Assembly (NCBI GenBank): GCA_041665545.1
Contig: JBAYIQ010000005.1
Span: 1 to 58,197 of the forward strand
Reading direction: 5' to 3'
Origin: Patescibacteria group bacterium
Lineage (GTDB): Bacteria; Patescibacteriota; Patescibacteriia; UBA1558; GWA2-36-10
Length of the DNA: 58,197 bases
Made by a program: the position numbers and the translations under genes
Notes under the pieces: model-generated
Seen by the model: only the letters and a program-made list of their open reading frames with translations
What the model was told of the DNA's origin: nothing
Database searches by the model: none
Shown here: positions 1 to 58,197 of the stretch, one piece after another
Numbering within the stretch: the first letter of the stretch is position 1
Layout of the letters: the number at the start of each line of letters is the position of its first letter

Positions 1-227
1 AATCGTTACCAAATACACCTCAAAGAGGTGCAATTACGTTACAACACTCGCAATCCTCAGAAACTACGCTTACTTGTTAGAAAAATGTTACGTTTTGATG
101 ATAAATAGTAGGCCAGACCGCTTTGACAAGGGGGCTTATTCCTCTTCCCAAACACTTCAAGAGGGCTAGATGTTCCTCCCCTGTCAAGGGGAGGTTGGAG
201 GGGTTAAAAGATTGGGCTAGTAAAGTT

Positions 228-266
228 TTTCAACAAAAAGAAAAGCTCAGTCCCCGTGGACTGAGC
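228..266 (-). terminator. Rho-independent terminator of the Cys-rich ORF
   Basis: 9-bp GC-rich stem GCTCAGTCC (245-253) / GGACTGAGC (258-266) with a 4-nt loop. On the minus strand it is followed by CTTTTCTTTTTGTT. Confidence 0.6.
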
Positions 267-286
267 CTGTGATTGGAAAGACCGTG

Positions 287-538
287 CTACTCGGTCTTCT
301 GAGAAGCCAGAAAGACCGAGCAGTGTTTGTGATGCTCTCCCATGCAGCCATTCTTGATGCGGTGCCCGCAAACGCAGGTACTGCAACAAGGCAAACAGTG
401 CTTGGCCATGGACTGGCCGTCACTGCCTATGGTGTGGCACAGACAAAAGCATTCGTGTGGATCGACATAGCAACTGTCGCTGGAGCCCATCCTCAACTTG
501 TCGGCGATCAAGTCGCCAATTGGCTTAAGGTTGCGCAT
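287..538 (-). CDS. Small Cys/His-rich protein (83 aa), function unknown
   Basis: ORF-track protein MRNLKPIGDL... has 11 Cys and 7 His. GGAGG lies 6 nt upstream of the ATG (minus-strand read AAGAGAGGAGGTCAGTAATG). The coding region is locally GC-rich and has its own terminator. The overlapping plus-strand ORF 269..544 has no SD and a GTG start. Confidence 0.55.
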   Translation of the reverse strand: MRNLKPIGDLIADKLRMGSSDSCYVDPHECFCLCHTIGSDGQSMAKHCLPCCSTCVCGHRIKNGCMGEHHKHCSVFLASQKTE

Positions 539-592
539 TACTGACCTCCTCTCTTAGTTTTGAATTTCTTGGAAGAACCTATTAATAACGAT

Positions 593-621
593 AGCTTATC
601 GTCTAAAAAAACAAATGTCAA
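593..621 (-). promoter_or_regulatory. Putative sigma70-type promoter for the Cys-rich ORF
   Basis: Minus-strand TTGACA (616-621), 17-nt spacer, TAAGCT (593-598). The -10 is weaker than the other promoters in this window. Confidence 0.35.
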
Positions 622-641
622 TAAAAAAAACGCCGGCTGAA

Positions 642-682
642 GAACCGACCCGCGAGGTCGACGCGACCTCGCGGGTCGGTTC
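642..682. repeat. Perfect 19-bp GC-rich hairpin
   Basis: GAACCGACCCGCGAGGTCG, loop ACG, CGACCTCGCGGGTCGGTTC. It sits just upstream of the cassette promoter and is flanked by A8 and T4 runs. Confidence 0.8.
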
Positions 683-693
683 TTTTCACAAAA

Positions 694-729
694 CAAAAAC
701 CCCCGCACTACTAGGCGGGGGTTTTATTT
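694..729 (-). terminator. Bidirectional-looking terminator downstream of ORF 738..1268
   Basis: Stem CCCCCGC (699-705) / GCGGGGG (714-720), flanked by an A-run and a T-run. Confidence 0.6.
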
Positions 730-737
730 TAACTTTT

Positions 738-1268
738 TTATTTATAACTATTAATCATTTCCATGACCTTGGAGTCGGACGGCAGATCTTCAAAACCGAA
801 AACTTTTTGGCGATTGACTGCTAGCCAGCCAGCAGAGTCATCTCCTCGTTTTTTAAGAACCTCTACACTTTCGGTGCTCGGCTCTCCTCCTTCTTCGGTC
901 GCTGGCTTGTCCACAGTTTGCGTATCAATAAAATAGACATCACTAAGATAAATATTGTACGCATCTTCTTTGGCAACTTTGGCATAATATACTATGTTAT
1001 TTTCTAAATAAATTATTTTATAACCAGCTTCGGCGACTGGCTTCTTGGTCTTCTGCTTGTCAAACATTAAAAAAGCAGACAAGGCCAAAATCAGGATAAT
1101 TAGTAGTAGATAAACTCCGGTAAAATTTTTCTTTTTACCAGTATTGGATTTGCGAGCCACAAAATCTTCAAATTCCATTATTTCCGGCTCGGCTTTTAAT
1201 CTGGTAGTTTCTTTTTTAGTGGTGCTTTTTGCGCGAGGCATAAATTTGTGTTTAATTGCTAATATCAT
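738..1268 (-). CDS. Hypothetical membrane-anchored protein
   Basis: 176-aa ORF with a Lys-rich N-terminus and one hydrophobic helix (GVYLLLIILILALSAFLMF). I recognised no motif. The start codon is uncertain because there are several in-frame Met. Confidence 0.5.
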   Translation of the reverse strand: MILAIKHKFMPRAKSTTKKETTRLKAEPEIMEFEDFVARKSNTGKKKNFTGVYLLLIILILALSAFLMFDKQKTKKPVAEAGYKIIYLENNIVYYAKVAKEDAYNIYLSDVYFIDTQTVDKPATEEGGEPSTESVEVLKKRGDDSAGWLAVNRQKVFGFEDLPSDSKVMEMINSYK

Positions 1269-1323
1269 AGCAGATATTTTAAAATTTTACAAAATTAATT
1301 GTCTGTACTAATATATAATCAAG

Positions 1324-2397
1324 ATGAAGAAGGGCGATTTTTATTTTTATTTACTTTCCCAGGCCAAAATATCGGCTCGTCTTTTTTGGCGACTACAAAG
1401 CTCTTTTGTTGACAGTAAAAGCATTGTCGACAAGGCCAAGATTGACAATCCCCTAATTCCAGCCAAGCTAGCCCAAGAAATCAAACGAGTTTGCGTGGAA
1501 GAAGAATCTCTGGCCCAAAAATTCGAACAACTAGAAAATTATTTTACTATTTTGGATGATTGCTACCCCAAATTACTCAAACAGATCTATGATCCACCTT
1601 TATTTTTATTTTATTCCGGAAATCTAGAGTTATTAAAAAGTGACTATCTGCTCAGCATGGTTGGCTCGCGGCACACCACGCATTATCACCAGCAAGCAAG
1701 CGAAAACATAATTGGCGAATTGGCTGGCTCGCCACTAATAATAGTCAGTGGCTTGGCCATGGGTCTTGACGCTATCTGCCACCAAACGGCTTTGAAAAAT
1801 AATTTACCAACTATCGCTGTCTTGGGCTCGGGAATGGATCAAGCCAGTTTTTATCCTAAAATAAATTTTGCTTTAGGACAGGAAATAATAAAACAAAATG
1901 GTTTGATATTGTCGGAGTACCCCAATGGCACCAAACCAGCCCTGCATCACTTCCCCAGACGCAATCGAATATTAGCGGGTTTGAGTCGAACCACGGTCGT
2001 GCTCTCTGGCGCTCTGAAATCTGGGACACTAATCACAGCTCAAGTGGCCTTGGATGAAGGACGAGAAGTATTTGCTTTGCCGGGCAATATCAACCAAAGC
2101 TTGTGCCATGGTCCTAACAAATTACTGCAAAACGGCGCCCACATCCTACTGTCTGGCCAAGATATTCTGAATTTCTATGAACTCACCGGACAAAGTAAAT
2201 TGCCAATTTTAAACAACATCTTCACTAATAACGAAAAAATAATTGTGGATTTATTGAATATTGAACCCTTAAATTTGGAAAGTTTGATCAACAAAATATC
2301 CTGGCCTTTGCCCACCCTACAAGCCACTTTATCGTCCTTGGAAATAAAAAATATTATCCAAACAAATAACGATGGACAAATAGAATTAAAATGGTAG
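1324..2397 (+). CDS. dprA: DNA processing protein DprA/Smf
   Basis: 357-aa ORF with the DprA core strings GSRHTT, IVSGLAMGLDAICHQ, FPRRNRILAGLS and VFALPGNI. Confidence 0.85.
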   Translation: MKKGDFYFYLLSQAKISARLFWRLQSSFVDSKSIVDKAKIDNPLIPAKLAQEIKRVCVEEESLAQKFEQLENYFTILDDCYPKLLKQIYDPPLFLFYSGNLELLKSDYLLSMVGSRHTTHYHQQASENIIGELAGSPLIIVSGLAMGLDAICHQTALKNNLPTIAVLGSGMDQASFYPKINFALGQEIIKQNGLILSEYPNGTKPALHHFPRRNRILAGLSRTTVVLSGALKSGTLITAQVALDEGREVFALPGNINQSLCHGPNKLLQNGAHILLSGQDILNFYELTGQSKLPILNNIFTNNEKIIVDLLNIEPLNLESLINKISWPLPTLQATLSSLEIKNIIQTNNDGQIELKW

Positions 2398-2470
2398 GAC
2401 TTGATAATTTTTTTACTTTGTTGTATAGTCAGCGAAATTATGTCATAATTTGTTTAAATCAAATTAGTTT

Positions 2471-4663
2471 ATGTCAAAATTAATTATTGTCGAGTCCCCA
2501 ACCAAAGCCAAAACTATCAGTGGTTTTTTGGGAAAAGAATATAAAGTGGAGTCTTCCTATGGCCATGTCCGAGATTTGCCTGTCAGCAAGCTCGGTGTTG
2601 ACGTGGAAAATAATTTCGAACCCACCTATGCCGTGCCAACCAAAGCCAAAAAAACCGTGGCCAATTTGAAAAAATTAGCCAGTAAGGCCGAGATGGTCTA
2701 CTTCGCGACTGACGAAGACCGTGAAGGAGAAGCTATTAGCTGGCACTTACAAGCATTGCTTGGTGTACCCGTCAAAAAGCAAAAAAGAATTGCTTTTCAT
2801 GAAATTACCAAAAAAGCTATTCAACAGGCCTTGGAAAATCCCCGCGACTTGGATAGTTTTTTGGTTGATGCTCAACAAGCGCGTCGCATCCTTGATCGCC
2901 TAGTCGGCTACAAGCTCTCTCCTCTACTTTGGAAAAAAGTAGCCAGAGGTCTATCAGCCGGACGCGTGCAATCAGTGGCTGTCCGATTGATAGTAGAAAG
3001 AGAAGACGAAATCAAAAAATTCGTGGCCCAAGAATATTGGACCATCGAGGGGCAAGCTGAACATGATAAGCAAGATTTCAAAATAACTGTCTTCCAACAT
3101 CAGGGCAAAACTTTGGATAAATTTGATTTGGATAAAACCAAAGCCGAAACTGCGGTTCGTGAAATAACTCCAGCCAAACTATTGGTCAGACAAGTAGAAG
3201 CCAGAGAAATCAACAAAAAGCCAGCTAGCCCTTTTACCACCTCCACCCTCCAACAAGATGCCAACCGTCGTTTTGGCTACTCGGCCAAGCAAACTATGAT
3301 GCTGGCTCAACAGCTATATGAAGGTGTGCATTTGGGCAGTGAAGGACATGGCGGTTTGATTACTTACATGCGTACTGACTCCCAAAATTTGTCCGCTGAC
3401 TTTGTGACGTCAGCTAATGAATGGATTGTCAAAAACTTTGGTGAGCAATATGCTAGTCAGGGCGGACGCAAATATCGCACCAAAGCCAAGCTAGCCCAAG
3501 AAGCCCATGAGGCCATCCGTCCAACTGATGTGACCAACACGCCTGACAAAGTAAAAGAATATTTGGATAGCCGCCAACACAAATTGTACTCCCTGATCTG
3601 GCAACGCTCTGTGGCTTCCCAAATGGTTGATGCCACTTTAGAAACCACTTCAGTAATAATTGACGCTAAAAACACGGAGTGGACTTTGAAAGCCACTGGC
3701 TCAGTAATCAAATTCCCTGGCTGGCAAAAAGTATATGCCACTGGCAGTGAAGAAAATATTTTACCAGCGCTCAAAGAAAACGATCAGGTGAACTTAAAAA
3801 ATCTGGATGCTCTGCAACACTTTACCATGCCACCTGCTCGCTACTCAGAAGCTGGCCTAGTCCACGCCATGGAAAAACTCGGCATTGGCCGACCTTCTAC
3901 CTATGCCCCGACTATTGCCACTATCGTGGAAAGAAAATATGTTGATAAAATAGAAAAAAGATTGGCCCCCACAGAAATTGGCACTGTGGTCAATAAACTT
4001 CTAGTGGAACACTTCCCCGATATAGTTGACTACAACTTTACAGCCGAGATGGAAAATGACTTAGACAAAATTGCTGAGGGCAAGAAAAAATGGCAACCAG
4101 TGATAAAAGAATTTTATGAACCATTTGCAAGACAATTAGCTATGAAAGAAAAAGAAATAGACAAAAAAGAAATTACAGAAACAGCCACTGACGAAATTTG
4201 CGAAAAATGCGCTTCGCCAATGGTTATCAAACTTGGCCGCTTTGGCAGGTTCTTAGCTTGCACCAATTATCCGGATTGCAAGAATACCAAGCCCCTAGGA
4301 GAAAACGGTGAAGCCCAAGAGCCAGAAAAAACTGACGAAGTCTGCCCCAAATGCAACTCGCCCATGATTTTCAAAACCGGGCGCTTTGGCAAATTCTTGG
4401 CCTGCTCTAATTATCCCGAATGCAAAACCACCAAGCGCGTGGAGCAAGGTACTGGCGTCATCTGCCCCAAGTGCAACAAGGGCGAGATGGTCGCTCGCAA
4501 AGGACGTGGCGGAAAATTCTTCTACACCTGCAACAAATATCCAGAATGTCAGCATATCACTTGGAGTAAACCAACTGGCGAGTACTGTCCCGAATGCAAA
4601 CAACTCTTAATCGCTGGACCAAAAGACACAGTCAAGTGCGAAGCTTGCGATTATACTAAATAA
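2471..4663 (+). CDS. topA: DNA topoisomerase I
   Basis: 730 aa. Has a TOPRIM start (LIIVESPTKAKTI), the catalytic Tyr region (GLITYMRTDS) and four C-terminal CxxC...CxxC zinc ribbons. Confidence 0.95.
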   Translation: MSKLIIVESPTKAKTISGFLGKEYKVESSYGHVRDLPVSKLGVDVENNFEPTYAVPTKAKKTVANLKKLASKAEMVYFATDEDREGEAISWHLQALLGVPVKKQKRIAFHEITKKAIQQALENPRDLDSFLVDAQQARRILDRLVGYKLSPLLWKKVARGLSAGRVQSVAVRLIVEREDEIKKFVAQEYWTIEGQAEHDKQDFKITVFQHQGKTLDKFDLDKTKAETAVREITPAKLLVRQVEAREINKKPASPFTTSTLQQDANRRFGYSAKQTMMLAQQLYEGVHLGSEGHGGLITYMRTDSQNLSADFVTSANEWIVKNFGEQYASQGGRKYRTKAKLAQEAHEAIRPTDVTNTPDKVKEYLDSRQHKLYSLIWQRSVASQMVDATLETTSVIIDAKNTEWTLKATGSVIKFPGWQKVYATGSEENILPALKENDQVNLKNLDALQHFTMPPARYSEAGLVHAMEKLGIGRPSTYAPTIATIVERKYVDKIEKRLAPTEIGTVVNKLLVEHFPDIVDYNFTAEMENDLDKIAEGKKKWQPVIKEFYEPFARQLAMKEKEIDKKEITETATDEICEKCASPMVIKLGRFGRFLACTNYPDCKNTKPLGENGEAQEPEKTDEVCPKCNSPMIFKTGRFGKFLACSNYPECKTTKRVEQGTGVICPKCNKGEMVARKGRGGKFFYTCNKYPECQHITWSKPTGEYCPECKQLLIAGPKDTVKCEACDYTK

Positions 4664-4670
4664 AATACAA

Positions 4671-4706
4671 AAAAGACTTGGGAATGACCTAGGTCTTTTT
4701 CTTTTT
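4671..4706 (+). terminator. Terminator after topA
   Basis: Imperfect hairpin AAGACTTGGG / ACCTAGGTCTT followed by TTTTTCTTTTT. Confidence 0.55.
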
Positions 4707-4753
4707 ATTGTATATTTGAACTTTTCCCCTAAAAATACTATGATAAGGGCTAT

Positions 4754-6193
4754 ATGGCTACAGTAACATTTGAGGATTTAAGGGAAATACTAGCTGACAA
4801 CTATCCGGGTGAAGACATTGGTGTCATCATCAAGGCTTTTCATTTTGCTTCTGAAGCGCACAAAGGCCAAAAAAGAAACACTGGCGAGGACTATATTTAT
4901 CACGCGCTAGCCACGGCTTACAACCTAGCCAAGATGCGTATGGATATACCCTCTATCGCCGCCGGGCTCTTACATGATGTGCCAGAAGATACTGATTTTA
5001 CTTTTGAAGAAATAAAAAATAATTTTGGCTCAGAAATATATTATTTAGTAAAAGGCGTCACCAAGCTAGGAACTTTGAAATACAGAGGCCTGGAGCGCTA
5101 TGCTGAAAATTTACGCAAAATGTTTTTGGCCATGTCCAAAGATTTGCGCGTCATCATCATCAAGCTAGCCGACAGATTGCACAACATGGAAACCCTAGAA
5201 GGTGTGCGACCAGAAAAACGTTTGCGCATTGCCCAAGAAACCATGGAAATTTTTGCGCCTATTGCCAACCGCTTGGGAATGTTTCGCATCAAAATTGAAC
5301 TAGAAGATCTGGCCTTCCCCTATGTCTATCCCGAAGAATACAAATGGGTGTCTGAACTAGTGCAAGACCGCCTGAAGACCGAAAGCAAATATATTGAAAA
5401 AATAAAAAAAACTACTCAAAAAGATTTGGCTAGACATAATATACCCTACATAATCATCAAAGGGCGAGTCAAAAGCTTGTACGGCATTTACCAAAAAATG
5501 ATCCGCAAGAATAAAGATATCAATAAAGTTTATGACTTGATTGCCTTGAGAATTACAGTCAATGATATTCCTGATTGCTACTTGGTGCTTGGTATCATCC
5601 ACAAACGCTGGACGCCCTTGAAAGGCCGAGTCAAAGATTATATTGCTCAACCAAAACCCAATGGCTACCAGTCATTGCACACTTCAGTCTTTACCGAATT
5701 TGGCAAAGTAGCCGAATTCCAAATTCGCACGCGTGCTATGGATGACGAAGCCGAATATGGTGTGGCCGCTCACAGCCGTTATAAGGAAATTGGCATTTTG
5801 GGCAAAAGAAAAAAGCCACCCAAATGGCTACAAGATTTGATGGAGATTCAAAAAACTATTACTGACAATACTGAATTTATCAAACATATAAAAAATGATC
5901 TGTTTGCCAATCAAATTTTTGTCTTTACTCCCAAAGGCGATGTCATTGAGTTGCCAGAAAATTCTACTCCTTTGGATTTTGCTTATCATATCCACACTGA
6001 CATCGGCACCCAATGCATTGGCGCCAAAATCAACGAGCAGATTGCCTCTCTGGACACACCCTTGAAGTCTGGTGATGTGATTGAAATTTTGATCAACAAA
6101 AGCCGGAAGTATCCCAATCCTGATTGGCTGGATATTGTAGTCACTAATTTAGCAAAAAACAAAATCCGCAGTCAGTTGAAGAATAAGATGTAA
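4754..6193 (+). CDS. RelA/SpoT-homologue (p)ppGpp synthetase/hydrolase, short form
   Basis: 479 aa. Contains an HD hydrolase motif (LLHDVPEDT), a RelA_SpoT synthetase core (YIAQPKPNGYQSLHT) and a TGS-like region (IFVFTPKGDVIELP). The C-terminal ACT-type domain appears to be absent. Confidence 0.85.
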   Translation: MATVTFEDLREILADNYPGEDIGVIIKAFHFASEAHKGQKRNTGEDYIYHALATAYNLAKMRMDIPSIAAGLLHDVPEDTDFTFEEIKNNFGSEIYYLVKGVTKLGTLKYRGLERYAENLRKMFLAMSKDLRVIIIKLADRLHNMETLEGVRPEKRLRIAQETMEIFAPIANRLGMFRIKIELEDLAFPYVYPEEYKWVSELVQDRLKTESKYIEKIKKTTQKDLARHNIPYIIIKGRVKSLYGIYQKMIRKNKDINKVYDLIALRITVNDIPDCYLVLGIIHKRWTPLKGRVKDYIAQPKPNGYQSLHTSVFTEFGKVAEFQIRTRAMDDEAEYGVAAHSRYKEIGILGKRKKPPKWLQDLMEIQKTITDNTEFIKHIKNDLFANQIFVFTPKGDVIELPENSTPLDFAYHIHTDIGTQCIGAKINEQIASLDTPLKSGDVIEILINKSRKYPNPDWLDIVVTNLAKNKIRSQLKNKM

Positions 6194-6223
6194 AAAAAGA
6201 GACCCTATTTTAACCCGGGTCTC
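6192..6223 (-). terminator. Terminator of ORF 6250..6609, overlapping the stop codon of the RelA/SpoT homologue
   Basis: Stem GAGACCC (6199-6205) / GGGTCTC (6217-6223), followed on the minus strand by T7 (complement of 6192-6198). Confidence 0.55.
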
Positions 6224-6249
6224 ATAGAGAGGGTTGGCGGTTGACGCCA

Positions 6250-6609
6250 TCAAAGGAGAGCTCGCCCAGTAGTACGCATCGGTATCTTCCCGATCATTTG
6301 TGTCAGGAAGAAGAAGATCGTGAAGGAGATAATCAGTGGTACGCACATTTGAAAAGTGGATGTTATCGCCATCATATAGATGAGCAAAAAACAAGCGAGC
6401 GTAATGACGATCAGAGAGGTTAGTGCCGCGAAACAGAACCTCCACGACAACGTCGACAGAGCTATCCCCCAAAGCGTCCCGGTTGCTGTGCCAAAGAGGG
6501 CGAAGGTTGTGTAATTGCATATCACGTTGTCGTTGAACACGTCGATGAAAATGCCGACGATGGTCAGCGTCGCCAACAGACTCAGGATGATAAGCGCGAG
6601 CGTCTTCAT
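6250..6609 (-). CDS. Hypothetical polytopic membrane protein (119 aa) in a GC-rich cassette
   Basis: I took the start at MKTLALIILS... because AGGAG lies 7 nt upstream. There are about four hydrophobic helices. GC is higher than in the flanks. It is preferred over the alternative-frame ORF 6149..6640. Confidence 0.55.
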   Translation of the reverse strand: MKTLALIILSLLATLTIVGIFIDVFNDNVICNYTTFALFGTATGTLWGIALSTLSWRFCFAALTSLIVITLACFLLIYMMAITSTFQMCVPLIISFTIFFFLTQMIGKIPMRTTGRALL

Positions 6610-6673
6610 GGTAGTTCTCCTCATTTGAGGAACAAACCATAGGCTGAACTGCCTAATTTTTGGTTTTCAAAGT

Positions 6674-6702
6674 ATTATATCATATATAGTACATTTTGTC
6701 AA
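6674..6702 (-). promoter_or_regulatory. Consensus sigma70 promoter for ORF 6250..6609
   Basis: The minus strand reads TTGACA (6697-6702), exactly 17 nt, then TATAAT (6674-6679). Confidence 0.7.
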
Positions 6703-6740
6703 GCCAAACCTAAAAATAGCCATTTTTGGCTATTCGCACA

Positions 6741-6827
6741 GTCATTCTGGAGCGAAGCGATAGAATCCATAAGTTTAACTTATGCTTGTAGATTCTATCG
6801 GCTCCCTTCGGGAGCCTCCAGAATGAC
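6741..6827. repeat. REP-like nested palindrome with a GAGCGAAGCGA core
   Basis: Outer stem GTCATTCTGGAG / CTCCAGAATGAC. Inner stem CGATAGAATC / GATTCTATCG. A further GGCTCCC-TTCG-GGGAGCC hairpin is present. Confidence 0.8.
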
Positions 6828-6844
6828 GATAAAATGCTAAAATT

Positions 6845-7723
6845 TTACTCCTGCAATTTATTTAGTAGATTTTTTAATTCTTCGTGAGAATAAAAATCAA
6901 TCACAATTTGACCGCGCTCGCCTCTTTTTTTGATAGAAACTTTGGCGCCAAGATTCTTGGCTAGTTTATCTTCATAAGCCACGAGAATAGGATCTTGTTT
7001 TTTTTCATTTTTATCTTTGAGCACCGTGCGGTGTGCTAACTCGTCTAGCTGTTTGACCGTCAAATCCGAGTGCAATATTTTTTTGAAAATTTTAATTTGT
7101 TCGGTCTTACCGGGGTAGCTCAAAATTATTTTGGCATGAGAAAAAGTTATTTTGTTTTCCGCTAACGCTTCTTTGATAACAATAGGTAATTGCAGTACTC
7201 GCAACATATTGGCAATGGTCGAGGGACTTTTGCTGACTTGCTTGGCAATGTCTTCTTGTGACAAACCAAACTCCTCCATCAGCCGTTTGTAACTGCCAGC
7301 TTCTTCCAGACAGTTGAGGTCATGACGCTGAATATTTTCGATGATTGATAATTCCAGCTTGTCGCGATCTGATACTTCTTTGATAATGACCGGCACCTCA
7401 GTCATGTTCAAAAGTTGCGCGGCCTTCAAGCGCCGCTCACCAGCAATCAACTGCCAAGTATCTCCCACTCTGGTTACCACCAATGGCTGGATGATGCCGT
7501 GCTTTTTGATTGACTCAGCCAGTTCATTGAGCTTGTCATGATCAAAGTTGGTTCTGGGTTGCCACGGATTAGCGCTGACCTTGTCTATTGGCACAGTGAT
7601 TACTTGCTGACCGCTGGGTGTTTCATCATCACTAAAAGTATGCGCTGAAAAATAATCACGCGCGTTGTTTGATTTTCCTTTGTTGGGTATCAATGCCCCT
7701 AAACCTTTACCTAAAGCTGACAT
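6845..7723 (-). CDS. parB: Chromosome partitioning protein ParB
   Basis: 292 aa with the ParB box IAGERRLKAAQLL and an HTH region (QEDIAKQVSKSPSTIANMLR). It lies next to parA. Confidence 0.9.
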   Translation of the reverse strand: MSALGKGLGALIPNKGKSNNARDYFSAHTFSDDETPSGQQVITVPIDKVSANPWQPRTNFDHDKLNELAESIKKHGIIQPLVVTRVGDTWQLIAGERRLKAAQLLNMTEVPVIIKEVSDRDKLELSIIENIQRHDLNCLEEAGSYKRLMEEFGLSQEDIAKQVSKSPSTIANMLRVLQLPIVIKEALAENKITFSHAKIILSYPGKTEQIKIFKKILHSDLTVKQLDELAHRTVLKDKNEKKQDPILVAYEDKLAKNLGAKVSIKKRGERGQIVIDFYSHEELKNLLNKLQE

Positions 7724-7820
7724 AAATTTTAGTTAAAAGTAGAAAGTATAAAGTAGAAAGTTTTTATAGTTTATTAAATAAAATACTTTTGGCTCTATAA
7801 TTTTACTTATTATTTTATAT

Positions 7821-8591
7821 TTATTTATTTTGATTATGCCACAATATTTCTTGAGCCAATCTCTTGTAGGCCTTGGAGCCAGCTGATTCCAAATCATAAT
7901 CCTTGATGGACAAGCCATGTGATGGGGCTTCGGCCATACGGACATTGCGTGGAATTACTGTCCGAAAAATTCGCTCGGGAAAAAATTTATACAACTCTTG
8001 AAAAACAGCGTTGGATAATTTGTTGCGACTATCGTACATGGTCATGACCGCACCCAATATTTTCAAATCTGGCTGTAAATGCTCTTTGATAAGATTGATG
8101 GTGTTCAAAAGCTGAGACAAGCCCTCCAAAGCATAATACTCACACTGCACTGGAATCAAAACTTCTCTGGCGGCCACCAAGCCATTGATAGTCAGCAAAC
8201 CCAAAGATGGTGGATTATCAATCAAAATATAATCATATAGATCAACTACTTCTTGCAAATTTTCATGCAATCTATATTCACGATTAGCTTCATTGACTAG
8301 ATCTACAGCCGCGCCAGCCAAATCCGGAGTACTAGGCGCCAGATGAAAATTGGGTTGATGAGCTTTTATCACTTCACCAATTCTGGTATTAGGGTCAATC
8401 AAAACTTCATAAATGCCTTTACTTACTTCGCGAGGATTAATACCCAAGCCCGAAGAAGCATTGCCTTGAGGATCAATGTCCACTATCAAAACCTTCTGGC
8501 CAAATTCTTTAAGCCAAGCAGCCAAATTGATGGTGGTGGTGGTTTTTCCAACACCGCCTTTTTGATTTACTACTGAGATAATCCGAGCCAT
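7821..8591 (-). CDS. parA: ParA/Soj partitioning ATPase
   Basis: 256 aa with the deviant Walker A NQKGGVGKTTTT, followed by VLIVDIDPQGN. Confidence 0.9.
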   Translation of the reverse strand: MARIISVVNQKGGVGKTTTTINLAAWLKEFGQKVLIVDIDPQGNASSGLGINPREVSKGIYEVLIDPNTRIGEVIKAHQPNFHLAPSTPDLAGAAVDLVNEANREYRLHENLQEVVDLYDYILIDNPPSLGLLTINGLVAAREVLIPVQCEYYALEGLSQLLNTINLIKEHLQPDLKILGAVMTMYDSRNKLSNAVFQELYKFFPERIFRTVIPRNVRMAEAPSHGLSIKDYDLESAGSKAYKRLAQEILWHNQNK

Positions 8592-8646
8592 AAATACCCT
8601 TTCAAGCTACCCTTATTATACTAGATTCAAGACAATCTCTCAATCA

Positions 8647-8922
8647 TCAACCATTTTTGCTAGTATAAAAAAACCGACCAACCAGCCAACCCAAACACCA
8701 GCCGGCTACTCCACCACCCAATATGTATAACTCTGACCAATCGTGCAAATAATAATTACAATAAAAAAATGCTGCCGCAAAACCAATCATTGTTCCTTTT
8801 ATGCAATAAGAAATAGTGAACTGCGAAATTTTGTAGGCCTCGCTATGTTCTTTGGGACCAAAATTTTCTTGGGGTTTTGGTTTTTCTTTATTTATAATAT
8901 GCAGTGGTGGTTTGTAAGCCAT
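8647..8922 (-). CDS. Hypothetical small membrane protein
   Basis: 91-aa ORF with two hydrophobic helices. No recognised motif. Confidence 0.4.
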   Translation of the reverse strand: MAYKPPLHIINKEKPKPQENFGPKEHSEAYKISQFTISYCIKGTMIGFAAAFFYCNYYLHDWSELYILGGGVAGWCLGWLVGRFFYTSKNG

Positions 8923-8923
8923 A

Positions 8924-10126
8924 TTAATTTAATTTATTTTGCCAATCTTTAATATAATTTTTATAGGCCTCAAGGTTTGTGTCCCCAATTGATTTTTGAG
9001 CGGGCATATCTAGGGTCATGGGATTTATTTTTGTCCCGTTTTTGACTATCTCATAATGCAAATGTGGGCCAGTAGACAAACCAGTGGATCCGACTTTGCC
9101 AATAGTCTGCCCCTGTTTTACTGCCTGTCCAACTTTTACCAAAATCTTACTCATGTGCCCGTAGTTTGTGCTATAGGTACTATTGTGCCTGATAGTTACC
9201 AAATTTCCATACCCCGCCCTACTCCAACCAGCACTTGTGACCACGCCATCACCTACTGTCTTGATCGGTGTGCCAAGAGCGGCCGCATAATCAATGGCTC
9301 GATGTCCGGTGCTGATATTGAAAGCCGAGATATATCGCTTACCGGTCGTGAAGCCCGAGCTGATGTAACGAAAGTCTACTGGATTTTTCAAAAATATTTT
9401 TTCTAGTGACTTACCTTCTGGATCATAGTAGCCATCAATCAGCTCATTATCATCGCCTGTCCCTTCATTATAATAAAATCCCTCCACGACTTTGCCATCA
9501 TTGACAAAGCGAGCAGCCATTACCTGACCCGGCATTACATACTGGCCATTTCTATAACGCTCCTCATAAATAAATTTATAAGTATCCCCCTGTCTGATGC
9601 CCATACCAAAATCAATGCTCCAAGCAAAAACATCAGCCAAGGCAATAATCGCCCGTTCATCAATACCTTGAGCCATAGCTGATTCATATAGTGAACTATC
9701 AATCGAGCCACTGACTGTCTTTATTTTTATTTCGTAATCAATCTTTTTTCTTTCAGATCTATAAGCGCCGTCAATCAAATCAATATATAGCTCTTCTTCT
9801 GAGCTAATAGCGTAAACCATTTGCCGTAACTCGCTGGTTTGCTTATCAAAGAAAAATTTTATCTCTTTACCAGCCCTGATGCTAGCCAAATCATAAATAT
9901 CTTTTGAGGCCGTAATCAAGCCATTGGTGGTGCTAGCTGATAGACCAGCATTTTCAGTAATGACTGAAAAAGTATCACCCGGATTGATAATCACCGACAC
10001 TTCTCTATACTTTGACTCTGGAGCTGGGCTTGAATCCTGGCTAAAAACGCTGTTTTTGGGTAAAAAATAAATAACGGCGCCAGCCGCCAAAAATATAAGG
10101 GCAATTATAATACTTTTTTTCAGCAT
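8924..10126 (-). CDS. M23 family metallopeptidase (secreted or membrane-anchored)
   Basis: 400 aa with an N-terminal signal/anchor and the M23 motifs HRAIDYAA and GPHLHYEI. Confidence 0.85.
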   Translation of the reverse strand: MLKKSIIIALIFLAAGAVIYFLPKNSVFSQDSSPAPESKYREVSVIINPGDTFSVITENAGLSASTTNGLITASKDIYDLASIRAGKEIKFFFDKQTSELRQMVYAISSEEELYIDLIDGAYRSERKKIDYEIKIKTVSGSIDSSLYESAMAQGIDERAIIALADVFAWSIDFGMGIRQGDTYKFIYEERYRNGQYVMPGQVMAARFVNDGKVVEGFYYNEGTGDDNELIDGYYDPEGKSLEKIFLKNPVDFRYISSGFTTGKRYISAFNISTGHRAIDYAAALGTPIKTVGDGVVTSAGWSRAGYGNLVTIRHNSTYSTNYGHMSKILVKVGQAVKQGQTIGKVGSTGLSTGPHLHYEIVKNGTKINPMTLDMPAQKSIGDTNLEAYKNYIKDWQNKLN

Positions 10127-10201
10127 ATACTATATTTTAATTAAATTATACGATTTTAGCAAACCCTATGAAAAGAGCTGGATATTATATATAATTATGC
10201 T

Positions 10202-11329
10202 ATGCGGAAAATAGGCCAAAAGCGACTAATAGTGTACCCCTTTTTGTTGGGTGCGGCTTTTATGCTGGCTAGTGATTTGCCTTTGGCACGCATTAGCTAC
10301 CCCAATGCCGACAGGACAAACCCCTCAAGCTCTACTCCGGAAAAAATATTACATTTAAAAAAACCCGACTACGTGCGGGGAATTTATCTGACTGCCTCAT
10401 CAGCCGGTAATGACAGCTACCGCCAAAAACTTATTGTTAATTTAAAAAAGGGCTACATCAATAGCGTGGTAATTGATATCAAAGATTATTCTGGCTACAT
10501 ACTTTATGATACTCAAGTTGCTGAAGTAAATGAAATCCAAGGAAAAAAAATAAGAATGGACGTCGACCAAGTAATTGATGATTTCCATGAGGTTGGAATA
10601 TACACCATAGCTCGTCAGACTGTTTTCCAAGATCCGGTTTTGGCGGAGGCCAAACCTGAGCTGGCTATGCACACCAAGGCAGGAAATATCTGGCGTGATA
10701 ACAAAAATTTGGCCTGGCTTGACCCTGGCAATGAAAAAGTGTGGGAATATAATTTGGCTATATCCCGCGAAGCAATACTTTTGGGTTTTGATGAAATTAA
10801 TTTTGACTACATGCGCTATCCCAGTGACGGCCCTATGTCTAGTCTGGACTACAACTTGCCACCCGAAAAACAAAAATACGATGTCATGAAAAGTTTTTAC
10901 CAATACTTATCCAAAAATATTTCTGGTCTGACGCCAATTTCTGTAGACATGTTTGGCTTGGTCATGGACAATGTCAAAGATAATTATGATTTAAATATTG
11001 GCCAACGCTTGATTGATGCCTTAGATTATTTTGATGACATTGACCCCATGATGTATGCTTCGCATTACCCCAAAAATTATTTGGGCTATGAAAACTCGGC
11101 CGAGCATCCGGGTGAAGTAGTCGCCTATGGACTAAAGATCAGTCAGGCCACCACTACCAATCGTCGAGCCAAAATCAGGCCTTGGTTGCAGGCCTTTTCT
11201 ATTGGTGCTGTCTATGACCAAGAAAAAATAAAAGCGCAAATCAGGGCCACTGAAGCAGCTACCAGCACTTCTGGCTGGCTATTTTGGAATGCCCGCAATG
11301 TTTATGCGGATTATATGTTTGTAGAATAA
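10202..11329 (+). CDS. Putative glycoside-hydrolase-like TIM-barrel protein (DUF4015-like)
   Basis: 375 aa with an N-terminal anchor. The strings VRGIYLTASSAG, NSVVIDIKDYSG and GFDEINFDYMRYP match my recollection of the DUF4015 family. Not checked by search. Confidence 0.5.
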   Translation: MRKIGQKRLIVYPFLLGAAFMLASDLPLARISYPNADRTNPSSSTPEKILHLKKPDYVRGIYLTASSAGNDSYRQKLIVNLKKGYINSVVIDIKDYSGYILYDTQVAEVNEIQGKKIRMDVDQVIDDFHEVGIYTIARQTVFQDPVLAEAKPELAMHTKAGNIWRDNKNLAWLDPGNEKVWEYNLAISREAILLGFDEINFDYMRYPSDGPMSSLDYNLPPEKQKYDVMKSFYQYLSKNISGLTPISVDMFGLVMDNVKDNYDLNIGQRLIDALDYFDDIDPMMYASHYPKNYLGYENSAEHPGEVVAYGLKISQATTTNRRAKIRPWLQAFSIGAVYDQEKIKAQIRATEAATSTSGWLFWNARNVYADYMFVE

Positions 11330-11331
11330 AA

Positions 11332-12087
11332 TTAGTCGCCTATTTCAATACCCACTGGACAATGATCTGAGCCCAAAACCTCATTTAAAATAAACGCTTG
11401 CTTTATTTTTTTTATAATATTTTTTGAGACACAAAAATAATCAATGCGCCAACCCACATTTCTGACCCTAGCTCCAGCCCGATAGCTCCACCAAGAGTAC
11501 TGAATTTTATTAGGATGAAGCATACGATACGTATCTTTGAAACCAGAGAAAAAAAATTTATCCATCCACGCTCGCTCTTGAGGACTGAAGCCAGCACTAT
11601 GAATATTTTCTTTTGGCCGAGCCAAATCAATTTCCTGATGAGCCACATTAAAATCGCCACAAACTATTAGTGGTTTTTTTGTGGCTAATTTTTTTAAATA
11701 GGCCAACAACTTGTCATTCCATTTTATTTTCCAAGGCAGACGCCTCAAATCATCTTGAGCATTAGGAAAATAAATATTTACTAAATAATATTTGCCGATA
11801 TCCAAAACCAATATTCTACCCTCATCATCCCATGATAATTTTGGCAGGGCTCTGGCCACCAAACCATCTCTGACCAAAATTGCTGTGCCACTATATCCTG
11901 GCCTTTCCGCTGGATTCCAAAACTCTTGATAGCCCGCAAAATCAAACTGCTCTTTGTCTCTGGCGCTATGTGATATTTTTATTTCCTGCAAACACAAAAA
12001 ATCGCTTTGGGATTTTTTTAGAAAACTAATAAATCCTTTTTTAACAATTGCCCTAATACCATTTACATTAAACGATAAAATTCGCAT
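11332..12087 (-). CDS. xth: Exodeoxyribonuclease III / AP endonuclease
   Basis: I trimmed the start to MRILSFNVNGIRA..., the canonical ExoIII N-terminus. The C-terminus has SDHCPV. The 12 extra codons in the ORF track (to 12123) run into an inverted-repeat element. Confidence 0.85.
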   Translation of the reverse strand: MRILSFNVNGIRAIVKKGFISFLKKSQSDFLCLQEIKISHSARDKEQFDFAGYQEFWNPAERPGYSGTAILVRDGLVARALPKLSWDDEGRILVLDIGKYYLVNIYFPNAQDDLRRLPWKIKWNDKLLAYLKKLATKKPLIVCGDFNVAHQEIDLARPKENIHSAGFSPQERAWMDKFFFSGFKDTYRMLHPNKIQYSWWSYRAGARVRNVGWRIDYFCVSKNIIKKIKQAFILNEVLGSDHCPVGIEIGD

Positions 12088-12193
12088 CCCGTTAGAAATT
12101 CTCTTTACACTTTTTTCTGCCATAAAATTAAATATACCCTATTATTTTACTGATGATTATACGGCCTGCTAAAATAAATTTCTAACGGGACGC
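12084..12193. repeat. ~110-bp inverted-repeat intergenic element, copy B
   Basis: Arms are GCATCCCGTTAGAAATT (12084-12100) and AATTTCTAACGGGACGC (12177-12193), with one mismatch. The left arm contains the xth ATG. Confidence 0.8.
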
Positions 12194-12382
12194 ATAAAAA
12201 TTATTTTACTTTTTGTTGTCGCACTGTCAAACTACGCCGAATTATAAAATTCGAGGGGGTGCGGTAAGCAGGCCGTCCTTTTCTATTGCCAACTTTATGG
12301 TGCTGTTTCATGTTATAATTATAGCACATCATTGAATAATGACTCTATTACAGTAGCCAAGCGGGTTAATGAGATAGTGGCA

Positions 12383-12411
12383 TTGACTTTATGTAATATA
12401 TATTGTAAAAT
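12383..12411 (+). promoter_or_regulatory. Sigma70-type promoter of the tRNA cluster
   Basis: TTGACT (12383-12388), 17 nt, TAAAAT (12406-12411). Confidence 0.65.
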
Positions 12412-12428
12412 CATCTGTGTTTAATTGA

Positions 12429-12482
12429 GCCGAAGTGGCCCGCCCGGCGCGCCAATGGCGCACCTTTGGCGGATGAGTAGCT
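12429..12482 (+). ncRNA. Leader module: copy of tRNA-Leu nt 1-11 plus a GC-rich nested hairpin
   Basis: GCCGAAGTGGC (12429-12439) is identical to 12543-12553. It is followed by CCGCC-CG-GCGCC-AAT-GGCGC-ACCTTT-GGCGG. Confidence 0.6.
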
Positions 12483-12542
12483 TGTTTCAATCAACTTTGG
12501 TTTAATTAAAAAAGCACGCTTAGAATTTATAATTTACTTTAA

Positions 12543-12629
12543 GCCGAAGTGGCGGAACTGGCAGACGCGCTGGACTCAAAATCCAGTGACCGCAAGGTCG
12601 TGGAGGTTCAAGTCCTCTCTTCGGTACCA
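12543..12629 (+). tRNA. tRNA-Leu(CAA), class II, CCA encoded
   Basis: Cloverleaf folded by hand. Acceptor GCCGAAG/CTTCGGT, anticodon loop CTCAAAA, long variable arm, T-loop TTCAAGT. Confidence 0.9.
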
Positions 12630-12784
12630 CTCGATTCGCCTTTTGCTTCGCAAAAGTCTCACTCGCGGTCTACGGTGCTTATCGCACCTCCGACCATTTC
12701 ACAATAAATAATCGAGTGCCCTGCCATTCGGCCCTGAGGGGCCTCAGGCCCTGAACGGGAGCGAACGAAGTGAGTCGAAGGGCA
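12630..12784 (+). ncRNA. Conserved structured RNA directly 3' of CCA, copy 1
   Basis: Long-range stem CACTCGATT / AATCGAGTG that includes C75-A76 of the tRNA. Hairpin CTTTTGC-TTC-GCAAAAG. Hairpin GGTC..GGTGC-TTATC-GCACC..GACC. A further GC-rich hairpin has a GAGCGAACGAAGTGAGTCGA core. Confidence 0.6.
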
Positions 12785-12796
12785 TAAACAATTTCA

Positions 12797-12843
12797 GGGC
12801 CGTTAGCTCAGTTTCGCCCACAGGGCGACCACCCAGTGGGTGG
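12797..12843 (+). ncRNA. Leader module: copy of tRNA-Ala nt 1-17 plus two GC hairpins
   Basis: GGGCCGTTAGCTCAGTT (12797-12813) is identical to 12895-12911. It is followed by TCGCCC-ACA-GGGCGA and CCACCC-AGT-GGGTGG. Confidence 0.6.
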
Positions 12844-12894
12844 GGCTAGTCATGTTGATTTGCTCATTAAAGTTTTTACAAAAAATTATTCTTT

Positions 12895-12971
12895 GGGCCG
12901 TTAGCTCAGTTGGCTAGAGCGCTTCCATGGCATGGAAGAGGTCGCAGGTTCGACCCCTGTACGGTCCACCA
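12895..12971 (+). tRNA. tRNA-Ala(GGC), CCA encoded
   Basis: 77-nt hand-folded cloverleaf with the G3:U70 identity pair and anticodon loop ATGGCAT. Confidence 0.9.
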
Positions 12972-13061
12972 TAAACCATTCGCTACGCTCAGGTTTATGG
13001 CACTGCCATTTTATTTAGGGCAGCGCCGTGAACTTGAGGAGCGTAAGCGACGAATAGTTCA

Positions 13062-13138
13062 CGGGGTGTGGCGCAGTTGGCTAGCGCGCACGCATGGGGT
13101 GCGTGAGGCCGGAGGTTCAAGTCCTCTCACCCCGACCA
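13062..13138 (+). tRNA. tRNA-Pro(GGG), CCA encoded
   Basis: 77 nt. Acceptor CGGGGTG/CACCCCG, anticodon loop ATGGGGT with G37. Confidence 0.9.
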
Positions 13139-13155
13139 ATTTATAAATTAATCGG

Positions 13156-13233
13156 GGCAGGGTAGCTCAGTTTGGTTAGAGCGTGGGACTCATAAGCCCG
13201 AGGTCGTGGGTTCGATCCCCACCCCTGCTACCA
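13156..13233 (+). tRNA. tRNA with CAU anticodon (elongator Met or Ile2; not resolvable by eye)
   Basis: 78 nt. Acceptor GGCAGGG/CCCTGCT, anticodon loop CTCATAA. Positions 31:39 are an A-G mismatch. Confidence 0.8.
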
Positions 13234-13342
13234 CTCGATTCGCCTTTTGCTCCGCAAAAGTCTCACTCGTGGTCTCCGGTGCTTATCGCACCTCCGACCA
13301 TTCTCCATATCATGAATCGAGTGTTCCGAGCGAAGTCGAGGG
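13234..13342 (+). ncRNA. Conserved structured RNA directly 3' of CCA, copy 2
   Basis: Near-identical to copy 1 across the core (CTCGATTCGCCTTTTGCTCCGCAAAAGTCTCACTCGTGGTCTCCGGTGCTTATCGCACCTCCGACCATT...GAATCGAGTG), plus a GAGCGAAGTCGA hairpin. Confidence 0.6.
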
Positions 13343-13406
13343 ACATGAGATAAAGAGAAGCGCATCGAGGGACACGAGAAATCACCATTCTCCAAAAAAA
13401 AACGGT

Positions 13407-13652
13407 ATGAAAAAATTTTTCTTTTATTTTGCCCGATGTAACGATAATACCCTTTATGCTGGTTACACAAATAATATAAAAAATAGAGAAATAAAACACA
13501 ACGACGGTAAGGGCGCAAAATACACTAAATGTAGATTACCAATAAAAATAATATACTGGGAGAAATTTGATACCAGGATTGAAGCCATGAAACGGGAAGC
13601 ACAAGTAAAACGTTGGAGTAAAATAAAAAAAGAAAAATTAATAAAAAATTAA
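13407..13652 (+). CDS. Mini GIY-YIG nuclease-family protein (81 aa)
   Basis: MKKFFFYFARCNDNTLYAGYTNNIKNREIKHN... has GIY-YIG-type motifs (LYAGYT, R..H, and a Glu in REAQVKRWS). I trimmed the track ORF 13206..13652 to the Met after the tRNA and its trailer. Confidence 0.7.
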   Translation: MKKFFFYFARCNDNTLYAGYTNNIKNREIKHNDGKGAKYTKCRLPIKIIYWEKFDTRIEAMKREAQVKRWSKIKKEKLIKN

Positions 13653-13722
13653 ATTTTTTACGACGCGGGGTAGCCCGCCCGGCACGCCTACGGCGAAGCC
13701 GTGGCGGACGGGAGCAGTACCA
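13653..13722 (+). ncRNA. Leader module: 21-nt copy of the tRNA-fMet 5' flank plus nt 1-10, then a GC-rich nested hairpin
   Basis: ATTTTTTACGACGCGGGGTAG (13653-13673) is identical to 13987-14007. The following CCCGCCCGGCACGCCTACGGCGAAGCCGTGGCGGA aligns with the Leu module. Confidence 0.6.
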
Positions 13723-13736
13723 CACTGAATATGCAT

Positions 13737-13985
13737 ATGAAAATATTACTTTTTTATACTTATGTCCTAAAAAGTAAAAAAGATAACAAATTGTATGTTG
13801 GATATACCGATAATCTAAACAAAAGAATCCAAAAACATAATGATGGAAAAGTTGAATCAACAAAAAATAGAAGACCATTTACATTATTATATTTTGAAGC
13901 TTGCCTAGATAAGTATAAAGCAATAAAAAGAGAAAAATATTTTAAAACGGGCTTTGGTAGGAGATTTTTAAAAAGTAGGATATAA
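13737..13985 (+). CDS. Mini GIY-YIG nuclease-family protein (82 aa), paralogue
   Basis: MKILLFYTYVLKSKKDNKLYVGYTDNLNKRIQKHN... with GIY-YIG-type motifs. It lies entirely between the 21-bp direct repeats that flank the tRNA-fMet 5' end. Confidence 0.7.
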   Translation: MKILLFYTYVLKSKKDNKLYVGYTDNLNKRIQKHNDGKVESTKNRRPFTLLYFEACLDKYKAIKREKYFKTGFGRRFLKSRI

Positions 13986-13997
13986 TATTTTTTACGA

Positions 13998-14073
13998 CGC
14001 GGGGTAGAGCAGTTGGCAGCTCGCCAGGCCCATAACCTGGAGGTCGCCGGTTCGAGTCCGGCCCCCGCTACCA
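13998..14073 (+). tRNA. Initiator tRNA-fMet(CAU), CCA encoded
   Basis: 76 nt. C1xU72 mismatch and an A11:U24 pair (initiator hallmarks). Anticodon loop is CCCATAA, so position 33 is C rather than U. Confidence 0.85.
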
Positions 14074-14117
14074 ATTTATACAATCCGAGGTAGCTCAGTG
14101 GTAGAGCAGTTGGCTGT

Positions 14118-14703
14118 ACATTTACATCGTGTATGTGGTATACTTATTGATGTATGCCAGATACAAGAAAATATGTCGATCGTGCTGAGTATTTAAAACA
14201 AGCAGTTGCTAAACGTCGTAAAGATGTGAAAATAATGCTTGTAAAATATAAGGGCGGTAAGTGTAAGACTTGTGGCTATAAAAAATCCGTAGAAGCTCTT
14301 GAGTTCCATCATATAAATGAAAGAAAAAAGAAGTTTGGAATTTCTGGGCAAGGATTAACTAGATCTTGGAAAAGTGTAAAGCAGGAAGCTGATAAATGCA
14401 TCTTGCTTTGCGCAAATTGCCACAGGGAATTGCACGCAAAATAGTGCAGCTTCCTCAAGTAATTGAGGTTGACAAACGGGGTGAACTGTCCCGCAAAACG
14501 GGAGCCCGCCAAAGGCGGTGCCGGGAAGCCTAAGTCTAAAAGATATGGTAATCCGCAGCCAAGCCCTGAACCAGATGGTTCAGGGAAGGTTCAGAGACTA
14601 TCCGAAAGGAGTAGGCAGTATTTACTAGCCGAAGCGCCCCGCATCCTAAAAAATTATAGGATGATGATATAGTCCATCCCTTTAGGAAACTTAAGGATCG
14701 ATG
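14118..14703 (+). mobile_element. Group I intron carrying an HNH ORF
   Basis: The 5' exon ends in U and the intron ends in G. Core strings CCGCAGCCAAGCCC (14553-14566), GTTCAGAGACTA (14589-14600) and GATATAGTCC (14666-14675) match the conserved catalytic-core blocks of Tetrahymena/Azoarcus-type introns as I remember them. I did not confidently identify P1 or the internal guide sequence by eye, so boundaries are accurate to within a few nt. Confidence 0.75.
14154..14444 (+). CDS. HNH homing-endonuclease-like protein (96 aa), intron-encoded
   Basis: CKTCGY...LEFHHINE...LLCANCHRELH is an HNH motif with two CxxC pairs. The ORF lies wholly inside the intron. Confidence 0.8.
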   Translation: MPDTRKYVDRAEYLKQAVAKRRKDVKIMLVKYKGGKCKTCGYKKSVEALEFHHINERKKKFGISGQGLTRSWKSVKQEADKCILLCANCHRELHAK

Positions 14704-14747
14704 TAACCAATTGGTCGTGGGTTCAAATCCCTCCCTCGGAGCCATTA

Positions 14748-14778
14748 AAAAAATATCAACTTCTGTTGGTATTTTTTT
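14748..14778 (+). terminator. Terminator of the tRNA cluster
   Basis: Hairpin AAATATCAAC-TTCT-GTTGGTATTT followed by a T-run, immediately after tRNA-Asn. Confidence 0.6.
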
Positions 14779-14907
14779 AATCTTGGCAACACCTCCTTTT
14801 AGTCGGAAAAATTATTTATTCATTCCAAATTTTATGCCGAAGCCAAATAAAAAACCATCCTGAGTGTAAGTCGAAGGATGATTTTTTATTTTTAGTCGAT
14901 AAGTAAT

Positions 14908-15264
14908 TTACTTATCTTGTTCGTCAAGTTTGACAGCGGCTTCAGGGGTGGTAACTGATTTACTCATAACTAGGCCTTTGATAATTGCCCAGGCAATCAG
15001 CCAGTATACCAGCATAGCAAGCAAGGTTGTCCATTCCATCACGCTACCTTCCACGCGTGATATTCTGAAAACACTTAGGAATGGCCCGGCAAAAGGTGTA
15101 GTAACAACGTAAATAAAATGAGAAAAACCGGCTACTGGATTTGCGCCCAAAAATTTAAGCACAAAACGGAAGGCCAGTAAAACTTCAATGATCCCTAAAA
15201 TATACCAAACAACTTGCGTAATACGGAAAAGGGGCTTGGTACGAGGAGAATTAATTGCATCCAT
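14908..15264 (-). CDS. YggT-family membrane protein
   Basis: I trimmed the start to MDAINSPRTKPL.... The strings RFVLKFLGANP...FIYVVTTPFAGPF resemble the YggT/Ycf19 pattern. Confidence 0.6.
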   Translation of the reverse strand: MDAINSPRTKPLFRITQVVWYILGIIEVLLAFRFVLKFLGANPVAGFSHFIYVVTTPFAGPFLSVFRISRVEGSVMEWTTLLAMLVYWLIAWAIIKGLVMSKSVTTPEAAVKLDEQDK

Positions 15265-15345
15265 AATATTTTTATTAATAATAATTATAATAAAAACCAA
15301 AGAACAATACTAAATTTAAAAAAATTTTAATTTTACTACCAAGGG

Positions 15346-15498
15346 CTATTTAAGAGGATTTCTCCCTTGAATAACGCGAATCAAAAAGAAGATGACTGCT
15401 ATCACTAATAGCAGATGAATAAACCCACCAAAAACAAAATGGGTTATTATACCAAGTAACCAAAGAACAATTAGGATAATGGCAATTGTATAAAGCAT
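15346..15498 (-). CDS. Small membrane protein (50 aa), lmo0937-like; absent from the ORF track
   Basis: My hand translation is MLYTIAIILIVLWLLGIITHFVFGGFIHLLLVIAVIFFLIRVIQGRNPLK*. The LWLLG...GG.IHLLLVIAV pattern matches my recollection of that small-protein family. Confidence 0.55.
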   Translation of the reverse strand: MLYTIAIILIVLWLLGIITHFVFGGFIHLLLVIAVIFFLIRVIQGRNPLK

Positions 15499-15593
15499 AA
15501 TATATTATTAATGATTAGTAGTCGCTTATCTAGCTTGAGTATAGCGCACATCGATTTATAAAGCTACTAATGTCAATAAGCAGAAATAATTGG

Positions 15594-15623
15594 CAAACAA
15601 AAAACCCCGCTAAATGCGGAGTC
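15594..15623 (-). terminator. Terminator after ORF 15631..16044
   Basis: The minus strand reads ACTCCGC-ATTTA-GCGGGGT followed by TTTTTTGTTTG. Confidence 0.55.
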
Positions 15624-15630
15624 TTATTTT

Positions 15631-16044
15631 TTATGAAATTGGTGCGGCTGGAGGTGGTGGGGTCATTGGTGGTAAATTTGTTGGCGCTTGATTTTCAATA
15701 ATCACTGGGTCGGCAAATTTCCACCAAGCAATCATATATAGCAATAATAAAATCAAACCAACTAACATAGCTTTGCCAATATTTGAAATATCTCCAAAAT
15801 TTTCTCCCAACAAATGCAGAATAACTACATCGGAAGCAAACAAGAAGCCCAGACTAATTGAATAAACGTGGGAGACCAACATGCCAATCATAATGTAAAC
15901 ACCGCCAAAAATCATTAATGCTCCCCAGTAGTCAAATGCCTCGGTATTACGTAAATAGGTAGCTGTAAAATAAGCCAAGGCCACACTAAACAAAAATATA
16001 ATCATGCCAAAAACTATCTTGATTGTAGCATTTTTATTCATCAT
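15631..16044 (-). CDS. Hypothetical polytopic membrane protein with a Pro-rich C-terminus
   Basis: 137-aa hydrophobic ORF ending PPMTPPPPAAPIS. Confidence 0.5.
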   Translation of the reverse strand: MMNKNATIKIVFGMIIFLFSVALAYFTATYLRNTEAFDYWGALMIFGGVYIMIGMLVSHVYSISLGFLFASDVVILHLLGENFGDISNIGKAMLVGLILLLLYMIAWWKFADPVIIENQAPTNLPPMTPPPPAAPIS

Positions 16045-16169
16045 GATAATTTATCCTTTAATTTATAAATTGAAACAACAATAGCCACCACTAGACCAAA
16101 GGCAGCCGCCACAATCCTAGCCAGTTCACTCAACTCCCACAGACGTGAATACACTAACAGCAAAGTCAA
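16041..16169 (-). CDS. Possible 42-aa membrane peptide (TTG start) bridging two ORFs
   Basis: Hand translation: (M)TLLLVYSRLWELSELARIVAAAFGLVVAIVVSIYKLKDKLS*. It overlaps both neighbours by 4 nt (TTGA and ATGA). It could instead be a frameshifted C-terminus of ORF 16166..16573. Confidence 0.25.
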   Translation of the reverse strand: MTLLLVYSRLWELSELARIVAAAFGLVVAIVVSIYKLKDKLS

Positions 16170-16573
16170 TGCTCCCCAAAAATATTACTATACATAATAA
16201 CTGATCGTTGCTTCATGAAAATACCCCAAACCGTAAAAACATAAGCTACTACCATACTAATGATCATGACCAGCAAAGAATTTTCAAAAGCATCAATCAA
16301 ATAACGGATGAAAATTGGGAACATGGCGGAAATGGAAAAAATCAGCAGAGCATTGCGAACTTGAAACAATTCGGTGTGCTGAGCTGGCTTTTTTTTGTGG
16401 GTAAATGACCTGATAATCCAGATCAATAAAAAAATCCACAAAAAATTACCCAATATCATGCCTATTACACCGCCAAGATCCCCACTCCACATGACATCGG
16501 AAAAAGATATAAATATCAAACCAACGGAAAAAATCAGCAGAGGCCAAATAAAAATAAATGTTAGTATATCCAT
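16166..16573 (-). CDS. Hypothetical polytopic membrane protein
   Basis: 135-aa hydrophobic ORF. No recognised motif. Confidence 0.5.
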   Translation of the reverse strand: MDILTFIFIWPLLIFSVGLIFISFSDVMWSGDLGGVIGMILGNFLWIFLLIWIIRSFTHKKKPAQHTELFQVRNALLIFSISAMFPIFIRYLIDAFENSLLVMIISMVVAYVFTVWGIFMKQRSVIMYSNIFGEH

Positions 16574-16627
16574 ATATTTATATTATACCACTGTGAGAAC
16601 AGCTGTAAACTAACACTGTGGATAAAA

Positions 16628-18253
16628 CTACTTAATAATTAATCTTCCCTGATCAAAACTTAGCCACTTGACTGTCCCCTGTCGCAGTGCTGAGAGCAAC
16701 TCTGCTTCTGGCATAAGACGCGCTAGATCTGCGGTATAATTTTGATAATTATAATGCCACAATTCAAAATATACTTGATTGACTGTGATGGAGGTCAAAC
16801 CAGTAACTACAAAACTGCGATCAATGCTTTCCAAAAACCAACCCCGCTCATCAGCGCGCCAACGCAACAAATGTTGATTTACATTATAATTTTTTAGTTG
16901 CACATAAACCGGCAAAGACATAATCTGCGGATGACTGTCCGGGTAATATAACTCCAGGGCTTGCTGTAAATTATTTCTAAACACTTCCGCGCCCTGCAAG
17001 TTATCCGGCAAAGCCACGCTGATTACTTTGGTATCTGGCTCAAGGTGTAAGTCGGCATAACTGGCTACTATCTGCCGACTTAAAGCACCGGCCTTTGACC
17101 AAATTATATTTTTATCATTGATAATCACCATTGAACAAATTGCCATAAAAAATATTATAGCCATTTTTTTGCTAATAGTCAGTTTCAGATCAGCCAACAA
17201 AGAAATAAACCAAATCACAAAAAAAACTGTCGGCAAATACAAATATCTTTCTCCGGCAAATGTCGTGCGATGCAAACCCAAGGGTAAGACTGGCAAGCAG
17301 CTTAAGATCAATAAAAGAAAAAAATAAAGCCGTTGCTTGTTTTTGTAACGCCACAAATAAAATATGTAAAATATCAAAAACAAGACAAAGGCCCCAGCCA
17401 AACCCCAAGAATAATGATACCAAACTTTATAAAAAATGGTTTGAAAATAACCGGCACTTGGCCAAGCTAAAAAAATAATGGCTAAATTTCCTAACCATTC
17501 GTTTATCTTCAAACCCAAACTGGCTTGACCATAATAACCAAACAATTGCCCAGTAGCTTGCCAGCGTAAAATGAAAAAAATAATTAACCAGAAAAAATAA
17601 GGCAATATCTTTTTGCTAAATATTTTATTTTTTAAATATAAATTAATAAAAATAATAGCCAACGGCAGGGTCATGACAATCTCTTTGCAAAGTAACCCCA
17701 AAACAAAAAAAGTAATTGATAAAAATAGAGCTAGACGTTTTTTGGTTTCAGAAAATTTCAAGTAAAATATCAAGGACAATAAATAAAACAAAGTGCCAAA
17801 AAGATGCGGCCAGGCCGCAATCCAAGAAATGGCCTCAACTTGCACTGGCCACAACAGAAAAAACAAGCCACACAAACTAGCCCAATAAGCGGCTCTAGCT
17901 TGATACTGACCTAATAATTTTTTGGCCAAAACATAGACCAACCAAGCATTAGTAGCGTGCAAGAATATGCTAATCGCGTGATACCACTGATAATGCAAGC
18001 CAAAAAATTTCACTGCTATCTTCCAAAAAATAAACAAAAGTGGATTATAAGAGCCACCAAGTTTCAGGCCCTCGTAATTAGTAATAAAAATCGACCAATC
18101 CCAAGACCGACTTTTGGCTAATGACAACCAATGAAAATCGTCACTAACAAAAAAATTGCTCAACACTCTAAAATACAAAAGAAAAACCACTAATAAATAA
18201 CAAAACCAAATAAACATTTGGTTTTGATATAGTTTTAATAACTTGTTGCGCAT
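16628..18253 (-). CDS. GT-C-fold membrane glycosyltransferase-like protein (PMT/ArnT-like)
   Basis: 541 aa with about 11 or more TM helices, an acidic DD motif right after TM1 (FFVSDDFHWL) and a soluble C-terminal domain. The family assignment comes from architecture only. Confidence 0.4.
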   Translation of the reverse strand: MRNKLLKLYQNQMFIWFCYLLVVFLLYFRVLSNFFVSDDFHWLSLAKSRSWDWSIFITNYEGLKLGGSYNPLLFIFWKIAVKFFGLHYQWYHAISIFLHATNAWLVYVLAKKLLGQYQARAAYWASLCGLFFLLWPVQVEAISWIAAWPHLFGTLFYLLSLIFYLKFSETKKRLALFLSITFFVLGLLCKEIVMTLPLAIIFINLYLKNKIFSKKILPYFFWLIIFFILRWQATGQLFGYYGQASLGLKINEWLGNLAIIFLAWPSAGYFQTIFYKVWYHYSWGLAGAFVLFLIFYIFYLWRYKNKQRLYFFLLLILSCLPVLPLGLHRTTFAGERYLYLPTVFFVIWFISLLADLKLTISKKMAIIFFMAICSMVIINDKNIIWSKAGALSRQIVASYADLHLEPDTKVISVALPDNLQGAEVFRNNLQQALELYYPDSHPQIMSLPVYVQLKNYNVNQHLLRWRADERGWFLESIDRSFVVTGLTSITVNQVYFELWHYNYQNYTADLARLMPEAELLSALRQGTVKWLSFDQGRLIIK

Positions 18254-18254
18254 T

Positions 18255-18713
18255 TTAAAACACTAAAGCTGTAAAAAATATGGTTACTAGAATTTGAAAA
18301 GTAAGTCCAAAGGGCATAGTAAAATCATAACCAATCAAATTGTGCACTTTGACATGTAATCTATTGTACCAGCCCATAAATTTTAGATGCAGATAATCAC
18401 TAGCCATCCAAATCCAATCAGGTATCCAGGAGCCAACCAAGGCGGCTGCCAAAACATATTGATTAAAATCAATCTGGGAAGTCAAAAAAGAAAATATCAA
18501 TATTGCTGAAAAGACAACATCAACCGCGGCAATCTTAAGCTCAAAAATTTTCTGCTCGTGCTCATTTTTTTTGTGATAATCAAAATCACTATCGCCGTGC
18601 GGTAAAAAATCCAAAAAAAAGTGCATAGCAAAACCGAGCAAAAAAGCCAGCCAAGGATTGACCAACCTAGTGGTCAGCCACAAGGCCACAGAAGTATGGG
18701 CCGTCATAAACAT
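18255..18713 (-). CDS. Membrane protein, possibly a YdjM/DUF457-like metal-dependent hydrolase
   Basis: 152 aa with His/Asp-rich loops (HFFLDFLPHGDSDFDYH). Confidence 0.35.
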   Translation of the reverse strand: MFMTAHTSVALWLTTRLVNPWLAFLLGFAMHFFLDFLPHGDSDFDYHKKNEHEQKIFELKIAAVDVVFSAILIFSFLTSQIDFNQYVLAAALVGSWIPDWIWMASDYLHLKFMGWYNRLHVKVHNLIGYDFTMPFGLTFQILVTIFFTALVF

Positions 18714-18732
18714 ATATGTAGGTAGCTAATAG

Positions 18733-20031
18733 TTAATAATCTCTAAGTTTGCGCATATCCTCATGCTTTTTGATGCGCTCTAGAGCTTTGGCCTCAATTT
18801 GCCTGATGCGCTCTCTGGTCACTCCAAATTCCTGACCCACCTCTTCCAAGGTGTGCGCCACGCCATCAGTCAAACCAAAGCGCATTTCTAGAATTTTTTG
18901 CTCGCGCGGAGTCAAATCCTGAATAACATGACGAACATGATCGCTTAATAGTTTCATAGCCGCCACGCGATCGGGACTGATATTTTTTTCATCCTCAATA
19001 AAATCACCCAAAGTGCTGTCATCGTCATCATCACCAACCGAAGCTTCTAGAGAAACCGTCTCTTGGGAAATCTTGATAATCTGTCTGATCTTATCAATAT
19101 CCTCGCCCATCTCCACAGCAATCTCCTCAGGTAGTGGATCACGACCCAGTTCTTGCACCAGACGACGCTCAATTTGATTAAAGCGATTGATGGTTTCAAC
19201 CATGTGCACGGGAATGCGAATAGTGCGTGACTGATCAGCCAGAGCGCGAGTGATAGCTTGTCTAATCCACCAAGTAGCATAAGTAGAAAATTTGAAACCC
19301 TTACGATAATCAAATTTTTCTACGGCTCGAAACAGACCAATATTACCCTCTTGAATAAGATCCAATAGAGTCAAAGAACGGCCAGTAAATTTTTTGGCAA
19401 TACTGACTACCAATCTCAAGTTGGACTCAATCAATTTTTTCTTGGCTTCCAAGTCGCCTTTTTCTTTGCGCTTGGCCAGCATCATTTCTTCTTCTTGCAC
19501 TAGTAGTGTCACCTTGCCAATCTCCCGCAAATACATCTGAATAGAGTCAGCGGCAATGTCGGTCAGATCACCACGCTTTTCATCAGCTTGGATACCTGAT
19601 TTGGACACAATGTCCTCGCCCTTGATACCGGAATCCAAAATATTGCCTTCAGTGGAAATTACCTGAATAGCCAAATCTTCTAATTTATCCAAAAATTCTT
19701 CGTACTTACCAATGTAATCTTCCACATCAGTAAAGGTGCGTAAAATTTCCTCTTGAGTAACGAAGCCTCGAGAGTGAGTTTTTTTTAGCAAAGCTTGAAT
19801 AACCTCATCGCTAATCTCAGCTTTGGGGCTTTTTACTTTGACTATTACTTTACTTTTTTTAGTGACTAATTTTTTTGCGGGCTTAGTCTTCTTGAGGCCC
19901 AAATTTTTTTTCGCCGATTTTTTTTTCGGCGTTGCTTTTGCCTTGTGCGGCTTGGGTCTGCTGTGTTTAACAGCAGTTTTGAGTTTTTTATTCAATTTTT
20001 TGTGGCTTTTGGCCTTTTTTACAGTCGTCAT
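18733..20031 (-). CDS. rpoD: RNA polymerase primary sigma factor
   Basis: 432 aa. Region 2 ([40 protein letters not shown]), region 4 ([20 protein letters not shown]) and a Lys-rich N-terminus. Confidence 0.95.
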
Positions 20032-21818
20032 TAGCGCTGTAGTTTAGTTATTTCCTTATTTAATAAATTAATTTTATGGGTAATTTGGTCTTGAGTTATT
20101 GTGTCATTTTTTAGTTCGGCCTGACGCAATTGCTCAATCAAAAGCTGACGGCGCTCTTGGAATCTGTTGCTTTTCAATCTTTCCAGAGAAACATTGAAAT
20201 TGCTGTCTAGCTCCTGACCCGATAAATCAGCCATGTTTTGCTCAGCTGACATTAGTAGACGAATATACTGCTGTTTGGCCTCGACTTCCAGTTCGGGCCA
20301 ATCAATAAAATTATCTAAATTATGTTGCTTAGTATAATAGATTATTACCTTTCTGTAAAGATCTAGCAAGTCCGCTTCCATCATTTCTGGCTCCAGCTCA
20401 TTGACCAGGCGCTCCAGATAATTGTTTCGAAAAAATACAATTCCTAATAATTCTTCACTCAAAAAACTGACACTTGGTTTTTTGATGGCTATGACTTTCT
20501 TTTCGGGGCGAACATTTTCCAAGAAACTGCTGACTTGCTTGAGATCACTTTGCAAAATATCTAAAGGCAAATGCAACTTGTCAGCCAATAATTGCAAATA
20601 ATGAGATTGTTCAACCGCGCTTTTTAAATATTTTATAATCGGTAATAATTTTTGCACGGCTATTTTTTTGTGATCAGCCCGATTCAAGTCCACACCAGAT
20701 AAAATTCGCTGAAAATAATAATCCATCACTTGTATAGAATCACGCACCAATTTCAGCCATAAATTTTTATCGCTCTTTACTATGTCAGCTGGATCTTGAT
20801 TTTGTGGCAAGACCAAAATTTTCATATTCATTTCTTGAGCCCAGGCCAAAGTAATACTGCGCAAAGCGGCATTGGAGCCAGCTGTGTCACCATCAAAAGC
20901 CAAAATAACATTGTTGGTATAGCGCTTGATCAACTTCAAGTGATCAATGGTTAAAGCTGTGCCAGAAACTGCCACGGTATTAGTAGTGCCAGCTTGCTGA
21001 CTCAAAATCGCGTCAAGATTGCCTTCCACAATAATCAAATAATTTTTTTGCTTGATGGTGGCTTTGGCCAAGTGCCAACCATACAGTATTTTGCTTTTGT
21101 CATAAATATTGGTTTGCGGACTATTGATATACTTGCCACCAAAATCTTCGTCATGATAAACAATACCCTGCAAAGTGCGCGAAGTAAAAGCCACCACTCG
21201 CCCAGCTGTATCAAATATTGGAAACATCAGTCGCTTGCGAAAGCGATCCACGTAGCCACTGCCATCTTTTTTCTTTACTGAAATGCCAGCTTGAAAAATA
21301 TCGGTATCCGAAAATTTCTTGGCTTTCAAATACTGCAGAGCTTCATCCCAAGACTCGGTACTTAAGCCCAGACCCCATTTTTTTATACTGTCCGTAGTCA
21401 AACCCCGAGACAAAAGATAGTCCAAAACTTTGGCGCTGGTTTCATTTTTATCAAAAAGATTGCTCTGATATTTTTCCGCAATCAAATGATTTATTTCAAA
21501 CAAAAGATTAAAATTTTCCTTGGGTAATGATTGATAGCCAGCCAAAGAAACATTGGCTTTCTCGGCCAACAGCTTGATGGCTTCCGAAAAACTCAAACCC
21601 TCATATTCTTGAATAAAAGTAAAAATATCTCCGCCCTTGCCACAGCCAAAACAATGCCAAATTTGCTTTTCCCGAGAAACCATAAAACTGGCGGTCTTTT
21701 CATTATGAAAGGGACAACGCGCTTTGAGGTTGGAGCCAGTCGAATTCAAGGTGATATATGTGGAGATAATGTCGGCTACATCCAACTTGGCTTTTATTTC
21801 TTCAACCGGGTTCTGCAT
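20031..21818 (-). CDS. dnaG: DNA primase
   Basis: 595 aa. Zinc ribbon [11 protein letters not shown]...CFGCGKGGD and TOPRIM ([18 protein letters not shown]). The stop overlaps the rpoD start (TAATG). Confidence 0.95.
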
Positions 21819-21927
21819 CCCGTTAGAAATTTAAATAATTAAACATATAACTAAAAAAATAAAATTTATCAATAAACCCATTATTTTTTCCACTAAACCT
21901 AGTTTAATGAATTTCTAACGGGATGCA
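21814..21927. repeat. ~110-bp inverted-repeat intergenic element, copy A
   Basis: Perfect 18-bp arms TGCATCCCGTTAGAAATT (21814-21831) and AATTTCTAACGGGATGCA (21910-21927). The left arm contains the dnaG ATG (21816-21818). Confidence 0.85.
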
Positions 21928-21959
21928 TAAGCTTATATTAGGTGAAATACGATTTTTAG

Positions 21960-21998
21960 TCAAAAAGAAAGGCGCTCGAGAGGGGTTTCTCGAGCGCC
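21960..21998 (-). terminator. Terminator of ORF 22028..22444
   Basis: 10-bp stem GGCGCTCGAG / CTCGAGCGCC, followed on the minus strand by TTTCTTTTT. Confidence 0.7.
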
Positions 21999-22027
21999 GT
22001 GGATTGTTGTCGGCTACTGGCCCGCGC

Positions 22028-22444
22028 CTAGGCGTGGACCTGGTAGACCGAATTGCCCCGAGCCGACTTCCAGCTGTCCGCCGATCCGTCGCGGACCAGC
22101 GCTTCGAGGTTGGACCTCACCAACTGGAACAGAAAGAAGTTCCGCTTCTCCCACCGATAGAGGCGCCGCATGACCATGCCAGCGGTCATGGGATGCCTCG
22201 CCCTCTGCATGAGCACGAGCACGCGCTCGCTCATGGGCTGATCGACCATGATCGGCGTGAACTTGACCTCGATGGCCACACCGTCCAGTTCTCCGACGGC
22301 GAGGATCGACGCCGGACGACGATCGCGCGCCCTGCGGATGAACCTCTCGGCCACGGGGAAGACCTTCCCAGCGAAGATCGCGGGCACAGTGATCGAAAGC
22401 ATGATGATGGCGATGATGAGCACGAAAATCTCGATCGGATTCAT
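22028..22444 (-). CDS. Hypothetical membrane-anchored protein (138 aa), possibly with a winged-helix-like C-terminal part
   Basis: GGAGG lies 4 nt upstream of the ATG. There is one N-terminal TM helix (IEIFVLIIAIIMLSITVPAIFA) and the coding sequence is GC-rich. The wHTH idea rests only on the look of ERVLVLMQRARHPMTAGMVMRRLY and is weak. Confidence 0.5.
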   Translation of the reverse strand: MNPIEIFVLIIAIIMLSITVPAIFAGKVFPVAERFIRRARDRRPASILAVGELDGVAIEVKFTPIMVDQPMSERVLVLMQRARHPMTAGMVMRRLYRWEKRNFFLFQLVRSNLEALVRDGSADSWKSARGNSVYQVHA

Positions 22445-22552
22445 GACGCCTCCAATGGCTTGGGACCAGGAACAGTGACCTATATCACATTCATTGGCCT
22501 TTTATGGCCAAAATGCTTCGAAATTAATGCTTGATGAACTGTAAAACAGTAT

Positions 22553-22581
22553 ATCATAGCACAAAAAATAAAAGTTGTCAA
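22553..22581 (-). promoter_or_regulatory. Sigma70-type promoter for ORF 22028..22444
   Basis: Minus strand: TTGACA (22576-22581), 17 nt, TATGAT (22553-22558). Confidence 0.6.
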
Positions 22582-22596
22582 GCCACGGTTAAAAAT

Positions 22597-22627
22597 AACC
22601 TTCGAGGTTGCCATAACCTCGAAGGTT
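22597..22627. promoter_or_regulatory. Perfect 13-bp palindrome between the divergent promoters
   Basis: AACCTTCGAGGTT, spacer GCCAT, AACCTCGAAGGTT. It is extended by CACGG / CCGTG outer pairing. Confidence 0.5.
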
Positions 22628-22678
22628 GGCCGTGTCTACTAGTATTGCACTGATTTGTTGAACCCACGCTACAAACAC

Positions 22679-22707
22679 TTGACAAAATATTATTATTATG
22701 ATAGTAT
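22679..22707 (+). promoter_or_regulatory. Sigma70-type (extended -10) promoter for the NfeD-like/flotillin pair
   Basis: TTGACA (22679-22684), 17 nt ending in TGA, then TAGTAT (22702-22707). Confidence 0.5.
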
Positions 22708-22869
22708 AAAATGTTTTGACCAAATAGCAAAAAATTGAGCTTTTGGTTAAACCAAAAGTTCTTTGAAATGTCATACATCACTCGTAAAAACAACTAATAA
22801 GATCGAGTTTTCTGTCCACAAATCCTATGGCCACAGTGTCAGTGCAACCACGTAACGAAAGGAGTTTCG

Positions 22870-23460
22870 ATGGAACACCAGCAGACCTTCTGGCACATGC
22901 TGGGGAACGACGTGGGGATGATGACGTTCGCCGTTCTGGGCTTCATTGGCGGAGTGTTCACTTTGATCACTCTGGCCTTCGGCCACGGCGACCACAACAT
23001 CGACCACGACTTCAGCGCGGGCGACCACGACTTCAGCGCGGGCGACCACGACAACAACGCCGGCCCGAACGTGTTCTCGTTCCGCAACATCATGCTCTTC
23101 GTCACCGGCTTCGGTGGAATCGGCATGCTGGCCAAGTACCATGGCGCAAGCTTCATTGTGAGCAGCCTCTGGGGCGCTTTCTCTGGCTTCATCATGGCAT
23201 TCGTCGGCTACCTGATCTACCGCGCCCTGTACAAGAGCCAGGCGACCTCGCACATCGACAACTGTTCGCTGTGCGGTTCGATCGCTCTGGTCGAACAGGC
23301 CATCGTCGCTAACGGCATGGGTATCATCGTGGCCGGAGGCGAGATTGGCCACCTCGTTCGCCTCCAAGCCAGAACGAAGGAAGGAACCCCGGTCGCAAAC
23401 GGCCGACAGGTCCGCATCCTGAATATCAACGGGACCGAAGCTCTGGTCGAGGCCCTCTAA
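22870..23460 (+). CDS. YqiJ/NfeD-like membrane protein
   Basis: 196 aa with AAAGGAG upstream. Architecture: TM helix, acidic His/Asp repeat (HGDHNIDHDFSAGDHDFSAGDHD), further TM helices and a beta-rich C-terminal tail. This matches NfeD/YqiJ partners of SPFH proteins, and the gene sits directly upstream of a flotillin gene. Confidence 0.65.
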   Translation: MEHQQTFWHMLGNDVGMMTFAVLGFIGGVFTLITLAFGHGDHNIDHDFSAGDHDFSAGDHDNNAGPNVFSFRNIMLFVTGFGGIGMLAKYHGASFIVSSLWGAFSGFIMAFVGYLIYRALYKSQATSHIDNCSLCGSIALVEQAIVANGMGIIVAGGEIGHLVRLQARTKEGTPVANGRQVRILNINGTEALVEAL

Positions 23461-23503
23461 TCCCTGCTCCAACACACCACCGTCTTCCCAAAGGAGTATC
23501 AAG

Positions 23504-25228
23504 ATGGAACAGTCCGCACACTTCATGCAGTACCTGATCCCCGCGATCATCCTGTTCGTGCTGATCGCCTTTCTGGGTGTGATCCGCCTGGCGGCCAAGA
23601 ACTACATCAAGGTGGCCCCGAACGAGGTGGCCATCATCAGCGGCAGCCGTCACAAGACGACGGTCACGCTGCCCGGCAAGGAGAACGAGCCCCCCACTAC
23701 GGTGGTGCGCGGATACAAGCTGGTCACCGGTGGCGCCTTCTTCAAGGTGCCGATCCGCGATCGGGTCGAGATCATGAAGCTCAATCTGATCCAGATCATT
23801 GTCCAGGTCACCAACGTGCCCGCCCTCAACGGCGTGCGCGTGACGGTCAAGGGCATCGCCAACATCAAGATCCTCTCCGACCAGGCCTCCCTGGCTCTGG
23901 CCGTGGAGCGCTTCCTGGGGAACAACCTCAGCGAAGTGGAACGTGTGGCCAATCAGAACCTGGAGTCCAACCTCCGCGCCGTCGTCGGCACGATGACGGT
24001 CGAGGATCTGATCCGGGACCGGGCACAGCTCCAGGCCCAGATCCTCCGGGAAGCGGTCAGCGACATGTCCAAGATGGGTCTCGGTGTGGACCTGATGAAC
24101 GTCCAGGAGATCACGGACGAGAACGGGTACATCGAGGCCCTGGGCATGGCGCGAACCGCCGAGGTCAAGCGCGACGCAACCATCGGCAAAGCCGAGGCCC
24201 AGCGTGACGCCGACATCCGTTCCGCGGAAGCCGGACGGCTGGGCGAGACGGCCAAGGCCGTGGCTGCACAAGCCATCTCGGATGCGCAGAAGGCCAAGGA
24301 TATCCGCGTTGCCGAGAACGAGAGTCTGGTCAAGGCACAGCAGGCCAGGATCCCGATCATTGCGGAGCAGGCTCGAGCCGAGGAACAGAAGGCGCTCAAC
24401 ATCAAGACCGTCGAGGCCGATCGTGCCAAGACCGAAGCCGAGATCGCCCTGCAGCAAGCGGCTCAGCGCCGGCACGAGGCCGAGCTGAACGCAACTACGA
24501 TCATTCGGGCCACGAAGGACAAGGAGGCCCTAGTCATCGCTGCCGAGGCCAAGGCCCTGGCGGCGGAACGGGAAGGCGAAGCCTACCGCATCCAGCACGA
24601 GATGGAAGGCAAAGGTGACCAGGCCAAGCTGACTGCTGTGGCTCAGGGACGCAAGGAAGCGGCGGCGGCTACCCAGACCGAACTGGAAGCCGCGGCTGCC
24701 GGTAAGAAGGCCGGACTGCTGGCTGACGCCGAGGGTGTCAAGCAGAACGGTCTGGCCAGGGCTGCCGGAGTCGAAGCCGTTGGTGTGGCTGAGGCCACGG
24801 CTTCGGCCAAGAAGGCTGAGGCTTACACCCTGCTTGATGCCAAGGGCATCATGCTCATGCTGCTCCAGCTGTCGCCGGACGTCATCAAGGCGCTCGGCGT
24901 GGCTGTCGGCGACGCCATCAAGCCGTCGGCAGATGCCATCGGACAGGGCCTGGGTAACATCAAGGAACTGCGCATGGTGGATCTGGGTGGCGGTTCGGCT
25001 GGCGGGGCTGGCGGGGGCAATGTCCTCAATCAGTTCGTCAACCAGCCCATCCAGACCTTGTATGGCCTGATCGAACGGATGAAGGCCACGGGCATGGCAC
25101 CGGCGTTCATGAAGCTGGCCAAGGAGAAGCTCGGGCTGGATCTCACGGACGTCTTCGCTGGTGCTCCTACCCAGACGACGTCGGACGACACGCACAAGAA
25201 GGGTGGTGATGACACGGCTACGGCTTAG
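23504..25228 (+). CDS. Flotillin-like SPFH/band-7 protein (YqiK/FloT-like)
   Basis: 574 aa with AAGGAG 7 nt upstream. N-terminal membrane hairpin, an SPFH core (NYIKVAPNEVAIISG...GIANIKI) and a long Ala/Glu/Lys/Arg-rich coiled-coil region. Confidence 0.85.
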   Translation: MEQSAHFMQYLIPAIILFVLIAFLGVIRLAAKNYIKVAPNEVAIISGSRHKTTVTLPGKENEPPTTVVRGYKLVTGGAFFKVPIRDRVEIMKLNLIQIIVQVTNVPALNGVRVTVKGIANIKILSDQASLALAVERFLGNNLSEVERVANQNLESNLRAVVGTMTVEDLIRDRAQLQAQILREAVSDMSKMGLGVDLMNVQEITDENGYIEALGMARTAEVKRDATIGKAEAQRDADIRSAEAGRLGETAKAVAAQAISDAQKAKDIRVAENESLVKAQQARIPIIAEQARAEEQKALNIKTVEADRAKTEAEIALQQAAQRRHEAELNATTIIRATKDKEALVIAAEAKALAAEREGEAYRIQHEMEGKGDQAKLTAVAQGRKEAAAATQTELEAAAAGKKAGLLADAEGVKQNGLARAAGVEAVGVAEATASAKKAEAYTLLDAKGIMLMLLQLSPDVIKALGVAVGDAIKPSADAIGQGLGNIKELRMVDLGGGSAGGAGGGNVLNQFVNQPIQTLYGLIERMKATGMAPAFMKLAKEKLGLDLTDVFAGAPTQTTSDDTHKKGGDDTATA

Positions 25229-25280
25229 TAGAACTGACTGTCTCTGACGGTCTGAACTCTGAGCCAAAGCTTTCATAGAG

Positions 25281-25352
25281 GGGAGGCGGTGCTACACAGC
25301 ACCGCCTCCCACTCCAAAACAAGAGGGATCTTTCGTAACCCCTCTTTTTTTA
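25281..25352 (+). terminator. Tandem hairpins/terminator after the flotillin gene
   Basis: 13-bp stem GGGAGGCGGTGCT-ACAC-AGCACCGCCTCCC, then AGAGGG...CCCTCT followed by a T-run. Confidence 0.65.
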
Positions 25353-25400
25353 TTTTTTAACCAAAATAAAAAGGGTACTCCCTAATTACACTGTCAACAC

Positions 25401-25456
25401 AAAAAGACCCTGCACCGGAGCCACGTAAGTGGCGACTGGTACAGGGTCGATTTTTT
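25401..25456. terminator. Bidirectional terminator (serves ORF 25463..26422)
   Basis: Long imperfect stem GACCCTGCACCGG / CTGGTACAGGGTC flanked by A5 and T6. Confidence 0.55.
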
Positions 25457-25462
25457 ATACTT

Positions 25463-26422
25463 TTATTTTACTGGCACTGGTGGCGCCACTTGAACTGGCG
25501 AACCATCCTTATTGAAGGCCTGCACTTTTTGAGTCAAACACTGATAGCCAATACCATGTGGCCAGCGCGTGTCATAATAATAAGCCATGTCTTTGTTTTG
25601 AGTGTTGGCTGAAGCGTCAGTCAAAAAAGTAGTGCACAATTCATACTCCCGATCGCCTTTGACCTGGTATTTAAAAATTTCTTGAGTCTTGGGGTTTTTT
25701 AATAAATCATCACTAATATATGTGTACTCTGCTTTTAGGGCGTTAAAATCCGCTGGTAATTTTTTATATGTTTGATAATAATTATTTAAATCCTGATCAA
25801 TCTGATAAAAATTATTAGTAACCCTTTGATCAATCTGTCTGTTTCTAGCTACTTGAGGAGATTCTACTATAAACAGCGAAGCCACAAAAGTGACAATAAT
25901 CACTGCCAGTGAAGCAAAAAAGTATATTTTTATAACACTGTCTTTATAGCCAGCAGTTTTTTCCCGTCTAATATCATAAAAATAAAAGGAAAAAACAATG
26001 CCCGAAATAACCAGAGTGGTTAAAGATTTGAGAATAATTTGAGTAGTCAAAGCGCCGTTTAAAAAATTGACCAGAATAGCAATCAGAGAGCCAATCATTA
26101 CTAAAAAGGCAATGAAGATGATTAAATAAGTCAACCATTTGCGCACGCCTGATTCTTTGTCTAGCTCGCCTTTGTACAAACTGCCATAAATAAACTTATT
26201 GCAAAAATAATAAGTTGGTGTGGCAATCACTAGTGAGGCGATAGCAAACTTTAAGATATCCGAAGAAAAAGCCGCATTGTTTTGACTCAAAATATCAACA
26301 ATATATTTGTTGATCAATTGAAAAATTATTTGTCCAACGTTGACGGACACGAAGCCCAAAGCCACCAACGCTAACAAATAAAGAAACGCAAACTTCGCTG
26401 AATTGTTTTTTGTGTTATCCAT
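25463..26422 (-). CDS. Hypothetical polytopic membrane protein with a C-terminal soluble domain
   Basis: 319 aa with about six TM helices, followed by a Cys-containing tail (ELCTTF...GYQCL). Confidence 0.5.
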   Translation of the reverse strand: MDNTKNNSAKFAFLYLLALVALGFVSVNVGQIIFQLINKYIVDILSQNNAAFSSDILKFAIASLVIATPTYYFCNKFIYGSLYKGELDKESGVRKWLTYLIIFIAFLVMIGSLIAILVNFLNGALTTQIILKSLTTLVISGIVFSFYFYDIRREKTAGYKDSVIKIYFFASLAVIIVTFVASLFIVESPQVARNRQIDQRVTNNFYQIDQDLNNYYQTYKKLPADFNALKAEYTYISDDLLKNPKTQEIFKYQVKGDREYELCTTFLTDASANTQNKDMAYYYDTRWPHGIGYQCLTQKVQAFNKDGSPVQVAPPVPVK

Positions 26423-26481
26423 ATTTTTTGGTTAATTATTAATAAAGTTAAAAAATCATAAAAATAAATCGCAAAAAAATA

Positions 26482-27219
26482 TTAATCAGGTTGAGCGACT
26501 CCCCCTAAATTAGCATGTAAATTCATAAAGTACTCGTGTACAACAATAATAGACACAAATACAGCAAAACGAAATATAAGATCAAATATTGAAAAATTAA
26601 CACCCGAAATATATATTGATAAAAATGATGTGCTCGGCCACAACCAATTATTATAAACAACTAACACCGCTTGCATAATAATAAATACTAAGGAAAAAAA
26701 AGCAGCAGTCGATAAAGATTGCTTTAACAAGTCTTTTTGCCAAGAAATAATAATTGCCGCTGGCAATATAAAAAAAGGAACAAAAATAAGATAACTGCTA
26801 AACTTAAAAAAATATGGATACGCAAAGCACAGGGCTAAAACAGTAATCAATAAAAAAATGTAAAGGGAAAATAAATAGTGAAAACGATCCGAAATATCAC
26901 CAACCTGCTCGTGTTTCACAAAATATTTATAAAAAGAAATGACCCATAAAACTGTAAAAAAAGTGAAAAGTAAATTTGTCATGGCCAAAGGAGCCGCTGG
27001 AATCCGCCAATCACCACTGCTAACAAAACGACTAGCCAGTGCTATCAAGGGAGTAATGAGCGCTGTTACAATCAAGGAAAACAAAAAAACCTTGGCGCGA
27101 GCAATGCTTAGCCAAAAAAAATTTACTAATGTCGGTGGTACAAGCACCAAAGCAACCGCCATGTAATAATTGAGATTAAAAAAGACAATGCCTATGGCCG
27201 CCACAATGGTATAGGCCAT
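26482..27219 (-). CDS. Hypothetical polytopic membrane protein
   Basis: 245-aa hydrophobic ORF. Confidence 0.5.
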   Translation of the reverse strand: MAYTIVAAIGIVFFNLNYYMAVALVLVPPTLVNFFWLSIARAKVFLFSLIVTALITPLIALASRFVSSGDWRIPAAPLAMTNLLFTFFTVLWVISFYKYFVKHEQVGDISDRFHYLFSLYIFLLITVLALCFAYPYFFKFSSYLIFVPFFILPAAIIISWQKDLLKQSLSTAAFFSLVFIIMQAVLVVYNNWLWPSTSFLSIYISGVNFSIFDLIFRFAVFVSIIVVHEYFMNLHANLGGVAQPD

Positions 27220-27292
27220 TAAACAACTAATTTTTACCGTTGCTTTATTAATGTTGATAATATTATTGAAAATTATTAATAAAATTTATTGA

Positions 27293-27805
27293 TCAAGAAA
27301 CTACACCACTCAGCAATCCTTTCAAAAAAACTGAATCAAAAATCGCGCTTGTTATATATATATTATAAATATAGTGCAAGAGCACGGCCCCCATCAGGCC
27401 AAAAACAACATATTTTCTTTTTTCTAACCCAGACATTACCATCAATAAAACAGTAGAAAAATGCATGGGTAGAGGCCATAAAAATCTGGCTAAAAAAAGA
27501 TCATAATCACCCGCTCTAATAAATCCTTCCAAATAAAAAATATTTTCCCAAATACCAAAAATTAGGCCAAAGAAAAAACCCATTAACATTTTTCGGTTCG
27601 AACCAACAAGCTTTAAAATAAAAAAATAAACCACCAAGACCTTGCCTAATTCCTCAAAAACTATTGACCACGAAGGTGCCATTTTCCCCAAAAAAATCAA
27701 CAAAAGCGGTAAAAATGTAGCAAAGATAATTATCAACAATAACGAATTTTTATCGCCATCACCCAGTATTCCTTCTTTGGCTACTTGATCATTTTTCATT
27801 ACCAA
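27293..27805 (-). CDS. PrsW-like intramembrane protease, paralogue 1
   Basis: 170 aa with the motifs FEELGKVLVV, GIWENIFYLE, WPLPMHFSTV and LLHYIYN. This is the EE..K / EN..Y / H pattern I associate with the PrsW family. Confidence 0.55.
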   Translation of the reverse strand: MVMKNDQVAKEGILGDGDKNSLLLIIIFATFLPLLLIFLGKMAPSWSIVFEELGKVLVVYFFILKLVGSNRKMLMGFFFGLIFGIWENIFYLEGFIRAGDYDLFLARFLWPLPMHFSTVLLMVMSGLEKRKYVVFGLMGAVLLHYIYNIYITSAIFDSVFLKGLLSGVVS

Positions 27806-27826
27806 GTTTTTTTTAATAATAATATA

Positions 27827-28642
27827 TTATAGTATAGCACCAGGAGAAAAAACTACATACAAATATAGGCCAATAAATAAAATAGCATAAGCCAAGATAA
27901 TGGCCACATAGACCCAAGGTTTATAACCTTTGTGTTCCAGCTTGCTGTGGCCTTTGATTTTGAGTAGATTATTATATAACTGATAAGTATAGATGATAAT
28001 AAAAATACCAAAAAAGAAATCAAAAATAGAACTAACAAAATCTTGCAGTGCTTGATTTTTTATTATACTCATCAGCAAGCTGAATAAAAATAAAGGTACA
28101 AATAGGGCCAACAAACGCAAAGCCACTGCGCTCCAATAGCCCGTCACTAGCTCTTTGCTTCTTTTTACAGCTGTATAGCCGTGATAATTTTCCAAGAAAA
28201 ATACCCACATTACTAGTGAATAAAATATCAGAAAAATAAATCCGGGAACTACCAATAATATCAGCCACAACATAAGCATCAAGCCCGCCCAAAATAAAGT
28301 CAAGGAATAATTCCAAAAATATTTACCAGCTGATCGCCAAACATCTTTGACACTAGTTATATCTTTACTAACCATCAAATAAACGGCGATATTGATGCGA
28401 AAAGAAATATATAAAAGCGGTATGGCCATCAATAATGCTAGTAAAGTATTGATCACTGTAAAGTTAGGGTCATTTCTAAAAATAACAGCAATTATTGCTA
28501 ACAAAATAGCGACTAATAAGGATGGAAGAAGACCAAGCAAGGCCATTCGAATTATTGTCTTTATCTTTTCTTTGTACATTGCCCAAGAGCTTATAAACAG
28601 CTCATTGACTGGCAACAATGGTGTCATTTTTTCTGCGTCCAT
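27827..28642 (-). CDS. Hypothetical polytopic membrane protein
   Basis: 271-aa hydrophobic ORF. Confidence 0.5.
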   Translation of the reverse strand: MDAEKMTPLLPVNELFISSWAMYKEKIKTIIRMALLGLLPSLLVAILLAIIAVIFRNDPNFTVINTLLALLMAIPLLYISFRINIAVYLMVSKDITSVKDVWRSAGKYFWNYSLTLFWAGLMLMLWLILLVVPGFIFLIFYSLVMWVFFLENYHGYTAVKRSKELVTGYWSAVALRLLALFVPLFLFSLLMSIIKNQALQDFVSSIFDFFFGIFIIIYTYQLYNNLLKIKGHSKLEHKGYKPWVYVAIILAYAILFIGLYLYVVFSPGAIL

Positions 28643-28647
28643 AAAAT

Positions 28648-28824
28648 TTATTTATTATTGCAAGGTGTTGTTGGCTGAGAAGCACTCGGATTGCCGTGTT
28701 TAACCCACTGGCCTTTGGTACAAAGCCAAGTGTCCTCATCGCCACGCAACCACATCAAACCAGCTAACAAAAAAGCGGCCACTAAAAAAATGATAATAAT
28801 GATAAAAAATTTTGGTGGTTTCAT
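28648..28824 (-). CDS. Small membrane-anchored protein (58 aa), absent from the ORF track
   Basis: Hand translation: MKPPKFFIIIIIFLVAAFLLAGLMWLRGDEDTWLCTKGQWVKHGNPSASQPTTPCNNK*. One TM helix and two Cys in the exposed tail. It fills the gap between two genes on the same strand. Confidence 0.45.
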   Translation of the reverse strand: MKPPKFFIIIIIFLVAAFLLAGLMWLRGDEDTWLCTKGQWVKHGNPSASQPTTPCNNK

Positions 28825-28853
28825 ATAATGTTAATTAAATTTATTTGACCAAA

Positions 28854-29312
28854 TTAAAGCCAAAAAACAAAATAATTATTATAAAAAAAGTGAATCGCCA
28901 TAGTAATTATCATTGCTATTATAATCCAACGCCTATCGCGCCAAGCCAGCAATAACATAAAATAAACCGTCAGCAGATGCATCAAAGTCGGCCAGAAAAA
29001 ACGCCATAAATATAAACTAACAGAATTTTGTTGGGCAAAGTTTAAAAAATAAAAAATGTTTTCGGACATGGCAAAAACTAAAACAAAAACTAAAGCGCCC
29101 CAAACTCTCTGTCCTCCTTGACCAAATTTTAATACCATATAAACCACTACCAAACCCTTAGCGACTTCTTCAATTAATGCTGGATAAGGTAATAGTATCT
29201 TTTCAACAAACAATAATAACAAGGGTAATAATAAGCCAATCAATGCTAAAAAAGTAAAATAACGACTATTGTCTAGGGGCTCTGTTACTAACTTTTTTGT
29301 TACTGTCACCAT
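28854..29312 (-). CDS. PrsW-like intramembrane protease, paralogue 2
   Basis: 152 aa with the motifs LIEEVAKGLVV, AMSENIFYFLNF, WPTLMHLLTV and AIHFFYN. Confidence 0.55.
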   Translation of the reverse strand: MVTVTKKLVTEPLDNSRYFTFLALIGLLLPLLLLFVEKILLPYPALIEEVAKGLVVVYMVLKFGQGGQRVWGALVFVLVFAMSENIFYFLNFAQQNSVSLYLWRFFWPTLMHLLTVYFMLLLAWRDRRWIIIAMIITMAIHFFYNNYFVFWL

Positions 29313-29317
29313 GCTTA

Positions 29318-30307
29318 TTAATTACTCTGACTTTTGTTATTGACAAAATTATAAGTGTCCTTAGAAATTAAAGAAATCAAATCTTTGGCTTTGGCTAACT
29401 CAATATTGGAAGTCATGACGCAAATAAAATATGGATTAACCGCATGATAAACAACGCCACAGTCGTGCAAAGCATCCAATCTTTCCCCATATTTATGAGC
29501 TATCTGGACTTCCCAGGGAATCTTGGCTGACAACAAACTTTCTGCTCTAGTATCGGTTGTTAAAGACAATAAATATTCTGAATTATCTGGTGTTAAAAAA
29601 GTGGAATAATATAAAGACTTAAATAATCGGCTATACTCGCGCGGAGTAACATATTGATTGGAATTTTCTGAGATATATGGATTATTGATACCGACATGAG
29701 TAAAGACGGCGTTTAACTCCTCTGGTTGCAATTGCCTTTTCAAAATATTTTTAGCCGTGTTGTCAGATACCTTGAGCATCAGTTTCAACAACTCACTGAC
29801 TGTATAAGATTCATTAACAGTGAAGCGCTCTGGCACGCCAGCGCTTTTGTCAATATCTTCCGCCTTAACCGGCAACTTGTCATCCAAGTTAAGTTGTTTG
29901 TTCTCAATTTTTTTCATGACAGACATGGCAATGGGAATCTTCAATAAGCTAGCTGGAAAAAAATTATCTTTTTCATTGATACCCATCCACGAGCCAGTGT
30001 TGATATCTTGAATATAAATACCTAATTTTTGACTGGGACTCAAAATACTTAAATTTTTCTCCAACTGACTTTTTAAGTCAACAAAATGCAACAATATTTT
30101 ATCTGTCTCTATATTACTATCGATTGGCACCAGCTCAATTTTTTTACTAAGCAAACTATGACTAGCTAACCATTCAGTATTTTTTTTATCTAGTTCAGTT
30201 ATTTTGCTACCACTTTTATAATTGAAAAAAAATAAAATATTAGCTAAAAAAGATAACACCAAAAGCGCAATCAATATGTAAATTTTCTTAACCATAATTT
30301 TTTTCAT
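29318..30307 (-). CDS. Class-A-beta-lactamase-like serine hydrolase, membrane-anchored
   Basis: I took the start at the ATG (MKKIMVKK...); the track start at 30313 is a TTG. N-terminal anchor, SxxK (ASLLK), SDN (KVSDNTA) and a K[TY]G-like HKYGE. Confidence 0.6.
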   Translation of the reverse strand: MKKIMVKKIYILIALLVLSFLANILFFFNYKSGSKITELDKKNTEWLASHSLLSKKIELVPIDSNIETDKILLHFVDLKSQLEKNLSILSPSQKLGIYIQDINTGSWMGINEKDNFFPASLLKIPIAMSVMKKIENKQLNLDDKLPVKAEDIDKSAGVPERFTVNESYTVSELLKLMLKVSDNTAKNILKRQLQPEELNAVFTHVGINNPYISENSNQYVTPREYSRLFKSLYYSTFLTPDNSEYLLSLTTDTRAESLLSAKIPWEVQIAHKYGERLDALHDCGVVYHAVNPYFICVMTSNIELAKAKDLISLISKDTYNFVNNKSQSN

Positions 30308-30313
30308 TAACAA

Positions 30314-33300
30314 CTATTTTAGTTCTTCAGCATATTCAGCAAACACCCAGCCAACTTTATTTTCAGTTAAAGCTATTTGATACCAGCCAAATTTTTCTAA
30401 ACCCTGAGCCGCCACTTGACTAAGCAAGTCGTATTTTTCTCCGGCACTTACTTTGGCCACAACGGCTGTTTCTTTGGAAGCTTCCTGCCTGACATTGAGC
30501 CAACCAGTTGGTGTATCTTTAATAATAACTTGTTTCTTCATTAAAATATCTTCCGTAGCGGGTACTGTGCTACTAGAAGTGGAACTGGCACTTTCTGAAC
30601 CAAAACTAAAAGCCATATTATTATCAGCTAAAACAGGAATATTATCAAGCTTATTGACGTCAGTTTCAGAGGCGACGGTCACATTGTTGGCTGACCTAAG
30701 TTCGTCAGTCTTAATATATTTTGATAAATTTTGTCTAATATTAGCCAAAATACCATATTTATCAACTAACAAATACAAAACTATAAAAATCAAAACAAAA
30801 GTAATAAGCCAGACTTTATTTTGTCTGATATTTTTGAACAAGCGAGTAAAAAATTGCTTAATATAGATTAAAAAACTTGTCGATACTTTGGCCTTTGCTT
30901 CGACGCTAGCTATATTGGCTGGACTATTTTTGCTAACTGCTGCTTTCTTCTTTTTTCTGCGCCCACCAGAGGAATTCATTTTTTCCATATCAAGCGGCTT
31001 GCCAGTCAAAATATGCGACTGCAAGGCCATCTGACCATTGGCTATGGCTACTTGATGCTTCCACATGGAGAACAAGATGGTCACTAACAAACCAAAGCCG
31101 GTGACAAAAGCAATAATGATCCCCCACACCGAAATGGTCTGTATACCACCCAAGGCTCCCAAAAATCCGCGAGAGGCATCAGCTTGGCTCAATAGTGACT
31201 TCAATTCATCCAATTCTGTCTGCACACTAATAAAACTTTCTTTATTTTCTCGATAAGTCATAATTTTATCTTGCGGGGAGGCAGTATTTTCTTTTTGAGT
31301 ACGCAGAATTTTTTCTACTTTGCTATCAATATCATTTTTGAGTAATAAAGCTTGAGAAGAAAGTTGATTTTTTTCTAATTTCTTATAAAAATCATTGGCC
31401 TGCGTCTTGGCTATAGTCAAATCATTTTCAGCAATCTGCCAAATATCTCGCATTTTAATAAATTTTTTGACCGAAGCACCCGGAGCCAATTCAATCTCGC
31501 CAGCCGCATACAAAGTATCTAGCTGAACATCGTACTGAATATTGAAACCGCCATCATCCATAATGTGCTCTACTTTAGCTTCCTTTGGAAGATAAATCTT
31601 GAATGGCACTTTTTGAGCAGTCTTGGCTGGATTGGAAAGCATGATGTTCAAATCCACTGAACCAGAGGTGTACCAAGTGCTGACTATCGGAGCCGTGGCC
31701 TGCTGAACCACTTGACGCTGAACAGTGGTGACGGCTTTGTAGTCGGCTAATTTATTACGCACATATTTTATATCCGTCATATTCTCCTGCGAGATGGACA
31801 GTATTGAACTCAAAGTATCGCTATCCAGACGGCCCAGTTTGGTATTGATGTTCTGAATGGAGTTGGAGATGGTACCCATGGCTGTGAACATCTCCTCGGG
31901 CTTCACATTGTAAACATTGGTATTGTTGGTGGTACTACTGCCGGAGCCAACTTCAATATTATCAATACTTGTTTCTAGAGTAGCGATGCTAGCTTCAATA
32001 TTATCTAGTTGAGTTTTGATTAAAGCAATATCTGCCTTGATCAAAGTCACGTCGTCCTTGATGCCAGCCACATCGGACTGGATGGTGCTGATCTTAGTCA
32101 CTGGTACGGCTAATGTTTTTAAAATAGTAAAAGCGTCACTGCTAGCTGGCGCAAAGGGAAGATCTGGTTCTACTGTAATGGCTTTGGTTGTACCATTATA
32201 ATCATCTATTCTTCTGGCTACACCACTGTTTTGGCCAGAAGTAAAAGTCAGCAGTGCGTGAGCATATAAATCATTGACAGCGCTGGTAAGATTTGTGCCA
32301 AATAAAGAAATTGTCGGGCTAACTTCGGCTGTAGAAACAGCGGAGCGAATGGCAATCAAATCATTGGACAACAAATCAACTGAGTTACTCACCGCGTCTA
32401 TACTATTACCCAGTGTCGTTTCAGTGGACTGCAAATCAGATAATGTGGCTAGCGACCCACTGTCTAAATCCGCTCCTGATAAATAACGACCACTGTAGGC
32501 CCAAATAGAAGCCGCGTCCAAAGTAGCAGTATTTGAAGTCTGGGCCAAAATAGTAAAGGTGTCAGCATTGGCAGGAGCCAGAGCCAAAGCAGGATCGACC
32601 GTGATCGCCTTGGTGGTGCCATTGTAGCCCATAATCCTTCTCGCCTGACCAATATTTAAACCCGAGGTGAACAATAAGATATTATTTTTATAAAAATCAT
32701 TAGTGGCATTAGTCAAGGCAGTAGCAAATACTGTGGTTGATGGCGCCAAATCATTCACTGAAGTTTCCGAAACAATCAAGGCATTGATAATTTTATCTAG
32801 CTTAGTGCTGTTGACGCTAATAGCACTAGCCAAAACTGTTTCCGTATCTTGAATATCTGACAAAGTAGCTAAAGAACCAGAGTCTAAAGTGGCACCTGAT
32901 AAATACCTGTCGCCATAGGTCCAGATAGCGGCCGCATCAACTGCCGAGTTGGCTGTCTGCGCTAAAATAGTAAAGGTATCGGCATTAACCGGAGCTAAAG
33001 ATAAAGCTGGCGAAACAGTAACCTGTTTGCTAGCCCCGACATAATCGGTAATACGACGCGCTTGACCAGCGTTGACGCCAGAAGTAAAAACCAAGACACC
33101 GTTGTTATAAAAATCATTACTGTTGCTGGTCAAAGTTGTAATAAATTGATTATCTGAAGCGCCGGCATCATTGACCACTTTTTGTTCCACTATTAAATTA
33201 TTAATCAGCGTATTTAATTGTCCGCTCAAAGTACTTTCGGTAGATTGTATATTTGACAAAGTGGCTAAAGATCCGGAGTCTAAAGCGGCGCCTGACAAAT

Positions 33301-36300
33301 AGCGACCATCGTAGGCCCAAATAGCGGCTGCATCAAGTGAGGCATTGGCGGTTGAGGCCAAAATAGTAAAAGTATCACTGCTAGATGGAGCAACCGACAG
33401 AGCCGGAGTAATAGTCAATTTTTTGGTAGCGCCAACATAATTGCTAATGCGTCTAACCTGACCAGCATTGGATCCAGAGGTAAATACCAAAACACCGTCA
33501 TTATAAAAATCATCATTGGCATTGGTCAGGGTGGTAATAAATTCTGTGGTTGAGGGACTTGGGTCATCAACGGCTTTTTGGGCGACCAATAAATTATTTA
33601 TCAAATTGCTTAAACTATTGGCAACCGCTGTCACCTCAGCTGATGAAGCGCGAGAAGAAATAGTAGTATCAATATTGGTTTTTAATAAAGAGCCAATGCT
33701 ATTGATAGTCGTGATTGAGGTCAAAAGTGTATCCCAAACTCGTTGTGCCGTCAGATCGCCAGATGTTAGGGTGCGAGTTTCATAAGTCCAAATTTCAAGA
33801 GCTAAAGCGGCTAAACCATCATTCTCAATACTAGTAATTGTCCTGGTGCCCTCACTCCAAACATCTGATGCCGTCAAATTACTAGTGCCACGAGAAGAAA
33901 TAGTAGCATTCAAATTATCAACTATCAGTTTGCCAATAGAACCACCCGTAGAAAGCAAAGCTGATGCTATATTCCAGACTTGAGCTGGATCAGATAAGGT
34001 GACTCCACCACTCAAACTGCGGCCACCAGCTGACCAGACATCAGCCGCTGAAATATTATTTAAGGCCTGTATGTCAGCCAAAGTAGCCAAGGAGCCACTA
34101 TTCAAAGTAGCGTCAGTCAAACGACGAACATTGTACTCCCATATTTCTTGGGCAGTCGCCCCGCCACCGCCAGTAGCGCTAGAATAATAACTTAAAATAA
34201 TAAATTCATCATTGAAAGCTGGCGCATAAGGCATGGCCGCATCCACCGTAATTGCTTTGGTGGCGCCATTGTAGCTAGAAATTCTACGGGCAATACCAGC
34301 ATTCTGGCCACTCATCATAACCACCATTTGATTTTGATAAAAATTAGAAGTGGCTTGTGTCATGTCTGTCACAAAGACAGTGGCTGAAGCGGCCACATCA
34401 TTGACCAAGCCCCGCTTGATGGCCAAGCGATCATTTAAAAGTTGCCCAAAAGATCCATCAATATCAGCAAATGACCCCACTTGTGCTCCCCAAATACTAG
34501 TAGCCGTCAAGCCAGTTGACAACCACGGCACCACTGGTTGACCAGAAGAATGAAAATCCAAAGTACCAGTATCTACTGTACCCGATAAAACAGCCATATC
34601 ATCTATGTACACCGATGGCTGTCTAAAAATAATATAATCACCCATCGTGGCATTGGTCAGAGTGGTACTTAAAAGATGTGGCACTACTCCACTACCCTTC
34701 AAATACAATAACTGGGCAGTATTTTTTACAATATCAAATATCTTACCATTAGCGTCTTTAAATTTATAGCCGACCCATTGATTGGTGGTCCAACTTTTAT
34801 CAACATCCTCAACAATGATTGGCAAATAATTACCCAAGGAATCATCGATAATTTCACTGGTGCCAGAATCAGCGGCCACAAAAGCTGACTGCACGGAAAA
34901 TTTTATATCGGCAATAGCTGACTCTGTAGGCGTACCAGACACCACAAACTGTTGCCAATCATTAGCCGTGTCTTGTGCTGTCCAAGTAAGGTTGGCACCA
35001 GTCATACCCAGACCAGATAAGGTAACTGTCGGTAAATTAGTAGACCCATAATAACTATTGATATTCATATAGCCCGTAATGGCTAGTGGCTGGTTAGCCA
35101 CACCAATGACTTTGGCTGTATATTCAAGTGGCGCATCAGGATTCAGCGAATCCAGACGCCACGCATAACCACTAGCTGTGTGAGCAGTGGAATCATTGAG
35201 ACCTAACCCGGAAGTTCGCATATTACCAAAAGTGGTAAAATTAACTATGTCTTTAGTCGAGCTAGAATAATTGCCGCGAATATCAGCTCCGGGGATAGTC
35301 AGACCATAAAAATGTTCTGGTATCCTAGACATATTATTATAATCGGCCATGCCAAACAAAACCGGACTTAATAATTGAGTATTAGAGCCGGTAAATTGCA
35401 TCAATGATTCTGCTTCAAAAGTAGTGGTATTAGCTGGTATACTAATATCTGCCTCATTCCAAGAACCACGACCAAAAATACTACCACTATCCATAATACC
35501 CACATTGGCCGTGGTTTGGGCCACGCTGATTCCTGCGCCATATCCAGCTTGATTTAAGGTGACAGTATCCGAGACCGAGCCATCAAAAACATTATCAGAC
35601 ATCGTGAGGAAAGAATTACCATTGAGCCGTATACCAAAATTATTTACTGAAAAAATATTGTTAGCGATAGTCATTTTGGCTACGCCACTATTTAAATTAA
35701 CTGCTCCGCTAGTAATACCCGTCACACCATTATTATAAAACTGGCTATTAGCAATAGTGTACAAACGTCCAGACACAAAAGAAGCCGCACCATTAGCCGA
35801 GGTCAAAGCCGCATTAGTGTTGCGACATCCCATAAATATACTGCCATCAATGCCAACGTTTTGTGAAGCTGTAGCATTATAACCAGTGCCTAAAGTAGTG
35901 GCGCCAAAGTTGGTGGTCACAAAATATGCTCCCACAGTATTAGTGCCTTGAGTTTTGGCTGATACCGTATAAGCACGATCATAATAATTATAAAATACTG
36001 ACTTACTGACTGTCTGTGTTGGTTTGACCAATGTGGAAGTATAAGGATTGTTCATTATAGAAAAATTACTATACTGATTCTCAGTAGAAAGATGACTAAC
36101 GTTCAGATTCGCTAAACCTGACAAACCCACAGCTACTGTACCAAAAGCATTGCCCATGTGTATGGGCGTGGCCACTGTGGCACCGGTAGCATTTATTTCC
36201 TCATCCGACCACATGTGTATACTACGCTTGAGATTCAACACTGGCGAATTGTAAGGAGCTGAAGTAGAGTCCCGCTTGGCCTTGTGATGGAAAGTAAAAT

Positions 36301-39300
36301 TATTTGACCAGCCAGCCAAAGTGGCCGCTGTACCATTTTCTAGAAAACCAGAACCAAACTTTATCCTAGCTGATGGTGTGTATTTTTCTCCAGTATTATC
36401 CACCCATATTCTTGTGCGATCCGGATAGGTCACAACTCTTATTCTATCATTGCCCGTATCAGCACCGTTGGTAAAAATCATGGCTGGATTGCCATAGGCA
36501 TAGTCTGCCCAAACAAAACCCTCTTGAGGATTCATGGCCGCGTCAAAACTAGCGCGAAAAATATTAATACCAGTACTAGTCGCGTAGCCAGTACCGACAG
36601 TCTCACCTCCCACCCAAGCGCTGGTTGGTGGTGTAAAGTTACCCCAGTCAGTGGCCGAAGTACTGATAGAATTATCAAAAATCGCAAACTCATCCAAAGC
36701 GCCATCAAAAGGCGCAGCAAAATCATAACGATTACCGAGCTTAATCAAACCAGCGTTTATACCTCTAGTACCGACAGCCGACCCCTGACCAATGGTAAAG
36801 GCCGTGCCATTCAACCAAGCTCTTTTGGCGTTAGCTGTTTCATCCCAAGCCAAACGAAAATGATACCAAGTACCAGCGGTAGCTGAAAATGCTTGCCTTA
36901 ACAAGGTACCTTGAGCAGCGGCGGCATACAGGCCAACTTCCAAGAAACCTTCTGGGGTAGAACTGGAAGTATTTATGTGCCTGATAAATAAACGATCAGT
37001 ATCTATCTGAGCAACATTGGCTTGATCAAGCAAATACATACCATAAGGATGCGTGCTAGTAGCTGGATAACCGTTATAAGAGGGCTTGAACCAAAAATCA
37101 ATTGTGCCATTTTGTCTGGTGGTAATTGTGCCACTTTGGGCCTCAATATTATACCTAGTTGGCACCGCGCTACCAGTCAAAGTAAATGCTGGAGCTATCA
37201 TCACCGCGCTACCTATGCCATTCTGACCAGTCCAAGAACCAGTATTGCGTCGCATGTTATCCTGCAAGAGCAATTGACGCGCGCCAAATTTTGGTCCAGT
37301 CGGTGTGCCAGAATTTATACGCAAAGAGATTTCACTATTTGGCGATGTATAGGTACTACCTGCCGTAGCCGTACCAGCAGCACCAGTAGCACTACCAGTG
37401 ACATCATATTTACCACTAGTAGGGTTCCATTCGAAATCCCAAACTTCATATTTGGTATTGACACCAGTAGTAATTGGCACGCTACTATCAAGACCAAAAC
37501 TATTTCTAATAGCCGTAGAACCAATATATATCTTATCCCCTATTTCCGGATTTACTACGCCATTCCAACCACCTTTGTGTTTGATAATAAAATTAAGATA
37601 ACTGCTAGTAAAAGGAACACTCGGATAAGCCGTGCCTATCAGACCAGCACTTTCTCCGGTCACTCGCCAAGAACCAGTATTATTAAAATTATCAGAAAAA
37701 CCAAGGTCCGTGCTTAAATTATCAAATTTTACTTTATTACCCACACCAGCCGAACCAGCACCAGCATAAACACCAAAGCGACCACCTGCGTAGGTGGCAT
37801 TCGTCTGAGAAGTATCCCACGACCCTTCGGTCGGATCAGTATCACAATCTGTGGTAGCCCAAAACTTAGCATTGAGAGTGGTGCCTACGGCCTGCGCTTT
37901 GAGACAATACCAAGCAGAAGTGGCAAAGGCCTTGGAAAAAGCTGAGCCAATTACTGTCGGCACACCTGCCAAGGTAGTATATAAACCAATGGTATTGACT
38001 GCGTTAGTTTTGTTAATCAAAGCGGCATAGCCATTACCATCAATACTTTGCCTAAAAGTAAGACCTAATTTCCTATTACTACCGTCTTCCACATTATCCA
38101 TATACACCAATGCTTTGATGGTATAATCGCCATCACTCAAACTTCCATAGCTATTATGCAAAGCTATGTTGGCTTGATTTGTTTCATTGATATTTAATGT
38201 CCCGTCACTGATGTGCCAAATATAAGGAGCCGACGGCAAAACATTTACTGTACTGGCCATTCTTTGCACCTCTACCCAACCTGGGGAATTACCATATTCC
38301 AACATATACTGCTCATTGGGATTATAGGTGGCTCCTGGTGTCACAGCGCCAATCTTGGCTTCTTGCACGCCAGAAGACACGGTGATGGCTCCAGAGGAAA
38401 GTCTCTCAATACCACTCATGCCCATAGGAGTGGTCTGGTTGGTCGGAGAGGTGGTCCAAGAACTGACTGAATCAACTTTTAATCTAACCCAATAAGCATT
38501 AACTCCATTAACAGTTGTCTTGGCCGGAGTGCCAGTCAAATCATTTGGTGTCCAGGATAAAATACGACGATTGTTAGTAGCGCCATTTTCCGTCAAAAAA
38601 TTACTAGGATTAAAAGACTTCCATTGCCCGCCATTCAATCGGCTGATTGTTGCTGTTTGATCCGTGGTATAGCCCAAGGGCACCGGCTCGGTAAAGGTAA
38701 TAACGCCAGCGGCGATTACGCTAATGCGTCGATAAATAGGATCAGAATTATTATCGTCAATCATCACTACTTGATCAACACCAAAGTTAGCTTGATTGCC
38801 AGAGGTCACTGACACAGTATAAGAATTTATAGTTGTATTGGCTGACAATGGCACGGAATGTCCGGTACGCATTTGGTATTTATAAGCATCGCGGGGTGTA
38901 AAAGATGTCCAGCCAGCGCCATTATAAAATTGCCATGACAAGGAAGCGCTAGCATCCATGGCTACACCCATATTCAACTCCAAAGAATAAATCATGTTAC
39001 TACCTTGATCGCCAAAATATATAGCATCATCAGCCTCTACTGTTGGATTGGCCCCATCCACAAACATGGTCCAAGCTGATGTAGTAGCATAGTTTCCAGA
39101 AAAACCACTTGTACCATTATTATTATAAATATCAGTCAGGGGTATGGTGCCAATTTCTGCCACTTCCATATTTGGTGTGGGCAAAGAATTACGTCCACCA
39201 GCGGTAGCTAGTCCTGTCCAAACTGGAAACTGATTACCATCATCATTGGCTCCCATCCGTAAAGATGAAAAATTGTTATCAACTGCTTGGTTGGTAGCGC

Positions 39301-42300
39301 CAGCGACAGCTATGTTATCCAGTGGCTGCCAATTACCCACTACATTATCCTTGACATCTACCCAAGTATTGCCAGCATCAGCGGAATTGTTACCCAAGAA
39401 ACCCGTGTCAATATTACCATCAATATCTACAGCTAAGTCGCTTTTCATGGTCCGAAAAGCGTCTGAGCCAGCAACATAAAGATTTGTACGCCCGGCGCGA
39501 GCATTTTGTTGAGTAGCCGTAATAGCGCCAGTCATAGTATAAATACCCGCTCGCCTATCAGCTCCAGTAGGTAATTCGGTAGCTGGTCCCTTGGCCACAA
39601 AAGCACTTTGCCCCGTAGTATAGCCCACAACCAAGTTGGCTGTGACCGTAAGCGTTGTCGCATTTTCAACAGCCGCTACTATTCTAGTTGTGGGTAAAGA
39701 ATCATTATCGTCAATTATAATAGTATCACCGGGGTTAAAACCAGTAGTAGAAATTACTGTCAAAGTAGCGCTAACGGCTGTGTCAGCATTTAAATTTGTA
39801 TTGACTGCTGGACTAACATTATCCCAATATATATCTACCAGAGACGAAGCGGGAATAGCCGCTCCACTTTGACCAAAGGCCACTGAAGCATCGGAATCTA
39901 CTAATATTTTGCCAGGGATAGTCAGGCGATAATGCTTGTTAGCACTGGTATCAACATTTAGCTTGGAACCGGGGCAAACAACCGCTGATATCCAACCGCC
40001 ATTTTGTGAATAAGCCGAGTAGTTGGTACGCGTGCCTGCACCATCATTGATGGCATCACCTGACTTACCGGTGTAAGCCATAGCCGCGTCCCAATCACGA
40101 TCTATTGTTACCACGTGCTCTTGTTTGCTAGACCAGTTAAGATCATTTGTTAAAGCCGAGGCATCACCCGTATCTGGATCAGCTTTTCCATTACCAACTA
40201 TTATAAGATCACCATCAGCTGGGGCTGCGGTATTACCCGTACCGTAGGCCACAAAGAAAATGTGTCTATTGCTTAAAAAAGGATAACGAACAAGCGAAGT
40301 TGCCAAAGCTTCCATTTTAGCATAAAACAACAACACGGATGTGGTGCGCGCTAAAAGAGTTGTAGTGCCTGCTGGATTTTGAGTATGATTAAATGTGGTC
40401 CATTTCATTACCGCACCATCAGCCGGAGTACTAACGGACATGTTAGCTGAAATTTCAGCTATCTGAGCATTATCTGCTGTGTTATAACCAGTGACAAAAG
40501 CTGCGTCCAAAATAAGTGATGGCCCACCGCCACAATTAACATCTGTGCCATTTACTGTCGAAATAAAGCGAGTAACAACGACATTGGAATTATTATCCCA
40601 AATCGCGACACTGGGCGAAGTACCAACAGCCGCGGTAAATCCAGCAATACTAGCCACGCAGACTCTAGTAGTGGCTGTAGAATTTGCTGTCAATGTGGTT
40701 ATGGCTCCCTGGACTATTCTTTGTTTCCACGTAGCTTGCGCTATACTAGCATTTTTATCAGTAGTAAAACCAATCACTGTGGCGGCTGTGGTGATAATAG
40801 AAGCACCGCCCGAACAATTAGAATCAACCTCATTTACTGAAGCTACGGTTAAGGAAACAGTGGTTGTATTGGAATCCCACAAGTTTATTGTTTGATTAGC
40901 AGCAAAACCAGTTATTGAAGCCACACACAACCTAGTTGTCGCCGTAGAATTAGCAGTCAGGGTAGTAAATGGTACTCCATCGTTGACCCAGGAAGCTGCT
41001 GTACCACCAGTGGCTGGGGTAGTTAATTTTCTACTTTGGGTACCGGAAACAGAACCAGCCAATGTCCAATTTGAGCTGGCCGAAGAATAAGTGGCAGTCC
41101 AGTGTTGATTTTCGGTACGCCTTACTGTCGGCATACCAGTACCAGCTGCTGAGTTGCCAGCTACCATAGCGGTAAGCAAACCAGCAGCGCTAGAATTACC
41201 GGTCAAAACCAAAGGCATATTCACGGTTGGAGCGCTGGCGCCAGCAATATCAGTAACACCAATGGTTCTCAATGTGCCATCAACTGTAGGAAAATTACCA
41301 TAAGGAGCATTAGCGGCCCAAGTACCAAAAACAGGAGCGCCAGCGCCAAAGTTGCTAATACGAATACCGTAATGTTTGGTGGTCAATACACCCACTGCTG
41401 GATCAAAACGAAAATCAATCATAGCATGCCCAAAATTTCCTGGCGTCAAGTTTTCACCAGACAAGGCCTGATTGAACTGCCAAATAGTTTTGCGCAACAC
41501 TATTGTATCGTCTGGGTAGTTGTAAGCACCCTGAGTGCCGGTAACATATCCCGTGCAAGAGGTAGTGCAACTAGCTGTCGGAAACTCCAAAAGCTCAACC
41601 AAAATATCCGGATTTGATAAAGAAGTAGCCGTCGGATTTTCCATGGATAACATAATGCCAGACAAATCAGCGCTGGCATTGGGTTTGAAACCAATAAACT
41701 GTGAGGTGGCCAAAGTAGCATTGGCTGCCAAGGCCAAATACCCAATTGCCTGTCCACCAGCACTACCATCAGTCGTGCCACCAGGATTGATTGGGTTAAA
41801 ATTGCCAGACTCAGCATCACCGTTGACGCCGTCGCCAGAATAAGCCAAAGCCGTCAGCCAATTTGAACCACTTAAAGTGGTAGTTTGCCCAGAAACTTTT
41901 ACCAAGCCAGTGAAAGTAGCAGCATAAGCTGGTGTCCGATCTCTAAAAAGCCACTCAAAAAGTGGAGTTAAAGAAGCCACACCTAGTGTGGAAATAACCA
42001 AAAAGAAAATCATCCAGCCAGCCATCGCTCGCCTCAACAACAATTGATTTGGCTCCCTGAGTAATTTCTTAAAATCACCAAAACCAATGACCGGTGACAT
42101 GGCCTCCTGAACTTCGCGTCCTTTGGGTAATATCTTTTTTTCGTATGTTTGAGGAATATATTTAATAAATGGCTTAGCTAGCCACAACATAAACAATTTA
42201 AATTCTTTAACCCTAAAGTTAAATTTAATCTTCAGTGACTTGGGACTGGCAAATAAACTAACCGCTTTAGCCCCAAAAAATCCTAAAAATTTGACATAAA

Positions 42301-42745
42301 AAACAATTGTCGCGTACCAGACAATTTTTAATAAATAAAAAATAATTAAATATAGCGCTTTAAAAATATAAAATACCGCTTGAGCCAAGGCATTGGCTAT
42401 AAAACGCATACCTTTTTCTAAAGCTGGGGCTTTTTCTTTGATAAAATAATAAAAACGACTCAAATATTTCCAAGAAAAACGGAAAAAATTTTTCAAAAAT
42501 GGCCCTAAGTCCTCGACAATAAACTCTTTAACCATTGGAGCCAACCATTTTATAAAACGCCAACAATTTTTGAATATAAAAACCAAAACTACTGACAATA
42601 GATAGCCAACTAGCACTAATATTGAACCGACTATCTTAGCTAACCAGACCAATGAATAAAGTATAAATTCTAGAATTTTAATAATTGTTTTTCTGTGGCG
42701 GATAGATGGTTTTAGTCGCCACGAGGGAAGTAGATGTCTATTCAT
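30314..42745 (-). CDS. Giant (4143 aa) surface protein anchored at both ends
   Basis: One uninterrupted ORF. N-terminal ~270 aa have several TM helices. Then come about 3400 aa rich in Thr/Ser/Gly/Ala/Asn, with beta-helix-like (NNIFSVNNFGIRLNGNS) and LamG/concanavalin-like (GTIDFWFKPS...LDEFAIFDN) segments. These are followed by five ~135-aa tandem repeats, coiled coil, two TM helices and a C-terminal SH3b-like domain (GWLNVRQEAS...GWVFAEY). Confidence 0.85.
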   Translation of the reverse strand: MNRHLLPSWRLKPSIRHRKTIIKILEFILYSLVWLAKIVGSILVLVGYLLSVVLVFIFKNCWRFIKWLAPMVKEFIVEDLGPFLKNFFRFSWKYLSRFYYFIKEKAPALEKGMRFIANALAQAVFYIFKALYLIIFYLLKIVWYATIVFYVKFLGFFGAKAVSLFASPKSLKIKFNFRVKEFKLFMLWLAKPFIKYIPQTYEKKILPKGREVQEAMSPVIGFGDFKKLLREPNQLLLRRAMAGWMIFFLVISTLGVASLTPLFEWLFRDRTPAYAATFTGLVKVSGQTTTLSGSNWLTALAYSGDGVNGDAESGNFNPINPGGTTDGSAGGQAIGYLALAANATLATSQFIGFKPNASADLSGIMLSMENPTATSLSNPDILVELLEFPTASCTTSCTGYVTGTQGAYNYPDDTIVLRKTIWQFNQALSGENLTPGNFGHAMIDFRFDPAVGVLTTKHYGIRISNFGAGAPVFGTWAANAPYGNFPTVDGTLRTIGVTDIAGASAPTVNMPLVLTGNSSAAGLLTAMVAGNSAAGTGMPTVRRTENQHWTATYSSASSNWTLAGSVSGTQSRKLTTPATGGTAASWVNDGVPFTTLTANSTATTRLCVASITGFAANQTINLWDSNTTTVSLTVASVNEVDSNCSGGASIITTAATVIGFTTDKNASIAQATWKQRIVQGAITTLTANSTATTRVCVASIAGFTAAVGTSPSVAIWDNNSNVVVTRFISTVNGTDVNCGGGPSLILDAAFVTGYNTADNAQIAEISANMSVSTPADGAVMKWTTFNHTQNPAGTTTLLARTTSVLLFYAKMEALATSLVRYPFLSNRHIFFVAYGTGNTAAPADGDLIIVGNGKADPDTGDASALTNDLNWSSKQEHVVTIDRDWDAAMAYTGKSGDAINDGAGTRTNYSAYSQNGGWISAVVCPGSKLNVDTSANKHYRLTIPGKILVDSDASVAFGQSGAAIPASSLVDIYWDNVSPAVNTNLNADTAVSATLTVISTTGFNPGDTIIIDDNDSLPTTRIVAAVENATTLTVTANLVVGYTTGQSAFVAKGPATELPTGADRRAGIYTMTGAITATQQNARAGRTNLYVAGSDAFRTMKSDLAVDIDGNIDTGFLGNNSADAGNTWVDVKDNVVGNWQPLDNIAVAGATNQAVDNNFSSLRMGANDDGNQFPVWTGLATAGGRNSLPTPNMEVAEIGTIPLTDIYNNNGTSGFSGNYATTSAWTMFVDGANPTVEADDAIYFGDQGSNMIYSLELNMGVAMDASASLSWQFYNGAGWTSFTPRDAYKYQMRTGHSVPLSANTTINSYTVSVTSGNQANFGVDQVVMIDDNNSDPIYRRISVIAAGVITFTEPVPLGYTTDQTATISRLNGGQWKSFNPSNFLTENGATNNRRILSWTPNDLTGTPAKTTVNGVNAYWVRLKVDSVSSWTTSPTNQTTPMGMSGIERLSSGAITVSSGVQEAKIGAVTPGATYNPNEQYMLEYGNSPGWVEVQRMASTVNVLPSAPYIWHISDGTLNINETNQANIALHNSYGSLSDGDYTIKALVYMDNVEDGSNRKLGLTFRQSIDGNGYAALINKTNAVNTIGLYTTLAGVPTVIGSAFSKAFATSAWYCLKAQAVGTTLNAKFWATTDCDTDPTEGSWDTSQTNATYAGGRFGVYAGAGSAGVGNKVKFDNLSTDLGFSDNFNNTGSWRVTGESAGLIGTAYPSVPFTSSYLNFIIKHKGGWNGVVNPEIGDKIYIGSTAIRNSFGLDSSVPITTGVNTKYEVWDFEWNPTSGKYDVTGSATGAAGTATAGSTYTSPNSEISLRINSGTPTGPKFGARQLLLQDNMRRNTGSWTGQNGIGSAVMIAPAFTLTGSAVPTRYNIEAQSGTITTRQNGTIDFWFKPSYNGYPATSTHPYGMYLLDQANVAQIDTDRLFIRHINTSSSTPEGFLEVGLYAAAAQGTLLRQAFSATAGTWYHFRLAWDETANAKRAWLNGTAFTIGQGSAVGTRGINAGLIKLGNRYDFAAPFDGALDEFAIFDNSISTSATDWGNFTPPTSAWVGGETVGTGYATSTGINIFRASFDAAMNPQEGFVWADYAYGNPAMIFTNGADTGNDRIRVVTYPDRTRIWVDNTGEKYTPSARIKFGSGFLENGTAATLAGWSNNFTFHHKAKRDSTSAPYNSPVLNLKRSIHMWSDEEINATGATVATPIHMGNAFGTVAVGLSGLANLNVSHLSTENQYSNFSIMNNPYTSTLVKPTQTVSKSVFYNYYDRAYTVSAKTQGTNTVGAYFVTTNFGATTLGTGYNATASQNVGIDGSIFMGCRNTNAALTSANGAASFVSGRLYTIANSQFYNNGVTGITSGAVNLNSGVAKMTIANNIFSVNNFGIRLNGNSFLTMSDNVFDGSVSDTVTLNQAGYGAGISVAQTTANVGIMDSGSIFGRGSWNEADISIPANTTTFEAESLMQFTGSNTQLLSPVLFGMADYNNMSRIPEHFYGLTIPGADIRGNYSSSTKDIVNFTTFGNMRTSGLGLNDSTAHTASGYAWRLDSLNPDAPLEYTAKVIGVANQPLAITGYMNINSYYGSTNLPTVTLSGLGMTGANLTWTAQDTANDWQQFVVSGTPTESAIADIKFSVQSAFVAADSGTSEIIDDSLGNYLPIIVEDVDKSWTTNQWVGYKFKDANGKIFDIVKNTAQLLYLKGSGVVPHLLSTTLTNATMGDYIIFRQPSVYIDDMAVLSGTVDTGTLDFHSSGQPVVPWLSTGLTATSIWGAQVGSFADIDGSFGQLLNDRLAIKRGLVNDVAASATVFVTDMTQATSNFYQNQMVVMMSGQNAGIARRISSYNGATKAITVDAAMPYAPAFNDEFIILSYYSSATGGGGATAQEIWEYNVRRLTDATLNSGSLATLADIQALNNISAADVWSAGGRSLSGGVTLSDPAQVWNIASALLSTGGSIGKLIVDNLNATISSRGTSNLTASDVWSEGTRTITSIENDGLAALALEIWTYETRTLTSGDLTAQRVWDTLLTSITTINSIGSLLKTNIDTTISSRASSAEVTAVANSLSNLINNLLVAQKAVDDPSPSTTEFITTLTNANDDFYNDGVLVFTSGSNAGQVRRISNYVGATKKLTITPALSVAPSSSDTFTILASTANASLDAAAIWAYDGRYLSGAALDSGSLATLSNIQSTESTLSGQLNTLINNLIVEQKVVNDAGASDNQFITTLTSNSNDFYNNGVLVFTSGVNAGQARRITDYVGASKQVTVSPALSLAPVNADTFTILAQTANSAVDAAAIWTYGDRYLSGATLDSGSLATLSDIQDTETVLASAISVNSTKLDKIINALIVSETSVNDLAPSTTVFATALTNATNDFYKNNILLFTSGLNIGQARRIMGYNGTTKAITVDPALALAPANADTFTILAQTSNTATLDAASIWAYSGRYLSGADLDSGSLATLSDLQSTETTLGNSIDAVSNSVDLLSNDLIAIRSAVSTAEVSPTISLFGTNLTSAVNDLYAHALLTFTSGQNSGVARRIDDYNGTTKAITVEPDLPFAPASSDAFTILKTLAVPVTKISTIQSDVAGIKDDVTLIKADIALIKTQLDNIEASIATLETSIDNIEVGSGSSTTNNTNVYNVKPEEMFTAMGTISNSIQNINTKLGRLDSDTLSSILSISQENMTDIKYVRNKLADYKAVTTVQRQVVQQATAPIVSTWYTSGSVDLNIMLSNPAKTAQKVPFKIYLPKEAKVEHIMDDGGFNIQYDVQLDTLYAAGEIELAPGASVKKFIKMRDIWQIAENDLTIAKTQANDFYKKLEKNQLSSQALLLKNDIDSKVEKILRTQKENTASPQDKIMTYRENKESFISVQTELDELKSLLSQADASRGFLGALGGIQTISVWGIIIAFVTGFGLLVTILFSMWKHQVAIANGQMALQSHILTGKPLDMEKMNSSGGRRKKKKAAVSKNSPANIASVEAKAKVSTSFLIYIKQFFTRLFKNIRQNKVWLITFVLIFIVLYLLVDKYGILANIRQNLSKYIKTDELRSANNVTVASETDVNKLDNIPVLADNNMAFSFGSESASSTSSSTVPATEDILMKKQVIIKDTPTGWLNVRQEASKETAVVAKVSAGEKYDLLSQVAAQGLEKFGWYQIALTENKVGWVFAEYAEELK
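32090..34330 (-). repeat. In-frame tandem coding repeats inside the giant gene
   Basis: The marker AAAATAGTAAA[AG]G recurs at 32119, 32545, 32962 and 33358 (spacings 426, 417 and 396 nt). A diverged unit lies near 34192. The protein unit is F.T.LT...DFY...L.FTSG.N.G..RRI..Y.G.TK..TV.P.L..AP...D.FTIL, followed by IW.Y..R.LSGA.LDSGSLATLS. Confidence 0.85.
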
Positions 42746-42894
42746 AAAAATACAAAAATTTTATTATTTTTTATTTTTTAACTAGCTATATTATAACACA
42801 AAGTAAAAAAATCTCATAATAAATCATCAACATTAATTCTAACAAAAAACCACCGCTAATTGGTGGCTAAAAATTGCTAAAATTTATTATAAAA

Positions 42895-44175
42895 TCATGT
42901 TTTTTCTTTGATTCTCCTCTTTATTTTTCTTAATGTTATAAAAACAAAAAACCCAAACCACAAAACAAACAAAATCGCTGATAAATAGAGGGTTAAACCA
43001 TTAAATTTAGCTTGCGATTTTAACCTTTCAACTAAAGCTTGGAAATAATTATTTTTTTCTACCACAAAGTTTAAATTCATCCGCACTTCACTGGCCTCAC
43101 TTTTTGTTAATTGATCAATGGCGGTCACAGCCACAATCTGCCCCTTATAATAGCCAGCTTTCATGTCTAGGGGCATAGTAAACGCTAAATCAATATTTTT
43201 GGCCTTGCCCATTTCTAGGCTGACATTTTTTACATCAATTTTTAAAACATCTTTTTGATCATCGCTAAAATAAGCCGCTAGCTCCACATCTAAATCACGC
43301 TGACCAATGTTAACCAATAATAAATTTTTTATATCCCATATCTCACCCGGCTTGACTGTATGATCAAGATTATAGTCATTTGGTGAAAACATCAACTCTC
43401 CGCTAGCCCACGCCGAAAATGGCAGACCTAGAAAAAACAAGAGAGCAAAAAATTTAAGCAATCGACTGGTGCTATTTTTTTTACCTAGATAATGTTGCCT
43501 CTTTTTTTCTAACAATCTTTCAATCGCATACCTCAACATAGTGCGAGGCATTGTTTTATAATTTTTATCCAAAAAATTAAGCAAAATCTGCTCATCACAG
43601 CGCTTGCCAACTTCTCTCAGCATCCAACCAACGGCTTTCTGGATCAAATCGTGCTTATCGTGTAGCAAAATATTGGCTATTTTTATAGTTTCTTTAGATT
43701 GACAGTAATAAATAAATTGAAAAGTTGCTAAAATAGCTATACGCCTTTGCCAAAGATTTTTGCTTTTGGCTAATTTGTACAAAATATTTTTTGGTTTATC
43801 AGCCAAATAAGCGCCCACTATACGTGGAGCTGTCAAATCTACTAAATCCCAATTATTTATATATTTATAATTTTTTAAATACAAACCAAAAATTTGCTTC
43901 TGTTTTTTGCTATCCCCCTTTTTATATTGTTCAACCAAAATTAATAAAGCGCAAAGGCGTTCTTCATGGATTTTAGAATGCAACAACTCGCTGACTTGCT
44001 TAAGCGGTAAATCAGAGTATTGTTTAGAGACTTTTCTAATGTCGGGCACCACTACGCCAATGAATTTGTCACCCTCGCTGTATTGTCCTTTACCAGTTTT
44101 AAAAAATCTCTGCAAAATTTTGGCTTTGCTCGACTTAGATAATTTTTTTAGGTCTTTTTTAACATTGGCTACCAT
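42895..44175 (-). CDS. AlkD-like DNA alkylation-repair domain fused to a signal/TM plus exported domain plus TM
   Basis: The N-terminal ~230 aa match the DNA_alkylation/AlkD HEAT-like family by eye (ILQRFFKTGKGQYSEGDKF.G, NNWDLVD, LWQRRIAILATF, QKAVGWMLREVGK). Then come LLKFFALLFFLGLPFSAWA, a ~140-aa beta-rich segment and a C-terminal TM helix. Confidence 0.6.
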   Translation of the reverse strand: MVANVKKDLKKLSKSSKAKILQRFFKTGKGQYSEGDKFIGVVVPDIRKVSKQYSDLPLKQVSELLHSKIHEERLCALLILVEQYKKGDSKKQKQIFGLYLKNYKYINNWDLVDLTAPRIVGAYLADKPKNILYKLAKSKNLWQRRIAILATFQFIYYCQSKETIKIANILLHDKHDLIQKAVGWMLREVGKRCDEQILLNFLDKNYKTMPRTMLRYAIERLLEKKRQHYLGKKNSTSRLLKFFALLFFLGLPFSAWASGELMFSPNDYNLDHTVKPGEIWDIKNLLLVNIGQRDLDVELAAYFSDDQKDVLKIDVKNVSLEMGKAKNIDLAFTMPLDMKAGYYKGQIVAVTAIDQLTKSEASEVRMNLNFVVEKNNYFQALVERLKSQAKFNGLTLYLSAILFVLWFGFFVFITLRKIKRRIKEKT

Positions 44176-44267
44176 AAACTAATTTTAACTTAAATTCTAA
44201 ATAAACAAAAGCGACCCGCCTCGCCCTGCAGATGCAGTGGCGAGCTGAGCCGCATCAAAAAATTAAA

Positions 44268-45548
44268 TTAACTACCAAAATTCATTAATACTTCTGGTTT
44301 AAATATCATGAGCAAGCCAATGACCAACATCAAAATGCCACCAATCAATCGCGAAGCTCTGGTGTATTTGGTGGTCAAACCAGTAGCTTGTAAAGTAAAC
44401 ATAGCAATAAAGAAAACAACCAAATCATCCAGCATAAAAAAGAATATGTAGAGTAAAATATAGCCATAATAATGCCAGCCAGTCATATTATTCATGGCTA
44501 GCATCTGAGTATAAACTGCTGGAAAGCCAGCTGAGCATAATAACTCGATCAAATTGACCATAAAAGCCAAGGCCATGATACCAAACAAAGCTAACCAAAA
44601 ATTTTGATGTGAAACGTAACCCTTTAGCTTATCCATGGTTTTCTTTTTTTTCTGAACATCACCAACTTCACAGGATGCGTCTTTGTTTTTGTAAAAATCT
44701 TTGAGACTATAGCCAGCGCCCATTAAGGCAACTAGACCAATCAATATTTTTACCCAAGCTACTACTCCGATAAATAAAAAGATGTTAAGCCAAGCCACCA
44801 TAAATAGAAAATAAACCGCGGCTGAAGCTACTATAAAAGATGAGCCCAATATCCACATCCTTTTCCTGTTTTGCATACCGATCAGCAAGCTGATCAAAAA
44901 AACCAAAGTCCACATAGCGCAGGGATTGAAGCCGTCCAAAGCACCAATGATAATTGTCAAAACTGGCAAAGAAAACTTAGCCATATCAATCTTACCAAAT
45001 ATACCAGCGTCTATTTTTCCAACTGCTTTTGATTTATCTTGCTGGCTGGGATCATCTTTTTTATCAATACTTGCTTCCTCGATTATTTTTAGAGCTGGCA
45101 CTATAGAAGCCACAGAATCCGGACAAATGCCCCCCACACATTCTTTGATTCTGGCTTCTATCTTAGGAGCAGTATAGCTTTCATCAAAACCAGTGAAATA
45201 TTGATCACCAATAATAGTAAAGGGCACGCCGCCAACATTAGCTTGGAGTTTTTTAGCTACTTCAATCATCAAACTAGCATTGCTTTGATGATTCCAGACC
45301 TCAAACCTCTGTATTCTTAAGTCCGGATATTTGGACTCAATGCTTTTCAAAAATACTTCTTCTTTGGCGCAATGCGGACAGCCATCGCCCCAAAATAAGT
45401 ACAAATTTGTTTTAGCTGAGCTGGAACCAGTTATTTCTATACCTTGGTTGTTTGTTTGATTATTCTCAGAGTTGCTAAACTTAACAATCACAAAAAGAAA
45501 TACAACAACTAATAACGCTCCCAAATAAAGATACTTATATTTGCCCAT
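44268..45548 (-). CDS. Thioredoxin-fold plus DsbD/CcdA-like membrane thiol-disulfide transporter
   Basis: 426 aa. N-terminal anchor, CPHC thioredoxin-like domain, then a polytopic domain with Cys in FNPCAMW and ELLCSAGFP. Confidence 0.6.
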   Translation of the reverse strand: MGKYKYLYLGALLVVVFLFVIVKFSNSENNQTNNQGIEITGSSSAKTNLYLFWGDGCPHCAKEEVFLKSIESKYPDLRIQRFEVWNHQSNASLMIEVAKKLQANVGGVPFTIIGDQYFTGFDESYTAPKIEARIKECVGGICPDSVASIVPALKIIEEASIDKKDDPSQQDKSKAVGKIDAGIFGKIDMAKFSLPVLTIIIGALDGFNPCAMWTLVFLISLLIGMQNRKRMWILGSSFIVASAAVYFLFMVAWLNIFLFIGVVAWVKILIGLVALMGAGYSLKDFYKNKDASCEVGDVQKKKKTMDKLKGYVSHQNFWLALFGIMALAFMVNLIELLCSAGFPAVYTQMLAMNNMTGWHYYGYILLYIFFFMLDDLVVFFIAMFTLQATGLTTKYTRASRLIGGILMLVIGLLMIFKPEVLMNFGS

Positions 45549-45605
45549 ATATATTAATTTATTTTATTAAGCTTTTTTATAAAAAATTAAAACTACTAAT
45601 ATTTT

Positions 45606-46079
45606 TTAATCATCTTCTTCCTCATCATCATTGCCAACCACATTAGTATTTTGATTTGTGTTAGCTGGTGGTATGGCCACCGCATCTGTAGAAACAGTTG
45701 ATCCGATTATACCGATCTTGTAACTAGCCAAAATATTGCTAGCATTAGCCGAATGACCCTGAGTAGCAAAGGCAGCGGCAATATCGCCTCCGCAATATTT
45801 AATAATGTTTGATTGCCCACCGGGATGTGATTTTATATATGATGTCACATTATAGACATTATTGCCAGCTGTCACCCAGCAGTCAGAAGCCATATTGTGT
45901 TGGGTTACTATAGCAGTAGTTAGAGTATATGTCACTGGCGCGATATTGGCAGGATTGTTGGTTAATAAATTTCCTAGGTTGGTTAAACTTCCATTATTTT
46001 GTCTTACTAAACTATTAACAAAAAAAATGCTGACTGCTCCCCAAAAGATAAATACCGCTATAATTATTATTTTATTCAT
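45606..46079 (-). CDS. Membrane-anchored cytochrome b5-like haem-binding domain protein
   Basis: 157 aa. N-terminal TM helix, HNMASDCWVTAGNNVYNVTSYIKSHPGG (the b5-type HPGG motif) and an acidic C-terminus. Confidence 0.65.
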   Translation of the reverse strand: MNKIIIIAVFIFWGAVSIFFVNSLVRQNNGSLTNLGNLLTNNPANIAPVTYTLTTAIVTQHNMASDCWVTAGNNVYNVTSYIKSHPGGQSNIIKYCGGDIAAAFATQGHSANASNILASYKIGIIGSTVSTDAVAIPPANTNQNTNVVGNDDEEEDD

Positions 46080-46187
46080 CCGGTTAGAAATTTAAATAAT
46101 TAAACTTTTTATAACTAAAGTAAAATTTTGCTAAATAATTTTTATACATATTTCTAAATATTATCCCGTGAATTTCTAACGGGATGA
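46076..46187. repeat. ~110-bp inverted-repeat intergenic element, copy C
   Basis: Arms TCATCCGGTTAGAAATT (46076-46092) and AATTTCTAACGGGATGA (46171-46187), with one mismatch. The left arm contains the ATG of ORF 45606..46079. About 45 nt of the interior is shared with copy A. Confidence 0.85.
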
Positions 46188-46196
46188 ATATATTTA

Positions 46197-47513
46197 TTAT
46201 AACATTTTAAAAGCCTCGGGATTTATATTTTTTTTCGGAATACCTGTTCTTAGCAAAGCACTGGTCAAAGCCGACATCATGCCTACTGGCCCACAAATAT
46301 AAAAATGGCAAGCCCTAATATCAGCAACAAATTTTCCTAACTTTTCTAAATCAAAGCGCCCTTCTTTATCGGATATATAAATATTCAATTTAAATTGCGG
46401 ATAAGTTGTTTGGGCCTGCTGAAAAATATCAAGTGCCACCAAATCTTTTTCCGAAGTCACTATATAAAATAAATCCACAACACCGGCGCCAGTTTTTTTG
46501 ACACCCAAGGACTGAGCCAAACTCACAAAAGGAGTGATGCCAATGCCTCCTGCCAGCCAAATTTGATGATAATTGAGATCTAAGTTGTCGCCAAAACTAC
46601 CATAAGGTCCATCAAGCACGGCCACACTACCAACCTTGAGTTTTGCCAGCTTGGCCGTATAAGCACCAAGATTCTTGGCCATGATAGTCAAGCTGTGATC
46701 TGGATAAATTTGAGCCACTGAAAAAGGATGTTCCTCTCCTTTTTTTATATCAGGAAAGCTGACAAAAATAAATTGCCCTGGCTTGACGTCAATTATTTTT
46801 TTATCTGGCTGAAACGTGATGCTGACTATACTAGTACCTAGTTGTTCAACTTTACTCACTACAAAACGTCTAGATTTTATAGCATAACCAACCAAAAATA
46901 ATCTAACTAAATAGAGCAAAACACTAATTGATATTAACAAAATATAATAAATGGCTAACAACGGAATGCTTTTTATATCGCTGTCTATTAGTAGTGCGTG
47001 AACACCGCCAATCATCAATGGTACGGCCAAAATACTATGCAAAGATTTTAATTTTTCATATTGCAGGCGCCAAAAAAAAGTCATCAACACTAAAGCCATA
47101 AATACGAGAAGAGAAATATAGCCAAAAAGATAAGCGGTTTGAGACCAATTAGTAAAAATACCAAAAGCCGCTTGATTAGAAACTGACAAACGGCTGGCTG
47201 CCAAAAATAAAGGATGCAAAATTATAAAAGTAAAGGAAATTGTACCGAGCCAACGATGAATATTGATGACTTTTGGCAAACCATAAAAAAGCTTGTCCAG
47301 CCAGACAAAACGAGCAGACATCAGAAGCGCTAAAGAAAAAATCGATAAGCCCAACAGCCCAGATAATTTACCTAAAGTGGAAAACAAAACTGGCCAAGGA
47401 TAAAACGATCGGCTAAAAGGTACGTCTGTATACAAAATAAAAAGCGGTACTATCACAATTAGTGCCAGAATTAACAAGCTTATGTATGATTTTATGGTTT
47501 TTTGATTAACCAT
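46197..47513 (-). CDS. NOX/ferric-reductase-like flavocytochrome (FRD membrane domain plus FAD/NAD(P)H domain)
   Basis: 438 aa. Two His pairs with 13- and 12-residue spacing in TM helices (HRWLGTISFTFIILH and HSILAVPLMIGGVH). Also HPFSV (FAD), GGIGITPF (NAD(P)H) and YICGP. Confidence 0.75.
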   Translation of the reverse strand: MVNQKTIKSYISLLILALIVIVPLFILYTDVPFSRSFYPWPVLFSTLGKLSGLLGLSIFSLALLMSARFVWLDKLFYGLPKVINIHRWLGTISFTFIILHPLFLAASRLSVSNQAAFGIFTNWSQTAYLFGYISLLVFMALVLMTFFWRLQYEKLKSLHSILAVPLMIGGVHALLIDSDIKSIPLLAIYYILLISISVLLYLVRLFLVGYAIKSRRFVVSKVEQLGTSIVSITFQPDKKIIDVKPGQFIFVSFPDIKKGEEHPFSVAQIYPDHSLTIMAKNLGAYTAKLAKLKVGSVAVLDGPYGSFGDNLDLNYHQIWLAGGIGITPFVSLAQSLGVKKTGAGVVDLFYIVTSEKDLVALDIFQQAQTTYPQFKLNIYISDKEGRFDLEKLGKFVADIRACHFYICGPVGMMSALTSALLRTGIPKKNINPEAFKML

Positions 47514-47561
47514 TTATAGATTATATTATTTGTTTATTATAATTAATTATGCGCTTCTGGT

Positions 47562-47587
47562 CAAACAAAAAACAACCCGACGGGTTG
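47562..47587 (-). terminator. Terminator of the tRNA-Ser unit
   Basis: The minus strand reads CAACC-CGTCG-GGTTG followed by TTTTTTGTTTG. Confidence 0.55.
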
Positions 47588-47597
47588 AAAGTATGAC

Positions 47598-47718
47598 ATG
47601 TCTCTCGACTCGCTACGCTCGCTCAAGACACTCGATTCATGATACGAAAATGGTCGTAGGTGCTGAAAAGCACCGGAGACCACGAGTGAGTTTTTTGCTA
47701 AGCAAAAAACGAATCGAG
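47598..47718 (-). ncRNA. Conserved structured RNA directly 3' of CCA, copy 3
   Basis: The minus strand reads CTCGATTCGTTTTTTGCTTAGCAAAAAACTCACTCGTGGTCTCCGGTGCTTTTCAGCACCTACGACCATT...GAATCGAGTG, plus a GAGCGAGCGTAGCGAGTCGA hairpin. It shows compensatory changes relative to copies 1 and 2. Confidence 0.6.
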
Positions 47719-47808
47719 TGGCGGAGAGGACAGGATTTGAACCTGCGAGGGATTTTACTCCCTACTCGCTTTCCAAGCGAGCGCACTAGACCACTATGCG
47801 ACCTCTCC
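47719..47808 (-). tRNA. tRNA-Ser(GGA), class II, CCA encoded
   Basis: 90-nt hand-folded cloverleaf. Acceptor GGAGAGG/CCTCTCC, anticodon loop TTGGAAA and a long variable arm. Confidence 0.9.
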
Positions 47809-47826
47809 ATATTATAAATATTATTT

Positions 47827-47880
47827 ACGCTTTTCCCGCCCGCCCCGCAGCGCGGGGCAAGCGGGATATGCGACCTCTCC
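47827..47880 (-). ncRNA. Leader module: copy of tRNA-Ser nt 1-14 plus a GC-rich nested hairpin
   Basis: GGAGAGGTCGCATA (complement of 47867-47880) is identical to the tRNA 5' end (47795-47808). It is followed by CCCGC-TT-GCCCCGC-GCT-GCGGGGC-G-GGCGGG. Confidence 0.6.
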
Positions 47881-47900
47881 CTATTAAATAAACCTAGTAC

Positions 47901-47929
47901 AATATAAACGAAACTCACGTATTAGTCAA
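47901..47929 (-). promoter_or_regulatory. Sigma70-type promoter of the tRNA-Ser unit
   Basis: Minus strand: TTGACT (47924-47929), 17 nt, TATATT (47901-47906). Confidence 0.6.
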
Positions 47930-47960
47930 TGAGCTGTGCTTAAAAAAATTATTTACAAGT

Positions 47961-48260
47961 TTATTCTTTTTTCTTATCCAAGCGATCCAGTTTCAAAATT
48001 CTGACACCAAAATAAACAACCAAGGCAACAATAATAAAATCTATCACTGTGTTCACAAAAGCGCCAAACATAATTTTATTTTCACCAAGCTGCCAAGCTA
48101 ATTGATCTAAATTGGCGCCACCTAGCAATGAACCAATCAAGGGATTGATAATATCATTGACCAAACCAGAAACTACTTTGGAAATAGCGCCACCAAGTAT
48201 GAAACCAACAGCCAACCCAACAACTCCCTGCTCTCTAATAAAGTTTATAAATCCTTTCAT
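47961..48260 (-). CDS. mscL: Large-conductance mechanosensitive channel
   Basis: 99 aa. FINFIREQGVVGLAVGFILGGA...INPLIG is the MscL signature. Confidence 0.9.
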   Translation of the reverse strand: MKGFINFIREQGVVGLAVGFILGGAISKVVSGLVNDIINPLIGSLLGGANLDQLAWQLGENKIMFGAFVNTVIDFIIVALVVYFGVRILKLDRLDKKKE

Positions 48261-48265
48261 ATTTT

Positions 48266-48402
48266 ACCCCGTTAAATAATTTTTATCGGGTCCAGCTCGA
48301 TAAAAATTAAATTTAATTAATAATAATTAAAAAATTGAATTGTTATAATTATTTTTTTGGTTTATTTTTATGCCCCAATAAATTAAATTTATTTAACGGG
48401 GT
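48266..48402. repeat. Related inverted-repeat intergenic element, copy D (longer and diverged)
   Basis: Arms ACCCCGTTAAATAA (48266-48279) and TTATTTAACGGGGT (48389-48402). It fills the cca-mscL spacer from the cca stop codon to 5 nt before the mscL ATG. Confidence 0.6.
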
Positions 48403-49970
48403 TAATCTGTTAATAATAACTTTTCTAATTTACCCATGGCCTCTGTAACGTCTTTTATGCCAGATAATACTTGAATAATATCTTCCTGACTAAAACCACG
48501 ATTATCTCTCAATTCTCTACTCAAATATATCAAGCGCCCAATCTCTGGACCAGGGGCAAAGCCCATTTGCAAAAAATCTCTACCCCACATTATCTCTGGC
48601 GCCACTTGTCGATCAACGCCAATACTTTCAGCTTTAGCTATCAACCACTCAACTAATTCTTTTATCTTTTCCTTATCTTCTCTTCGAGTAGCTCGATAGT
48701 CAGCTTCTGACAAAAAAGCTGACTCTCTGATACTAGACGGCGCCAAATCTCTAGCCAAACGACGAAAAACACCATCTTTTATTTCACGATTTTGCAACAT
48801 GTCATTATACAAATACATCGGTCTCATGTGATGACGCACCAAAGGCAAAACTCGTGCTTCTGTGGCCCCATCTACCCTGATGCTGTCTAAAAAAACTTTA
48901 GTCAAACCAACGCTGGCCAAATCGTGACCGTGAGCAATTATTTTTCCGTCTTTTTCCTCGGTTGTTTTTGCTTTACCCAAATCATGACACAGAGTAGCCA
49001 GCATCAAAGGCCATATTTCCTGATCAGTTAATTTCTCTCGCCTAGCAATGTCCATCATTTCATCAACCGCCAACAAAGTATGCTCCCAGACATTACCTTC
49101 CGGATGAATTTTGGGGTCTTGTGGCGTTTCCTGCAAAGCTAAAAATTCTGGATGCAACTCTTTAAAAACGCCTAGCTCCACACCGGCTTGCAAACCCCTT
49201 GATGGTTTATCGGATTTTAACAAAAGCTTACGCCATTCTTCATAAATTCTCTCCTCTGATAAATGTTTTAAACTATCAGCCATGCTGCTCATCACTCGAC
49301 GACTATCCTCATCCATAGTCAAATCAAAGCGACCAATCATTTGCATGGCTCGCAATACTCTAACTGGATCTTCGGAAAATGTTTTTTCGTCGACAATCCG
49401 CAAAGTTTTATTTTTTAAATCATCTATTCCGTGATATGGATCAAATACTTGTCCAGTCAATGGATCAGCTAAAATAGCGTTGATGGTAAAATCACGACGC
49501 CGTGTTGCCTCGGATATTGACATATAAGGATCAGACTGTGCGGAAATGCCCCTTCCACGCTTTGATTCAGTTTTTGAATCGCGACGCGGTAATGACACAT
49601 CAATCTCAAAGCCGTCTTTGATAGAAAGTTTAAGAACGCTAAAGGCTTTTCCCACTTCCCCTAAACGACCAAAAGGTCGTAATAAACCTTCCAATTTATC
49701 TGCTTCTAAACCATAGACTTCAATATCAAAATCTTTTGATTCTACATCGAGCAATATATCTCGCACACTACCGCCAACCAGCAAAGCGCGTCCGCCAGCT
49801 TCCTGAACGGCCCGACAGATTCTTGTCACAGCTTCGTAAGTTTCGGCCTGTTTTTCCAAACCCCTTTCCTGCCATTCAGCAATATAGTTTTCAGGCAAAG
49901 CCAAACTGACAGCCGTGTCATCCACTTCCTTGGTTGGAATAATTTTTTCTGGTGTTTCTGAATTTGGCAT
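48402..49970 (-). CDS. cca: CCA-adding tRNA nucleotidyltransferase with an HD domain
   Basis: 522 aa with LLVGGSVRDILL...DFDIEV (the nucleotidyltransferase motif) and an HD region (LCHDLGK). Confidence 0.8.
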   Translation of the reverse strand: MPNSETPEKIIPTKEVDDTAVSLALPENYIAEWQERGLEKQAETYEAVTRICRAVQEAGGRALLVGGSVRDILLDVESKDFDIEVYGLEADKLEGLLRPFGRLGEVGKAFSVLKLSIKDGFEIDVSLPRRDSKTESKRGRGISAQSDPYMSISEATRRRDFTINAILADPLTGQVFDPYHGIDDLKNKTLRIVDEKTFSEDPVRVLRAMQMIGRFDLTMDEDSRRVMSSMADSLKHLSEERIYEEWRKLLLKSDKPSRGLQAGVELGVFKELHPEFLALQETPQDPKIHPEGNVWEHTLLAVDEMMDIARREKLTDQEIWPLMLATLCHDLGKAKTTEEKDGKIIAHGHDLASVGLTKVFLDSIRVDGATEARVLPLVRHHMRPMYLYNDMLQNREIKDGVFRRLARDLAPSSIRESAFLSEADYRATRREDKEKIKELVEWLIAKAESIGVDRQVAPEIMWGRDFLQMGFAPGPEIGRLIYLSRELRDNRGFSQEDIIQVLSGIKDVTEAMGKLEKLLLTD

Positions 49971-50032
49971 ATTAATAAAAATCAGCTAATTGTAAAAAAC
50001 AAATCACTGATTTTCAAATAACAAAATTAAAA

Positions 50033-52423
50033 TTATTTTCTTTTCCGACTTTCAACTTGCTTGATAGCCAAAGTGGTTTTGATCACTGTGTCGGGATTCA
50101 AAGAAATTGAATCAATACCTTCTCTGACCAAAAATTGCGCAAAATCTGGAAAGTCAGATGGCGCTTGTCCGCAAATACCAATTTTTCTTTTATTCTTTTT
50201 GGCTGTCTTGATTACTTGGCTGATCAAAGATTTGACGGCTTGGTTACGTTCGTCATAAACATGAGCCACAATTTGTGAATCGCGATCCACGCCTAAAGTA
50301 AGCTGAGTCAAATCATTGGAACCAATAGAAAAGCCATCAAATATCTGACAAAATTCTTCAGCCAAAATTACATTGGATGGTATTTCACACATAACATAAA
50401 CCTCCAAACCACCCACTCCCCGCCTCAAGCCGTGTTTGGCCATGATGGCCAAAACTTTTTTGCCTTCCTCGATAGTCCGACAAAATGGCACCATGATTTT
50501 CAAATTCCTCAAACCCATGTCTTCTCGGACTTTAACTAGGGCTTTGCACTCCAACTCAAAAGCCGCTATGTATTTGGGATCATAGTATCTAGAAGCTCCC
50601 CGCCAGCCAATCATGGGGTTGGACTCCACTGGCTCAAACTCGGTACCGCCAATCAAATTGGCATATTCATTGGATTTGAAATCTGACAAACGAACGATTA
50701 CATCTTTGGGATAAAAACTAGCAGCAATTCTCGCCACGCCTTCGGCTAGTCGATCCACAAAAAATTGTGTTTTATTCGGATAAGCCGCGGTTAATTTTTC
50801 AATCTCGCGCTTAGCTTTTTTATTTTTCAATTTATGGAAATTGAGTAAAGCCAAAGGATGGATTTTGATGTATGAAGTAATAATAAATTCTTCACGAGCC
50901 AAACCCACGCCATCATTGGGAATAAAACTCTGGGCCATAGCCATTTCTGGATTGCCGATATTCATCATAATTTTGGTGCGAGTTCTTTTTATTTTTTTCA
51001 AATCAGTTTCTTTGATTTGAAATTTCAACAAGCCATTATAAATATAACCACGCTCGCCTTCAGCACAACTGATGGTCACGGGTTGTTTGTTTTTGACTTT
51101 TTCCGTAGCATCAACTGTGCCAACCACACAAGGGATGCCTAGCTCACGAGAAATAATCGCGGCATGACAAGTGCGTCCACCAGCATTGGTGACAATAGCC
51201 GCGGCTTTTTTCATAATCGGCTCCCAATCTGGATCAGTCATTTCGGTAATCAACACTTCACCTTGTTTGAAGTTACCAATTTCGGCCACATTTTTTATCA
51301 CATGAGCTGGTCCCTGACCTATCATGTTACCCACTGAAGCACCTTCGGCTAACACTTTACCACTGGTTTGCAAAATATATTCTTTGAGCTTGGTAGGATC
51401 ATCTTGTGAGCGTACAGTCTCCGGACGGGCTTGCACAATATACAATTGATTAGTCAGACCATCTTTGGCCCACTCCATGTCCATGGCTTTGTTGTAGTGC
51501 TTTTCAATAATCACTGCCCACTTAGCCAGGCGAATTACTTCCTTGTCAGTCAAAACAAATTTGTGCCTGTCTTTGGCTGGCACTTTCATATCAACAGTAG
51601 CGTGAGTGCTGCCGGCAAAATTGTAAATTAATTTTTGTTCTTTTGACCCGATACGGCGACTAATAATCGGATTCAAGCCCTTTAGTAAAGTCGGTTTGAA
51701 GACATAATATTCATCCGGATTGACTTTGCCCTTGACAATGTATTCTCCTAAGCCATAAGTAGCGTTGATCAAAACCGCGTCTTTAAATCCTGACTCGGTG
51801 TCAATCGAAAACATAACGCCCGAGCTAGCTTTGTCCGAGCGCACCATTTTCTGCACGGTGATCGAAAGCTTGATAGAAAAGTGATCAAAGCCCTTGTCCG
51901 TGCGATAAGAAATAGCCCGATCTGTAAATAAAGAAGCCACACACTTGCGACAAGCATCAAGTAGGGCTTTTTCGCCTTTGATATTCAAATATGATTCTTG
52001 TTGTCCAGCAAAAGAAGCATCAGGCAAGTCTTCGGCCGTGGCTGAACTGCGAATAGCTACGTCAGTATTGACCGTCTTGAATTGCTGAGAAAGCTGATGA
52101 TAATGATTTATAATTTCTTTTTTCAAATCATCAGGAAACTCGGCTTGCAATATTATTTTTCTAATCTGAGCACCACGCTCAGACAAATTTTTCATGTCCC
52201 CAGTATCCAAATCTTTCAAAATTTTCTTTATTTTATCTTTGACGCCACTGCTGTCCAAGAAATAATCATAAGCGGCGGCTGTCACTGCATAGCCATTGGG
52301 AATTTTGACACCAACTGGCGTCAACTTGCGATACATCTCGCCCAGTGAAGCGTTCTTGCCACCGACAATGGGTATATCTTTGATACCAATTTCATTGAAC
52401 CACAAAATAAATTTTTTTGACAT
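50033..52423 (-). CDS. ppsA: Phosphoenolpyruvate synthase
   Basis: 796 aa. N-terminus GGKNASLGEM, phospho-His region GGRTCHAAIISRELGIP and a C-terminal PEP-utilising TIM barrel. Confidence 0.9.
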   Translation of the reverse strand: MSKKFILWFNEIGIKDIPIVGGKNASLGEMYRKLTPVGVKIPNGYAVTAAAYDYFLDSSGVKDKIKKILKDLDTGDMKNLSERGAQIRKIILQAEFPDDLKKEIINHYHQLSQQFKTVNTDVAIRSSATAEDLPDASFAGQQESYLNIKGEKALLDACRKCVASLFTDRAISYRTDKGFDHFSIKLSITVQKMVRSDKASSGVMFSIDTESGFKDAVLINATYGLGEYIVKGKVNPDEYYVFKPTLLKGLNPIISRRIGSKEQKLIYNFAGSTHATVDMKVPAKDRHKFVLTDKEVIRLAKWAVIIEKHYNKAMDMEWAKDGLTNQLYIVQARPETVRSQDDPTKLKEYILQTSGKVLAEGASVGNMIGQGPAHVIKNVAEIGNFKQGEVLITEMTDPDWEPIMKKAAAIVTNAGGRTCHAAIISRELGIPCVVGTVDATEKVKNKQPVTISCAEGERGYIYNGLLKFQIKETDLKKIKRTRTKIMMNIGNPEMAMAQSFIPNDGVGLAREEFIITSYIKIHPLALLNFHKLKNKKAKREIEKLTAAYPNKTQFFVDRLAEGVARIAASFYPKDVIVRLSDFKSNEYANLIGGTEFEPVESNPMIGWRGASRYYDPKYIAAFELECKALVKVREDMGLRNLKIMVPFCRTIEEGKKVLAIMAKHGLRRGVGGLEVYVMCEIPSNVILAEEFCQIFDGFSIGSNDLTQLTLGVDRDSQIVAHVYDERNQAVKSLISQVIKTAKKNKRKIGICGQAPSDFPDFAQFLVREGIDSISLNPDTVIKTTLAIKQVESRKRK

Positions 52424-52494
52424 AAATCTCTAGATTAAAAAATGACGGCACAAATAAATATCAGCCAGCCGTGTGGCAAAAATTTTATTATTTA

Positions 52495-52803
52495 TTAAAC
52501 GTTTAACTTCTCAACAAAGCGTCCTAAAATAGGCAGGCGCCAATATTTACCATGCAAAGTCTGGCTGATGCCACGCACGGCAAAATAAATTGCCAAAATA
52601 AATACTGGCCACAACAAAGGGAAAAAAGCGGCGCAGACTATTTCTAATAAAAACAAAAGTAGTCCCTGCTTGGCATGAAAATGCGCATAGGGCGAATGCC
52701 TTTTGAACATCAGGGGAAATAAGCATAAAATCCCCACATAGCTCATGGCCGCACTTACTTTGTGCTCCTCAACATCGTGCTTGTTTATTTGTATTTTTTC
52801 CAT
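52495..52803 (-). CDS. Small membrane protein, DUF4870-like
   Basis: 102 aa. The pattern AAMSYVGILCLFPL...HFHAKQG is as I recall for that family. Confidence 0.45.
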   Translation of the reverse strand: MEKIQINKHDVEEHKVSAAMSYVGILCLFPLMFKRHSPYAHFHAKQGLLLFLLEIVCAAFFPLLWPVFILAIYFAVRGISQTLHGKYWRLPILGRFVEKLNV

Positions 52804-52808
52804 AATTT

Positions 52809-53324
52809 TTACTTTTTATTTAATTTAAAAAATATTAAATTTATTATCGCTACCATAAACAAAGCCCAAATTGGCTCGACTAAAATATTGAGCCAAGCCC
52901 AGGCCTCGGGCATCATCATTACTTTCATAATAGCCACCAAAATACTAGCCACAATGACACCAGAAAAAGCCACGGCTACTATTTTTTCCCGATTCAAACT
53001 CCACTGGTAATAGCCCAAGTATAGCCACAAAAGTAGTACTAACAAACGATAAATCCAGGTCACAATCGTGATGGTCAAGATCGGCCAAAAATTTTTGATG
53101 CCCAATGACCAGAGCAGATACTCGCCTACCACCATAAGTAAAATAACTAGCAGAGAAGAAAAAACCCAACTAAAATTTCTCACATTTTTTGGCCTGAGTT
53201 TGACGACTTCTTCTTTAAGCTCATGCTCTATTTCTGGTAAGCCAAAATCTGCTACCCAAATCTCTTCGTGGATGGAAACAACTTTACCATCAATTTCCAC
53301 TTGCTCAATTTTTCCCTGCATCAT
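52809..53324 (-). CDS. Hypothetical membrane protein
   Basis: 171 aa with a soluble N-terminal part followed by four TM helices. Confidence 0.5.
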   Translation of the reverse strand: MMQGKIEQVEIDGKVVSIHEEIWVADFGLPEIEHELKEEVVKLRPKNVRNFSWVFSSLLVILLMVVGEYLLWSLGIKNFWPILTITIVTWIYRLLVLLLWLYLGYYQWSLNREKIVAVAFSGVIVASILVAIMKVMMMPEAWAWLNILVEPIWALFMVAIINLIFFKLNKK

Positions 53325-53361
53325 AGGCTTTTTTTACTTCTATATTATAACAGAAATTGCA

Positions 53362-53398
53362 GCAAAACCAAAACCCTCACTTTTCAAAATGAGGGTTT
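53362..53398 (-). terminator. Terminator after ORF 53418..55310
   Basis: Stem AAACCCTCA / TGAGGGTTT, followed on the minus strand by TGGTTTTG. Confidence 0.5.
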
Positions 53399-53417
53399 CA
53401 AAATATAGTGCTAAAAA

Positions 53418-55310
53418 TTATTGAGCAATTTTTGATAAGTCGCTATCAGTAATACCCAAAGATCTGAAGCGCATAATCTGATAAGCGGCCTCACCGTCTC
53501 TCATATAATAACGTTTACCGTCACTTGGATCGATGTACCAAGCCTCACCGCGGGATTGCACTTGAAGCACGATCTTACCTTTTAACCTGTTGGCCAATGC
53601 ATTATCACTACTCAAAACACCAGTTCCCAAAGGATTAGTGCCGGCCAAAATTTCAGCCCTATCACTGACACCATCACCATCGGTATCGGATTTATTTATA
53701 TCAGTGCCCAAGCCCTGCTCTAGTTTATTACCCAAACCATCACCATCAATATCATTATCACTGAAACGATCTTCAAAACCAATTGGTATTTTAGCTAAAT
53801 CATCATTAGTAATACCCAAGCCCGCCTCACGCATCAAACTATAAGCAGTAGTTCCGTCTTTTAGATAAAATCTTTTATCATCTTTGGGGTTGACATACCA
53901 AGCTTCGCCATGACTTTCGACCTGCAAAAGTATGCGGCCTCTAACTCTGCTCATTAAATTTTTATCCGCTCCTTGATTCATAATTCTCTCCTGTTCTCTA
54001 TTTTGAACACTGTTACCATTGTCGGCGACGCACACTCCCTCTTTATCACCGTGAGCCAAGTGAACAGCCAAAGCGCTTTGAGCAATCTCCAAAGTGTTTG
54101 TTTTACCATTGCCTACAACATGGCAAACTTTTATTTTATTATCAATCAAAACTCCGCCACCTAGAGTAGTGAAATTAATAGTAGTAGGATTGCCATATCT
54201 ATAGCTCACCTCACCAGCAACACCAGCAACTGATTTTACTTCGATGTAGTATTTTGTAAATGGTTGCAAATTATTTAAAGTAACCATACTGGCATTATAA
54301 TTTCCTGTGGCCTCGGGGCCATTCAAAACACCAGTATTAACCCAAGCCAAACCAGCCAAGGCGTCCGTGCTGGTTGCATAGCGATAATAACCATCACTAC
54401 TCATGTTAACTACTTGCCAATATACTCTGGCTGACTTTAGAGCAAGTTGATCTACTCTAGTTTTAGCAATGTCCAAGGCAGAGGTATAGTAACCCATGCT
54501 ACCAGGTACAAAGGTCAAAATCTTAGCTAGACCATACTGTGTGCCTAAAAATTTTCTGACTTGAATATAGTAAGTAGCCCCCGCCTCTAAGCCACTCAAA
54601 TCTACCTGGCTACCAAACATATTGCCAGTGACTTCTGGACCATTACTGACACCATCGCTGCGCCATGGTAAGTTGTTTAATTCACTTTGATTTTTGGAAT
54701 AACGATATTCCCCACTACTGCCAACACCAGCTCGCCAATATACACGAGTGACTGTATCTGAAATATTAGTAATTCTGCTCTCGGCAATGACTAAATATTG
54801 TGAGAAGTCAGTAATAGTTGGTGCACATCTAAAATTGGCCTGGCACCAAGAATTACTCTGATAATTAGAGGTATAAAGAGCACTGTCCGCCAGATCATGA
54901 ATGCCATCATTATTCACATCAAAAGTGCCCGCGCAACCAGCATAGAGCGCCACGTCGCTTAAATTTCGTGCGCCGTCATTATTTATATCACAAACAGCAA
55001 GACCAGTATCTGTGGTATTGCTAGAGGCCGTGGTGGCTGAACATCTAAAATTGGTCTGACACCAGGAATTACTCTGATAATTAGATGAGTATAGGGCATT
55101 GTCTATCAGATTGTGTACACCATCATTATTCACATCAAAAGTGTCCGCGCAACCAGCATAGAGTGCCACGTCGCTTAAATTTCGTGCGCCGTCATTGTTT
55201 ATATCACAAACAACTGGGCCGCTGTCAGCAGTGCCCGCTGGGGCAGTAGCCAAACTAAAACCTGGCAGAGCCATGGTCATCACCATCAGTGTAAAAAATA
55301 GTTTTTTCAT
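53418..55310 (-). CDS. Secreted multi-domain protein with dockerin-like and thrombospondin-type-3-like Ca-binding repeats
   Basis: 630 aa with a signal peptide. Two ~75-aa repeats each have two D.N.DG.....D loops. Two FN3-like segments follow. Also DNDIDGDGLGN...DTDGDGVSD, and two copies of a GEAWY..P.D.KR.Y..DG motif. Confidence 0.65.
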   Translation of the reverse strand: MKKLFFTLMVMTMALPGFSLATAPAGTADSGPVVCDINNDGARNLSDVALYAGCADTFDVNNDGVHNLIDNALYSSNYQSNSWCQTNFRCSATTASSNTTDTGLAVCDINNDGARNLSDVALYAGCAGTFDVNNDGIHDLADSALYTSNYQSNSWCQANFRCAPTITDFSQYLVIAESRITNISDTVTRVYWRAGVGSSGEYRYSKNQSELNNLPWRSDGVSNGPEVTGNMFGSQVDLSGLEAGATYYIQVRKFLGTQYGLAKILTFVPGSMGYYTSALDIAKTRVDQLALKSARVYWQVVNMSSDGYYRYATSTDALAGLAWVNTGVLNGPEATGNYNASMVTLNNLQPFTKYYIEVKSVAGVAGEVSYRYGNPTTINFTTLGGGVLIDNKIKVCHVVGNGKTNTLEIAQSALAVHLAHGDKEGVCVADNGNSVQNREQERIMNQGADKNLMSRVRGRILLQVESHGEAWYVNPKDDKRFYLKDGTTAYSLMREAGLGITNDDLAKIPIGFEDRFSDNDIDGDGLGNKLEQGLGTDINKSDTDGDGVSDRAEILAGTNPLGTGVLSSDNALANRLKGKIVLQVQSRGEAWYIDPSDGKRYYMRDGEAAYQIMRFRSLGITDSDLSKIAQ

Positions 55311-55509
55311 AATTTTTAGATAATTAATATTAAATTAATAAAAACCCTATGTATATTAATAGATTTGATATTTTTTACTATTCATAAATATAATTATAGC
55401 ATGATTTTTCGCTTTAGTCAATAAAAATAAGCCCTTTTTATTAATGAAGGACCTATTTTTTAACAAAATTTATTTTATCCCTCGATACGGCTCAAGATAT
55501 TTTTGAGTA

Positions 55510-57168
<1,659 letters not shown>

Positions 57169-57250
57169 TTACAAGTATAAAGTATAAAGTGATAGACTAT
57201 TTTTATTTTAAAATCTTTCTACTTTTTACTTTACACTTTCTACTGATTAA

Positions 57251-57526
57251 TTATTCGATCACCGCTAATAAATCGTCATGATTTAATATTTTGTGTTCCA
57301 CGCCATCTATCTTAATTTCTGAACCGCCGTATTCAGAAAAAACAACTTTTTGGCCAAGAACCAAATTTAATTTTACAATTTTTTCTCCACTGCCAATGGC
57401 AATGATTTCACCTTCTTGACGAGACTCTTTGTTGACTGTCTCTGGCAAAATAATACCCGCCTTGGTAGTTTCTTCTTTGGGTAATGGTTTGACAATCACC
57501 CTATCACCTAATGGTTTTAACTTCAT
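57251..57526 (-). CDS. groES: Co-chaperonin GroES
   Basis: 91 aa. MKLKPLGDRVIVKP...GIILPE. Confidence 0.95.
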   Translation of the reverse strand: MKLKPLGDRVIVKPLPKEETTKAGIILPETVNKESRQEGEIIAIGSGEKIVKLNLVLGQKVVFSEYGGSEIKIDGVEHKILNHDDLLAVIE

Positions 57527-57548
57527 ATTTTTTTATTAATTAATCAAA

Positions 57549-57575
57549 TTAGCACTCTCTATTTTAGAGTGCTAA
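57549..57575 (-). promoter_or_regulatory. CIRCE operator (HrcA binding site)
   Basis: TTAGCACTC-N9-GAGTGCTAA, a perfect match to the CIRCE consensus. It lies 23 nt upstream of the groES ATG. Confidence 0.9.
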
Positions 57576-57589
57576 TGATTTTTTGTCAA
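57561..57589 (-). promoter_or_regulatory. groESL sigma70 promoter overlapping CIRCE
   Basis: Minus strand: TTGACA (57584-57589), 17 nt, TAAAAT (57561-57566). Confidence 0.7.
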
Positions 57590-57612
57590 GATCACATGTG
57601 CCAAATAATATA

Positions 57613-57667
57613 GAAGGTCGCGCCAGCGACCTGAGCGTAGGCGAGCTAAGCTCGCCGAAGTCGAAGG
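57613..57667. repeat. REP-like double hairpin with a GAGCGTAG...GAAGTCGAAGG core
   Basis: GGTCGC-GCCA-GCGACC (57616-57631) and GGCGAGC-TAA-GCTCGCC (57640-57656). It is immediately followed by TTGACA (57668-57673). Confidence 0.75.
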
Positions 57668-57741
57668 TTGACAAAAACCAAGTAAAATGATTTCATTTCA
57701 ACTATAGTGAACAAAACCACATACCATTTGGGAGGTGAAAC

Positions 57742-57987
57742 ATGCGCGCCATCTACCACAAGAATCGTCTGATCAACGAACTCCATCGTCTCTTCTACGC
57801 CACCTGCGTCTGGGTCATGGACCTGCCCGACAATGTCCCCAAATTCCTGAGATACTCAAAGATGGAGCTCAAGGAGAGAGCTTCGAACACGTTTCACATT
57901 CTGCTCTTTTTCGGCGCCTATGCTCTGCTCGGCTTGATCGACCTCTTCCGTGGCCTGCGATACCGCCTTCGAGACAAGGTGCTGTGA
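57742..57987 (+). CDS. Hypothetical tail-anchored small protein (81 aa) in a GC-rich cassette
   Basis: GGGAGGTG has its GGAGG core 6 nt upstream of the ATG. There is one C-terminal hydrophobic helix (FHILLFFGAYALLGLIDLF), GC-rich coding sequence and a dedicated terminator. Confidence 0.55.
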   Translation: MRAIYHKNRLINELHRLFYATCVWVMDLPDNVPKFLRYSKMELKERASNTFHILLFFGAYALLGLIDLFRGLRYRLRDKVL

Positions 57988-58004
57988 TGCTCTTTCGACT
58001 TCGT

Positions 58005-58046
58005 GCCCTAGCTACCGATTACACACGGCGGCTGGGGCTTTTTTTT
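58005..58046 (+). terminator. Rho-independent terminator of ORF 57742..57987
   Basis: 13-bp stem (one mismatch, two G-U pairs) between 58005-58017 and 58026-58038, followed by T8. Confidence 0.65.
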
Positions 58047-58047
58047 C

Positions 58048-58071
58048 GACCCGCCGGGTGACCCGCCGGGT
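58048..58071. repeat. Tandem duplicated palindromic 12-mer
   Basis: GACCCGCCGGGT occurs twice in tandem. Each unit is self-complementary (ACCCG-C-CGGGT). Confidence 0.8.
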
Positions 58072-58197
58072 CGTCGCAAAAGAATCAAGAGCTTGGAATC
58101 AGCTGGACAGGTACTAGGTAGTTAATACCCATGTGCGTACGCTCATTGTTGTAATAACTTAAATACTTAATTAAAGCTTCTTGTAAGCTAACAAGAT

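Follow-up and report, generated by a model that had tools for sequence, protein, structure and literature searches.

The locus at positions 14084-14744 of the window (the whole stretch of 58,197 nt that was analysed, from a Patescibacteria draft genome) raises the question of whether a tRNA-Asn(GUU) gene that is broken in its anticodon can still supply a tRNA, and what the HNH endonuclease gene carried in the break does. In the reading that we favour, with a probability of about 0.9, a group I intron of subgroup IA splits the tRNA-Asn(GUU) gene between U35 and U36. The intron is predicted to splice, its HNH protein to act in homing and the start codon of the HNH gene to be hidden.

Host gene and identity of the intron

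14084-14117, + strand: tRNA-Asn 5' exon, tRNA positions 1-35, ending in GGCUGU (ARAGORN, joined exons and intron search)
14118-14703, + strand: group I intron, 586 nt (RF00028; ARAGORN i(35,586); homologs at the same site)
14704-14744, + strand: tRNA-Asn 3' exon, positions 36-73 and encoded CCA (ARAGORN)
14745-14780, + strand: terminator-like A/U-rich hairpin, 16 bp, with a U run, directly 3' of the CCA (MFE -14.7 kcal/mol, z -8.9)

When ARAGORN was run in default mode on the whole 58-kb window, no tRNA-Asn was called and the split gene was missed. An earlier note on this DNA had proposed an intron-aware search with tRNAscan-SE; with its own intron search switched on, ARAGORN returned tRNA-Asn (gtt) i(35,586) at exactly 14084-14744. 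The joined exons (14084-14117 + 14704-14744) were found to give a 75-nt tRNA-Asn(gtt), the encoded CCA included. Across the exon joint, 7/7 pairs of the acceptor stem and 5/5 pairs of the anticodon stem are formed, and the T stem has a single mismatch (U50-U64). These results agree with the 75-nt tRNA-Asn(GUU), broken between anticodon positions 35 and 36, that the note had described. Its statement that the window holds no other tRNA-Asn also stands, as neither ARAGORN nor Rfam found a second one in the 58 kb. It is plausible that splicing is essential for the supply of tRNA-Asn. Nakagawa et al. (mSystems 2026; PMC13011429) found intron-containing and intron-less tRNA-Asn copies only rarely together in one genome.

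The split gene lies only 10 nt downstream of a tRNA-Met gene and is therefore probably transcribed within a tRNA cluster. The hairpin behind the CCA is absent from the list of the terminator scan, which demands at least three G-C pairs. No RNA genes were found in the GC-rich block at 22-26 kb of the window.

The Rfam model RF00028 (Intron_gpI) matches positions 14473-14696 on the + strand over its full length, with 81.2 bits (E 4e-19). This value is above the gathering score of 50 bits. U14117 precedes the 5' splice site and omega-G14703 is the last intron nucleotide, in line with the splice-site rules of the class. The group I intron that had been proposed at 14118-14703 from the sequence, with a covariance-model search as the suggested check, is thus borne out by a significant match and by both splice-site nucleotides.

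Structure of the intron

14112-14119, + strand: P1 5' strand, exon GGCUGU followed by AC of the intron start; pairs with 14444-14451
14444-14451, + strand: P1 3' strand, GU and guide GCAGCU, beginning within the TAG stop or right behind it
14453-14468, + strand: P2 hairpin CCUCAA-GUAA-UUGAGG; all six pairs 96-99% paired, 4-6 pair types each
14477-14483, + strand: P3 5' strand CGGGGUG, pairs with 14635-14641; 96-100% paired, three outer pairs with 3-5 types
14487-14524, + strand: P4 5' strand (14487-14488 and 14522-14524), pairs with 14553-14557; inner pairs 93-100%, 3-4 types
14528-14549, + strand: P5/P5a; P5 97-100% paired, P5a weaker (36-71%), alignment being difficult there
14553-14557, + strand: P4 3' strand CCGCA (covariation)
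14558-14590, + strand: P6 (14558-14560/14588-14590) and P6a (14564-14572/14577-14585) (covariation)
14594-14600, + strand: P7 5' strand (G, bulged A, GACUA), partner 14670-14675; in line with the AGACUA / UAUAGUC consensus of Rfam
14601-14630, + strand: P7.1 (UCC-GAAA-GGA) and P7.2 hairpins, seen in the Rfam alignment as 32 inserted nt that separate P7 from the P3 3' strand
14635-14641, + strand: P3 3' strand CGCCCCG (covariation)
14642-14663, + strand: P8 hairpin; first five pairs 82-100% paired, 3-5 types
14670-14675, + strand: P7 3' strand UAGUCC, preceded by J8/7 AUGAUA (Rfam match, family alignment)
14679-14696, + strand: P9 hairpin with GAAA loop; 71-97% paired, 3-6 types

The pairing figures and the covariation are based on 98 intron cores that were aligned with MAFFT without regard to structure. 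Compensatory changes were observed in P2, P3, P4, P5, P6, P6a, P8 and P9, and those of these helices from P3 onwards are mostly 88-100% paired. As a control, the partner column was slid by 1-3 positions, and pairing was then usually much lower where columns vary. P6 is 98-100% paired and the first six pairs of P6a 88-100%, with up to 6 pair types. In P3, one homologous copy (L001) shows a compensatory change from G-C to A-U. P7 is invariant in 98/98 cores, so that covariation speaks neither for nor against its pairing.

An optional insert of two hairpins was found at the P4 bulge (about 14489-14521) and occurs at the same place in six other copies. We have not found this insert described in the literature on the intron class. 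The Rfam alignment has both P2 and P3 within CGGGG.../GGCGG; comparison within the family instead gives CGGGGUG/CGCCCCG as P3 and identifies the extra sequence as the optional insert. For the 5' strand of P4, a different register (UG at 14519-14520) is equally possible when the window sequence is taken alone.

The two extra hairpins P7.1 and P7.2, which follow P7 and precede the P3 3' strand, indicate the layout of subgroup IA. The closing pair of P7.2 covaries (G-C 30, C-G 24, U-A 3, A-U 2), and the other pairs of these hairpins are weakly supported owing to poor alignment in that region. By this layout, the window intron is assigned to subgroup IA and not to IC3, in agreement with PMC13011429, in which 25 of the 28 introns at 35/36 are classed as IA. 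The three conserved-core blocks listed in the earlier note are all present (P4'/P6, J6/7-P7 and J8/7-P7'), but the 'Azoarcus-type' (IC3) affiliation given to them is wrong.

The guide GCAGCU begins 2 nt past the stop codon of the ORF, and U35 (U14117) can form the wobble pair with G14446 of the guide. Nearly every member of the family has GCAGC with P2 immediately behind it. Among 102 introns, the first intron nucleotide and the nucleotide before the guide covary (G-C 41, A-U 24, G-U 10, C-G 6, U-A 2, A-A 18). Covariation of exon position 31 with the guide was sought across the family and none was found in support; copies with A31 (GACUGU) keep GCAGC. Position 31 is mismatched in these copies, so the exon part of P1 is secure for C32-U35 only. 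An alternative P1 via the short GUA at about 14138, soon after the intron begins, was rejected: it would comprise just 3 bp and lacks conservation, in contrast to GCAGC and P2, which are conserved throughout the family. Upstream of the guide, inspection of the sequence revealed no complement to UAACC that would let the 3' exon pair with the guide region as P10, a helix which many group I introns can do without.

We infer from this anatomy, and from the splicing of a homologous Patescibacteria intron in vitro (PMC13011429), that the window intron is able to splice itself.

HNH endonuclease gene

14154-14444, + strand: HNH endonuclease ORF, 96 aa, stop TAG at 14442-14444, in the P1 loop (L1)

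The encoded protein matches the Pfam family HNH (PF01844) with 28.1 bits, which is above the cut-off of 21.4, and reaches E 1.8e-27 with HNH families of PHROG. The reading frame is intact, and the 96-aa HNH ORF reported earlier inside the intron is thus confirmed. To give its location as the '5' peripheral part' says too little: the ORF fills the P1 loop, and the guide follows it. Copies that carry the HNH gene and copies that lack it differ in length solely through L1, which measures 5-54 nt in most of the latter and 305-364 nt in the former.

At least 661 homologs of the protein were found. In a comparison of 20 of them, C37, C40, H52, H53, C86, N88, C89 and H90 are invariant and H94 nearly so; the cysteines include two CxxC zinc motifs. 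A search of PDB sequences gave only a weak match as the nearest solved structure, the HNH domain of a group II intron maturase (E 0.003). The dN/dS against the nearest relatives is 0.07-0.10, and on these sequence comparisons the ORF is under purifying selection. The window ORF stops before the guide, whereas most relatives read through it (...TQLP...). Owing to a 1-nt indel relative to L001, the window protein is short of 5-15 C-terminal residues. Despite this loss the HNH motif is complete, and the window ORF is the shortest full-motif member seen.

Among the matches listed, the gene is present in 19/49 Patescibacteria copies and 4/10 Nitrospirota copies at the same site, and degenerate remnants of it were found in four copies. 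The occurrence of copies with, without and with a degenerate gene at one site in many phyla points to a life cycle of the homing type. Most likely, the HNH protein is a homing endonuclease that would cut or nick intron-less tRNA-Asn genes near 35/36.

Leader hairpin and promoter-like element

14136-14159, + strand: leader hairpin UGGUAUAC/GUAUGCCA, burying the AUG at 14154-14156 (MFE -19 kcal/mol, z -3.58)
14136-14144, + strand: extended -10-like element TGGTATACT, within the 5' arm of the hairpin

Among the entries of the promoter scan is 14115-14144, with a TG extension. The AUG is covered by stems of 6 bp or more in 65/90 homologous leaders (21.7 ± 4.5 in shuffled sequences), and the -10-like hexamer occurs in 59/90 (11.4 ± 3.1), the sequences compared being mutually related. 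The match to the consensus and its conservation suggest an internal promoter within the leader hairpin. In the T4 td intron, the start region of the I-TevI gene is likewise concealed by a hairpin, and this hairpin contains a promoter as well. We have not found a start-codon hairpin with a -10-like element described in the literature on the present intron class.

Distribution and relatives

The same split tRNA-Asn gene was found in more than 100 species-representative genomes; this number is a lower bound, as are all counts from the genome scan, which are no unbiased census. Taxon labels are those of the record titles and some are wrong, since bins labelled 'Methanosarcinales' and 'Woesearchaeota' bear tRNAs of the bacterial type. 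Intron copies that bear the nuclease gene were also observed outside Patescibacteria. In DPANN archaea, too, tRNA-Asn is split by the same intron, on a clearly archaeal contig that encodes archaeal MCM, TBP, aIF-1A and aIF-2beta; one of the archaeal copies is from CAYIBB010000024.1. Archaeal copies in DPANN were not found described in the literature on the class.

Of the metagenomic relatives of the HNH protein, 60/80 lie in the same split tRNA-Asn gene and most of the others on truncated contigs. Three free-standing relatives lie beside a tRNA-Asn gene. Relatives thus adjoin tRNA-Asn even outside the intron, as would be expected of a site-specific nuclease. Among the best 80 relatives on viral contigs, 77 have no ribozyme core downstream. 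Free-standing HNH relatives beside tRNA-Asn or in phage contigs were likewise not found in the literature on the class.

As a tentative scenario, which we consider possible rather than probable, this family of homing introns, whose DPANN member has the same HNH gene, may still move between both prokaryotic domains. A free-standing HNH nuclease of the phage type, directed at the anticodon region of tRNA-Asn, would have entered the P1 loop of a resident intron, where a hairpin with its own promoter would switch its expression.

Comparison with known introns

The earlier note had regarded Asn as an unusual host. This view cannot be upheld, given the number of genomes with the same split gene and the fact that the class has been published. 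Williams (2020 preprint; 10.1101/2020.01.27.920355) catalogued it as 'Asn.4Ug' (tRNA-Asn, 35/36, IA, Patescibacteria, some copies with HNH). Nakagawa et al. showed that a homologous tRNA-Asn intron from GCA_016700035.1 splices itself in vitro at 35/36. In their study, 15 of the 95 complete Patescibacteria genomes carry a tRNA-Asn intron, four with HNH genes, and tRNA-Asn introns are the commonest type of tRNA intron in this phylum. The window intron is a member of this class, with which it shares the host gene, site, phylum, IA-type core and HNH domain (PF01844). It differs from their set, which comes from complete genomes, in its origin from a draft MAG, in the two-hairpin insert at the P4 bulge and in its slightly shortened ORF.

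According to PMC13011429, 81% of all bacterial tRNA introns belong to subgroup IC, whereas the window intron is of subgroup IA. Like the cyanobacterial tRNA-fMet intron (I-Ssp6803I type), it is located in the anticodon loop of a bacterial tRNA and carries its own homing endonuclease gene; the cyanobacterial intron differs in its site (33/34) and in its unrelated PD-(D/E)XK nuclease (PF11645 in PMC13011429). With the IC3 introns of Anabaena/Nostoc tRNA-Leu(UAA) at 34/35 and of Azoarcus tRNA-Ile and Agrobacterium tRNA-Arg at 36/37, it shares the location in the anticodon loop, the self-splicing type and a P1 formed from that loop. It is well known, and in part also evident from PMC13011429, that classical IC3 tRNA introns have compact cores without P7.1/P7.2 and usually no ORF.

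Group I introns with nuclease genes are also known from phages, such as that of I-HmuI (Bacillus phage SPO1) and its relatives and T4 td with I-TevI. The hosts of I-HmuI and I-TevI are protein-coding genes and their nucleases are larger, with separate DNA-binding modules, whereas the window protein has about 100 aa and is encoded in L1. The free-standing phage HNH endonucleases of PHROG 2255 and 3106 show 53-66% identity to the window protein over residues 16-96, approximately. These enzymes are encoded outside introns and in many cases have a greater length, of 100-270 aa.

Proposed mechanism and alternative explanations

In the precursor, C32-U35, the stem nucleotides next to them and intron nucleotides 1 and 2 would pair with GU-GCAGCU, located 327 nt downstream, to form P1. 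With the core from P2 to P9 (14453-14696) folded, free guanosine is predicted to attack after U35. G14703 would then take the place of the guanosine and the exons would be joined, restoring the GUU anticodon. The buried start codon may prevent ribosomes from loading onto the precursor during folding of the ribozyme, and the -10-like element could give rise to a nearly leaderless mRNA that lacks the inhibitory arm. The HNH protein would cut or nick an intron-less tRNA-Asn gene near 35/36, and repair would copy the intron in.

It is conceivable, but unlikely, that the ribozyme works and the HNH gene no longer serves homing, being either a decaying passenger or kept as a maturase or general nuclease. 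The position of the window ORF as the shortest full-motif member, without the C-terminal extension of its relatives, would fit such a decay, as would the degenerate HNH copies elsewhere in the family. In comparison with even the closest relatives, synonymous substitution is close to saturation, which indicates long vertical persistence instead of a recent invasion. Against a passenger, the low dN/dS indicates that the protein has been under selection, all metal-binding and catalytic residues of the motif are intact, and relatives outside introns are still tied to tRNA-Asn genes. To our knowledge, HNH proteins do not act as group I maturases, which counts against a maturase role; the splicing reported in PMC13011429 needed no protein either.

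That the window copy is a dead pseudogene which does not splice, with an uninterrupted tRNA-Asn gene elsewhere doing the work, is very improbable. The 58 kb of genome seen leave room for a second copy, and the U50-U64 mismatch could be taken as a sign of decay; however, none of the core helices is disrupted and all agree with the consensus of the family. The two exons are undamaged, the acceptor and anticodon stems being perfectly paired, and Patescibacteria genomes are small. A host gene for tRNA-Thr(UGU) with the intron at 33/34, the reading shifted by 2 nt that ARAGORN and tFind often give, can hardly be correct at all. ARAGORN made this call at about 45 homologous loci and the same mis-call is documented in PMC13011429, but for the window its call is Asn. 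U1-A72 and G73 are found in every bacterial member, and the sequenced spliced product of the homolog has its junction at 35/36 (PMC13011429). This reading is ruled out for the window by A14701, which would end the intron and violate the omega-G rule. Taken together, we retain the tRNA-Asn(GUU) gene with an IA intron and a homing HNH protein as the explanation of the locus.

Significance

tRNAscan-SE, ARAGORN and tFind miss or mis-call the tRNA-Asn intron class (PMC13011429). Where the split gene is missed, a genome appears to be without tRNA-Asn and its completeness estimate is lowered, a point that the published class already makes. The window copy is a clean and intact example of a ribozyme combined with a very small nuclease of 96 aa, suited to work in vitro. 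The likely target of the nuclease, the anticodon region of tRNA-Asn, is almost universal. If confirmed, the hairpin at the start codon together with the promoter-like element inside it, the free-standing relatives, the gene-bearing copies outside Patescibacteria and the archaeal copies may be additions to what is known of the class. With the copies in DPANN, if true, group I introns would be reported from archaeal tRNA genes for the first time.

Split tRNA-Asn gene and group I intron

The tRNA-Asn(GUU) gene at 14084-14744 on the forward strand is interrupted by an intron at 14118-14703, and the sequence of 13900-14950 agrees with its description in the earlier note. As claimed there, joining 14084-14117 to 14704-14744 gives a complete 75-nt tRNA-Asn(gtt) with encoded CCA (ARAGORN). 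With intron search switched on, ARAGORN finds the 586-nt intron and calls the native sequence tRNA-Asn (gtt) i(35,586), corresponding to the suggested split between anticodon positions 35 and 36. The ends follow the group I rules, with U 14117 as the last exon nucleotide and G 14703 as the last intron nucleotide. The proposed comparison with Rfam Intron_gpI (RF00028) yielded a match at 14473-14696 over the full model length, with 81.2 bits (gathering score 50) and E 4e-19. The presence of a tRNA-Asn gene split by a group I intron is confirmed, far beyond chance, and its identification was correct. In default mode, ARAGORN misses the split gene and finds six tRNAs in the 58-kb window, none of them tRNA-Asn, as had been stated; the copy is presumably the sole tRNA-Asn of the genome. 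A tRNA-Met gene ends at 14073, 10 nt before the tRNA-Asn, and a 16-bp A/U-rich hairpin followed by a U run (z -8.9) lies directly 3' of the CCA.

The earlier note considered tRNA-Asn an unusual host, but the class is already published (Williams 2020; PMC13011429), and the host tRNAs it listed (Leu, fMet, Ile and Arg) represent the state before 2020. The number of split bacterial tRNA classes was raised from 4 to 21 by Williams (bioRxiv 2020, 10.1101/2020.01.27.920355), whose Asn class is cited as 'Asn.4Ug' in PMC13011429. In the latter study, which covered 95 complete Patescibacteria genomes, a split at 35/36 was found in 15 tRNA-Asn(GUU) genes and in 3 tRNA-Asp genes (Nakagawa et al., mSystems 2026). 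Subgroup IA accounted for 25 of the 28 introns at 35/36, none of the Patescibacteria tRNA introns was classed as IC, and four tRNA-Asn introns contained HNH (PF01844) genes (PMC13011429). A homolog self-spliced in vitro at the predicted junction, and replacing the terminal G by C led to loss of exon ligation (PMC13011429). The intron in the window is an ordinary member of this published class.

Genomic neighbourhood

Two small adjacent ORFs with GIY-YIG nuclease domains are flanked on either side by a tRNA-Met gene of the same tRNA cluster. Since the listed start of the first overlaps a tRNA, its real start is probably further downstream. The flanking genes also include a DUF5671 gene. The HNH ORF of the intron is identical to an annotated protein of a 'Patescibacteria group bacterium' MAG, and the window corresponds to contig JBAZSO010000005.1 of GCA_041662385.1; the GIY-YIG genes, the DUF5671 gene and the 4143-aa ORF agree with such an origin. 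A block at 22001-26000 has a G + C content of 54-56%, compared to about 40% for the genome. Several long overlapping ORFs on both strands were found in this block, and no Rfam family matched it at E<=0.01. It may represent foreign DNA or a compositionally odd gene.

13206-13652, forward strand, GIY-YIG ORF (Pfam E 2.6e-16)
13701-13985, forward strand, GIY-YIG ORF (Pfam E 1.2e-17)
23504-25228, forward strand, SPFH/Band 7 gene, 574 aa, within the G + C-rich block
30314-42745, reverse strand, single ORF of 4143 aa

Structure of the intron

Almost all family members share the motif GCAGC(U/C), directly followed by a GNRA-capped hairpin (P2) and a purine-rich joining segment. In the window, the guide occupies 14446-14451, 2 nt past the TAG stop of the HNH ORF, and is able to pair with the exon end GGCUGU, forming a U35-G wobble at the splice site. 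The next inward pair of P1, between the first intron nucleotide and the nucleotide before the guide, covaries among 102 distinct introns (G-C 41, A-U 24, G-U 10, C-G 6, U-A 2, with 18 A-A mismatches). The distance from splice site to guide is 5-54 nt in most gene-free copies compared to 305-364 nt in HNH copies, indicating that the ORF fills the P1 loop.

For the core, 98 distinct sequences were aligned with MAFFT without structural information, and a hand-drawn structure of the window intron was projected on the alignment. Pairing is mostly 88-100% in P2, P3, P4 (inner pairs), P5, P6, P6a (for the most part), P8 (first five pairs) and P9, and several of these helices have multiple pair types per position. 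When the partner column was slid by 1-3 positions as a control, pairing was usually far lower where columns vary. P7 is invariant in the 98 cores. Two extra hairpins, P7.1/P7.2, at 14601-14630 between P7 and the 3' strand of P3 correspond to the IA layout, with clear covariation in this region limited to the closing pair of P7.2. P10 was looked for in the window intron and not found. At the bulge of P4, about 32 additional nucleotides (about 14489-14521) fold into two hairpins. At least six other members (L025, L088, L098, L107, L113 and L123) have an insert in this position, with and without the HNH gene; the insert is optional and recurs independently of the gene.

Distribution

Species-representative genomes were scanned with a pattern combining the 3' intron core and the start of the tRNA-Asn 3' exon, yielding at least 120 matches. 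A complete split tRNA-Asn was found in at least 113 loci, including the window and four metagenome loci. All of these have the junction CUGU|...G|UAA. Across the joint, 4-5 of the 5 anticodon-stem pairs can form, as can 6-7 of the 7 acceptor pairs, with a single locus falling short of 7. About 45 were labelled tRNA-Thr(tgt) i(33) by ARAGORN, a 2-nt-shifted mis-call documented for the class (PMC13011429). Intron lengths among the matches listed are bimodal (about 190-345 nt or 510-723 nt).

Copies of the intron by taxon, counted by record title among the matches listed
Patescibacteria: at least 49 copies, 19 with HNH gene
Cyanobacteriota: at least 13 copies, 0 with HNH gene
Nitrospirota: at least 10 copies, 4 with HNH gene
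Planctomycetota: at least 2 copies, 1 with HNH gene
Elusimicrobia, Omnitrophota, Margulisiibacteriota, Methylomirabilota, Binatia, Limnocylindria and deltaproteobacterial MAGs: single or few copies

Among complete genomes, HNH-carrying IA introns at 35/36 were reported only from Patescibacteria (PMC13011429). Outside this group, we observed HNH-containing tRNA-Asn introns in Nitrospirota (L020, L024, L066 and L124) and Planctomycetota (L034). L066 lies on a 2.1-Mb Nitrospirales contig and has a degenerate HNH gene, and in L034 a GGAGG motif precedes the ATG in place of the -10-like element. A 22-kb contig classed as viral (L125, IMGVR_UViG_3300001199_000352) also carries a split tRNA-Asn with an HNH-containing intron; either the copy belongs to a phage, or the contig stems from CPR and its classification as viral is wrong. 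Bacterial-type tRNA-Asn (U1-A72, encoded CCA) was found in L073 ('Woesearchaeota') and L078 ('Methanosarcinales'), and the split gene in five 'uncultured Gammaproteobacteria' binchicken MAGs (L013, L056, L074, L101 and L119), of which L056, L074 and L101 have the same 5' exons as many Patescibacteria copies. The record titles of L073, L078 and these MAGs probably mislabel contigs or bins.

Archaeal-type copies

At three loci from bins named Pace- or Woesearchaeota, the intron interrupts tRNA-Asn at 35/36. These tRNA-Asn genes have G1-C72, lack an encoded CCA and are followed by a T run. U1-A72 is found in every bacterial copy.

L060:64-647, reverse strand, archaeal-type split tRNA-Asn (contig CAYIBB010000024.1)
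L007:1884-2215, archaeal-type split tRNA-Asn
L012:894-1390, archaeal-type split tRNA-Asn

The introns of L060 and L007 score 97.2 and 83.1 bits with Rfam, and that of L012 is below the threshold. The HNH ORF of L060 comprises 113 aa and is 54% identical to that of the window. Its 8.9-kb contig encodes MCM with an archaeal winged helix, TBP, aIF-1A, aIF-2beta and a KH/Dim2-like gene; TYW3 lies near the L012 locus. Archaeal tRNA group I introns are absent from the 2018 archaeal survey, in which 39 of 39 introns were in rRNA genes (Nawrocki et al. 2018, PMC6125680). A Pacearchaeota tRNA case was ascribed to mis-binning (Williams 2020, 10.1101/2020.01.27.920355). For L060, mis-binning is ruled out by the archaeal genes that its own contig carries; the archaeal copy may stem from chimeric assembly.

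The HNH gene and its leader

Located at 14154-14444, the 96-aa HNH ORF described in the earlier note matches Pfam HNH above the cut-off, and its matches to phage HNH families reach E 1.8e-27. Its homologs of about 100 aa number at least 661, largely in CPR lineages. Two sampled via their encoding contigs (P0004 and P0006) lie in split tRNA-Asn genes with unrelated neighbourhoods. Of the best 80 metagenomic relatives, 60 are demonstrably located in a tRNA-Asn split at 35/36; for most of the other 20, the contig ends too near the gene to tell. Two CxxC motifs, an HH pair and N…H residues show no or almost no variation. Comparison with the closest relatives resulted in pN 0.12-0.14, pS 0.66-0.69 and dN/dS 0.07-0.10, indicating purifying selection on the protein. 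Most relatives' ORFs continue across the guide into P2 (translated ...TQLP...); that of the window ends just before the guide owing to a 1-nt difference from the homologous locus L001. Degenerate HNH remnants occur in L012, L035, L066 and L077. Such gain, decay and loss of the gene agree with a homing endonuclease, with the intron-less tRNA-Asn gene near the 35/36 site as its putative target.

A Shine-Dalgarno-like motif is present in only 4 of 90 distinct leaders. In 59 of the 90, the end of a -10-like hexamer lies 2-13 nt upstream of the ATG (shuffles 11.4 ± 3.1, maximum 21), and in 65 the AUG is covered by a stem of 6 bp or more (shuffles 21.7 ± 4.5), although these controls overstate significance because the leaders are mutually related. 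The hexamers include TATACT (31) and TATAAT (20), with a TG extension in 46 of 59. The stems often differ in sequence, and in 48 of 65 the 5' arm overlaps the hexamer. In the window, UGGUAUAC/GUAUGCCA pair (14136-14143 with 14152-14159, -19 kcal/mol, z -3.6), and a consensus scan marks 14115-14144 as promoter-like with a TG extension. The hairpin would silence the gene in the precursor, and transcripts starting within it would be translatable; start-codon hairpin and putative internal promoter could act as an expression switch, resembling the control of I-TevI of phage T4. No description of such a hairpin with a -10-like element was found in the published studies consulted.

Possible origin of the nuclease

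The best 80 relatives on viral contigs show 53-66% identity over residues of about 16-96. In 77 of them the ribozyme core is absent downstream, which identifies these as free-standing genes, some on contigs of 180-450 kb. At three metagenome loci, the HNH gene lies outside the intron, yet beside tRNA-Asn:

L282:1299-1791, intron-less tRNA-Asn with unusual anticodon stem (GCCCUGUUAAGGC), HNH gene about 110 nt downstream
L273:1495-2119, tRNA-Asn with an HNH-free intron, HNH gene immediately upstream
L262:1201-1926, tRNA-Asn with an HNH-free intron, HNH gene about 80 nt upstream

For phage introns, Bonocora and Shub reportedly proposed that a free-standing nuclease cutting the intron insertion site moves into the intron later. 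The three loci resemble this route and possibly represent intermediate stages at which the intron captures a free-standing nuclease gene, a lead based on n = 3 loci.

Taken together, anatomy, homolog comparison and published experiments on a homolog support well an intron with a homing-type HNH gene in L1, the self-splicing of which would restore the anticodon of tRNA-Asn.

Follow-up and report, generated by a model that had tools for sequence, protein, structure and literature searches.

Short mobile inverted-repeat elements joined to start codons in a Patescibacteria contig

Four inverted-repeat elements in the window

The window analysed here is a stretch of 58,197 nucleotides from contig JBAYIQ010000005.1 of a Patescibacteria group bacterium. 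Its genes include dnaG, xth, a NOX-like gene next to a b5 gene, and cca next to mscL. Pfam confirmed xth, Cyt-b5, the NOX-like ferric reductase and the CCA-adding enzyme, and the products of dnaG and xth have the canonical N-termini of DnaG and Xth. Beside these genes lie four elements of 104-135 bp (copies A to D), bounded by inverted repeats and devoid of transposase coding capacity. Their arm pairs are among the six longest inverted repeats of the window (I1, I4, I5 and I6). Copies A, B and C, each about 105 bp long, have 14-bp terminal inverted repeats, TCCCGTTAGAAATT...AATTTCTAACGGGA, while D represents a variant subfamily with the arms CCCCGTTAAAT; with flanking bases counted, the repeats of the window reach 17-21 bp. 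That A, B and C form one family had been claimed in the earlier note on this DNA, and the family is real: the 16-mer AATTTCTAACGGGATG, with at most one mismatch, matched the window six times as three inverted pairs, against 0.6 matches expected by chance, and none of 100 shuffled sequences reached six. In addition, all seven occurrences of TAACGGG in the window fall inside the arms of A, B, C and D.

Copy A, a 106-bp element on the minus strand (21818-21923), lies directly 5' of dnaG, and base 21818 is at once the tip of the element and the A of the dnaG ATG. The gene-proximal repeat, TCCCGTTAGAAATT, occupies positions 21818-21831, and the distal one, AATTTCTAACGGGA, positions 21910-21923. Both are flanked by TGCA, a target-site duplication whose inner copy (21814-21817) makes up bases 2-5 of the dnaG coding sequence. 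The outer copy (21924-21927), together with base 21928, leaves the old ATG stranded at 21926-21928 of the minus strand. A native dnaG promoter, TTGACT-17-TAATAT (21935-21963, minus strand), ends 6 nt upstream of this old ATG in leaderless geometry, now lies beyond the outer arm and is conserved in the related loci L117-L121; a consensus promoter scan found this native promoter only, outside copy A, and none inside it.

Copy B (12087-12190, minus strand, 104 bp) stands in the same way 5' of xth, with base 12087 as the A of its ATG. The target-site duplication reads CGCA on the plus strand, TGCG in gene sense, at 12083-12086 (inner) and CGCA at 12191-12194 (outer); the old ATG (12193-12195, minus strand) is preceded by TAAAAT plus 7 nt, and an in-frame ATG inside the element (12123-12125) by TATATT plus 7 nt. 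Copy C (46079-46184, minus strand, 106 bp) separates the NOX-like gene from the b5 gene, whose ATG has its A at base 46079, and the proximal repeat of this copy carries one mismatch (CCGG). Its flanks, TTCA (46075-46078) and TGAA (46185-46188), are inverted to each other and form no direct duplication. Thus, the CAT of the left arm is indeed the ATG of the downstream gene in A, B and C, as had been noticed before, and the likeness of A and C over some 45 nt also holds, in the gene-proximal stretch. Copy D (48267-48401, minus strand, 135 bp), CCCCGTTAAATAA...TTATTTAACGGGG, is flanked by TTTA (48263-48266) and TTAA (48402-48405), the latter including the TAA stop codon of cca. The earlier statement that D fills the spacer from the cca stop to 5 nt before the mscL ATG was right except for this distance, which is 6 nt.

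Copy A had also been described as marking the left border of a large GC-rich island. It does adjoin the island, which closes with an intrinsic-terminator-like hairpin (21971-21998, minus strand) upstream of the dnaG promoter, but the island end occurs without the element in L121 and L122. As L117-L119 have no island, we rejected A as an island delimiter; the link between the two is coincidental. We likewise rejected the idea that the outer arm is the 5' leader of a plus-strand gene: the 203-aa reading frame at 21923-22534 crosses the minus-strand terminator and the GC-rich region, and in B and C no gene follows the outer arm at all.

A widespread and mobile family

A collection-wide scan of genome contigs for paired arms found more than 114 loci, which together with the window gave 117 non-redundant copies and bore out the expectation of further copies elsewhere. 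Among the matches listed, copies come from many CPR lineages and from Planctomycetota, as well as from Omnitrophota and Desulfobacterota by MAG label; the taxon labels of non-CPR hosts are names of MAG bins, backed by closest-homologue names for the planctomycete L048 alone. Several copies may share one contig, as in the MAGs MGJA01 and CAVZKT01 and as the four copies do in this window. The repeat has the core 5'-YCCCGTTA(G/A)A and the 14-bp canonical form YCCCGTTAGAAATT. Canonical copies measure 88-118 bp, a range bounded by the search design, and variants 45-135 bp. The interiors are unrelated between genomes, while the two end bases of an element complement each other (T/A in 52 cases and C/G in 50 among the matches listed) and are uniform within each multi-copy genome. 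In viral contigs, which served as a negative control for pairing, nearly all matches to the 14-mer arms were solitary and chance-like; a search of the fetched loci with the core motif added two real variant copies in the phage contig L158. A 23-mer specific to A and C had no match in the metagenome contig collection, which evidently excludes the source sample. A literature search with the arm sequence returned no relevant match and no prior description, and the family is apparently undescribed.

Evidence for mobility comes from close relatives in which the sites are empty. At the dnaG site, relatives read AAGCTTATGCAGAACCC (AAGCTT-A-TGCA-GAACCC), and the window has AAGCTTA-TGCA-[element]-TGCA-GAACCC; L123 and L124 carry the element, and L117, L121 and L122 lack it, the DnaG proteins being 96-98% identical. 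The site between the NOX-like and b5 genes is empty in L121 and L123, where 12-29 bp separate the two genes and the alignment is interrupted precisely at the element; the inverted flanks of copy C are not what a simple insertion into an L121-type site predicts. D occurs in L323 and L324 and is absent in L325, which has a cca-mscL spacer of 9 bp, and L324 contains two 49-bp elements with D-type arms. A fourth exact case is the planctomycete fhs gene: relatives have CCTATGAAGCTTGAC, and L048 has CCTA-TGAA-[element]-TGAA-GCTTGAC. For copy B, an orthologous, partly decayed copy was found in L119. We also considered whether D might be under special constraint, given that it is 97% identical to its counterparts in L323 and L324, compared with 80-82% for cca; another spacer is 99% identical, and so the conservation of D is not distinctive. 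Since copies differ between relatives with almost the same DnaG, they offer a ready marker of strain-level genome dynamics.

The target-site duplication points in the same direction. Among the matches listed, 67 of the 117 copies have identical 4-bp flanks, where permutation gave 10.1 +/- 2.8 (maximum 21 in 10,000 trials); the exact duplication is absent in the other 50, copy C included. The duplicated 4 bp differ from copy to copy and are nearly always TNNA, most commonly TGAA/TTCA. Among the same matches, TNNA stands in the left flank of 83/117 copies and in the right flank of 85/117, against a background of 7.6%. Overall, the likeness to Correia/ERIC-type MITEs seen in the earlier note is justified by the terminal inverted repeats, the 4-bp duplications, the many widespread copies and the empty sites in close relatives. 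Neither of the findings named in that note as refuting it, a lack of further copies and a lack of empty sites, came true.

Two other kinds of paired repeats have to be weighed at this point. REP and REPIN sequences, mobilised by a RAYT (IS200/IS605-like Y1) transposase, have a similar geometry: they are abundant, intergenic and multicopy, with two inverted repeats of about 15-20 nt some 80 bp apart that form hairpins of about 100 nt. REPINs depend on a RAYT and make no target-site duplication, and REPs are self-complementary with a GTAG head. Here, in contrast, clear duplications of variable sequence are present, single arms, as read from the sequence, are neither self-complementary nor headed by GTAG, and no RAYT-like gene was seen in the window, so that an origin of this type appears extremely unlikely. 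Invertons, in which a recombinase flips the segment between the repeats and thereby switches the downstream gene on or off, are brought to mind by repeats that enclose an AT-rich segment of about 78 bp with promoter-like sequences beside a gene start. Both arms end in an identical leader plus ATG, which either orientation would offer to the gene, and Correia elements are reported to invert (PMC10969869). However, the interior kept one orientation in every comparison of a small sample (the window with L001/L002, copy A with L123/L124, copy B with L119 and copy D with L323/L324), target-site duplications and empty sites are foreign to invertons, dnaG-rpoD and xth are housekeeping genes, and no recombinase gene lies nearby. 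We find such switching scarcely credible.

Fusion to the start codon

In 59 of the 117 copies among the matches listed, a long reading frame begins with an ATG or GTG whose first base is the purine at the tip of the element, which agrees with the earlier proposal that the initiation codon is provided by the element or tied to it. Counted by ends, 60/234 are fused in this way among the matches listed, compared with about 1% of random positions. The fusion is most pronounced in copies with a TGAA/TTCA duplication, 26 of 29 of which are fused among the matches listed, whereas 13% would be expected from non-coding TGAA sites (p = 4e-20). An outer ATG is kept in 30/32 fused copies with a duplication, and fusion occurs in 45/58 T...A-ended but only 14/55 C...G-ended copies (p = 3e-8), both counts again among the matches listed. 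In one subfamily, the same element end faces the gene in 7/7 members.

Such evidence leads us to suggest, with a probability of about 0.85, that A, B, C and the variant D belong to a non-autonomous cut-and-paste MITE that lands after the A of a start codon, rebuilds the codon and carries start signals of its own. A transposase, presumably of the DDE type, would insert the element and duplicate the 4-bp target. Most of the persisting copies would have gone in between the first and second base of a start codon (A|TGNA), so that the duplicated TGNA remains on the gene and the terminal purine of the element stands in for the lost A; T...A-ended elements would in this manner create ATG, and C...G-ended ones GTG. 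The old ATG, with its promoter or ribosome-binding site, would be left stranded past the far arm. An autonomous parent was sought among arm pairs 0.25-5 kb apart, with and without matching duplications, across about 2.9 Mb of fetched loci, but none of these pairs had a transposase between its arms; the candidates in L094, L128, L158 and L215 enclose housekeeping or phage genes and were discarded.

The bias towards start codons may have arisen at insertion or through selection. If the former, the same element would be inserted by a transposase that targets start codons, through an extended site such as A-TGAA-Y or through promoter DNA. Both demonstrably recent insertions in the window, A and C, are at start codons, and the excess at TGAA/TTCA sites given above is as targeting would have it. 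Moreover, the base after the duplication tends to match the first base of the element (p = 2e-6), which suggests that the recognised site is longer than 4 bp, and another class of copies coincides precisely with a -35-like TTGACA that has a -10 box 16-18 nt downstream (8 cases vs 0.7 in controls). On the other hand, insertion is equally precise at the leaderless CPR dnaG and at the planctomycete fhs, whose long leader and Shine-Dalgarno sequence make targeting of open promoter complexes unlikely. The orientation bias and the excess of ATG-creating over GTG-creating fusions are what selection predicts, and since lethal insertions are invisible, survivorship alone can mimic targeting. On balance, targeting seems to us less likely than not.

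Under the preferred reading of a start-rebuilding MITE, the gene-proximal end would provide the replacement signals, and it does contain suitable motifs. Canonical copies with AAATT arms, which come mostly from CPR, have a -10-like TA(A)AATT box in the inner part of the repeat, at 8-10 nt from the tip; a nearly leaderless mRNA would result from it. Among the matches listed, TANNNT occurs at this distance in 40/60 fused and 85/172 other ends, other offsets mostly accounting for a few percent each; because the box is also found at 49% of non-fused ends, it may simply be part of the repeat bound by the transposase. Elsewhere, a putative ribosome-binding motif, GGAGG, is present in the repeat or in adjacent bases (the Omnitrophota-labelled contig L026 and the phage contig L158) or just inside the arm (the planctomycete copies L027 and L059). 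Most copies have an in-frame stop, the TAA of TAAATT, five codons upstream of the start, and 10/60 fused copies among the matches listed have an in-frame internal ATG, as a further candidate signal, from which the repeat is read as ...ISNG; the readings are MAEKSVKRISNG- for xth and MMQKGKISNG- for fhs. Reading-frame calls run into the element in these two genes (263 aa for xth, 597 aa for fhs), and spurious reading frames start from the outer arm. Annotators should be warned of both kinds of error.

The location of the native promoter just outside the outer arm of A implies that this arm should be transcribed. In a read-through transcript from the old promoter, both arms would pair into a hairpin whose 18-21-bp terminal stem buries the start codon, and expression would then probably rely on the signals of the element itself. 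The predicted hairpins (dG -27 to -39 kcal/mol, z-scores -3.9 to -6.4) make such sequestration thermodynamically plausible. Keeping in mind this stability, the start codon within the stem and the co-variation of the end bases (T/A or C/G), one might suppose that the inverted repeats are not mobile DNA but a hairpin that the host conserves for cis-regulation at the RNA level, as a translational attenuator or processing site. As an account of origin, this is already contradicted by presence and absence among relatives with 96-98% identity, with exact empty sites, and by flanking duplications that vary by copy. Further, the interiors are unrelated between genomes, the element precedes unrelated genes, the variable pair is not enriched in G-U, and Rfam gave no match at gathering thresholds, only two chance-level matches to microRNA precursors (E about 0.4). 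We consider a host-kept hairpin very unlikely.

CPR (Patescibacteria) have small, densely packed genomes, and little is known about the mobile elements and expression signals in them. In this respect, the insertions constitute a natural experiment on start signals: one and the same element takes the place of leaderless promoters in CPR and of ribosome-binding regions in Planctomycetota, in Omnitrophota-labelled MAGs and in a phage. It is tempting to go further and imagine a superfamily that captures start codons, in which the transposase prefers A|TGNA, the repeats are portable initiation modules and read-through is silenced by the hairpin; we offer this as a tentative extension, with more speaking for doubt than for belief. 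If it were true, the repeats would act in CPR as the -10 box of leaderless mRNAs and elsewhere as a Shine-Dalgarno sequence, or a Shine-Dalgarno sequence plus ATG and ISNG leader peptide. Each insertion would swap the promoter and 5' end of a gene, and the family would amount to a mobile device for rewiring expression across phyla and phages.

Comparison with known systems

Correia elements have a 26-bp repeat of their own and duplicate TA on insertion. The duplication described here is TNNA and the repeat sequence differs, which places the family outside Correia and ERIC proper. In other respects, the Correia elements of Neisseria (CREE/NEMIS) are alike: they are MITEs of about 100-150 bp with perfect terminal inverted repeats, directly upstream of genes (PMC2649163, PMC10969869). 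An outward promoter can arise at their ends, RNase III processes the hairpins of co-transcribed copies, and insertions are polymorphic between strains (PMC2649163, PMC10969869). However, Correia elements belong to one genus, whereas the present family is found across numerous CPR lineages, in Planctomycetota and in further phyla named by MAG labels, and the fusion of tip and start codon is absent from the Correia features given in PMC2649163 and PMC10969869. The 2024 review of prokaryotic MITEs (PMC10969869) does not list the rebuilding of start codons among their roles, and the terms 'start codon', 'leaderless' and 'ribosome binding' are all absent from it. Neither Patescibacteria nor 'start codon' is mentioned in a survey of 183,232 genomes.

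Kinship with the IS1380/piggyBac group is a lead only, as no transposase was found. We take the piggyBac tip, CCCTAGAAAG, to resemble the tip of our elements, CCCGTTAGAAAT. PiggyBac elements duplicate the 4 bp TTAA, with the reported variants TCAA, TAAA and TATG. CCCT-type 5' ends are listed in a study with IS1380 as its prokaryotic outgroup (PMC10813416). The (Y)CCCG tip and the 4-bp duplication that begins with T and ends with A fit the repeats of this group, which start with CC(C), and its TTAA-like duplications of 4-5 bp; IS1380 members have strong outward promoters (PMC9330008). In contrast to IS1380 and piggyBac, the two central target bases are free here, and our elements, at about 100 bp, are non-autonomous.

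Rickettsia palindromic elements are likewise small, palindromic and mobile, and are tolerated in positions that alter coding, including in-frame fusions (PMC10969869). In a comparable manner, the 10/60 fused copies with an internal ATG among the matches listed would add an N-terminal ...ISNG extension, but Rickettsia elements lie inside reading frames, whereas ours lie at their exact 5' boundary. Finally, insertion sequences with outward or hybrid promoters, such as ISEcp1 and IS1237, have termini that bring promoter elements and drive the adjacent gene (PMC9330008), a role that the gene-proximal repeat may share. Those insertion sequences insert upstream of an intact gene start; the elements described here replace the first base of the start codon itself, and some subfamilies may also bring along either a ribosome-binding site or about ten codons that begin with an in-frame ATG.

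Inverted-repeat elements and their empty sites

Four copies of the element were delimited from the sequence of the window: A (21818-21923) before dnaG, B (12087-12190) before xth, C (46079-46184) before a cytochrome-b5 gene and D (48267-48401), of a variant subfamily, in the cca-mscL spacer. With at most one mismatch, the 16-mer AATTTCTAACGGGATG has six matches here, forming three inverted pairs; 0.6 would be expected by chance, and none of 100 shuffles of the window attained six. All seven matches of TAACGGG lie within the arms (terminal inverted repeats) of A, B, C or D. In A, B and C, the ATG of the adjoining gene takes its A from the gene-side terminal base of the element, and Pfam confirms the identities of these genes. 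Thus, arm-match counts, shuffles and direct reading confirm what the earlier note had described, namely inverted-repeat elements whose inner arm ends at a start codon. The window is a metagenomic contig of 58 kb from a member of the Patescibacteria (candidate phyla radiation, CPR); it also exists as JGI Ga0376277_0002854, and the identical sequence is present in an ENA assembly. A further 19-nt inverted repeat (55292-55310 / 55444-55462; arms separated by 133 nt and 84% complementary) has the start codon of gene 53418-55310 in its inner arm, shows no similarity to the family and may be due to chance.

A scan of one genome per GTDB species for GTTAGAAATT-N60-90-AATTTCTAACSGG, with about one chance hit expected, found more than 114 loci among the matches listed; these (L003-L116) and the window provided the 117 non-redundant copies analysed. 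The hosts bear many CPR labels, among them Moran-, Kerfeld-, Yanofsky-, Buchanan-, Campbell-, Wolfe-, Giovannoni- and Tagabacteria, Saccharibacteria and Kazan, while 17 of the first 80 loci carry non-CPR labels (Planctomycetota, Omnitrophota, Desulfobacterota-type or Gammaproteobacteria MAGs). For one of the latter, L048, the assignment is real, since homologues 91-97% identical to its flanking formate-tetrahydrofolate ligase gene (fhs) are named Sedimentisphaerales, Phycisphaerae or Planctomycetota. Arms are nearly always paired (138 pairs versus 43 solitary arms, most of these degenerate); on viral contigs the same 14-mer arms are almost solely solitary chance matches. On an Omnitrophota contig (L023, 1510-1622), a canonical arm pair surrounds an apparently complete tRNA gene with no AT-rich spacer, which would make it a MITE with tRNA cargo. 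Minimal derivatives also occur (L182, 3246-3324 and 3963-3990; L324, 978-1079), among them a 29-bp "repeats-only" palindrome, CCCCGTTAGAAATC-C-AATTTCTAACGGGG, and two 49-bp D-type elements in tandem.

Across the 117 copies the termini read Y-CCCGTTAGAAATT...AATTTCTAACGGG-R, Y being complementary to R; the end-base pairs (52 T/A, 50 C/G) are uniform inside every genome with several copies. An identical 4-bp direct repeat flanks 67 of the 117, compared with 10.1 +/- 2.8 when flanks are permuted among copies (maximum 21 in 10,000 trials), and TNNA flanks are found in 83 copies on one side and 85 on the other against a background of 7.6%. In a few copies the flanks are inverted instead of direct, as TTCA...TGAA or TAAA...TTTA (window 46075-46188; L051, L070, L076). 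The outer flank of copy C seems to have been converted, lengthening the hairpin, because the empty site in the related locus L121 predicts TGAA on both sides; hairpin-templated repair is a possible route.

Exact empty sites were found at four loci: dnaG, NOX-b5, cca-mscL and planctomycete fhs. Relatives with a DnaG 96-98% identical read ...TAATATAAGCTTATGCAGAACCC, where the window has ...AAGCTTA-TGCA-[106 bp]-TGCA-GAACCC; in a 97% relative (L123, L124) the element is present and its outer duplication has mutated to TGTA. The NOX-b5 spacers of L121 and L123 measure 12-29 bp, and the nucleotide alignment stops exactly at copy C. The cca-mscL spacer is 9 bp in L325, and D is present in L323 and L324. 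At fhs, relatives read CCTATGAAGCTTGAC, and L048 reads CCTA-TGAA-[element]-TGAA-GCTTGAC. B is an older insertion; an orthologous copy with decaying arms precedes xth in an 83% relative.

Overall, the MITE interpretation of the earlier note was right and is strengthened by copy number, duplications and empty sites; the scan and the relatives decisively contradict the idea that further copies and empty sites are lacking. An origin as a host-conserved regulatory hairpin is excluded by this insertion polymorphism and these duplications, as well as by interiors that are unrelated between genomes, the arms alone being conserved, and by Rfam, which returned no meaningful match. The duplications also contradict a REPIN/RAYT type. 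An inverton is not supported, since the interior has the same orientation in all relatives and assemblies examined.

Some neighbouring features deserve separate mention. Between dnaG and a DUF5671 gene lies a GC-rich island (22000-25400; GC 0.51-0.65 versus about 0.40 elsewhere) containing an SPFH/Band_7 gene (23504-25228) and ORFs without a Pfam match. It is absent in L117-L119 and shorter in L121 and L123; in loci lacking it, dnaG is directly preceded by DUF5671 or, in L119, by the ogt-like methyltransferase gene that follows it. The island looks like a strain-variable insertion hotspot independent of A. A group I intron (Rfam RF00028, 81 bits; 14473-14696) lies downstream of a five-tRNA cluster (12543-14073), and source annotations call small GIY-YIG and HNH-like ORFs near it. 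Short GC-rich palindromic inserts of the GGCGGGA...CCCGCC type in AT-rich spacers (L323 ~3890-3960, L324 ~1450-1530, L120 ~700-800), absent from the orthologous window spacers, perhaps represent another class of small repeats in these genomes, unrelated to the family.

Fusion to start codons

The terminal purine opens an outward-reading ORF of at least 60 codons (ATG or GTG) in 59 of 117 copies and at 60 of 234 ends, including one spurious ORF in the GC-rich island, compared with about 1% of random positions. Start-codon fusion is a statistically robust property of the family, and the proposal that the element supplies, or is fixed to, the initiation codon holds well beyond the window. A+TGNA is still found on the far side in 30 of 32 fused copies with an intact duplication; it is the gene's original start codon, left stranded there. 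Of the 29 copies whose duplication is TGAA/TTCA, 26 occupy a start-codon position, although only 13% of the non-coding TGAA sites of these loci do (p = 4e-20). Fusion affects 45 of 58 T...A-ended (ATG-recreating) copies versus 14 of 55 C...G-ended (GTG-creating) ones (p = 3e-8). A smaller class lies exactly at -35-like TTGACA boxes that are followed, 16-18 nt further downstream, by a -10 box (8 cases versus 0.7 in control registers).

This bias may stem from targeting at insertion or from survivorship through selection. The base after the right-hand duplication tends to match the element's own first base (Fisher p = 2e-6): among the copies of L003-L116 and the window, 24 of the 37 C-type ones have C there and 15 of the 28 T-type ones have T. 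This hints at a recognised site longer than 4 bp, which may be an R-TNNA-Y target mimicking the element-end/flank junction. Targeting of leaderless open complexes is at odds with the fhs site, which has a Shine-Dalgarno motif and a long leader. A conserved leader of about 150 nt upstream of planctomycete fhs (L048 1200-1650; L326-L330) is parted from the coding sequence by the MITE in L048 and is possibly a riboswitch-type 5' UTR.

Old promoters, hairpins and built-in start signals

The dnaG promoter (TTGACT-17-TAATAT), conserved in all relatives, lies 6 nt from the ATG, a leaderless geometry; after insertion it stands just outside the outer arm of A. Transcripts from it would start AUGCAUCCCGUUAG..., encode a 9-codon peptide and include both arms. 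Of 30 stranded old ATGs, 12 are preceded by TANNNT at a distance of 6-7 nt and only 3 by a Shine-Dalgarno motif. Start-codon sequestration in read-through RNA appears physically reasonable, because folding predictions give strong hairpins, with dG of -27 to -39 kcal/mol and z-scores of -3.9 to -6.4. Leaderless-type starts, with a -10 box (often extended TGnTAnAAT) 6-7 nt upstream of ATG and no Shine-Dalgarno motif, were seen for many genes of the window lineage (21935-21963; ~12196-12320 minus) and other CPR loci (L036, L045, L105, L109), one of them a basic ORF of 36 codons that closely precedes xth; this suggests that leaderless mRNAs are widespread there.

The elements also carry start signals of their own. 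TANNNT, typically TAAATT or TAAAAT and partly made of repeat sequence, lies 8-10 nt from the terminal base at 40 of 60 fused and 85 of 172 other ends, and at most other offsets in only a few percent; from there, transcription would begin 1-3 nt before the ATG. A consensus promoter scan found no canonical promoter inside A. In variant subfamilies GGAGG lies in or beside the repeat (GGAGGTCTAACGGGATG in L026; GGAGGAATTTCTAACGGG in L027 and L059). On a phage-like IMG/VR contig (L158), the portal gene and a second gene of the structural region each have their start codon fused to a variant copy of 45-60 bp (copies at 4733-4777 and 9058-9117). Both copies have a TTCA duplication, read AAGGAGGTATCTAACGGGATG and contain an AAGGAGG Shine-Dalgarno motif 10 nt from the ATG. 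Of the 60 fused copies, 10 have an internal in-frame ATG, and the repeat would then be translated as ...ISNG: the xth extension MAEKSVKRISNG-MRIL is conserved in L119, and MMQKGKISNG-VKLD of fhs appears in gene calls of several relatives. One subfamily shows strict polarity, with the same end toward the gene in 7 of 7 copies, and the gene-proximal halves of A and C are alike. Start signals, polarity and these common halves together suggest that a functional gene-proximal end has been selected for, and we infer promoter and ribosome-binding activity of the element ends from their motifs.

The element also gives rise to gene-call artefacts (P0244 and similar proteins): a 203-aa ORF called from the outer-arm ATG (21923-22534, +), xth called 12 codons too long or genuinely extended (11332-12123, -), and fhs with the 10-residue MMQKGKISNG extension.

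Relation to known systems

In function, the Correia elements of Neisseria come closest: they are alike in size and in having terminal repeats, give rise to outward promoters, form hairpins that RNase III processes, and differ from strain to strain (PMC2649163, PMC10969869). Membership fails, since repeat sequence, duplication and host all differ. In its CCC-initiated repeat and its 4-bp T..A duplication the family is similar to the piggyBac/IS1380 superfamily (PMC10813416). We treat this kinship as a lead only, since the arm pairs in about 2.9 Mb of loci were found to enclose no transposase. Insertion-sequence termini with outward promoters are well known (PMC9330008); a MITE tip replacing the first base of a start codon, with initiation signals in or beside the repeat, is not described in the reviews and surveys searched. 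Overall, we assign the element to a known kind, within which it forms a new family and arguably also a new functional variant; it combines a broad phylogenetic range with the unusual habit of occupying start codons.

Follow-up and report, generated by a model that had tools for sequence, protein, structure and literature searches.

A strain-variable flotillin operon cassette with GC-rich codon usage in an AT-rich Patescibacteria genome

The window, that is, the whole 58,197-nucleotide stretch of Patescibacteria DNA analysed here, carries next to dnaG a GC-rich island (21928-25352, GC 0.583) with three genes: p138 and, divergently oriented, a pair encoding an NfeD-like membrane protein and a flotillin. 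The positions of the three open reading frames (Table 1) agree with those in an earlier note on this DNA, and the jump in coding GC described there is borne out by calculation, which marks the island as compositionally foreign to its surroundings. The island genes have a GC content of 0.60-0.63 (z 6.7-7.8) and a GC3 of 0.81-0.86 (z 9.6-10.5), against means of 0.382 (sd 0.032) and 0.370 (sd 0.046), respectively, in the 36 genes of the window that served as native reference set. Third codon positions account for nearly all of this excess, GC1 and GC2 being like those of homologues from compositionally uniform genomes, and the codon table is of a generic high-GC type (AAG 0.96, TTC 0.94, ATC 0.90, CTG plus CTC 0.92). 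The GC-rich DNA falls into two blocks (21931-22483 and 22811-25343), between which lies a 425-bp spacer with a GC content of 0.37. GC-ending codons are not preferred in native groEL and groES, chaperonin genes presumed to be highly expressed, and ordinary translational selection therefore fails to explain the GC3 of the island.

Table 1. Features of the flotillin locus and of the second cassette site in the window; regulatory elements are predictions.
Feature	Coordinates	Strand	Details
MITE-like inverted-repeat element, copy A	21819..21923		105 bp, TGCAT target-site duplication
p138 intrinsic terminator	21971..21998	-	11-bp stem, 8 GC pairs, then TTTCTTTTT
p138	22028..22444	-	138 aa, GC3 0.86, GGAGG 4 nt upstream of ATG
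p138 promoter	22553..22581	-	TTGACA-17-TATGAT, extended -10 TG
Flotillin cassette proper, strain-variable	22582..25353	+	promoter, leader, NfeD gene, flotillin, terminators
Perfect 13-bp hairpin	22597..22627		between divergent promoters
NfeD-flotillin operon promoter	22679..22707	+	TTGACA-17-TAGTAT, extended -10 TG
5' leader, AT-rich, ~155 nt	22715..22869	+	transcription start inferred
NfeD2/YuaF-type partner	22870..23460	+	196 aa, AAAGGAG upstream
Tandem repeat, DHDFSAG units of His/Asp loop	22977..23058	+	repeat analysis
Flotillin, SPFH2-type	23504..25228	+	574 aa, AAGGAG upstream
Operon 3' UTR/terminator	25281..25352	+	hairpins 25281-25310 and 25322-25345, then T-run
81-aa cassette gene	57742..57987	+	GC3 0.74, SD GGGAGGTG, adjoins groES

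The pair belongs to a known type of operon, in which NfeD2 and SPFH2 proteins co-evolve and move together, as exemplified by yuaF-floT (yuaG) of B. subtilis and yqiJ-yqiK of E. coli (Hinderhofer et al. 2009, PMC2636767). As in these systems, the gene for a small NfeD-like membrane protein lies directly 5' of the flotillin gene. By inspection, the partner has the three hydrophobic segments and the C-terminal OB-fold of the NfeD2 class, together with a His/Asp-rich loop; its own score against Pfam NfeD, 16.6 bits, is under the cut-off of 29.1, but 10 of the 16 members of its family match this model and the family profile matches B. subtilis YuaF (2K14; E 2e-10). The flotillin has the N-terminal anchor, SPFH domain and long Ala/Glu-rich helical region of the FloT/YqiK class, and matches Pfam Band_7 (E 3e-22) as well as flotillin-1 and flotillin-2 in the PDB (E 1e-35 to 2e-36). 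These matches uphold the earlier assignment of a YqiJ/NfeD-like plus flotillin operon. Several traits nevertheless set it apart from its relatives in B. subtilis and E. coli: the flotillin reaches 194 bits against NCBIfam FloT, whose equivalog cut-off is 700; the His/Asp loop is expanded by repeated DHDFSAG units; and the operon combines a conserved AT-rich leader containing a hairpin with GC3-rich coding sequence in an AT-rich Patescibacteria genome.

The third gene, p138, has no match in Pfam or NCBIfam. In its AF2 model, a helix (residues 3-24) is connected by a disordered linker to a winged helix at the C terminus (block-mean pLDDT 83-91), for which the best Foldseek matches are Zur, Fur, BlaI and MecI, and the model thus predicts a single-pass membrane-anchored winged-helix protein. 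The gene is restricted to its lineage: a search of 5.8 billion protein clusters gave only four relatives, and one of 1.84 billion representatives gave two, neither of them from outside the lineage. It evolves fast (dN/dS 0.5-0.7 vs 0.02-0.1 in core genes), and its genealogy conflicts with the dnaG tree.

An additional peculiarity of the island lies in its expression signals. All three genes have a predicted Shine-Dalgarno (SD) site, that of the flotillin gene forming an anti-SD duplex of -8.2 kcal/mol, while almost every one of some 40 native starts scores above -3 kcal/mol, with AAGG or AAGGA as their best matches; strong SD sites in otherwise almost SD-less DNA, as first noticed by eye, are thus a genuine feature of the locus. 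The host-style TTGACA-17-TAnnnT promoters and the terminators at the two ends that had been proposed were likewise recovered, in the form of two divergent, near-consensus promoters in the spacer and hairpins at both ends of the island. The -10 side of the p138 promoter is homologous in strains that lack the pair, which also have TTGACA at the matching position. The hairpin between the two promoters may act as an operator, or as a terminator that insulates them from each other. The operon promoter is kept in the cassettes of the related contigs L139, L147, L134 and L004, and partly in that of L138, and the operon terminator is conserved among cassettes as well (by alignment, and in the sequence of L156). 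In alignments, the first ~75 nt of the leader are conserved among cassettes of different genomes, including a 10-bp hairpin (22738-22760) for which RNAalifold gives 10 pairs with one compensatory and several wobble changes; a search of the leader in Rfam gave no match. Promoter and leader, with a GC content of 0.32 in the window, are homologous among the window, L139, L147, L134 and L004 (GC 0.30-0.43), and therefore the common ancestor of these cassettes had already joined an AT-rich leader to GC-rich coding sequence. Of the relatives above 60% identity whose contigs include the upstream DNA, most have such a homologous promoter and leader.

Comparison of four strain lineages, the window, L139, L141 and L143, separates the pair from p138. 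The latter adjoins dnaG in all four, whereas the pair is present in the window and L139 and missing from the same site in L141 and L143, the core proteins of which are 96-99% identical to those of the window. In a blastn comparison, homology of the relatives to the window runs from 21924 to ~22567-22581 and restarts at 25354; in L141 and L143, the DNA in between is replaced by ~150 bp of unrelated AT-rich sequence with two inverted ACCCGCCGGGT hairpins. The flotillin cassette is therefore accessory. The island had been described as a self-contained imported unit of 3.4 kb: the pair does come with a promoter, SD sites and terminators of its own, but the block is not one unit because p138 occurs in L141 and L143 without the pair. 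The synteny check suggested with that description accordingly came out differently for its parts, the pair being strain-variable at the dnaG locus and p138 fixed. By four-fold distances in dnaG, the strains branch as (window,(L139,(L141,L143))), and the last ancestor shared by the window and L139 probably possessed the pair already.

The sharp compositional borders, and one Logan contig that begins within the island, at 23023, might suggest an assembly chimera, in which a Patescibacteria contig was fused with GC-rich DNA from a different organism. This is very unlikely, since the JGI and ENA assemblies are 100% identical to the window across 13504-35228, covering both junctions, and the Logan contig is so over 23023-35228, covering the right one; its break falls inside the DHDFSAG tandem repeat. 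Moreover, dnaG, p138 and the pair are contiguous, in the same architecture, in L139, which comes from another run and has ~87% DNA identity, and six more cassette contexts show the same mosaic. As for mobility genes, no integrase or transposase was called in the 10 kb to the left or to the right of the island, in agreement with the earlier note. The inverted-repeat copy A, by contrast, is not the border feature it was thought to be. This element, of which the window has three copies with arms GCATCCCGTTAGAAATT / AATTTCTAACGGGATGCAT, sits immediately before the start codon of dnaG and is missing from L139, L141 and L143, where the site reads ...ggttctgcataagctt...; since L139 has the island without it, copy A is a MITE-like insertion unrelated to the flotillin cassette.

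A second cassette site lies at groES. Here the window has an 81-aa gene where the relative L004 has a flotillin pair, and L145 has, between groES and the gene Wzy_C, a relative of the 81-aa gene and two further GC3-rich genes. This site is thus a variable hot spot with different cassettes by strain. Canonical promoters are present in the flotillin and p138 units and in that of the 150-aa gene of L145; a search at the 81-aa gene revealed none.

The extreme GC3, the generic high-GC codon table and the SD-led starts among native genes without SD sites are what would be expected if all three genes had arrived in one recent import from a GC-rich donor outside the CPR, such as the host of the symbiont or a co-resident, and gene exchange is documented for Patescibacteria (PMC12455944). 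This is nonetheless an improbable origin. Besides the presence of p138 without the pair in two strains and its lack of homologues beyond the lineage, the relatives of the flotillin argue against it: in a rough neighbour-joining tree, in which most homologues have no taxonomy, the flotillin falls in a clade of mostly Patescibacteria-labelled sequences. The labelled homologues at 41-72% identity come from Patescibacteria lineages, apart from one Fischerbacteria genome and two MAGs with no label but 'bacterium', and the next group, mainly Acidobacteriota, reaches only 34-39%. With no GC-rich donor found among the relatives whose contigs were read, the suggestion that the composition could point to a donor or host does not hold. 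Furthermore, the promoters and leader are AT-rich, of host-type consensus and conserved from cassette to cassette, and the pair probably predates the split of the window and L139, the core genes of which differ at 0.26-0.34 of their four-fold sites. At these sites the island genes differ by only 0.10-0.19, and neutral decay at core-gene rates would require an ancestral GC4 of 0.95-1.05; GC-to-AT class differences are at most half of expectation (P = 3e-5, 0.014, 9e-5), and GC4 holds at 0.75-0.90 over deep divergences. The corrected four-fold distance gives an island-to-core ratio of ~0.6 at shallow and deep levels alike, which looks like co-divergence. With synonymous change slower than in the core and GC4 retained, the flotillin cassette does not look like a fresh, decaying import.

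A likelier alternative than such an import, though on balance still unlikely, is repeated delivery from an unsampled GC-rich reservoir (high-GC Patescibacteria, phage or plasmid), where the pair would pass most of its evolutionary history and the recent copies of which would decay neutrally. Inter-strain recombination is evident, the genealogy of p138 being discordant with that of dnaG, and the lower synonymous divergence of the island could alternatively reflect a more recent coalescence of its alleles than of core genes by this route, in which case the arithmetic allows for ongoing decay from an ancestral GC4 of 0.87-0.94. The gain and loss of the cassette among near-identical strains, its occupation of hot spots, the vicinity of two cassettes to tRNA genes and a GC3 spread of 0.49-0.88, as expected from copies of differing age, also fit such a reservoir, as does the 72% GC, phage-like contig L148 (a PurZ-like adenylosuccinate synthetase, a phosphoesterase and other PHROG matches), which has a 54%-identical NfeD-like and flotillin pair of the same broad clade. 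However, among the relatives whose contigs were read, L148 is the best one within uniformly GC-rich DNA, and searching 5.8 billion protein clusters by word index yielded none above 54% in a GC-rich context; IMG/VR holds only relatives at 32-35% identity. Instead, the 61-89% identical relatives whose contigs were read (L004/L005/L006, L132-135, L136-138, L139, L147 and L156) are all islands, with GC3-rich pairs (0.74-0.88) between flanks of GC 0.27-0.44, and GC3 is likewise raised in more distant homologues from Parcu-, Buchanan- and Paceibacteria. The homologous AT-rich promoter and leader would be unexpected if the ancestor had lived in DNA of 65-72% GC, and the ratio of ~0.6 at two very different depths also speaks against a reservoir. 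So does synteny, since L004, L132 and L156, from three deeply diverged genomes, all have the pair in convergent orientation to the same AT-rich Wzy_C gene; the orthologues of L004 and L132 are 41% identical, with four-fold sites near saturation, and L156 has just the final residues, recognised by the motif GLFDHYLWTSW. Repeated insertion could explain this synteny, though, because the groES/Wzy_C site is a variable hot spot.

The reading favoured here, at a probability of roughly 0.55, is that 22582-25353 is an accessory, self-contained operon cassette belonging to the flexible gene pool of Patescibacteria, and that its GC-rich codon usage is heritable and owes nothing to recent import from a GC-rich phylum. 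A GC3 of ~0.8 would then be a trait of the cassette lineage, kept for long in AT-rich genomes, and such persistence would imply selection or biased gene conversion at synonymous sites. The cassette would occupy a replacement-type variable site between the p138 promoter and the DUF5671 terminator, and strains may acquire or lose it, with no integrase involved, when homologous recombination takes place in the core DNA on either side. In replacement-type flexible genomic islets, variable content occupies a fixed site between conserved core genes without an integrase. The flotillin cassette resembles them in varying among strains with 96-99% core protein identity, in its borders within conserved flanks, in the unrelated sequence that fills the empty site, in the lack of mobility genes and in the second site with differing cassettes per strain; unlike such islets, the cassettes share a GC3 of 0.66-0.88 and an SD signature, opposite to the core genome, and each is equipped with an SD site and a terminator. 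Compositionally deviant acquired islands reportedly ameliorate towards the host, according to the model of Lawrence and Ochman. The cassette is like these islands in its deviant GC and codon usage and its patchiness among strains, but the searches revealed no donor, homologous cassettes of deeply diverged AT-rich genomes deviate in the same way, and synonymous divergence is below that of the core rather than equal to it with a GC-to-AT bias. Integron cassettes are similar in being small, often with one or two genes of unknown function, and arrayed at a strain-variable hot spot; here, however, the surrounding 10 kb include no integrase, informal inspection showed no attC-like site, and several cassettes have their own promoter, all of them having an SD site and a terminator.

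By analogy with characterised homologues, the flotillin probably oligomerises at the inner face of the membrane, where the C-terminal OB-fold of its NfeD partner would dock to it, and the two proteins probably scaffold membrane microdomains jointly. As to where this operon belongs, the closest relatives found for the flotillin cassette are cassettes of the same GC-rich kind in other AT-rich genomes.

GC content in 300-bp windows climbs from 0.34-0.44 to 0.59-0.66 between approximately 21950 and 25250, with a dip to 0.35-0.40 inside the island at 22400-22850, and outside the island the 58-kb window lies at 0.30-0.47 per kb. The only remaining GC-rich stretches in the window are a tRNA cluster, a group I intron, ~300 bp near the start and a small terminal block. 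Three ORFs occupy the island exactly where an earlier note, which proposed a single imported GC-rich block of 3.4 kb, had placed them: p138, an NfeD-like partner and a flotillin. Their GC content is 0.60-0.63 and their GC3 0.81-0.86, compared with 0.382 ± 0.032 and 0.370 ± 0.046, respectively, in the native genes (n = 36), and the resulting GC3 z-scores of 9.6-10.5 put on a computed footing a compositional jump that had been estimated by eye. The codon table of the island is inverted relative to that of the host and is of a generic high-GC type (AAG 0.96, TTC 0.94, ATC 0.90). Long antisense ORFs, the usual by-product of GC-rich DNA, run through its GC-rich blocks, and one of them, with a low-complexity translation, was chosen over p138 by one gene caller. 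The ~300 bp at 242-538 (GC 0.54) match neither a tRNA nor an Rfam family and may represent a structured RNA gene that has escaped recognition or one more small GC-rich gene. The group I intron (14473-14696; Rfam, 81 bits) is located close to five tRNA genes (12543-14073), and GIY-YIG homing-endonuclease-like ORFs occur near it (contig L001 1-482, equivalent to window 13504-13985). Further along, the minus strand carries a giant ORF of 4143 aa (30314-42745), for which the precomputed annotation lists faint SH3_3 and Phage_BR0599 Pfam matches; a series of membrane proteins of PrsW-like and DUF5671 type is located upstream of it.

Table. Positions of the island genes, the MITE-like element and the 81-aa gene in the window.
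Feature	Coordinates	Strand	Size	Remarks
p138	22028-22444	minus	138 aa	ORF
NfeD-like partner	22870-23460	plus	196 aa	ORF
Flotillin	23504-25228	plus	574 aa	ORF
MITE-like element, three copies	12070-12210, 21811-21930, 46060-46205		about 105 bp each	
81-aa gene	57742-57987		81 aa	directly after groES; GC3 0.74; SD GGGAGGTG

The island is not an assembly artefact. The JGI and ENA (megahit) assemblies are 100% identical to the window over 13504-35228, as is the Logan assembly over 23023-35228 (its contig begins at 23023, within a tandem repeat), and in L139, a diverged strain of the same lineage from a separate run (~87% DNA identity), dnaG, p138 and the pair are contiguous. A chimera, which the earlier note had wanted excluded, is thus rejected by three identical assemblies and by a second strain with the same architecture.

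The gene content of the pair is familiar, and its assignment in the earlier note was sound. Residues 36-233 of the flotillin match the Band_7/SPFH family (Pfam PF01145; E 3.2e-22; 79.8 bits, cut-off 23.6), and over residues 73-348 the protein matches the PDB entries for flotillin-2 (E 2e-36) and flotillin-1 (E 1e-35), with the non-flotillin SPFH proteins QmcA and PH stomatin reached only at 1e-4 and 6e-4. The equivalog level of NCBIfam FloT (NF058507) is not reached (194.1 bits, cut-off 700), and by its sequence the 574-aa protein, in which an N-terminal hydrophobic stretch is visible at about residues 9-29, is classed as a flotillin-family member that is not a FloT equivalog. The partner alone scores below threshold against Pfam NfeD (16.6 bits, cut-off 29.1). 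Its C-terminal NfeD OB-fold domain emerges through its family, in which 10 of the 16 aligned members match PF01957 (best E 4e-7) and whose profile finds B. subtilis YuaF (2K14; E 2.2e-10) and 3WWV, the partner protein of a stomatin operon (E 2e-3). Three N-terminal hydrophobic stretches can be made out by eye in the sequence and in alignment A9. The two genes have the same orientation, the flotillin start (23504) following the partner stop (23460) after a gap of 43 nt, and are paired in every homologous locus examined except L017, where no partner was resolved. Members of the NfeD2-SPFH2 operon class are known to co-evolve and to move together (PMC2636767). The operon reads as an ordinary NfeD2-flotillin membrane-scaffold pair; NfeD-flotillin operons are already well known, and the interest of this one resides in its composition, not in its gene content.

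The third gene, p138, has no sequence-family match in Pfam or NCBIfam, and an exhaustive HMMER search of 1.84 billion representatives returned only two relatives. Single-sequence AF2 modelling gave a pLDDT of 45, and a model from five sequences, usable for the C-terminal domain only, shows a helix at the N terminus (3-24) followed by a disordered linker and a C-terminal helix-helix-helix-strand-strand domain with block-mean pLDDT of 83-91. In Foldseek searches of the PDB with this domain, Zur, Fur, BlaI, MecI and MarR dominate the matches, which are weak (best E 1.6e-3, TM ~0.4). These data suggest that p138 is a putative membrane-tethered winged-helix protein. When the gene is aligned with its counterpart in the close strain L141 (9494-9880), the winged-helix domain is conserved and the first ~45 residues, comprising the anchor and the linker, are non-homologous. 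This lack of homology, together with a p138 genealogy that is discordant with the dnaG tree, indicates recombination within p138.

Close relatives of the window were found through the p138 homologues, with DnaG, sigma-70 and DUF5671 proteins 96-99% identical to those of the window, and comparison with them separates the island into two things. In two of these strains (L141/L142 and L143/L144) the order is DUF5671, a 127-128-aa GC-rich gene and dnaG, with no flotillin pair; L139 carries the pair. In the pair-less strains blastn homology to the window extends from dnaG through p138, ends at 22567 and resumes at 25354, the -35 TTGACA of the p138 promoter being still recognisable up to 22581. Segment 22582-25353 is thus missing in L141 and L143 and present in L139 at the same site, and p138 is present in all four strains. 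It follows from these homology limits that 22582-25353 is a variable cassette and p138 a resident of the locus, so the proposal that the three genes came in as one unit does not hold. At the empty site, L141 and L143 have an unrelated AT-rich sequence of ~150 bp that includes two inverted ACCCGCCGGGT hairpins. By four-fold distances in dnaG the strains branch as (window,(L139,(L141,L143))), and the simplest history is that the pair is ancestral and was replaced in the L141/L143 branch. As had been noted, no integrase or transposase is encoded within 10 kb of the island; nor was a tRNA gene found near it or a target duplication at the cassette junctions. The pair is a strain-variable cassette without an integrase.

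An inverted-repeat element at the left side of the island (copy A) had been regarded as a border feature. It belongs to a MITE-like element with 17-21-nt terminal inverted repeats (GCATCCCGTTAGAAATT...) that is present three times in the window. Copy A, a 105-bp element at 21819-21923 flanked by a TGCAT target duplication, is absent from all three close strains, including the island-bearing L139, and a role in the border or mobility of the island is therefore rejected; it is an insertion specific to the strain of the window and unrelated to the island. In copies A (at dnaG) and C an arm of the element abuts the start codon of a minus-strand gene, so that these two genes now begin AATTTCTAACGGG-ATG, and the arm of copy B falls within the adjacent gene, just past its called start.

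The island genes also differ from native genes in their translation starts. Shine-Dalgarno (SD) motifs precede p138 (GGAGG), the partner (AAAGGAG) and the flotillin (AAGGAG). When SD strength was scored at all starts in the window as duplex energy with the anti-SD, the flotillin start reached -8.2 kcal/mol and nearly all native starts lay above -3 kcal/mol, the best native motifs being AAGG or AAGGA, in line with the earlier description of strong sites at all three island genes and nothing more than a weak AAGGG at about ten native starts. The survey was repeated on 186 crudely called ORFs from twelve related loci. ORFs with GC3 of at least 0.60 had a median of -5.0, with 50% at -5 or below and noise from antisense mis-calls, and ORFs with GC3 below 0.50 had a median of 0.1, with 7% at -5 or below. 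According to a published survey, roughly half of Parcubacteria have a 16S rRNA that lacks the anti-SD motif (PMC9297842); the window contains no 16S gene, and the SD motifs of the island are thus candidate initiation sites. Of 36 native starts, 8 have a plausible -35/-10 pair whose end is 3-10 nt upstream of the ATG, an uncontrolled count that hints at leaderless native genes. The AT-rich spacer of the island contains two divergent near-consensus promoters with extended -10 elements, and terminators close both island ends, so that the host-style signals described previously are indeed there. Rfam searches of leader and spacer gave chance-level matches only, and a known RNA family in either was rejected.

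Relatives of the pair reside in genomes of similar character. For relatives above 60% identity at least one contig was read for each, and all show a GC3-rich pair with AT-rich flanks. Elevated GC3 extends to more distant homologues in Parcubacteria, Buchananbacteria, Paceibacteria and one Saccharibacteria genome, and is not seen in those of Fischerbacteria, another Saccharibacteria genome and two unnamed MAGs. In L147 (1948-3692) two overlapping ORFs of 325 and 270 aa stand in place of a single flotillin gene, reflecting either a frameshift (pseudogene) or a sequencing error. A tRNA-Trp gene directly abuts the GC-rich pair upstream in L138 (1393-1466), and a tRNA-Leu(CAA) gene abuts it downstream in the homologous locus L010 (4881-4962).

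Table. Relatives of the flotillin pair and their genomic surroundings.
Locus	Source	Flotillin identity to window	Context
L004/L005/L006	Patescibacteria MAG	69-70%	between groES and Wzy_C
L132-135	groundwater contigs	72%	flanks 27-38% GC
L156	Logan contig	71%	AT-rich beyond terminators
L136-138	seawater contigs	61%	between tRNA-Trp and dnaJ
L147	JGI metagenome contig	74% over 46% of query; gene in two ORFs	beside ogt and DUF5671
L139	strain of the window's lineage	89%	same site as window

The main rival to inheritance within this group is repeated delivery of the pair from an unsampled GC-rich reservoir, which we consider less likely. The earlier note proposed a phylogeny to identify the donor clade. 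In a rough neighbour-joining tree the window flotillin falls in a large clade dominated by Patescibacteria-labelled sequences, with Lentisphaerae, Bipolaricaulota and Acidobacteriota outside it, and no donor lineage of matching composition was found. The foreign composition and strain variability in that proposal stand; p138 being a resident and the search yielding no donor, a single block from a GC-rich source is not supported. The best relative in a GC-rich context, contig L148 (54% identical), which was also the sole uniformly GC-rich context found, is 72% GC over 1-11190 and phage-like, with co-directional overlapping small genes, PHROG matches, a phosphoesterase and a PurZ-like adenylosuccinate synthetase of the 2-aminoadenine pathway; since it holds an NfeD-like and flotillin pair, phages can carry the operon. 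A phage carrier among IMG/VR contigs was rejected, as these contain relatives at 32-35% identity only and nothing closer than 35%, and a scan of metagenome contigs gave one close relative (the L004 contig), the window's own contig not being among the results. Among the cassettes with upstream sequence available, most have AT-rich promoters and leaders that are homologous to one another; in the window, L139, L147, L134 and L004 this homology covers the promoter and the opening ~75 nt of the leader, with GC of 0.30-0.43. A 10-bp leader hairpin (22738-22760) shows one compensatory and several wobble changes among cassettes, and hairpins of the 3' UTR are conserved as well. The homologous leader implies that the common ancestor had already joined an AT-rich host-type control region to GC-rich coding sequence, a mosaic for which an ancestral genome of 65-72% GC is hard to envisage. 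The same AT-rich Wzy_C gene faces the pair in convergent orientation in L004, L132 and L156; the Wzy_C orthologues of L004 and L132 are only 41% identical and near saturation at four-fold sites, and flotillin identity among the three loci is 68-82%, with GC4 of 0.76-0.89.

Substitution rates bear on whether high GC3 is simply decaying after import. Between the window and L139, L141 and L143, core genes (GC4 about 0.5) have dS of 0.27-0.61, dN of 0.008-0.028, dN/dS of 0.02-0.10 and four-fold divergence of 0.20-0.36, and island genes (GC4 0.80-0.95) have dS of 0.18-0.42, dN of 0.05-0.31, dN/dS of 0.19-0.73 and four-fold divergence of 0.09-0.19. A two-state decay model fitted with core-gene rates needs an ancestral GC4 of 0.95-1.05 and predicts ~27% GC-to-AT class differences, against 15% observed in the flotillin (P = 3e-5), 17% in the partner (0.014) and 7% in p138 (9e-5). 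Four-fold divergence between the window and L004 is 0.56-0.57 in core and 0.375-0.416 in island genes, and by our own saturation-corrected arithmetic the island-to-core ratio comes to about 0.6 in either comparison, which looks like co-divergence with a reduced synonymous rate. A more recent coalescence of alleles would also account for the lower island divergence, and an ancestral GC4 of 0.87-0.94 would then be enough; recombination does occur, as the discordant p138 genealogy attests. Amino-acid composition was rejected as the source of the GC-richness, because GC1 and GC2 are equal in all homologues, those in AT-rich genes included, whatever the host GC. Ordinary translational optimisation to the host is likewise rejected as the cause of high GC3, since the native groEL and groES do not share the shift (C/(C+T) of 0.24-0.29 vs 0.77-0.93 in island genes). 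The best-supported account remains a cassette lineage that circulates and persists within Patescibacteria, with GC-rich codons and SD-led starts that are inherited and apparently maintained.

Further small genes have the same character. The 81-aa gene occupies the site where L004 has the flotillin pair, and a relative of it lies with two more GC3-rich, SD-led genes at the groES/Wzy_C site of the related locus L145 (8001-9235); other small GC3-rich SD-led genes are found in the uvrA-uvrC interval of L145 and next to the pair of L010. The groES/Wzy_C intergenic site is a hot spot for variable cassettes, with three genes in L145 and the pair in L004 (9157-11746). In the window the 81-aa gene is followed by two tandem ACCCGCCGGGT palindromes (to ~58075), 120 bp before the contig ends, and this same palindrome makes up the inverted hairpins of L141 and L143 at the site that lacks the flotillin pair. 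A TTGACA-17-TATAGT promoter upstream of the 81-aa gene was rejected, the hexamers being 29 nt apart, and a promoter scan found no canonical promoter there. No significant Pfam match was obtained for five other cassette proteins, encoded in the window, L145 and L004; the divergent gene of L010 has a sub-threshold Pro_CA_2 match only, and the other small cassette genes belong to no known family. A more novel reading, with a probability of about 0.45, is that AT-rich, SD-poor Patescibacteria stably keep a class of small cassettes with GC3 of ~0.7-0.9 and strong SD sites through selection or GC-biased conversion, and not through recent import. Members of this class would include the flotillin pair, p138 and the 81-aa gene.

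What looks like a textbook "foreign GC island" thus recurs as a GC3-rich, SD-led cassette across several deeply diverged AT-rich Patescibacteria genomes, and membrane-scaffold genes belong to the strain-variable gene pool of these episymbiont-type bacteria. If the more novel reading is true, one genome would have, beside its usual mode of codon usage and translation initiation, another that is also heritable. Were GC3 actively maintained, compositional detectors of horizontal gene transfer would systematically misread such genes in CPR genomes, a strong gene-class-specific force would act on the synonymous sites of reduced genomes, and SD-dependent and SD-independent initiation would constitute separate expression channels within one small genome.

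Follow-up and report, generated by a model that had tools for sequence, protein, structure and literature searches.

The outer haem of the NOX-type flavocytochrome of S. pneumoniae (SpNOX) is solvent-exposed, and the protein lacks a canonical O2 site; it reduces cytochrome c directly at 124.7 per min compared with 48 per min for O2 (PMC11564096). A related relay from an FRD-family protein to a periplasmic protein is that from MsrQ to MsrP (PMC5676040). Among bacterial cytochromes b5, cytochrome b558 of Ectothiorhodospira vacuolata (1CXY) is a soluble periplasmic protein whose function is not known and whose Cys pair forms a disulfide (PMC8877833). For CPR bacteria, a PF00173 gene was reported near pFre in 185 of 1427 pFre-containing genomes, and a membrane redox complex of unknown function was proposed (bioRxiv 10.1101/2021.11.17.468889).

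The window, which is the whole stretch of 58,197 nucleotides analysed here, comes from a Patescibacteria group bacterium (contig JBAYIQ010000005.1). A sequence-only reading of it had described three consecutive minus-strand genes for a NOX-like flavocytochrome, an exported cytochrome b5-like protein, and a thioredoxin-membrane protein. All three open reading frames were confirmed (44268-45548, 45606-46079, and 46197-47513), and every motif named in that reading was present. The features of the locus are as follows, in the direction of transcription:

47573..47587, minus strand: terminator-like hairpin with a T-run (from the sequence), closing the upstream tRNA-Ser unit
47536..47564, minus strand: sigma-70-like promoter TTGACC-17-TATAAT, 11/12, just 5' of the NOX start codon (consensus match only)
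46197..47513, minus strand: NOX-like flavocytochrome b gene (gene 1), 438 aa (ORF, Pfam, SpNOX 8qt6 match, motifs)
46899..47513, minus strand: NOX transmembrane (ferric-reductase) domain, residues 1-205 (hydropathy, charge distribution; Pfam residues 52-168)
46200..46898, minus strand: NOX dehydrogenase domain, residues 206-438 (HPFSV FAD motif, GIGITP NAD(P)H motif, CGP)
46077..46186, no strand assigned: MITE-like inverted-repeat element copy C in the NOX-b5 spacer (repeat comparison)
45606..46079, minus strand: anchored/exported cytochrome b5 gene (gene 2), 157 aa (ORF, Pfam Cyt-b5, PDB b5 matches, family alignment)
46011..46079, minus strand: b5 N-terminal signal-anchor, with MNK and then a hydrophobic stretch of about 19 residues (hydropathy)
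45699..45923, minus strand: b5 haem domain, residues 53-127, with axial His85/His109 and invariant Cys67/Cys96 (Pfam, PDB, alignment)
45609..45629, minus strand: acidic C-terminal b5 tail DDEEEDD (family alignment)
44268..45548, minus strand: Trx-membrane gene (gene 3), 426 aa, with an N-terminal anchor, a CPHC thioredoxin-fold domain outside the cytoplasm, and a polytopic membrane domain that contains Cys residues and comes from a family lacking annotation (ORF)
44208..44227, minus strand: terminator-like hairpin 3' of the Trx-membrane gene (consensus match only), a possible end of the transcription unit

The other window neighbours scanned comprised tRNA-Ser, MscL, a poly(A)-polymerase/CCA-type enzyme, a PEP-utilising enzyme, and a DNA-alkylation repair protein; no two-component genes were found among the window neighbours scanned.

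Gene 1 encodes a complete NOX-type transmembrane flavocytochrome. Ferric_reduct (E 1.5e-11), FAD_binding_8 (3.6e-11), and NAD_binding_1 (7e-10) all matched past their Pfam cut-offs, and the closest solved relative was SpNOX (8qt6, E 2.4e-23, residues 52-436). Bacterial NOX proteins were defined by the sequence filters of Hajjar et al. 2017, which specify an H[PSA]F[TS][LIMV] FAD motif and two His-x12/14-His motifs separated by 20 or more residues and lying in TM3 and TM5 of a domain with six helices (PMC5676040). The window protein carries the FAD motif (HPFSV, 262), the NAD(P)H motif (GIGITP, 323), and both haem motifs (H86-x13-H100 and H159-x12-H172), and thus passes all of these filters; a CGP motif is found at 407. 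Hydropathy gave six TM segments, with the His motifs in helices 3 and 5. The four haem ligands (H86, H100, H159, and H172) and H262, P263, and F264 of the FAD motif are invariant among 16 NOX homologues. By analogy with NOX/SpNOX topology, H86/H159 would hold the inner haem and H100/H172 the outer haem. Leu104, also invariant among the 16 homologues, sits four residues past the outer-haem ligand, in place of the canonical second His of the eukaryotic (NOX2/NOX5) O2 site.

Gene 2 encodes a b5 with both haem-ligand His residues. Of the families that the sequence-only reading had named, Ferric_reduct and FAD_binding_8 matched gene 1 and Cyt-b5 (PF00173) matched gene 2, the last over residues 56-124 with 67.3 bits (cut-off 23.7). 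The axial H85 (HPGG) and H109 (GHS) align to the ligand His residues of solved b5 structures such as 2ibj, and both are invariant in 17 family members. The single hydrophobic segment of the protein is N-terminal (residues 4-22, hydropathy), and a N/T/P-rich linker is present besides this anchor and the acidic tail. C67 and C96 are 29 residues apart, at positions matching the 1CXY Cys pair, and they probably form a disulfide as well. The Cys-His-Cys-His pattern was found in 21 of 26 NOX-linked b5 proteins, and a K/R-then-hydrophobic N-terminus in 25 of the 26, the sole exception being a 5'-truncated reading (L065). Since these N-termini are of the signal type, one of the 26 partners carries a lipobox (LSAC in L085), and the Cys pair is common to the periplasmic b558, the b5 domain is almost certainly extracytoplasmic, as the earlier reading had supposed. 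An acidic C-terminus (at least six D/E in the last 12 residues) was observed in 12 of the 26 proteins, including two from DPANN archaea, and the family alignment showed tandem b5 domains in many relatives.

The strongly conserved unit consists of two genes, NOX and, directly downstream, a b5 that is membrane-anchored or secreted. The b5 family was seen in six distinct genomic contexts, and in each of them NOX was upstream of b5; the distance was 4-29 bp in L001, L004, L006, L010, and L012, and in L095/L096 NOX was immediately upstream as a stop-to-stop ORF. The window NOX falls in a small CPR clade (about 40 clusters at ≥47% identity), in which b5 came next after NOX at every locus examined, or was left as a remnant: L013 has an intact NOX followed by a 26-aa remnant of the b5 anchor only. 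For a distant survey, 80 NOX-like loci with 24-35% identity were taken from species-representative genomes. A Cyt-b5 ORF was found on the same strand in 19-20 of them (18 directly downstream and two upstream), and Pfam confirmed nine of the ten such ORFs tested. With 25 non-redundant loci, b5 was the commonest conserved neighbour of NOX-like genes; no iron or haem transporter appeared as a conserved neighbour in this survey. The pair was found in CPR bacteria, DPANN archaea (L016, L017, and L046), and a high-GC proteobacterial clade (L065, L071, L076, and L086; GC 0.58-0.61), and the full NOX architecture was seen at the DPANN and proteobacterial loci, the NOX of L046 being cut at the contig start. 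The pairing follows NOX subclades. About three quarters of the 80 sampled NOX-like loci were without a b5 neighbour, so NOX does not in general depend on b5. No NOX-b5 fusion was detected among the top 120 homologues or three longer ones.

The proposed linkage of NOX and b5 was therefore borne out well beyond this genome, by the six contexts and the 19-20 distant loci. A predicted cytoplasmic b5, a b5 without His ligands, and a lack of co-conservation had been named as findings that would speak against the reading, and for the NOX-b5 pair the sequence analysis pointed the other way on each. Two other remarks did not hold. A NOX homologue had been called unexpected for an organism of this lifestyle, but PF01794 proteins have been reported from 1427 of 7645 CPR genomes, and the pairing had been thought undescribed, but the 2021 preprint places cyt-b5 within 10 kb of ferric-reductase genes in the 185 CPR genomes (bioRxiv 10.1101/2021.11.17.468889).

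We consider it fairly likely that NOX and b5 form a two-gene unit in which b5 is the dedicated carrier of electrons from NOX at the outer face of the membrane. Their adjacency is circumstantial evidence of a link between the proteins, and we infer the topology of b5, the electron transfer to it, and its physiological role from sequence comparison. NAD(P)H in the cytoplasm would reduce the FAD of the C-terminal dehydrogenase domain of NOX, and electrons would then traverse the membrane from the inner haem (His86/His159) to the outer haem (His100/His172) and pass to the bis-His haem of b5. With its N-terminal anchor, the b5 domain would stay attached on the outer side of the membrane, probably braced by the Cys67-Cys96 disulfide, and would serve as a mobile one-electron carrier to a terminal acceptor, for which ferric iron or other metal chelates, another surface protein, and O2 are candidates. 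CPR bacteria are generally considered unable to make haem, so the three haems of each NOX-b5 unit would need to be scavenged.

A self-sufficient NOX would instead pass electrons to O2 and form superoxide or H2O2, whether to scavenge O2, to regenerate NAD(P)+, or to attack neighbours; b5 would then be a modulator, stabiliser, or superoxide scavenger rather than an acceptor. We regard this as unlikely. A b5 is missing beside most NOX-like genes sampled and L013 has retained NOX after the decay of b5, but the tight same-strand adjacency of the two genes is kept across domains of life, and carrying single electrons is the classical role of a bis-His b5. The invariant Leu104 also stands where the eukaryotic O2 site has its second His. 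SpNOX, the nearest solved relative, does oxidise NAD(P)H with O2 in vitro (PMC5676040, PMC11564096), but the authors of its structure question whether its physiological acceptor is O2 (PMC11564096).

It is similarly doubtful that b5 is mainly a hemophore-like haem-binding or iron-acquisition protein of haem-auxotrophic CPR and DPANN organisms, with NOX reducing the bound haem iron or Fe(III) for release or uptake. The extracytoplasmic position of b5, its non-covalently bound haem, the tandem b5 domains of many relatives, and the acidic, cation-binding-like tails in 12 of the 26 partners would suit such a role. However, the same module occurs in Proteobacteria, with a close b5 homologue in Ectothiorhodospira, and the Proteobacteria with the module and Ectothiorhodospira make their own haem. 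The strict conservation of both axial His residues is typical of a stable electron carrier and not of a haem shuttle, and the conserved neighbours hold no iron/haem transporter. Eukaryotic FRD-family proteins are ferric reductases (PMC3591440), and the plant CYBDOM ferric reductases use a transmembrane di-haem part with an external haem domain (PMC10784552), but SpNOX reduces Fe(III) directly only very slowly (PMC11564096).

Gene 3 probably encodes a separate thiol-disulfide membrane oxidoreductase, of a family widespread in Patescibacteria. Its thioredoxin fold contains CPHC at residues 57-60, and its multi-helix membrane domain has invariant C210 (NPC), C293, and C338 (CSAGFP), which together with C57, C60, and C142 make up the invariant Cys set. 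The family has at least 7904 homologues (2841 clusters at 50% identity), and all informative source names among the best 120 of these were Patescibacteria-type. Profile searches did not support the label DsbD/CcdA-like, which gene 3 had been given: DsbD (PF02683) and DsbD_2 (PF13386) did not match window gene 3 at E ≤10, 40 homologues at E ≤1, or 10 distant representatives at E ≤0.1; a PDB profile search with gene 3 returned neither CcdA nor DsbD at E ≤10, and the membrane part had no Pfam match. ScsC, DsbA, and BdbD were at the top of the fold matches of the Trx domain, which combines the thioredoxin fold with the CPHC active site of the DsbA/ScsC type and leans towards an oxidising or isomerase function rather than a DsbD-type one. 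The DsbD/CcdA fold is a 3+3 inverted-repeat helical bundle that has one Cys per half; for gene 3, the fold searches returned Trx-domain matches only, and pLDDT was 71 for the full-length AF2 model, only about 50-80 in its membrane part, and 51.6, too low for use, for the domain-only model. Gene 3 shares with the DsbD/CcdA and DsbA-DsbB/VKOR relays an extracytoplasmic CxxC thioredoxin-fold domain and a membrane domain with invariant Cys residues, and by this analogy it plausibly works as a thiol-disulfide relay; unlike DsbD/CcdA, it gave no profile match to DsbD, DsbD_2, or CcdA, and both its CPHC motif and the folds nearest to it resemble DsbA/ScsC. Its contribution would at most be to assist the folding of exported proteins with disulfides, the window b5 among them.

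That NOX, b5, and the thioredoxin protein form one system exporting reducing power, including for disulfide reduction, as the sequence-only reading had proposed, is quite improbable: the genes follow one another on the same strand, with a promoter-like site before them and a terminator-like site after them, their order is kept in the closest relatives (NOX-b5-Trx-membrane in L010 and L012, b5-Trx-membrane in L098), and a thiol oxidoreductase could service the probable b5 disulfide, but gene 3 adjoins NOX-b5 or b5 only in the immediate lineage of the window (the window, L010/L011, L012, and L098), is missing beside the pair in L001, L004, L006, L095, L096, and all 19-20 distant pairs, belongs to a family far larger than the NOX-b5 clade, and has a DsbA-type motif and fold, with no DsbD or DsbD_2 match in 50 members and no CcdA match in the PDB profile search.

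Returning to the two-gene unit, the inverted-repeat element reported before b5 is real. Three elements of about 108 bp occur in the window, copy C among them, with inverted copies of AATTTCTAACGGGATG as their boundaries; this sequence has six matches compared with 0.6 expected. The left terminal repeat of copy C ends in the b5 start codon, and the NOX-b5 spacer is 117 bp in the window versus 4-29 bp in relatives; the element was absent from all 98 fetched loci. In the window this mobile-looking element lies between NOX and b5, and the two may no longer be co-transcribed.

In quinone-poor fermenters such as CPR and DPANN organisms, NOX-b5 would be a minimal means, independent of quinones, of unloading electrons from NAD(P)H to the exterior. 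We tentatively suggest, as a possibility well short of probable, that NOX and the exported b5 are a self-contained quinone-independent extracellular electron-transfer chain of ultra-small fermenters (CPR, DPANN) and some Proteobacteria that regenerates NAD(P)+ on external acceptors, that b5 is the sought physiological protein acceptor of bacterial NOX homologues, and that Ectothiorhodospira b558, which has lacked an assigned function since 1999, is its proteobacterial version. The pair recurs in many unrelated microbes and offers a candidate, open to experimental test, for the acceptor to which bacterial NOX enzymes naturally pass electrons.

Compared with known systems, the window NOX is built like SpNOX (PDB 8qt6/8qq7), as a single chain of six TM helices with two bis-His haems and an FAD/NAD(P)H domain, with short loops and no extra domains. 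Identity between the two is only about 25-30%, and a b5 partner is not discussed in the cited SpNOX literature, whereas the window NOX has an adjoining b5. The window b5 resembles E. vacuolata b558 in its bis-His b5 fold, its N-terminal export signal, and a Cys pair at the 1CXY positions, 29 residues apart, with a putative disulfide; unlike the soluble 1CXY, it keeps a long hydrophobic anchor, the linker, and the acidic tail. In comparison with 1CXY, the window b5 gives E 1.7e-9 and the proteobacterial NOX-linked b5 of L071 gives E 9.5e-26; the b5 of that proteobacterial clade is a close homologue of b558. Like the CPR pFre/cytochrome-b5 clusters, the window has a PF01794 gene colocalised with a PF00173 gene; the preprint centres on clusters with a Tyr-ligated MAPR-like cytb5MY, extra b5-like genes, and a two-component system, whereas only one b5, of the classical bis-His kind, is present in the window, which falls outside the cytb5MY/pFre operon type and only within the looser grouping by a PF01794 and a PF00173 gene no more than 10 kb apart. 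According to the preprint, colocalisation did not occur outside CPR (bioRxiv 10.1101/2021.11.17.468889); in the present survey it also occurred in DPANN archaea and a proteobacterial clade. In E. coli MsrQ-MsrP, as in NOX-b5, an FRD-family di-haem membrane protein serves a dedicated extracytoplasmic partner encoded alongside (PMC5676040, PMC11564096); MsrQ has no fused dehydrogenase domain and draws on quinol or Fre, unlike the window NOX, and MsrP is a molybdoenzyme repairing methionine sulfoxide and not a haem carrier. Plant CYBDOM (cytochrome b561 + DOMON) has folds unrelated to those of NOX-b5 (b561/DOMON vs FRD/b5), with ascorbate as the donor and its domains fused in one chain, but it is like NOX-b5 in that electrons from a transmembrane di-haem wire reach an extracellular domain with a b haem, in this case one acting as a ferric reductase (PMC10784552).

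A sequence-only reading had placed a three-gene electron-export cluster (NOX-like, b5-like, and thioredoxin/DsbD-like) at 44268-47513, and three consecutive minus-strand ORFs were found exactly there: gene 1 (a NOX-like flavocytochrome), gene 2 (an anchored cytochrome b5), and gene 3 (a CPHC Trx-fold protein with a membrane domain). The window comes from a metagenome-assembled genome of Patescibacteria (CPR). Handles from L001 to L098 denote loci retrieved from other genomes and metagenomes for comparison. The features of the region are as follows.

47719-47808, minus strand: tRNA-Ser, one flank of the region of interest
Between the tRNA-Ser unit and the NOX promoter-like site: terminator-like hairpin, closing the tRNA-Ser unit
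47564-47536: promoter-like site TTGACC-17-TATAAT, a near-consensus match just upstream of NOX
46197-47513, minus strand: gene 1 (NOX), ORF of 438 aa
~12085-12192, 21816-21925, and 46077-46186: three copies of a MITE-like element of ~108 bp with inverted copies of AATTTCTAACGGGATG at its ends
45606-46079, minus strand: gene 2 (b5), ORF of 157 aa
44268-45548, minus strand: gene 3, ORF of 426 aa
44271-44993: membrane domain of gene 3, with invariant C210 (NPC), C293 (loop Cys), and C338 (CSAGFP)
3' of gene 3: terminator-like hairpin
42895-44175: DNA-alkylation-repair gene, the other flank of the region of interest

Gene 1 scored above threshold for Pfam Ferric_reduct, FAD_binding_8, and NAD_binding_1 and carried every sequence feature used as a filter to define bacterial NOX (HPFSV, GIGITP, H86-x13-H100, and H159-x12-H172; PMC5676040). 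Six helices were identified by hydropathy. The third and fifth held the bis-His motifs, and the dehydrogenase domain lay on the side where positive charges were concentrated. The four His residues, the FAD and NAD(P)H motifs, and CGP were invariant across 16 NOX homologues, down to 29% identity. The closest solved relative was the Streptococcus pneumoniae NOX (SpNOX; 8qt6), which matched over nearly the full length (E 2.4e-23), and the assignment of gene 1 as a NOX-type protein with both bis-His sites thus held. When fusions of NOX and b5 were sought, PF00173 (Cyt-b5) was present in none of the 120 NOX homologues listed, and no b5 domain was found in three longer homologues.

Gene 2 was clearly identified by Pfam as a cytochrome b5 (67.3 bits; cut-off, 23.7), and its axial haem ligands, H85 (HPGG) and H109 (GHS), both aligned with solved b5 structures. 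The word-indexed search returned relatives in only 27 clusters, all annotated as PF00173. Their alignment revealed a common plan of MNK and a hydrophobic anchor, a low-complexity linker rich in N/T/P, a single or tandem b5 domain, and a poly-acidic C-terminus; the tandem form occurred in relatives of 260-275 aa, and H85, H109, C67, and C96 were invariant. The N-terminus of 25 of the 26 NOX-linked b5 proteins consisted of Met, one to three K/R, and a hydrophobic core, which is the pattern of a signal peptide or signal anchor, and the sole exception (L065) was a 5'-truncated reading. The b5 of L085 contained a lipoprotein box (LSAC), and the full Cys...His-Pro...Cys...His pattern was kept with fixed spacing in 21/26. 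The partner b5 of the proteobacterial locus L071 matched the structure of Ectothiorhodospira vacuolata cytochrome b558 (PDB 1CXY; E 9.5e-26), which has the same two cysteines as the NOX-linked b5 proteins. Based on the signal-type N-termini, the lipobox, the conserved Cys pair, and the likeness to 1CXY, the window b5 is best read as an exported, disulfide-braced protein tethered at the outer face.

The acidic tail was conserved in 12 of the 26 NOX-linked partners. These poly-acidic C-termini (6-11 D/E in the last 12 residues) were observed in CPR and DPANN lineages, in the window (45609-45629) and in L001, L004, L006, L010, L012, L016, L017, L018, L027, and L096; docking, cation binding, and wall attachment are possible roles. 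Some Saccharibacteria-type partners combined a tandem b5 with a C-terminal extension of ~60 aa that appeared PepSY-like by eye (L015 7296-8342, L028 7302-8387, and L027 7184-7819), and Pfam searches at E up to 0.01 gave no confirmation of this likeness.

The linkage of NOX and b5 recurred in other genomes. The two closest relatives, L010 and L012 (NOX 80-85% identical), had the order NOX, b5, Trx-membrane gene, and DNA_alkylation. A NOX gene (434-438 aa) lay 4-15 bp upstream of b5 on the same strand in three unrelated genomic contexts (L001, L004, and L006-L009), and NOX was also followed by b5 in the metagenome loci L095 and L096. Scanning metagenomes with the b5 alignment yielded only four loci, and both of the two with upstream sequence contained NOX. 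A member of the window's NOX clade on an 847-kb contig, L013, encoded an intact NOX (59% identical) and no b5 gene. Thirteen bases after its NOX stop, a 26-codon ORF (7330-7410, MNKIVIIVVFIFWAAISFFYASSLVK-stop) corresponds to the b5 anchor followed by a stop; it is a partner gene that has decayed, and recently.

For a wider survey, one genome per species was scanned with the NOX alignment, which retrieved at least 80 loci of 24-35% identity from many phyla. No close NOX orthologue (47% identity or more) was among the genome-scan matches listed, and the NOX clade of the window was therefore sampled only via contigs encoding homologues. An HMM built from the b5 alignment was run on all six-frame ORFs of 80 NOX loci and detected a b5 ORF in 20 of the 80 listed, 18 immediately downstream and 2 upstream, all on the same strand. 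Cyt-b5 exceeded the Pfam threshold in nine of ten b5 ORFs tested; the match in L025 (E 5e-4) was dropped, as Pfam did not confirm it. This left b5 in 19-20 of the 80 listed, and the NOX-b5 pair of the sequence-only reading held.

All-against-all ORF clustering identified the b5 family as the commonest conserved neighbour within 3 kb of NOX (25 non-redundant loci), with b5 downstream on the same strand in 23. Two-component regulators ranked next (13 and 10 loci), chiefly among Proteobacteria without b5, and the same clustering found no transporter or enzyme as a conserved third neighbour of NOX-b5. The b5-positive lineages included Saccharibacteria, Paceibacterota, Buchananbacteria, and WS6 among the CPR, two Pacearchaeota and one Woesearchaeota among the DPANN archaea, and four proteobacterial loci with a GC of 0.58-0.61 (Porticoccaceae, Halopseudomonas, a betaproteobacterium, and Comamonadaceae). 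The b5-linked NOX genes outside CPR had the full three-domain architecture except for L046, where the contig start truncated the gene to its FAD and NAD(P)H domains. A rough NJ tree of NOX placed the b5-positive genes in particular clades; the four proteobacterial ones formed their own clade, and the large alpha-, beta-, and gammaproteobacterial clades were uniformly b5-negative. Given this spread and the clade-wise pattern, the linkage is of old origin, follows the structure of the NOX phylogeny, and extends beyond CPR.

Gene 3 did not belong to this conserved pair. Among the 98 loci, a homologue of it adjoined NOX-b5 solely in the window's own lineage (the window itself, L010/L011, L012, and L098), and the proposal of a three-gene system was not supported. 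We conclude that gene 3 adjoins NOX-b5 by local synteny and lies outside the conserved module. Gene 3 had an N-terminal anchor, a thioredoxin-fold domain with CPHC, and a polytopic membrane domain with the family motif CSAGxP. CPHC is the classical DsbA motif, and the Trx domain matched DsbA, ScsC, and BdbD by both sequence profile and fold. The CPHC thioredoxin fold and the Cys-bearing membrane domain of the sequence-only reading were therefore retained, whereas its DsbD/CcdA identity was not supported: the DsbD, DsbD_2, and CcdA profiles had no match in gene 3 (Pfam, E up to 10) or in 50 relatives (40 homologues and 10 distant), Pfam gave no family for the membrane domain in these proteins, and the family profile matched only Trx folds, and no CcdA/DsbD, among PDB sequences. 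No fold was assigned to the membrane domain. The family had at least 7904 matches in the word-indexed search, and the informative source names among the top 120 were all Patescibacteria-type. The membrane domain alone formed 2841 clusters at 50% identity and was nearly always fused to a Trx/Grx-type extension of 150-200 aa, with the Trx domain C-terminal once. From these sequence comparisons, we conclude that gene 3 appears to be a thiol-disulfide membrane oxidoreductase of a family without a Pfam model, widespread in Patescibacteria. CPR bacteria may rely chiefly on this family as their thiol-disulfide membrane relay, and exported disulfide proteins, the window b5 among them, may be incidental clients of gene 3.

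The spacer between NOX and b5 was 117 bp in the window versus 4-29 bp in relatives, and it was filled by the third element copy (46077-46186), so the inverted repeat noticed before b5 was one of three. The motif AATTTCTAACGGGATG had 6 matches in the window against 0.6 expected and was absent from all 98 related loci. The ATG of the terminal repeat was the start codon of b5, of dnaG (20031-21818, minus), and of an ORF at 21923-22534 (plus); in an exonuclease-III-like gene it coincided with an ATG in frame (12087). A MITE and a start-site/regulatory cassette are possible identities for the element. In this genome, b5 may have gained expression signals of its own. A 7-bp hairpin between NOX and b5 was rejected as a terminator, as it had no T-run and was the inner edge of the element's right terminal repeat.

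Several other features of the window were recorded. The flanking DNA_alkylation ORF (42895-44175) was 426 aa versus 233-234 aa in L010 and L012, with an extra C-terminal half that runs from a signal-like hydrophobic segment at its start to a terminal TM helix, pointing to fused genes or the loss of a stop codon. The GC content was ~0.36-0.42 across most of the window; an island at 22000-26000 had a GC of 0.54-0.56 (~0.40 elsewhere) and long overlapping ORFs on both strands, including a plus-strand SPFH/Band-7 protein (23504-25228). Rfam detected no rRNA in this island, which was possibly acquired horizontally. Three tRNA genes (Ser, Met, and Leu) were each followed immediately by a sequence of ~70-94 nt (47628-47720, 13232-13324, and 12628-12699); the copies were 86-87% identical, contained short hairpins, and represent a shared tRNA trailer or terminator element. 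A group I intron (14473-14696; Rfam, 81 bits, full model) bordered the tRNA cluster, with the second tRNA-Met (13998-14073) ~400 nt upstream of it. The giant 4143-aa ORF (30314-42745) probably encodes a cell-surface protein, with a membrane region at the N-terminus and long repetitive stretches rich in T/S/N/A.

The best-supported reading of NOX and b5 is a three-haem wire. The FAD of the cytoplasmic NOX domain would be reduced by NAD(P)H, and electrons would pass from FAD to the inner haem, the outer haem, and the external b5. The potentials of NOX haems are typically far below those of b5 haems, which would make transfer from NOX to b5 downhill. With b5 near 0 mV, Fe(III) chelates would be favoured as acceptors over one-electron O2 reduction. 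The occurrence of the pair in three very different prokaryote groups joins the questions of the bacterial NOX acceptor and of the role of bacterial b5, whose function is given as unknown (PMC8877833), and makes both directly testable. For CPR and DPANN organisms, devoid of respiratory chains, the module would offer a low-cost way of passing electrons to an external sink, and it would thereby bear on episymbiont redox balance and host interaction.

The pairing had been taken as undescribed; however, in a 2021 preprint a PF00173 gene lay no more than 10 kb from a PF01794 gene (ferric-reductase-like, pFre) in 185 of 1427 pFre-containing CPR genomes (bioRxiv 10.1101/2021.11.17.468889, section 3.5). 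Its authors put forward an uncharacterised membrane complex specific to CPR and noted that they had not seen the colocalisation elsewhere (bioRxiv 10.1101/2021.11.17.468889). The window is thus another instance of a noted, uncharacterised association, and our literature search on other NOX-b5 reports and on CPR disulfide machinery retrieved nothing beyond this preprint. Our claim is limited by this earlier report of the CPR colocalisation, and its case rests on sequence rather than biochemistry. The module would be an FRD/NOX-family transmembrane electron export system with a dedicated external b5 carrier, a kind partly anticipated in the preprint. The present comparisons add its simple two-gene form, NOX then a bis-His, disulfide-type b5; the occurrence of the pair in DPANN archaea and a proteobacterial clade; the finding that the proteobacterial partner is homologous to E. 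vacuolata b558, a crystallised protein; and a tie to the question of the bacterial NOX acceptor.

In the characterised SpNOX, the outer haem is unusually exposed to solvent and a canonical O2 pocket is lacking; the enzyme reduces cytochrome c directly at 124.7 per min versus 48 per min for O2 and 3.6 per min for Fe(III)-citrate (PMC11564096). A protein acceptor was explicitly proposed for SpNOX in the same structure paper (PMC11564096), and Hajjar et al. made the same suggestion from the precedent of electron transfer from MsrQ to MsrP (PMC5676040). These systems are strong precedents for electron transfer from a NOX to an external protein.
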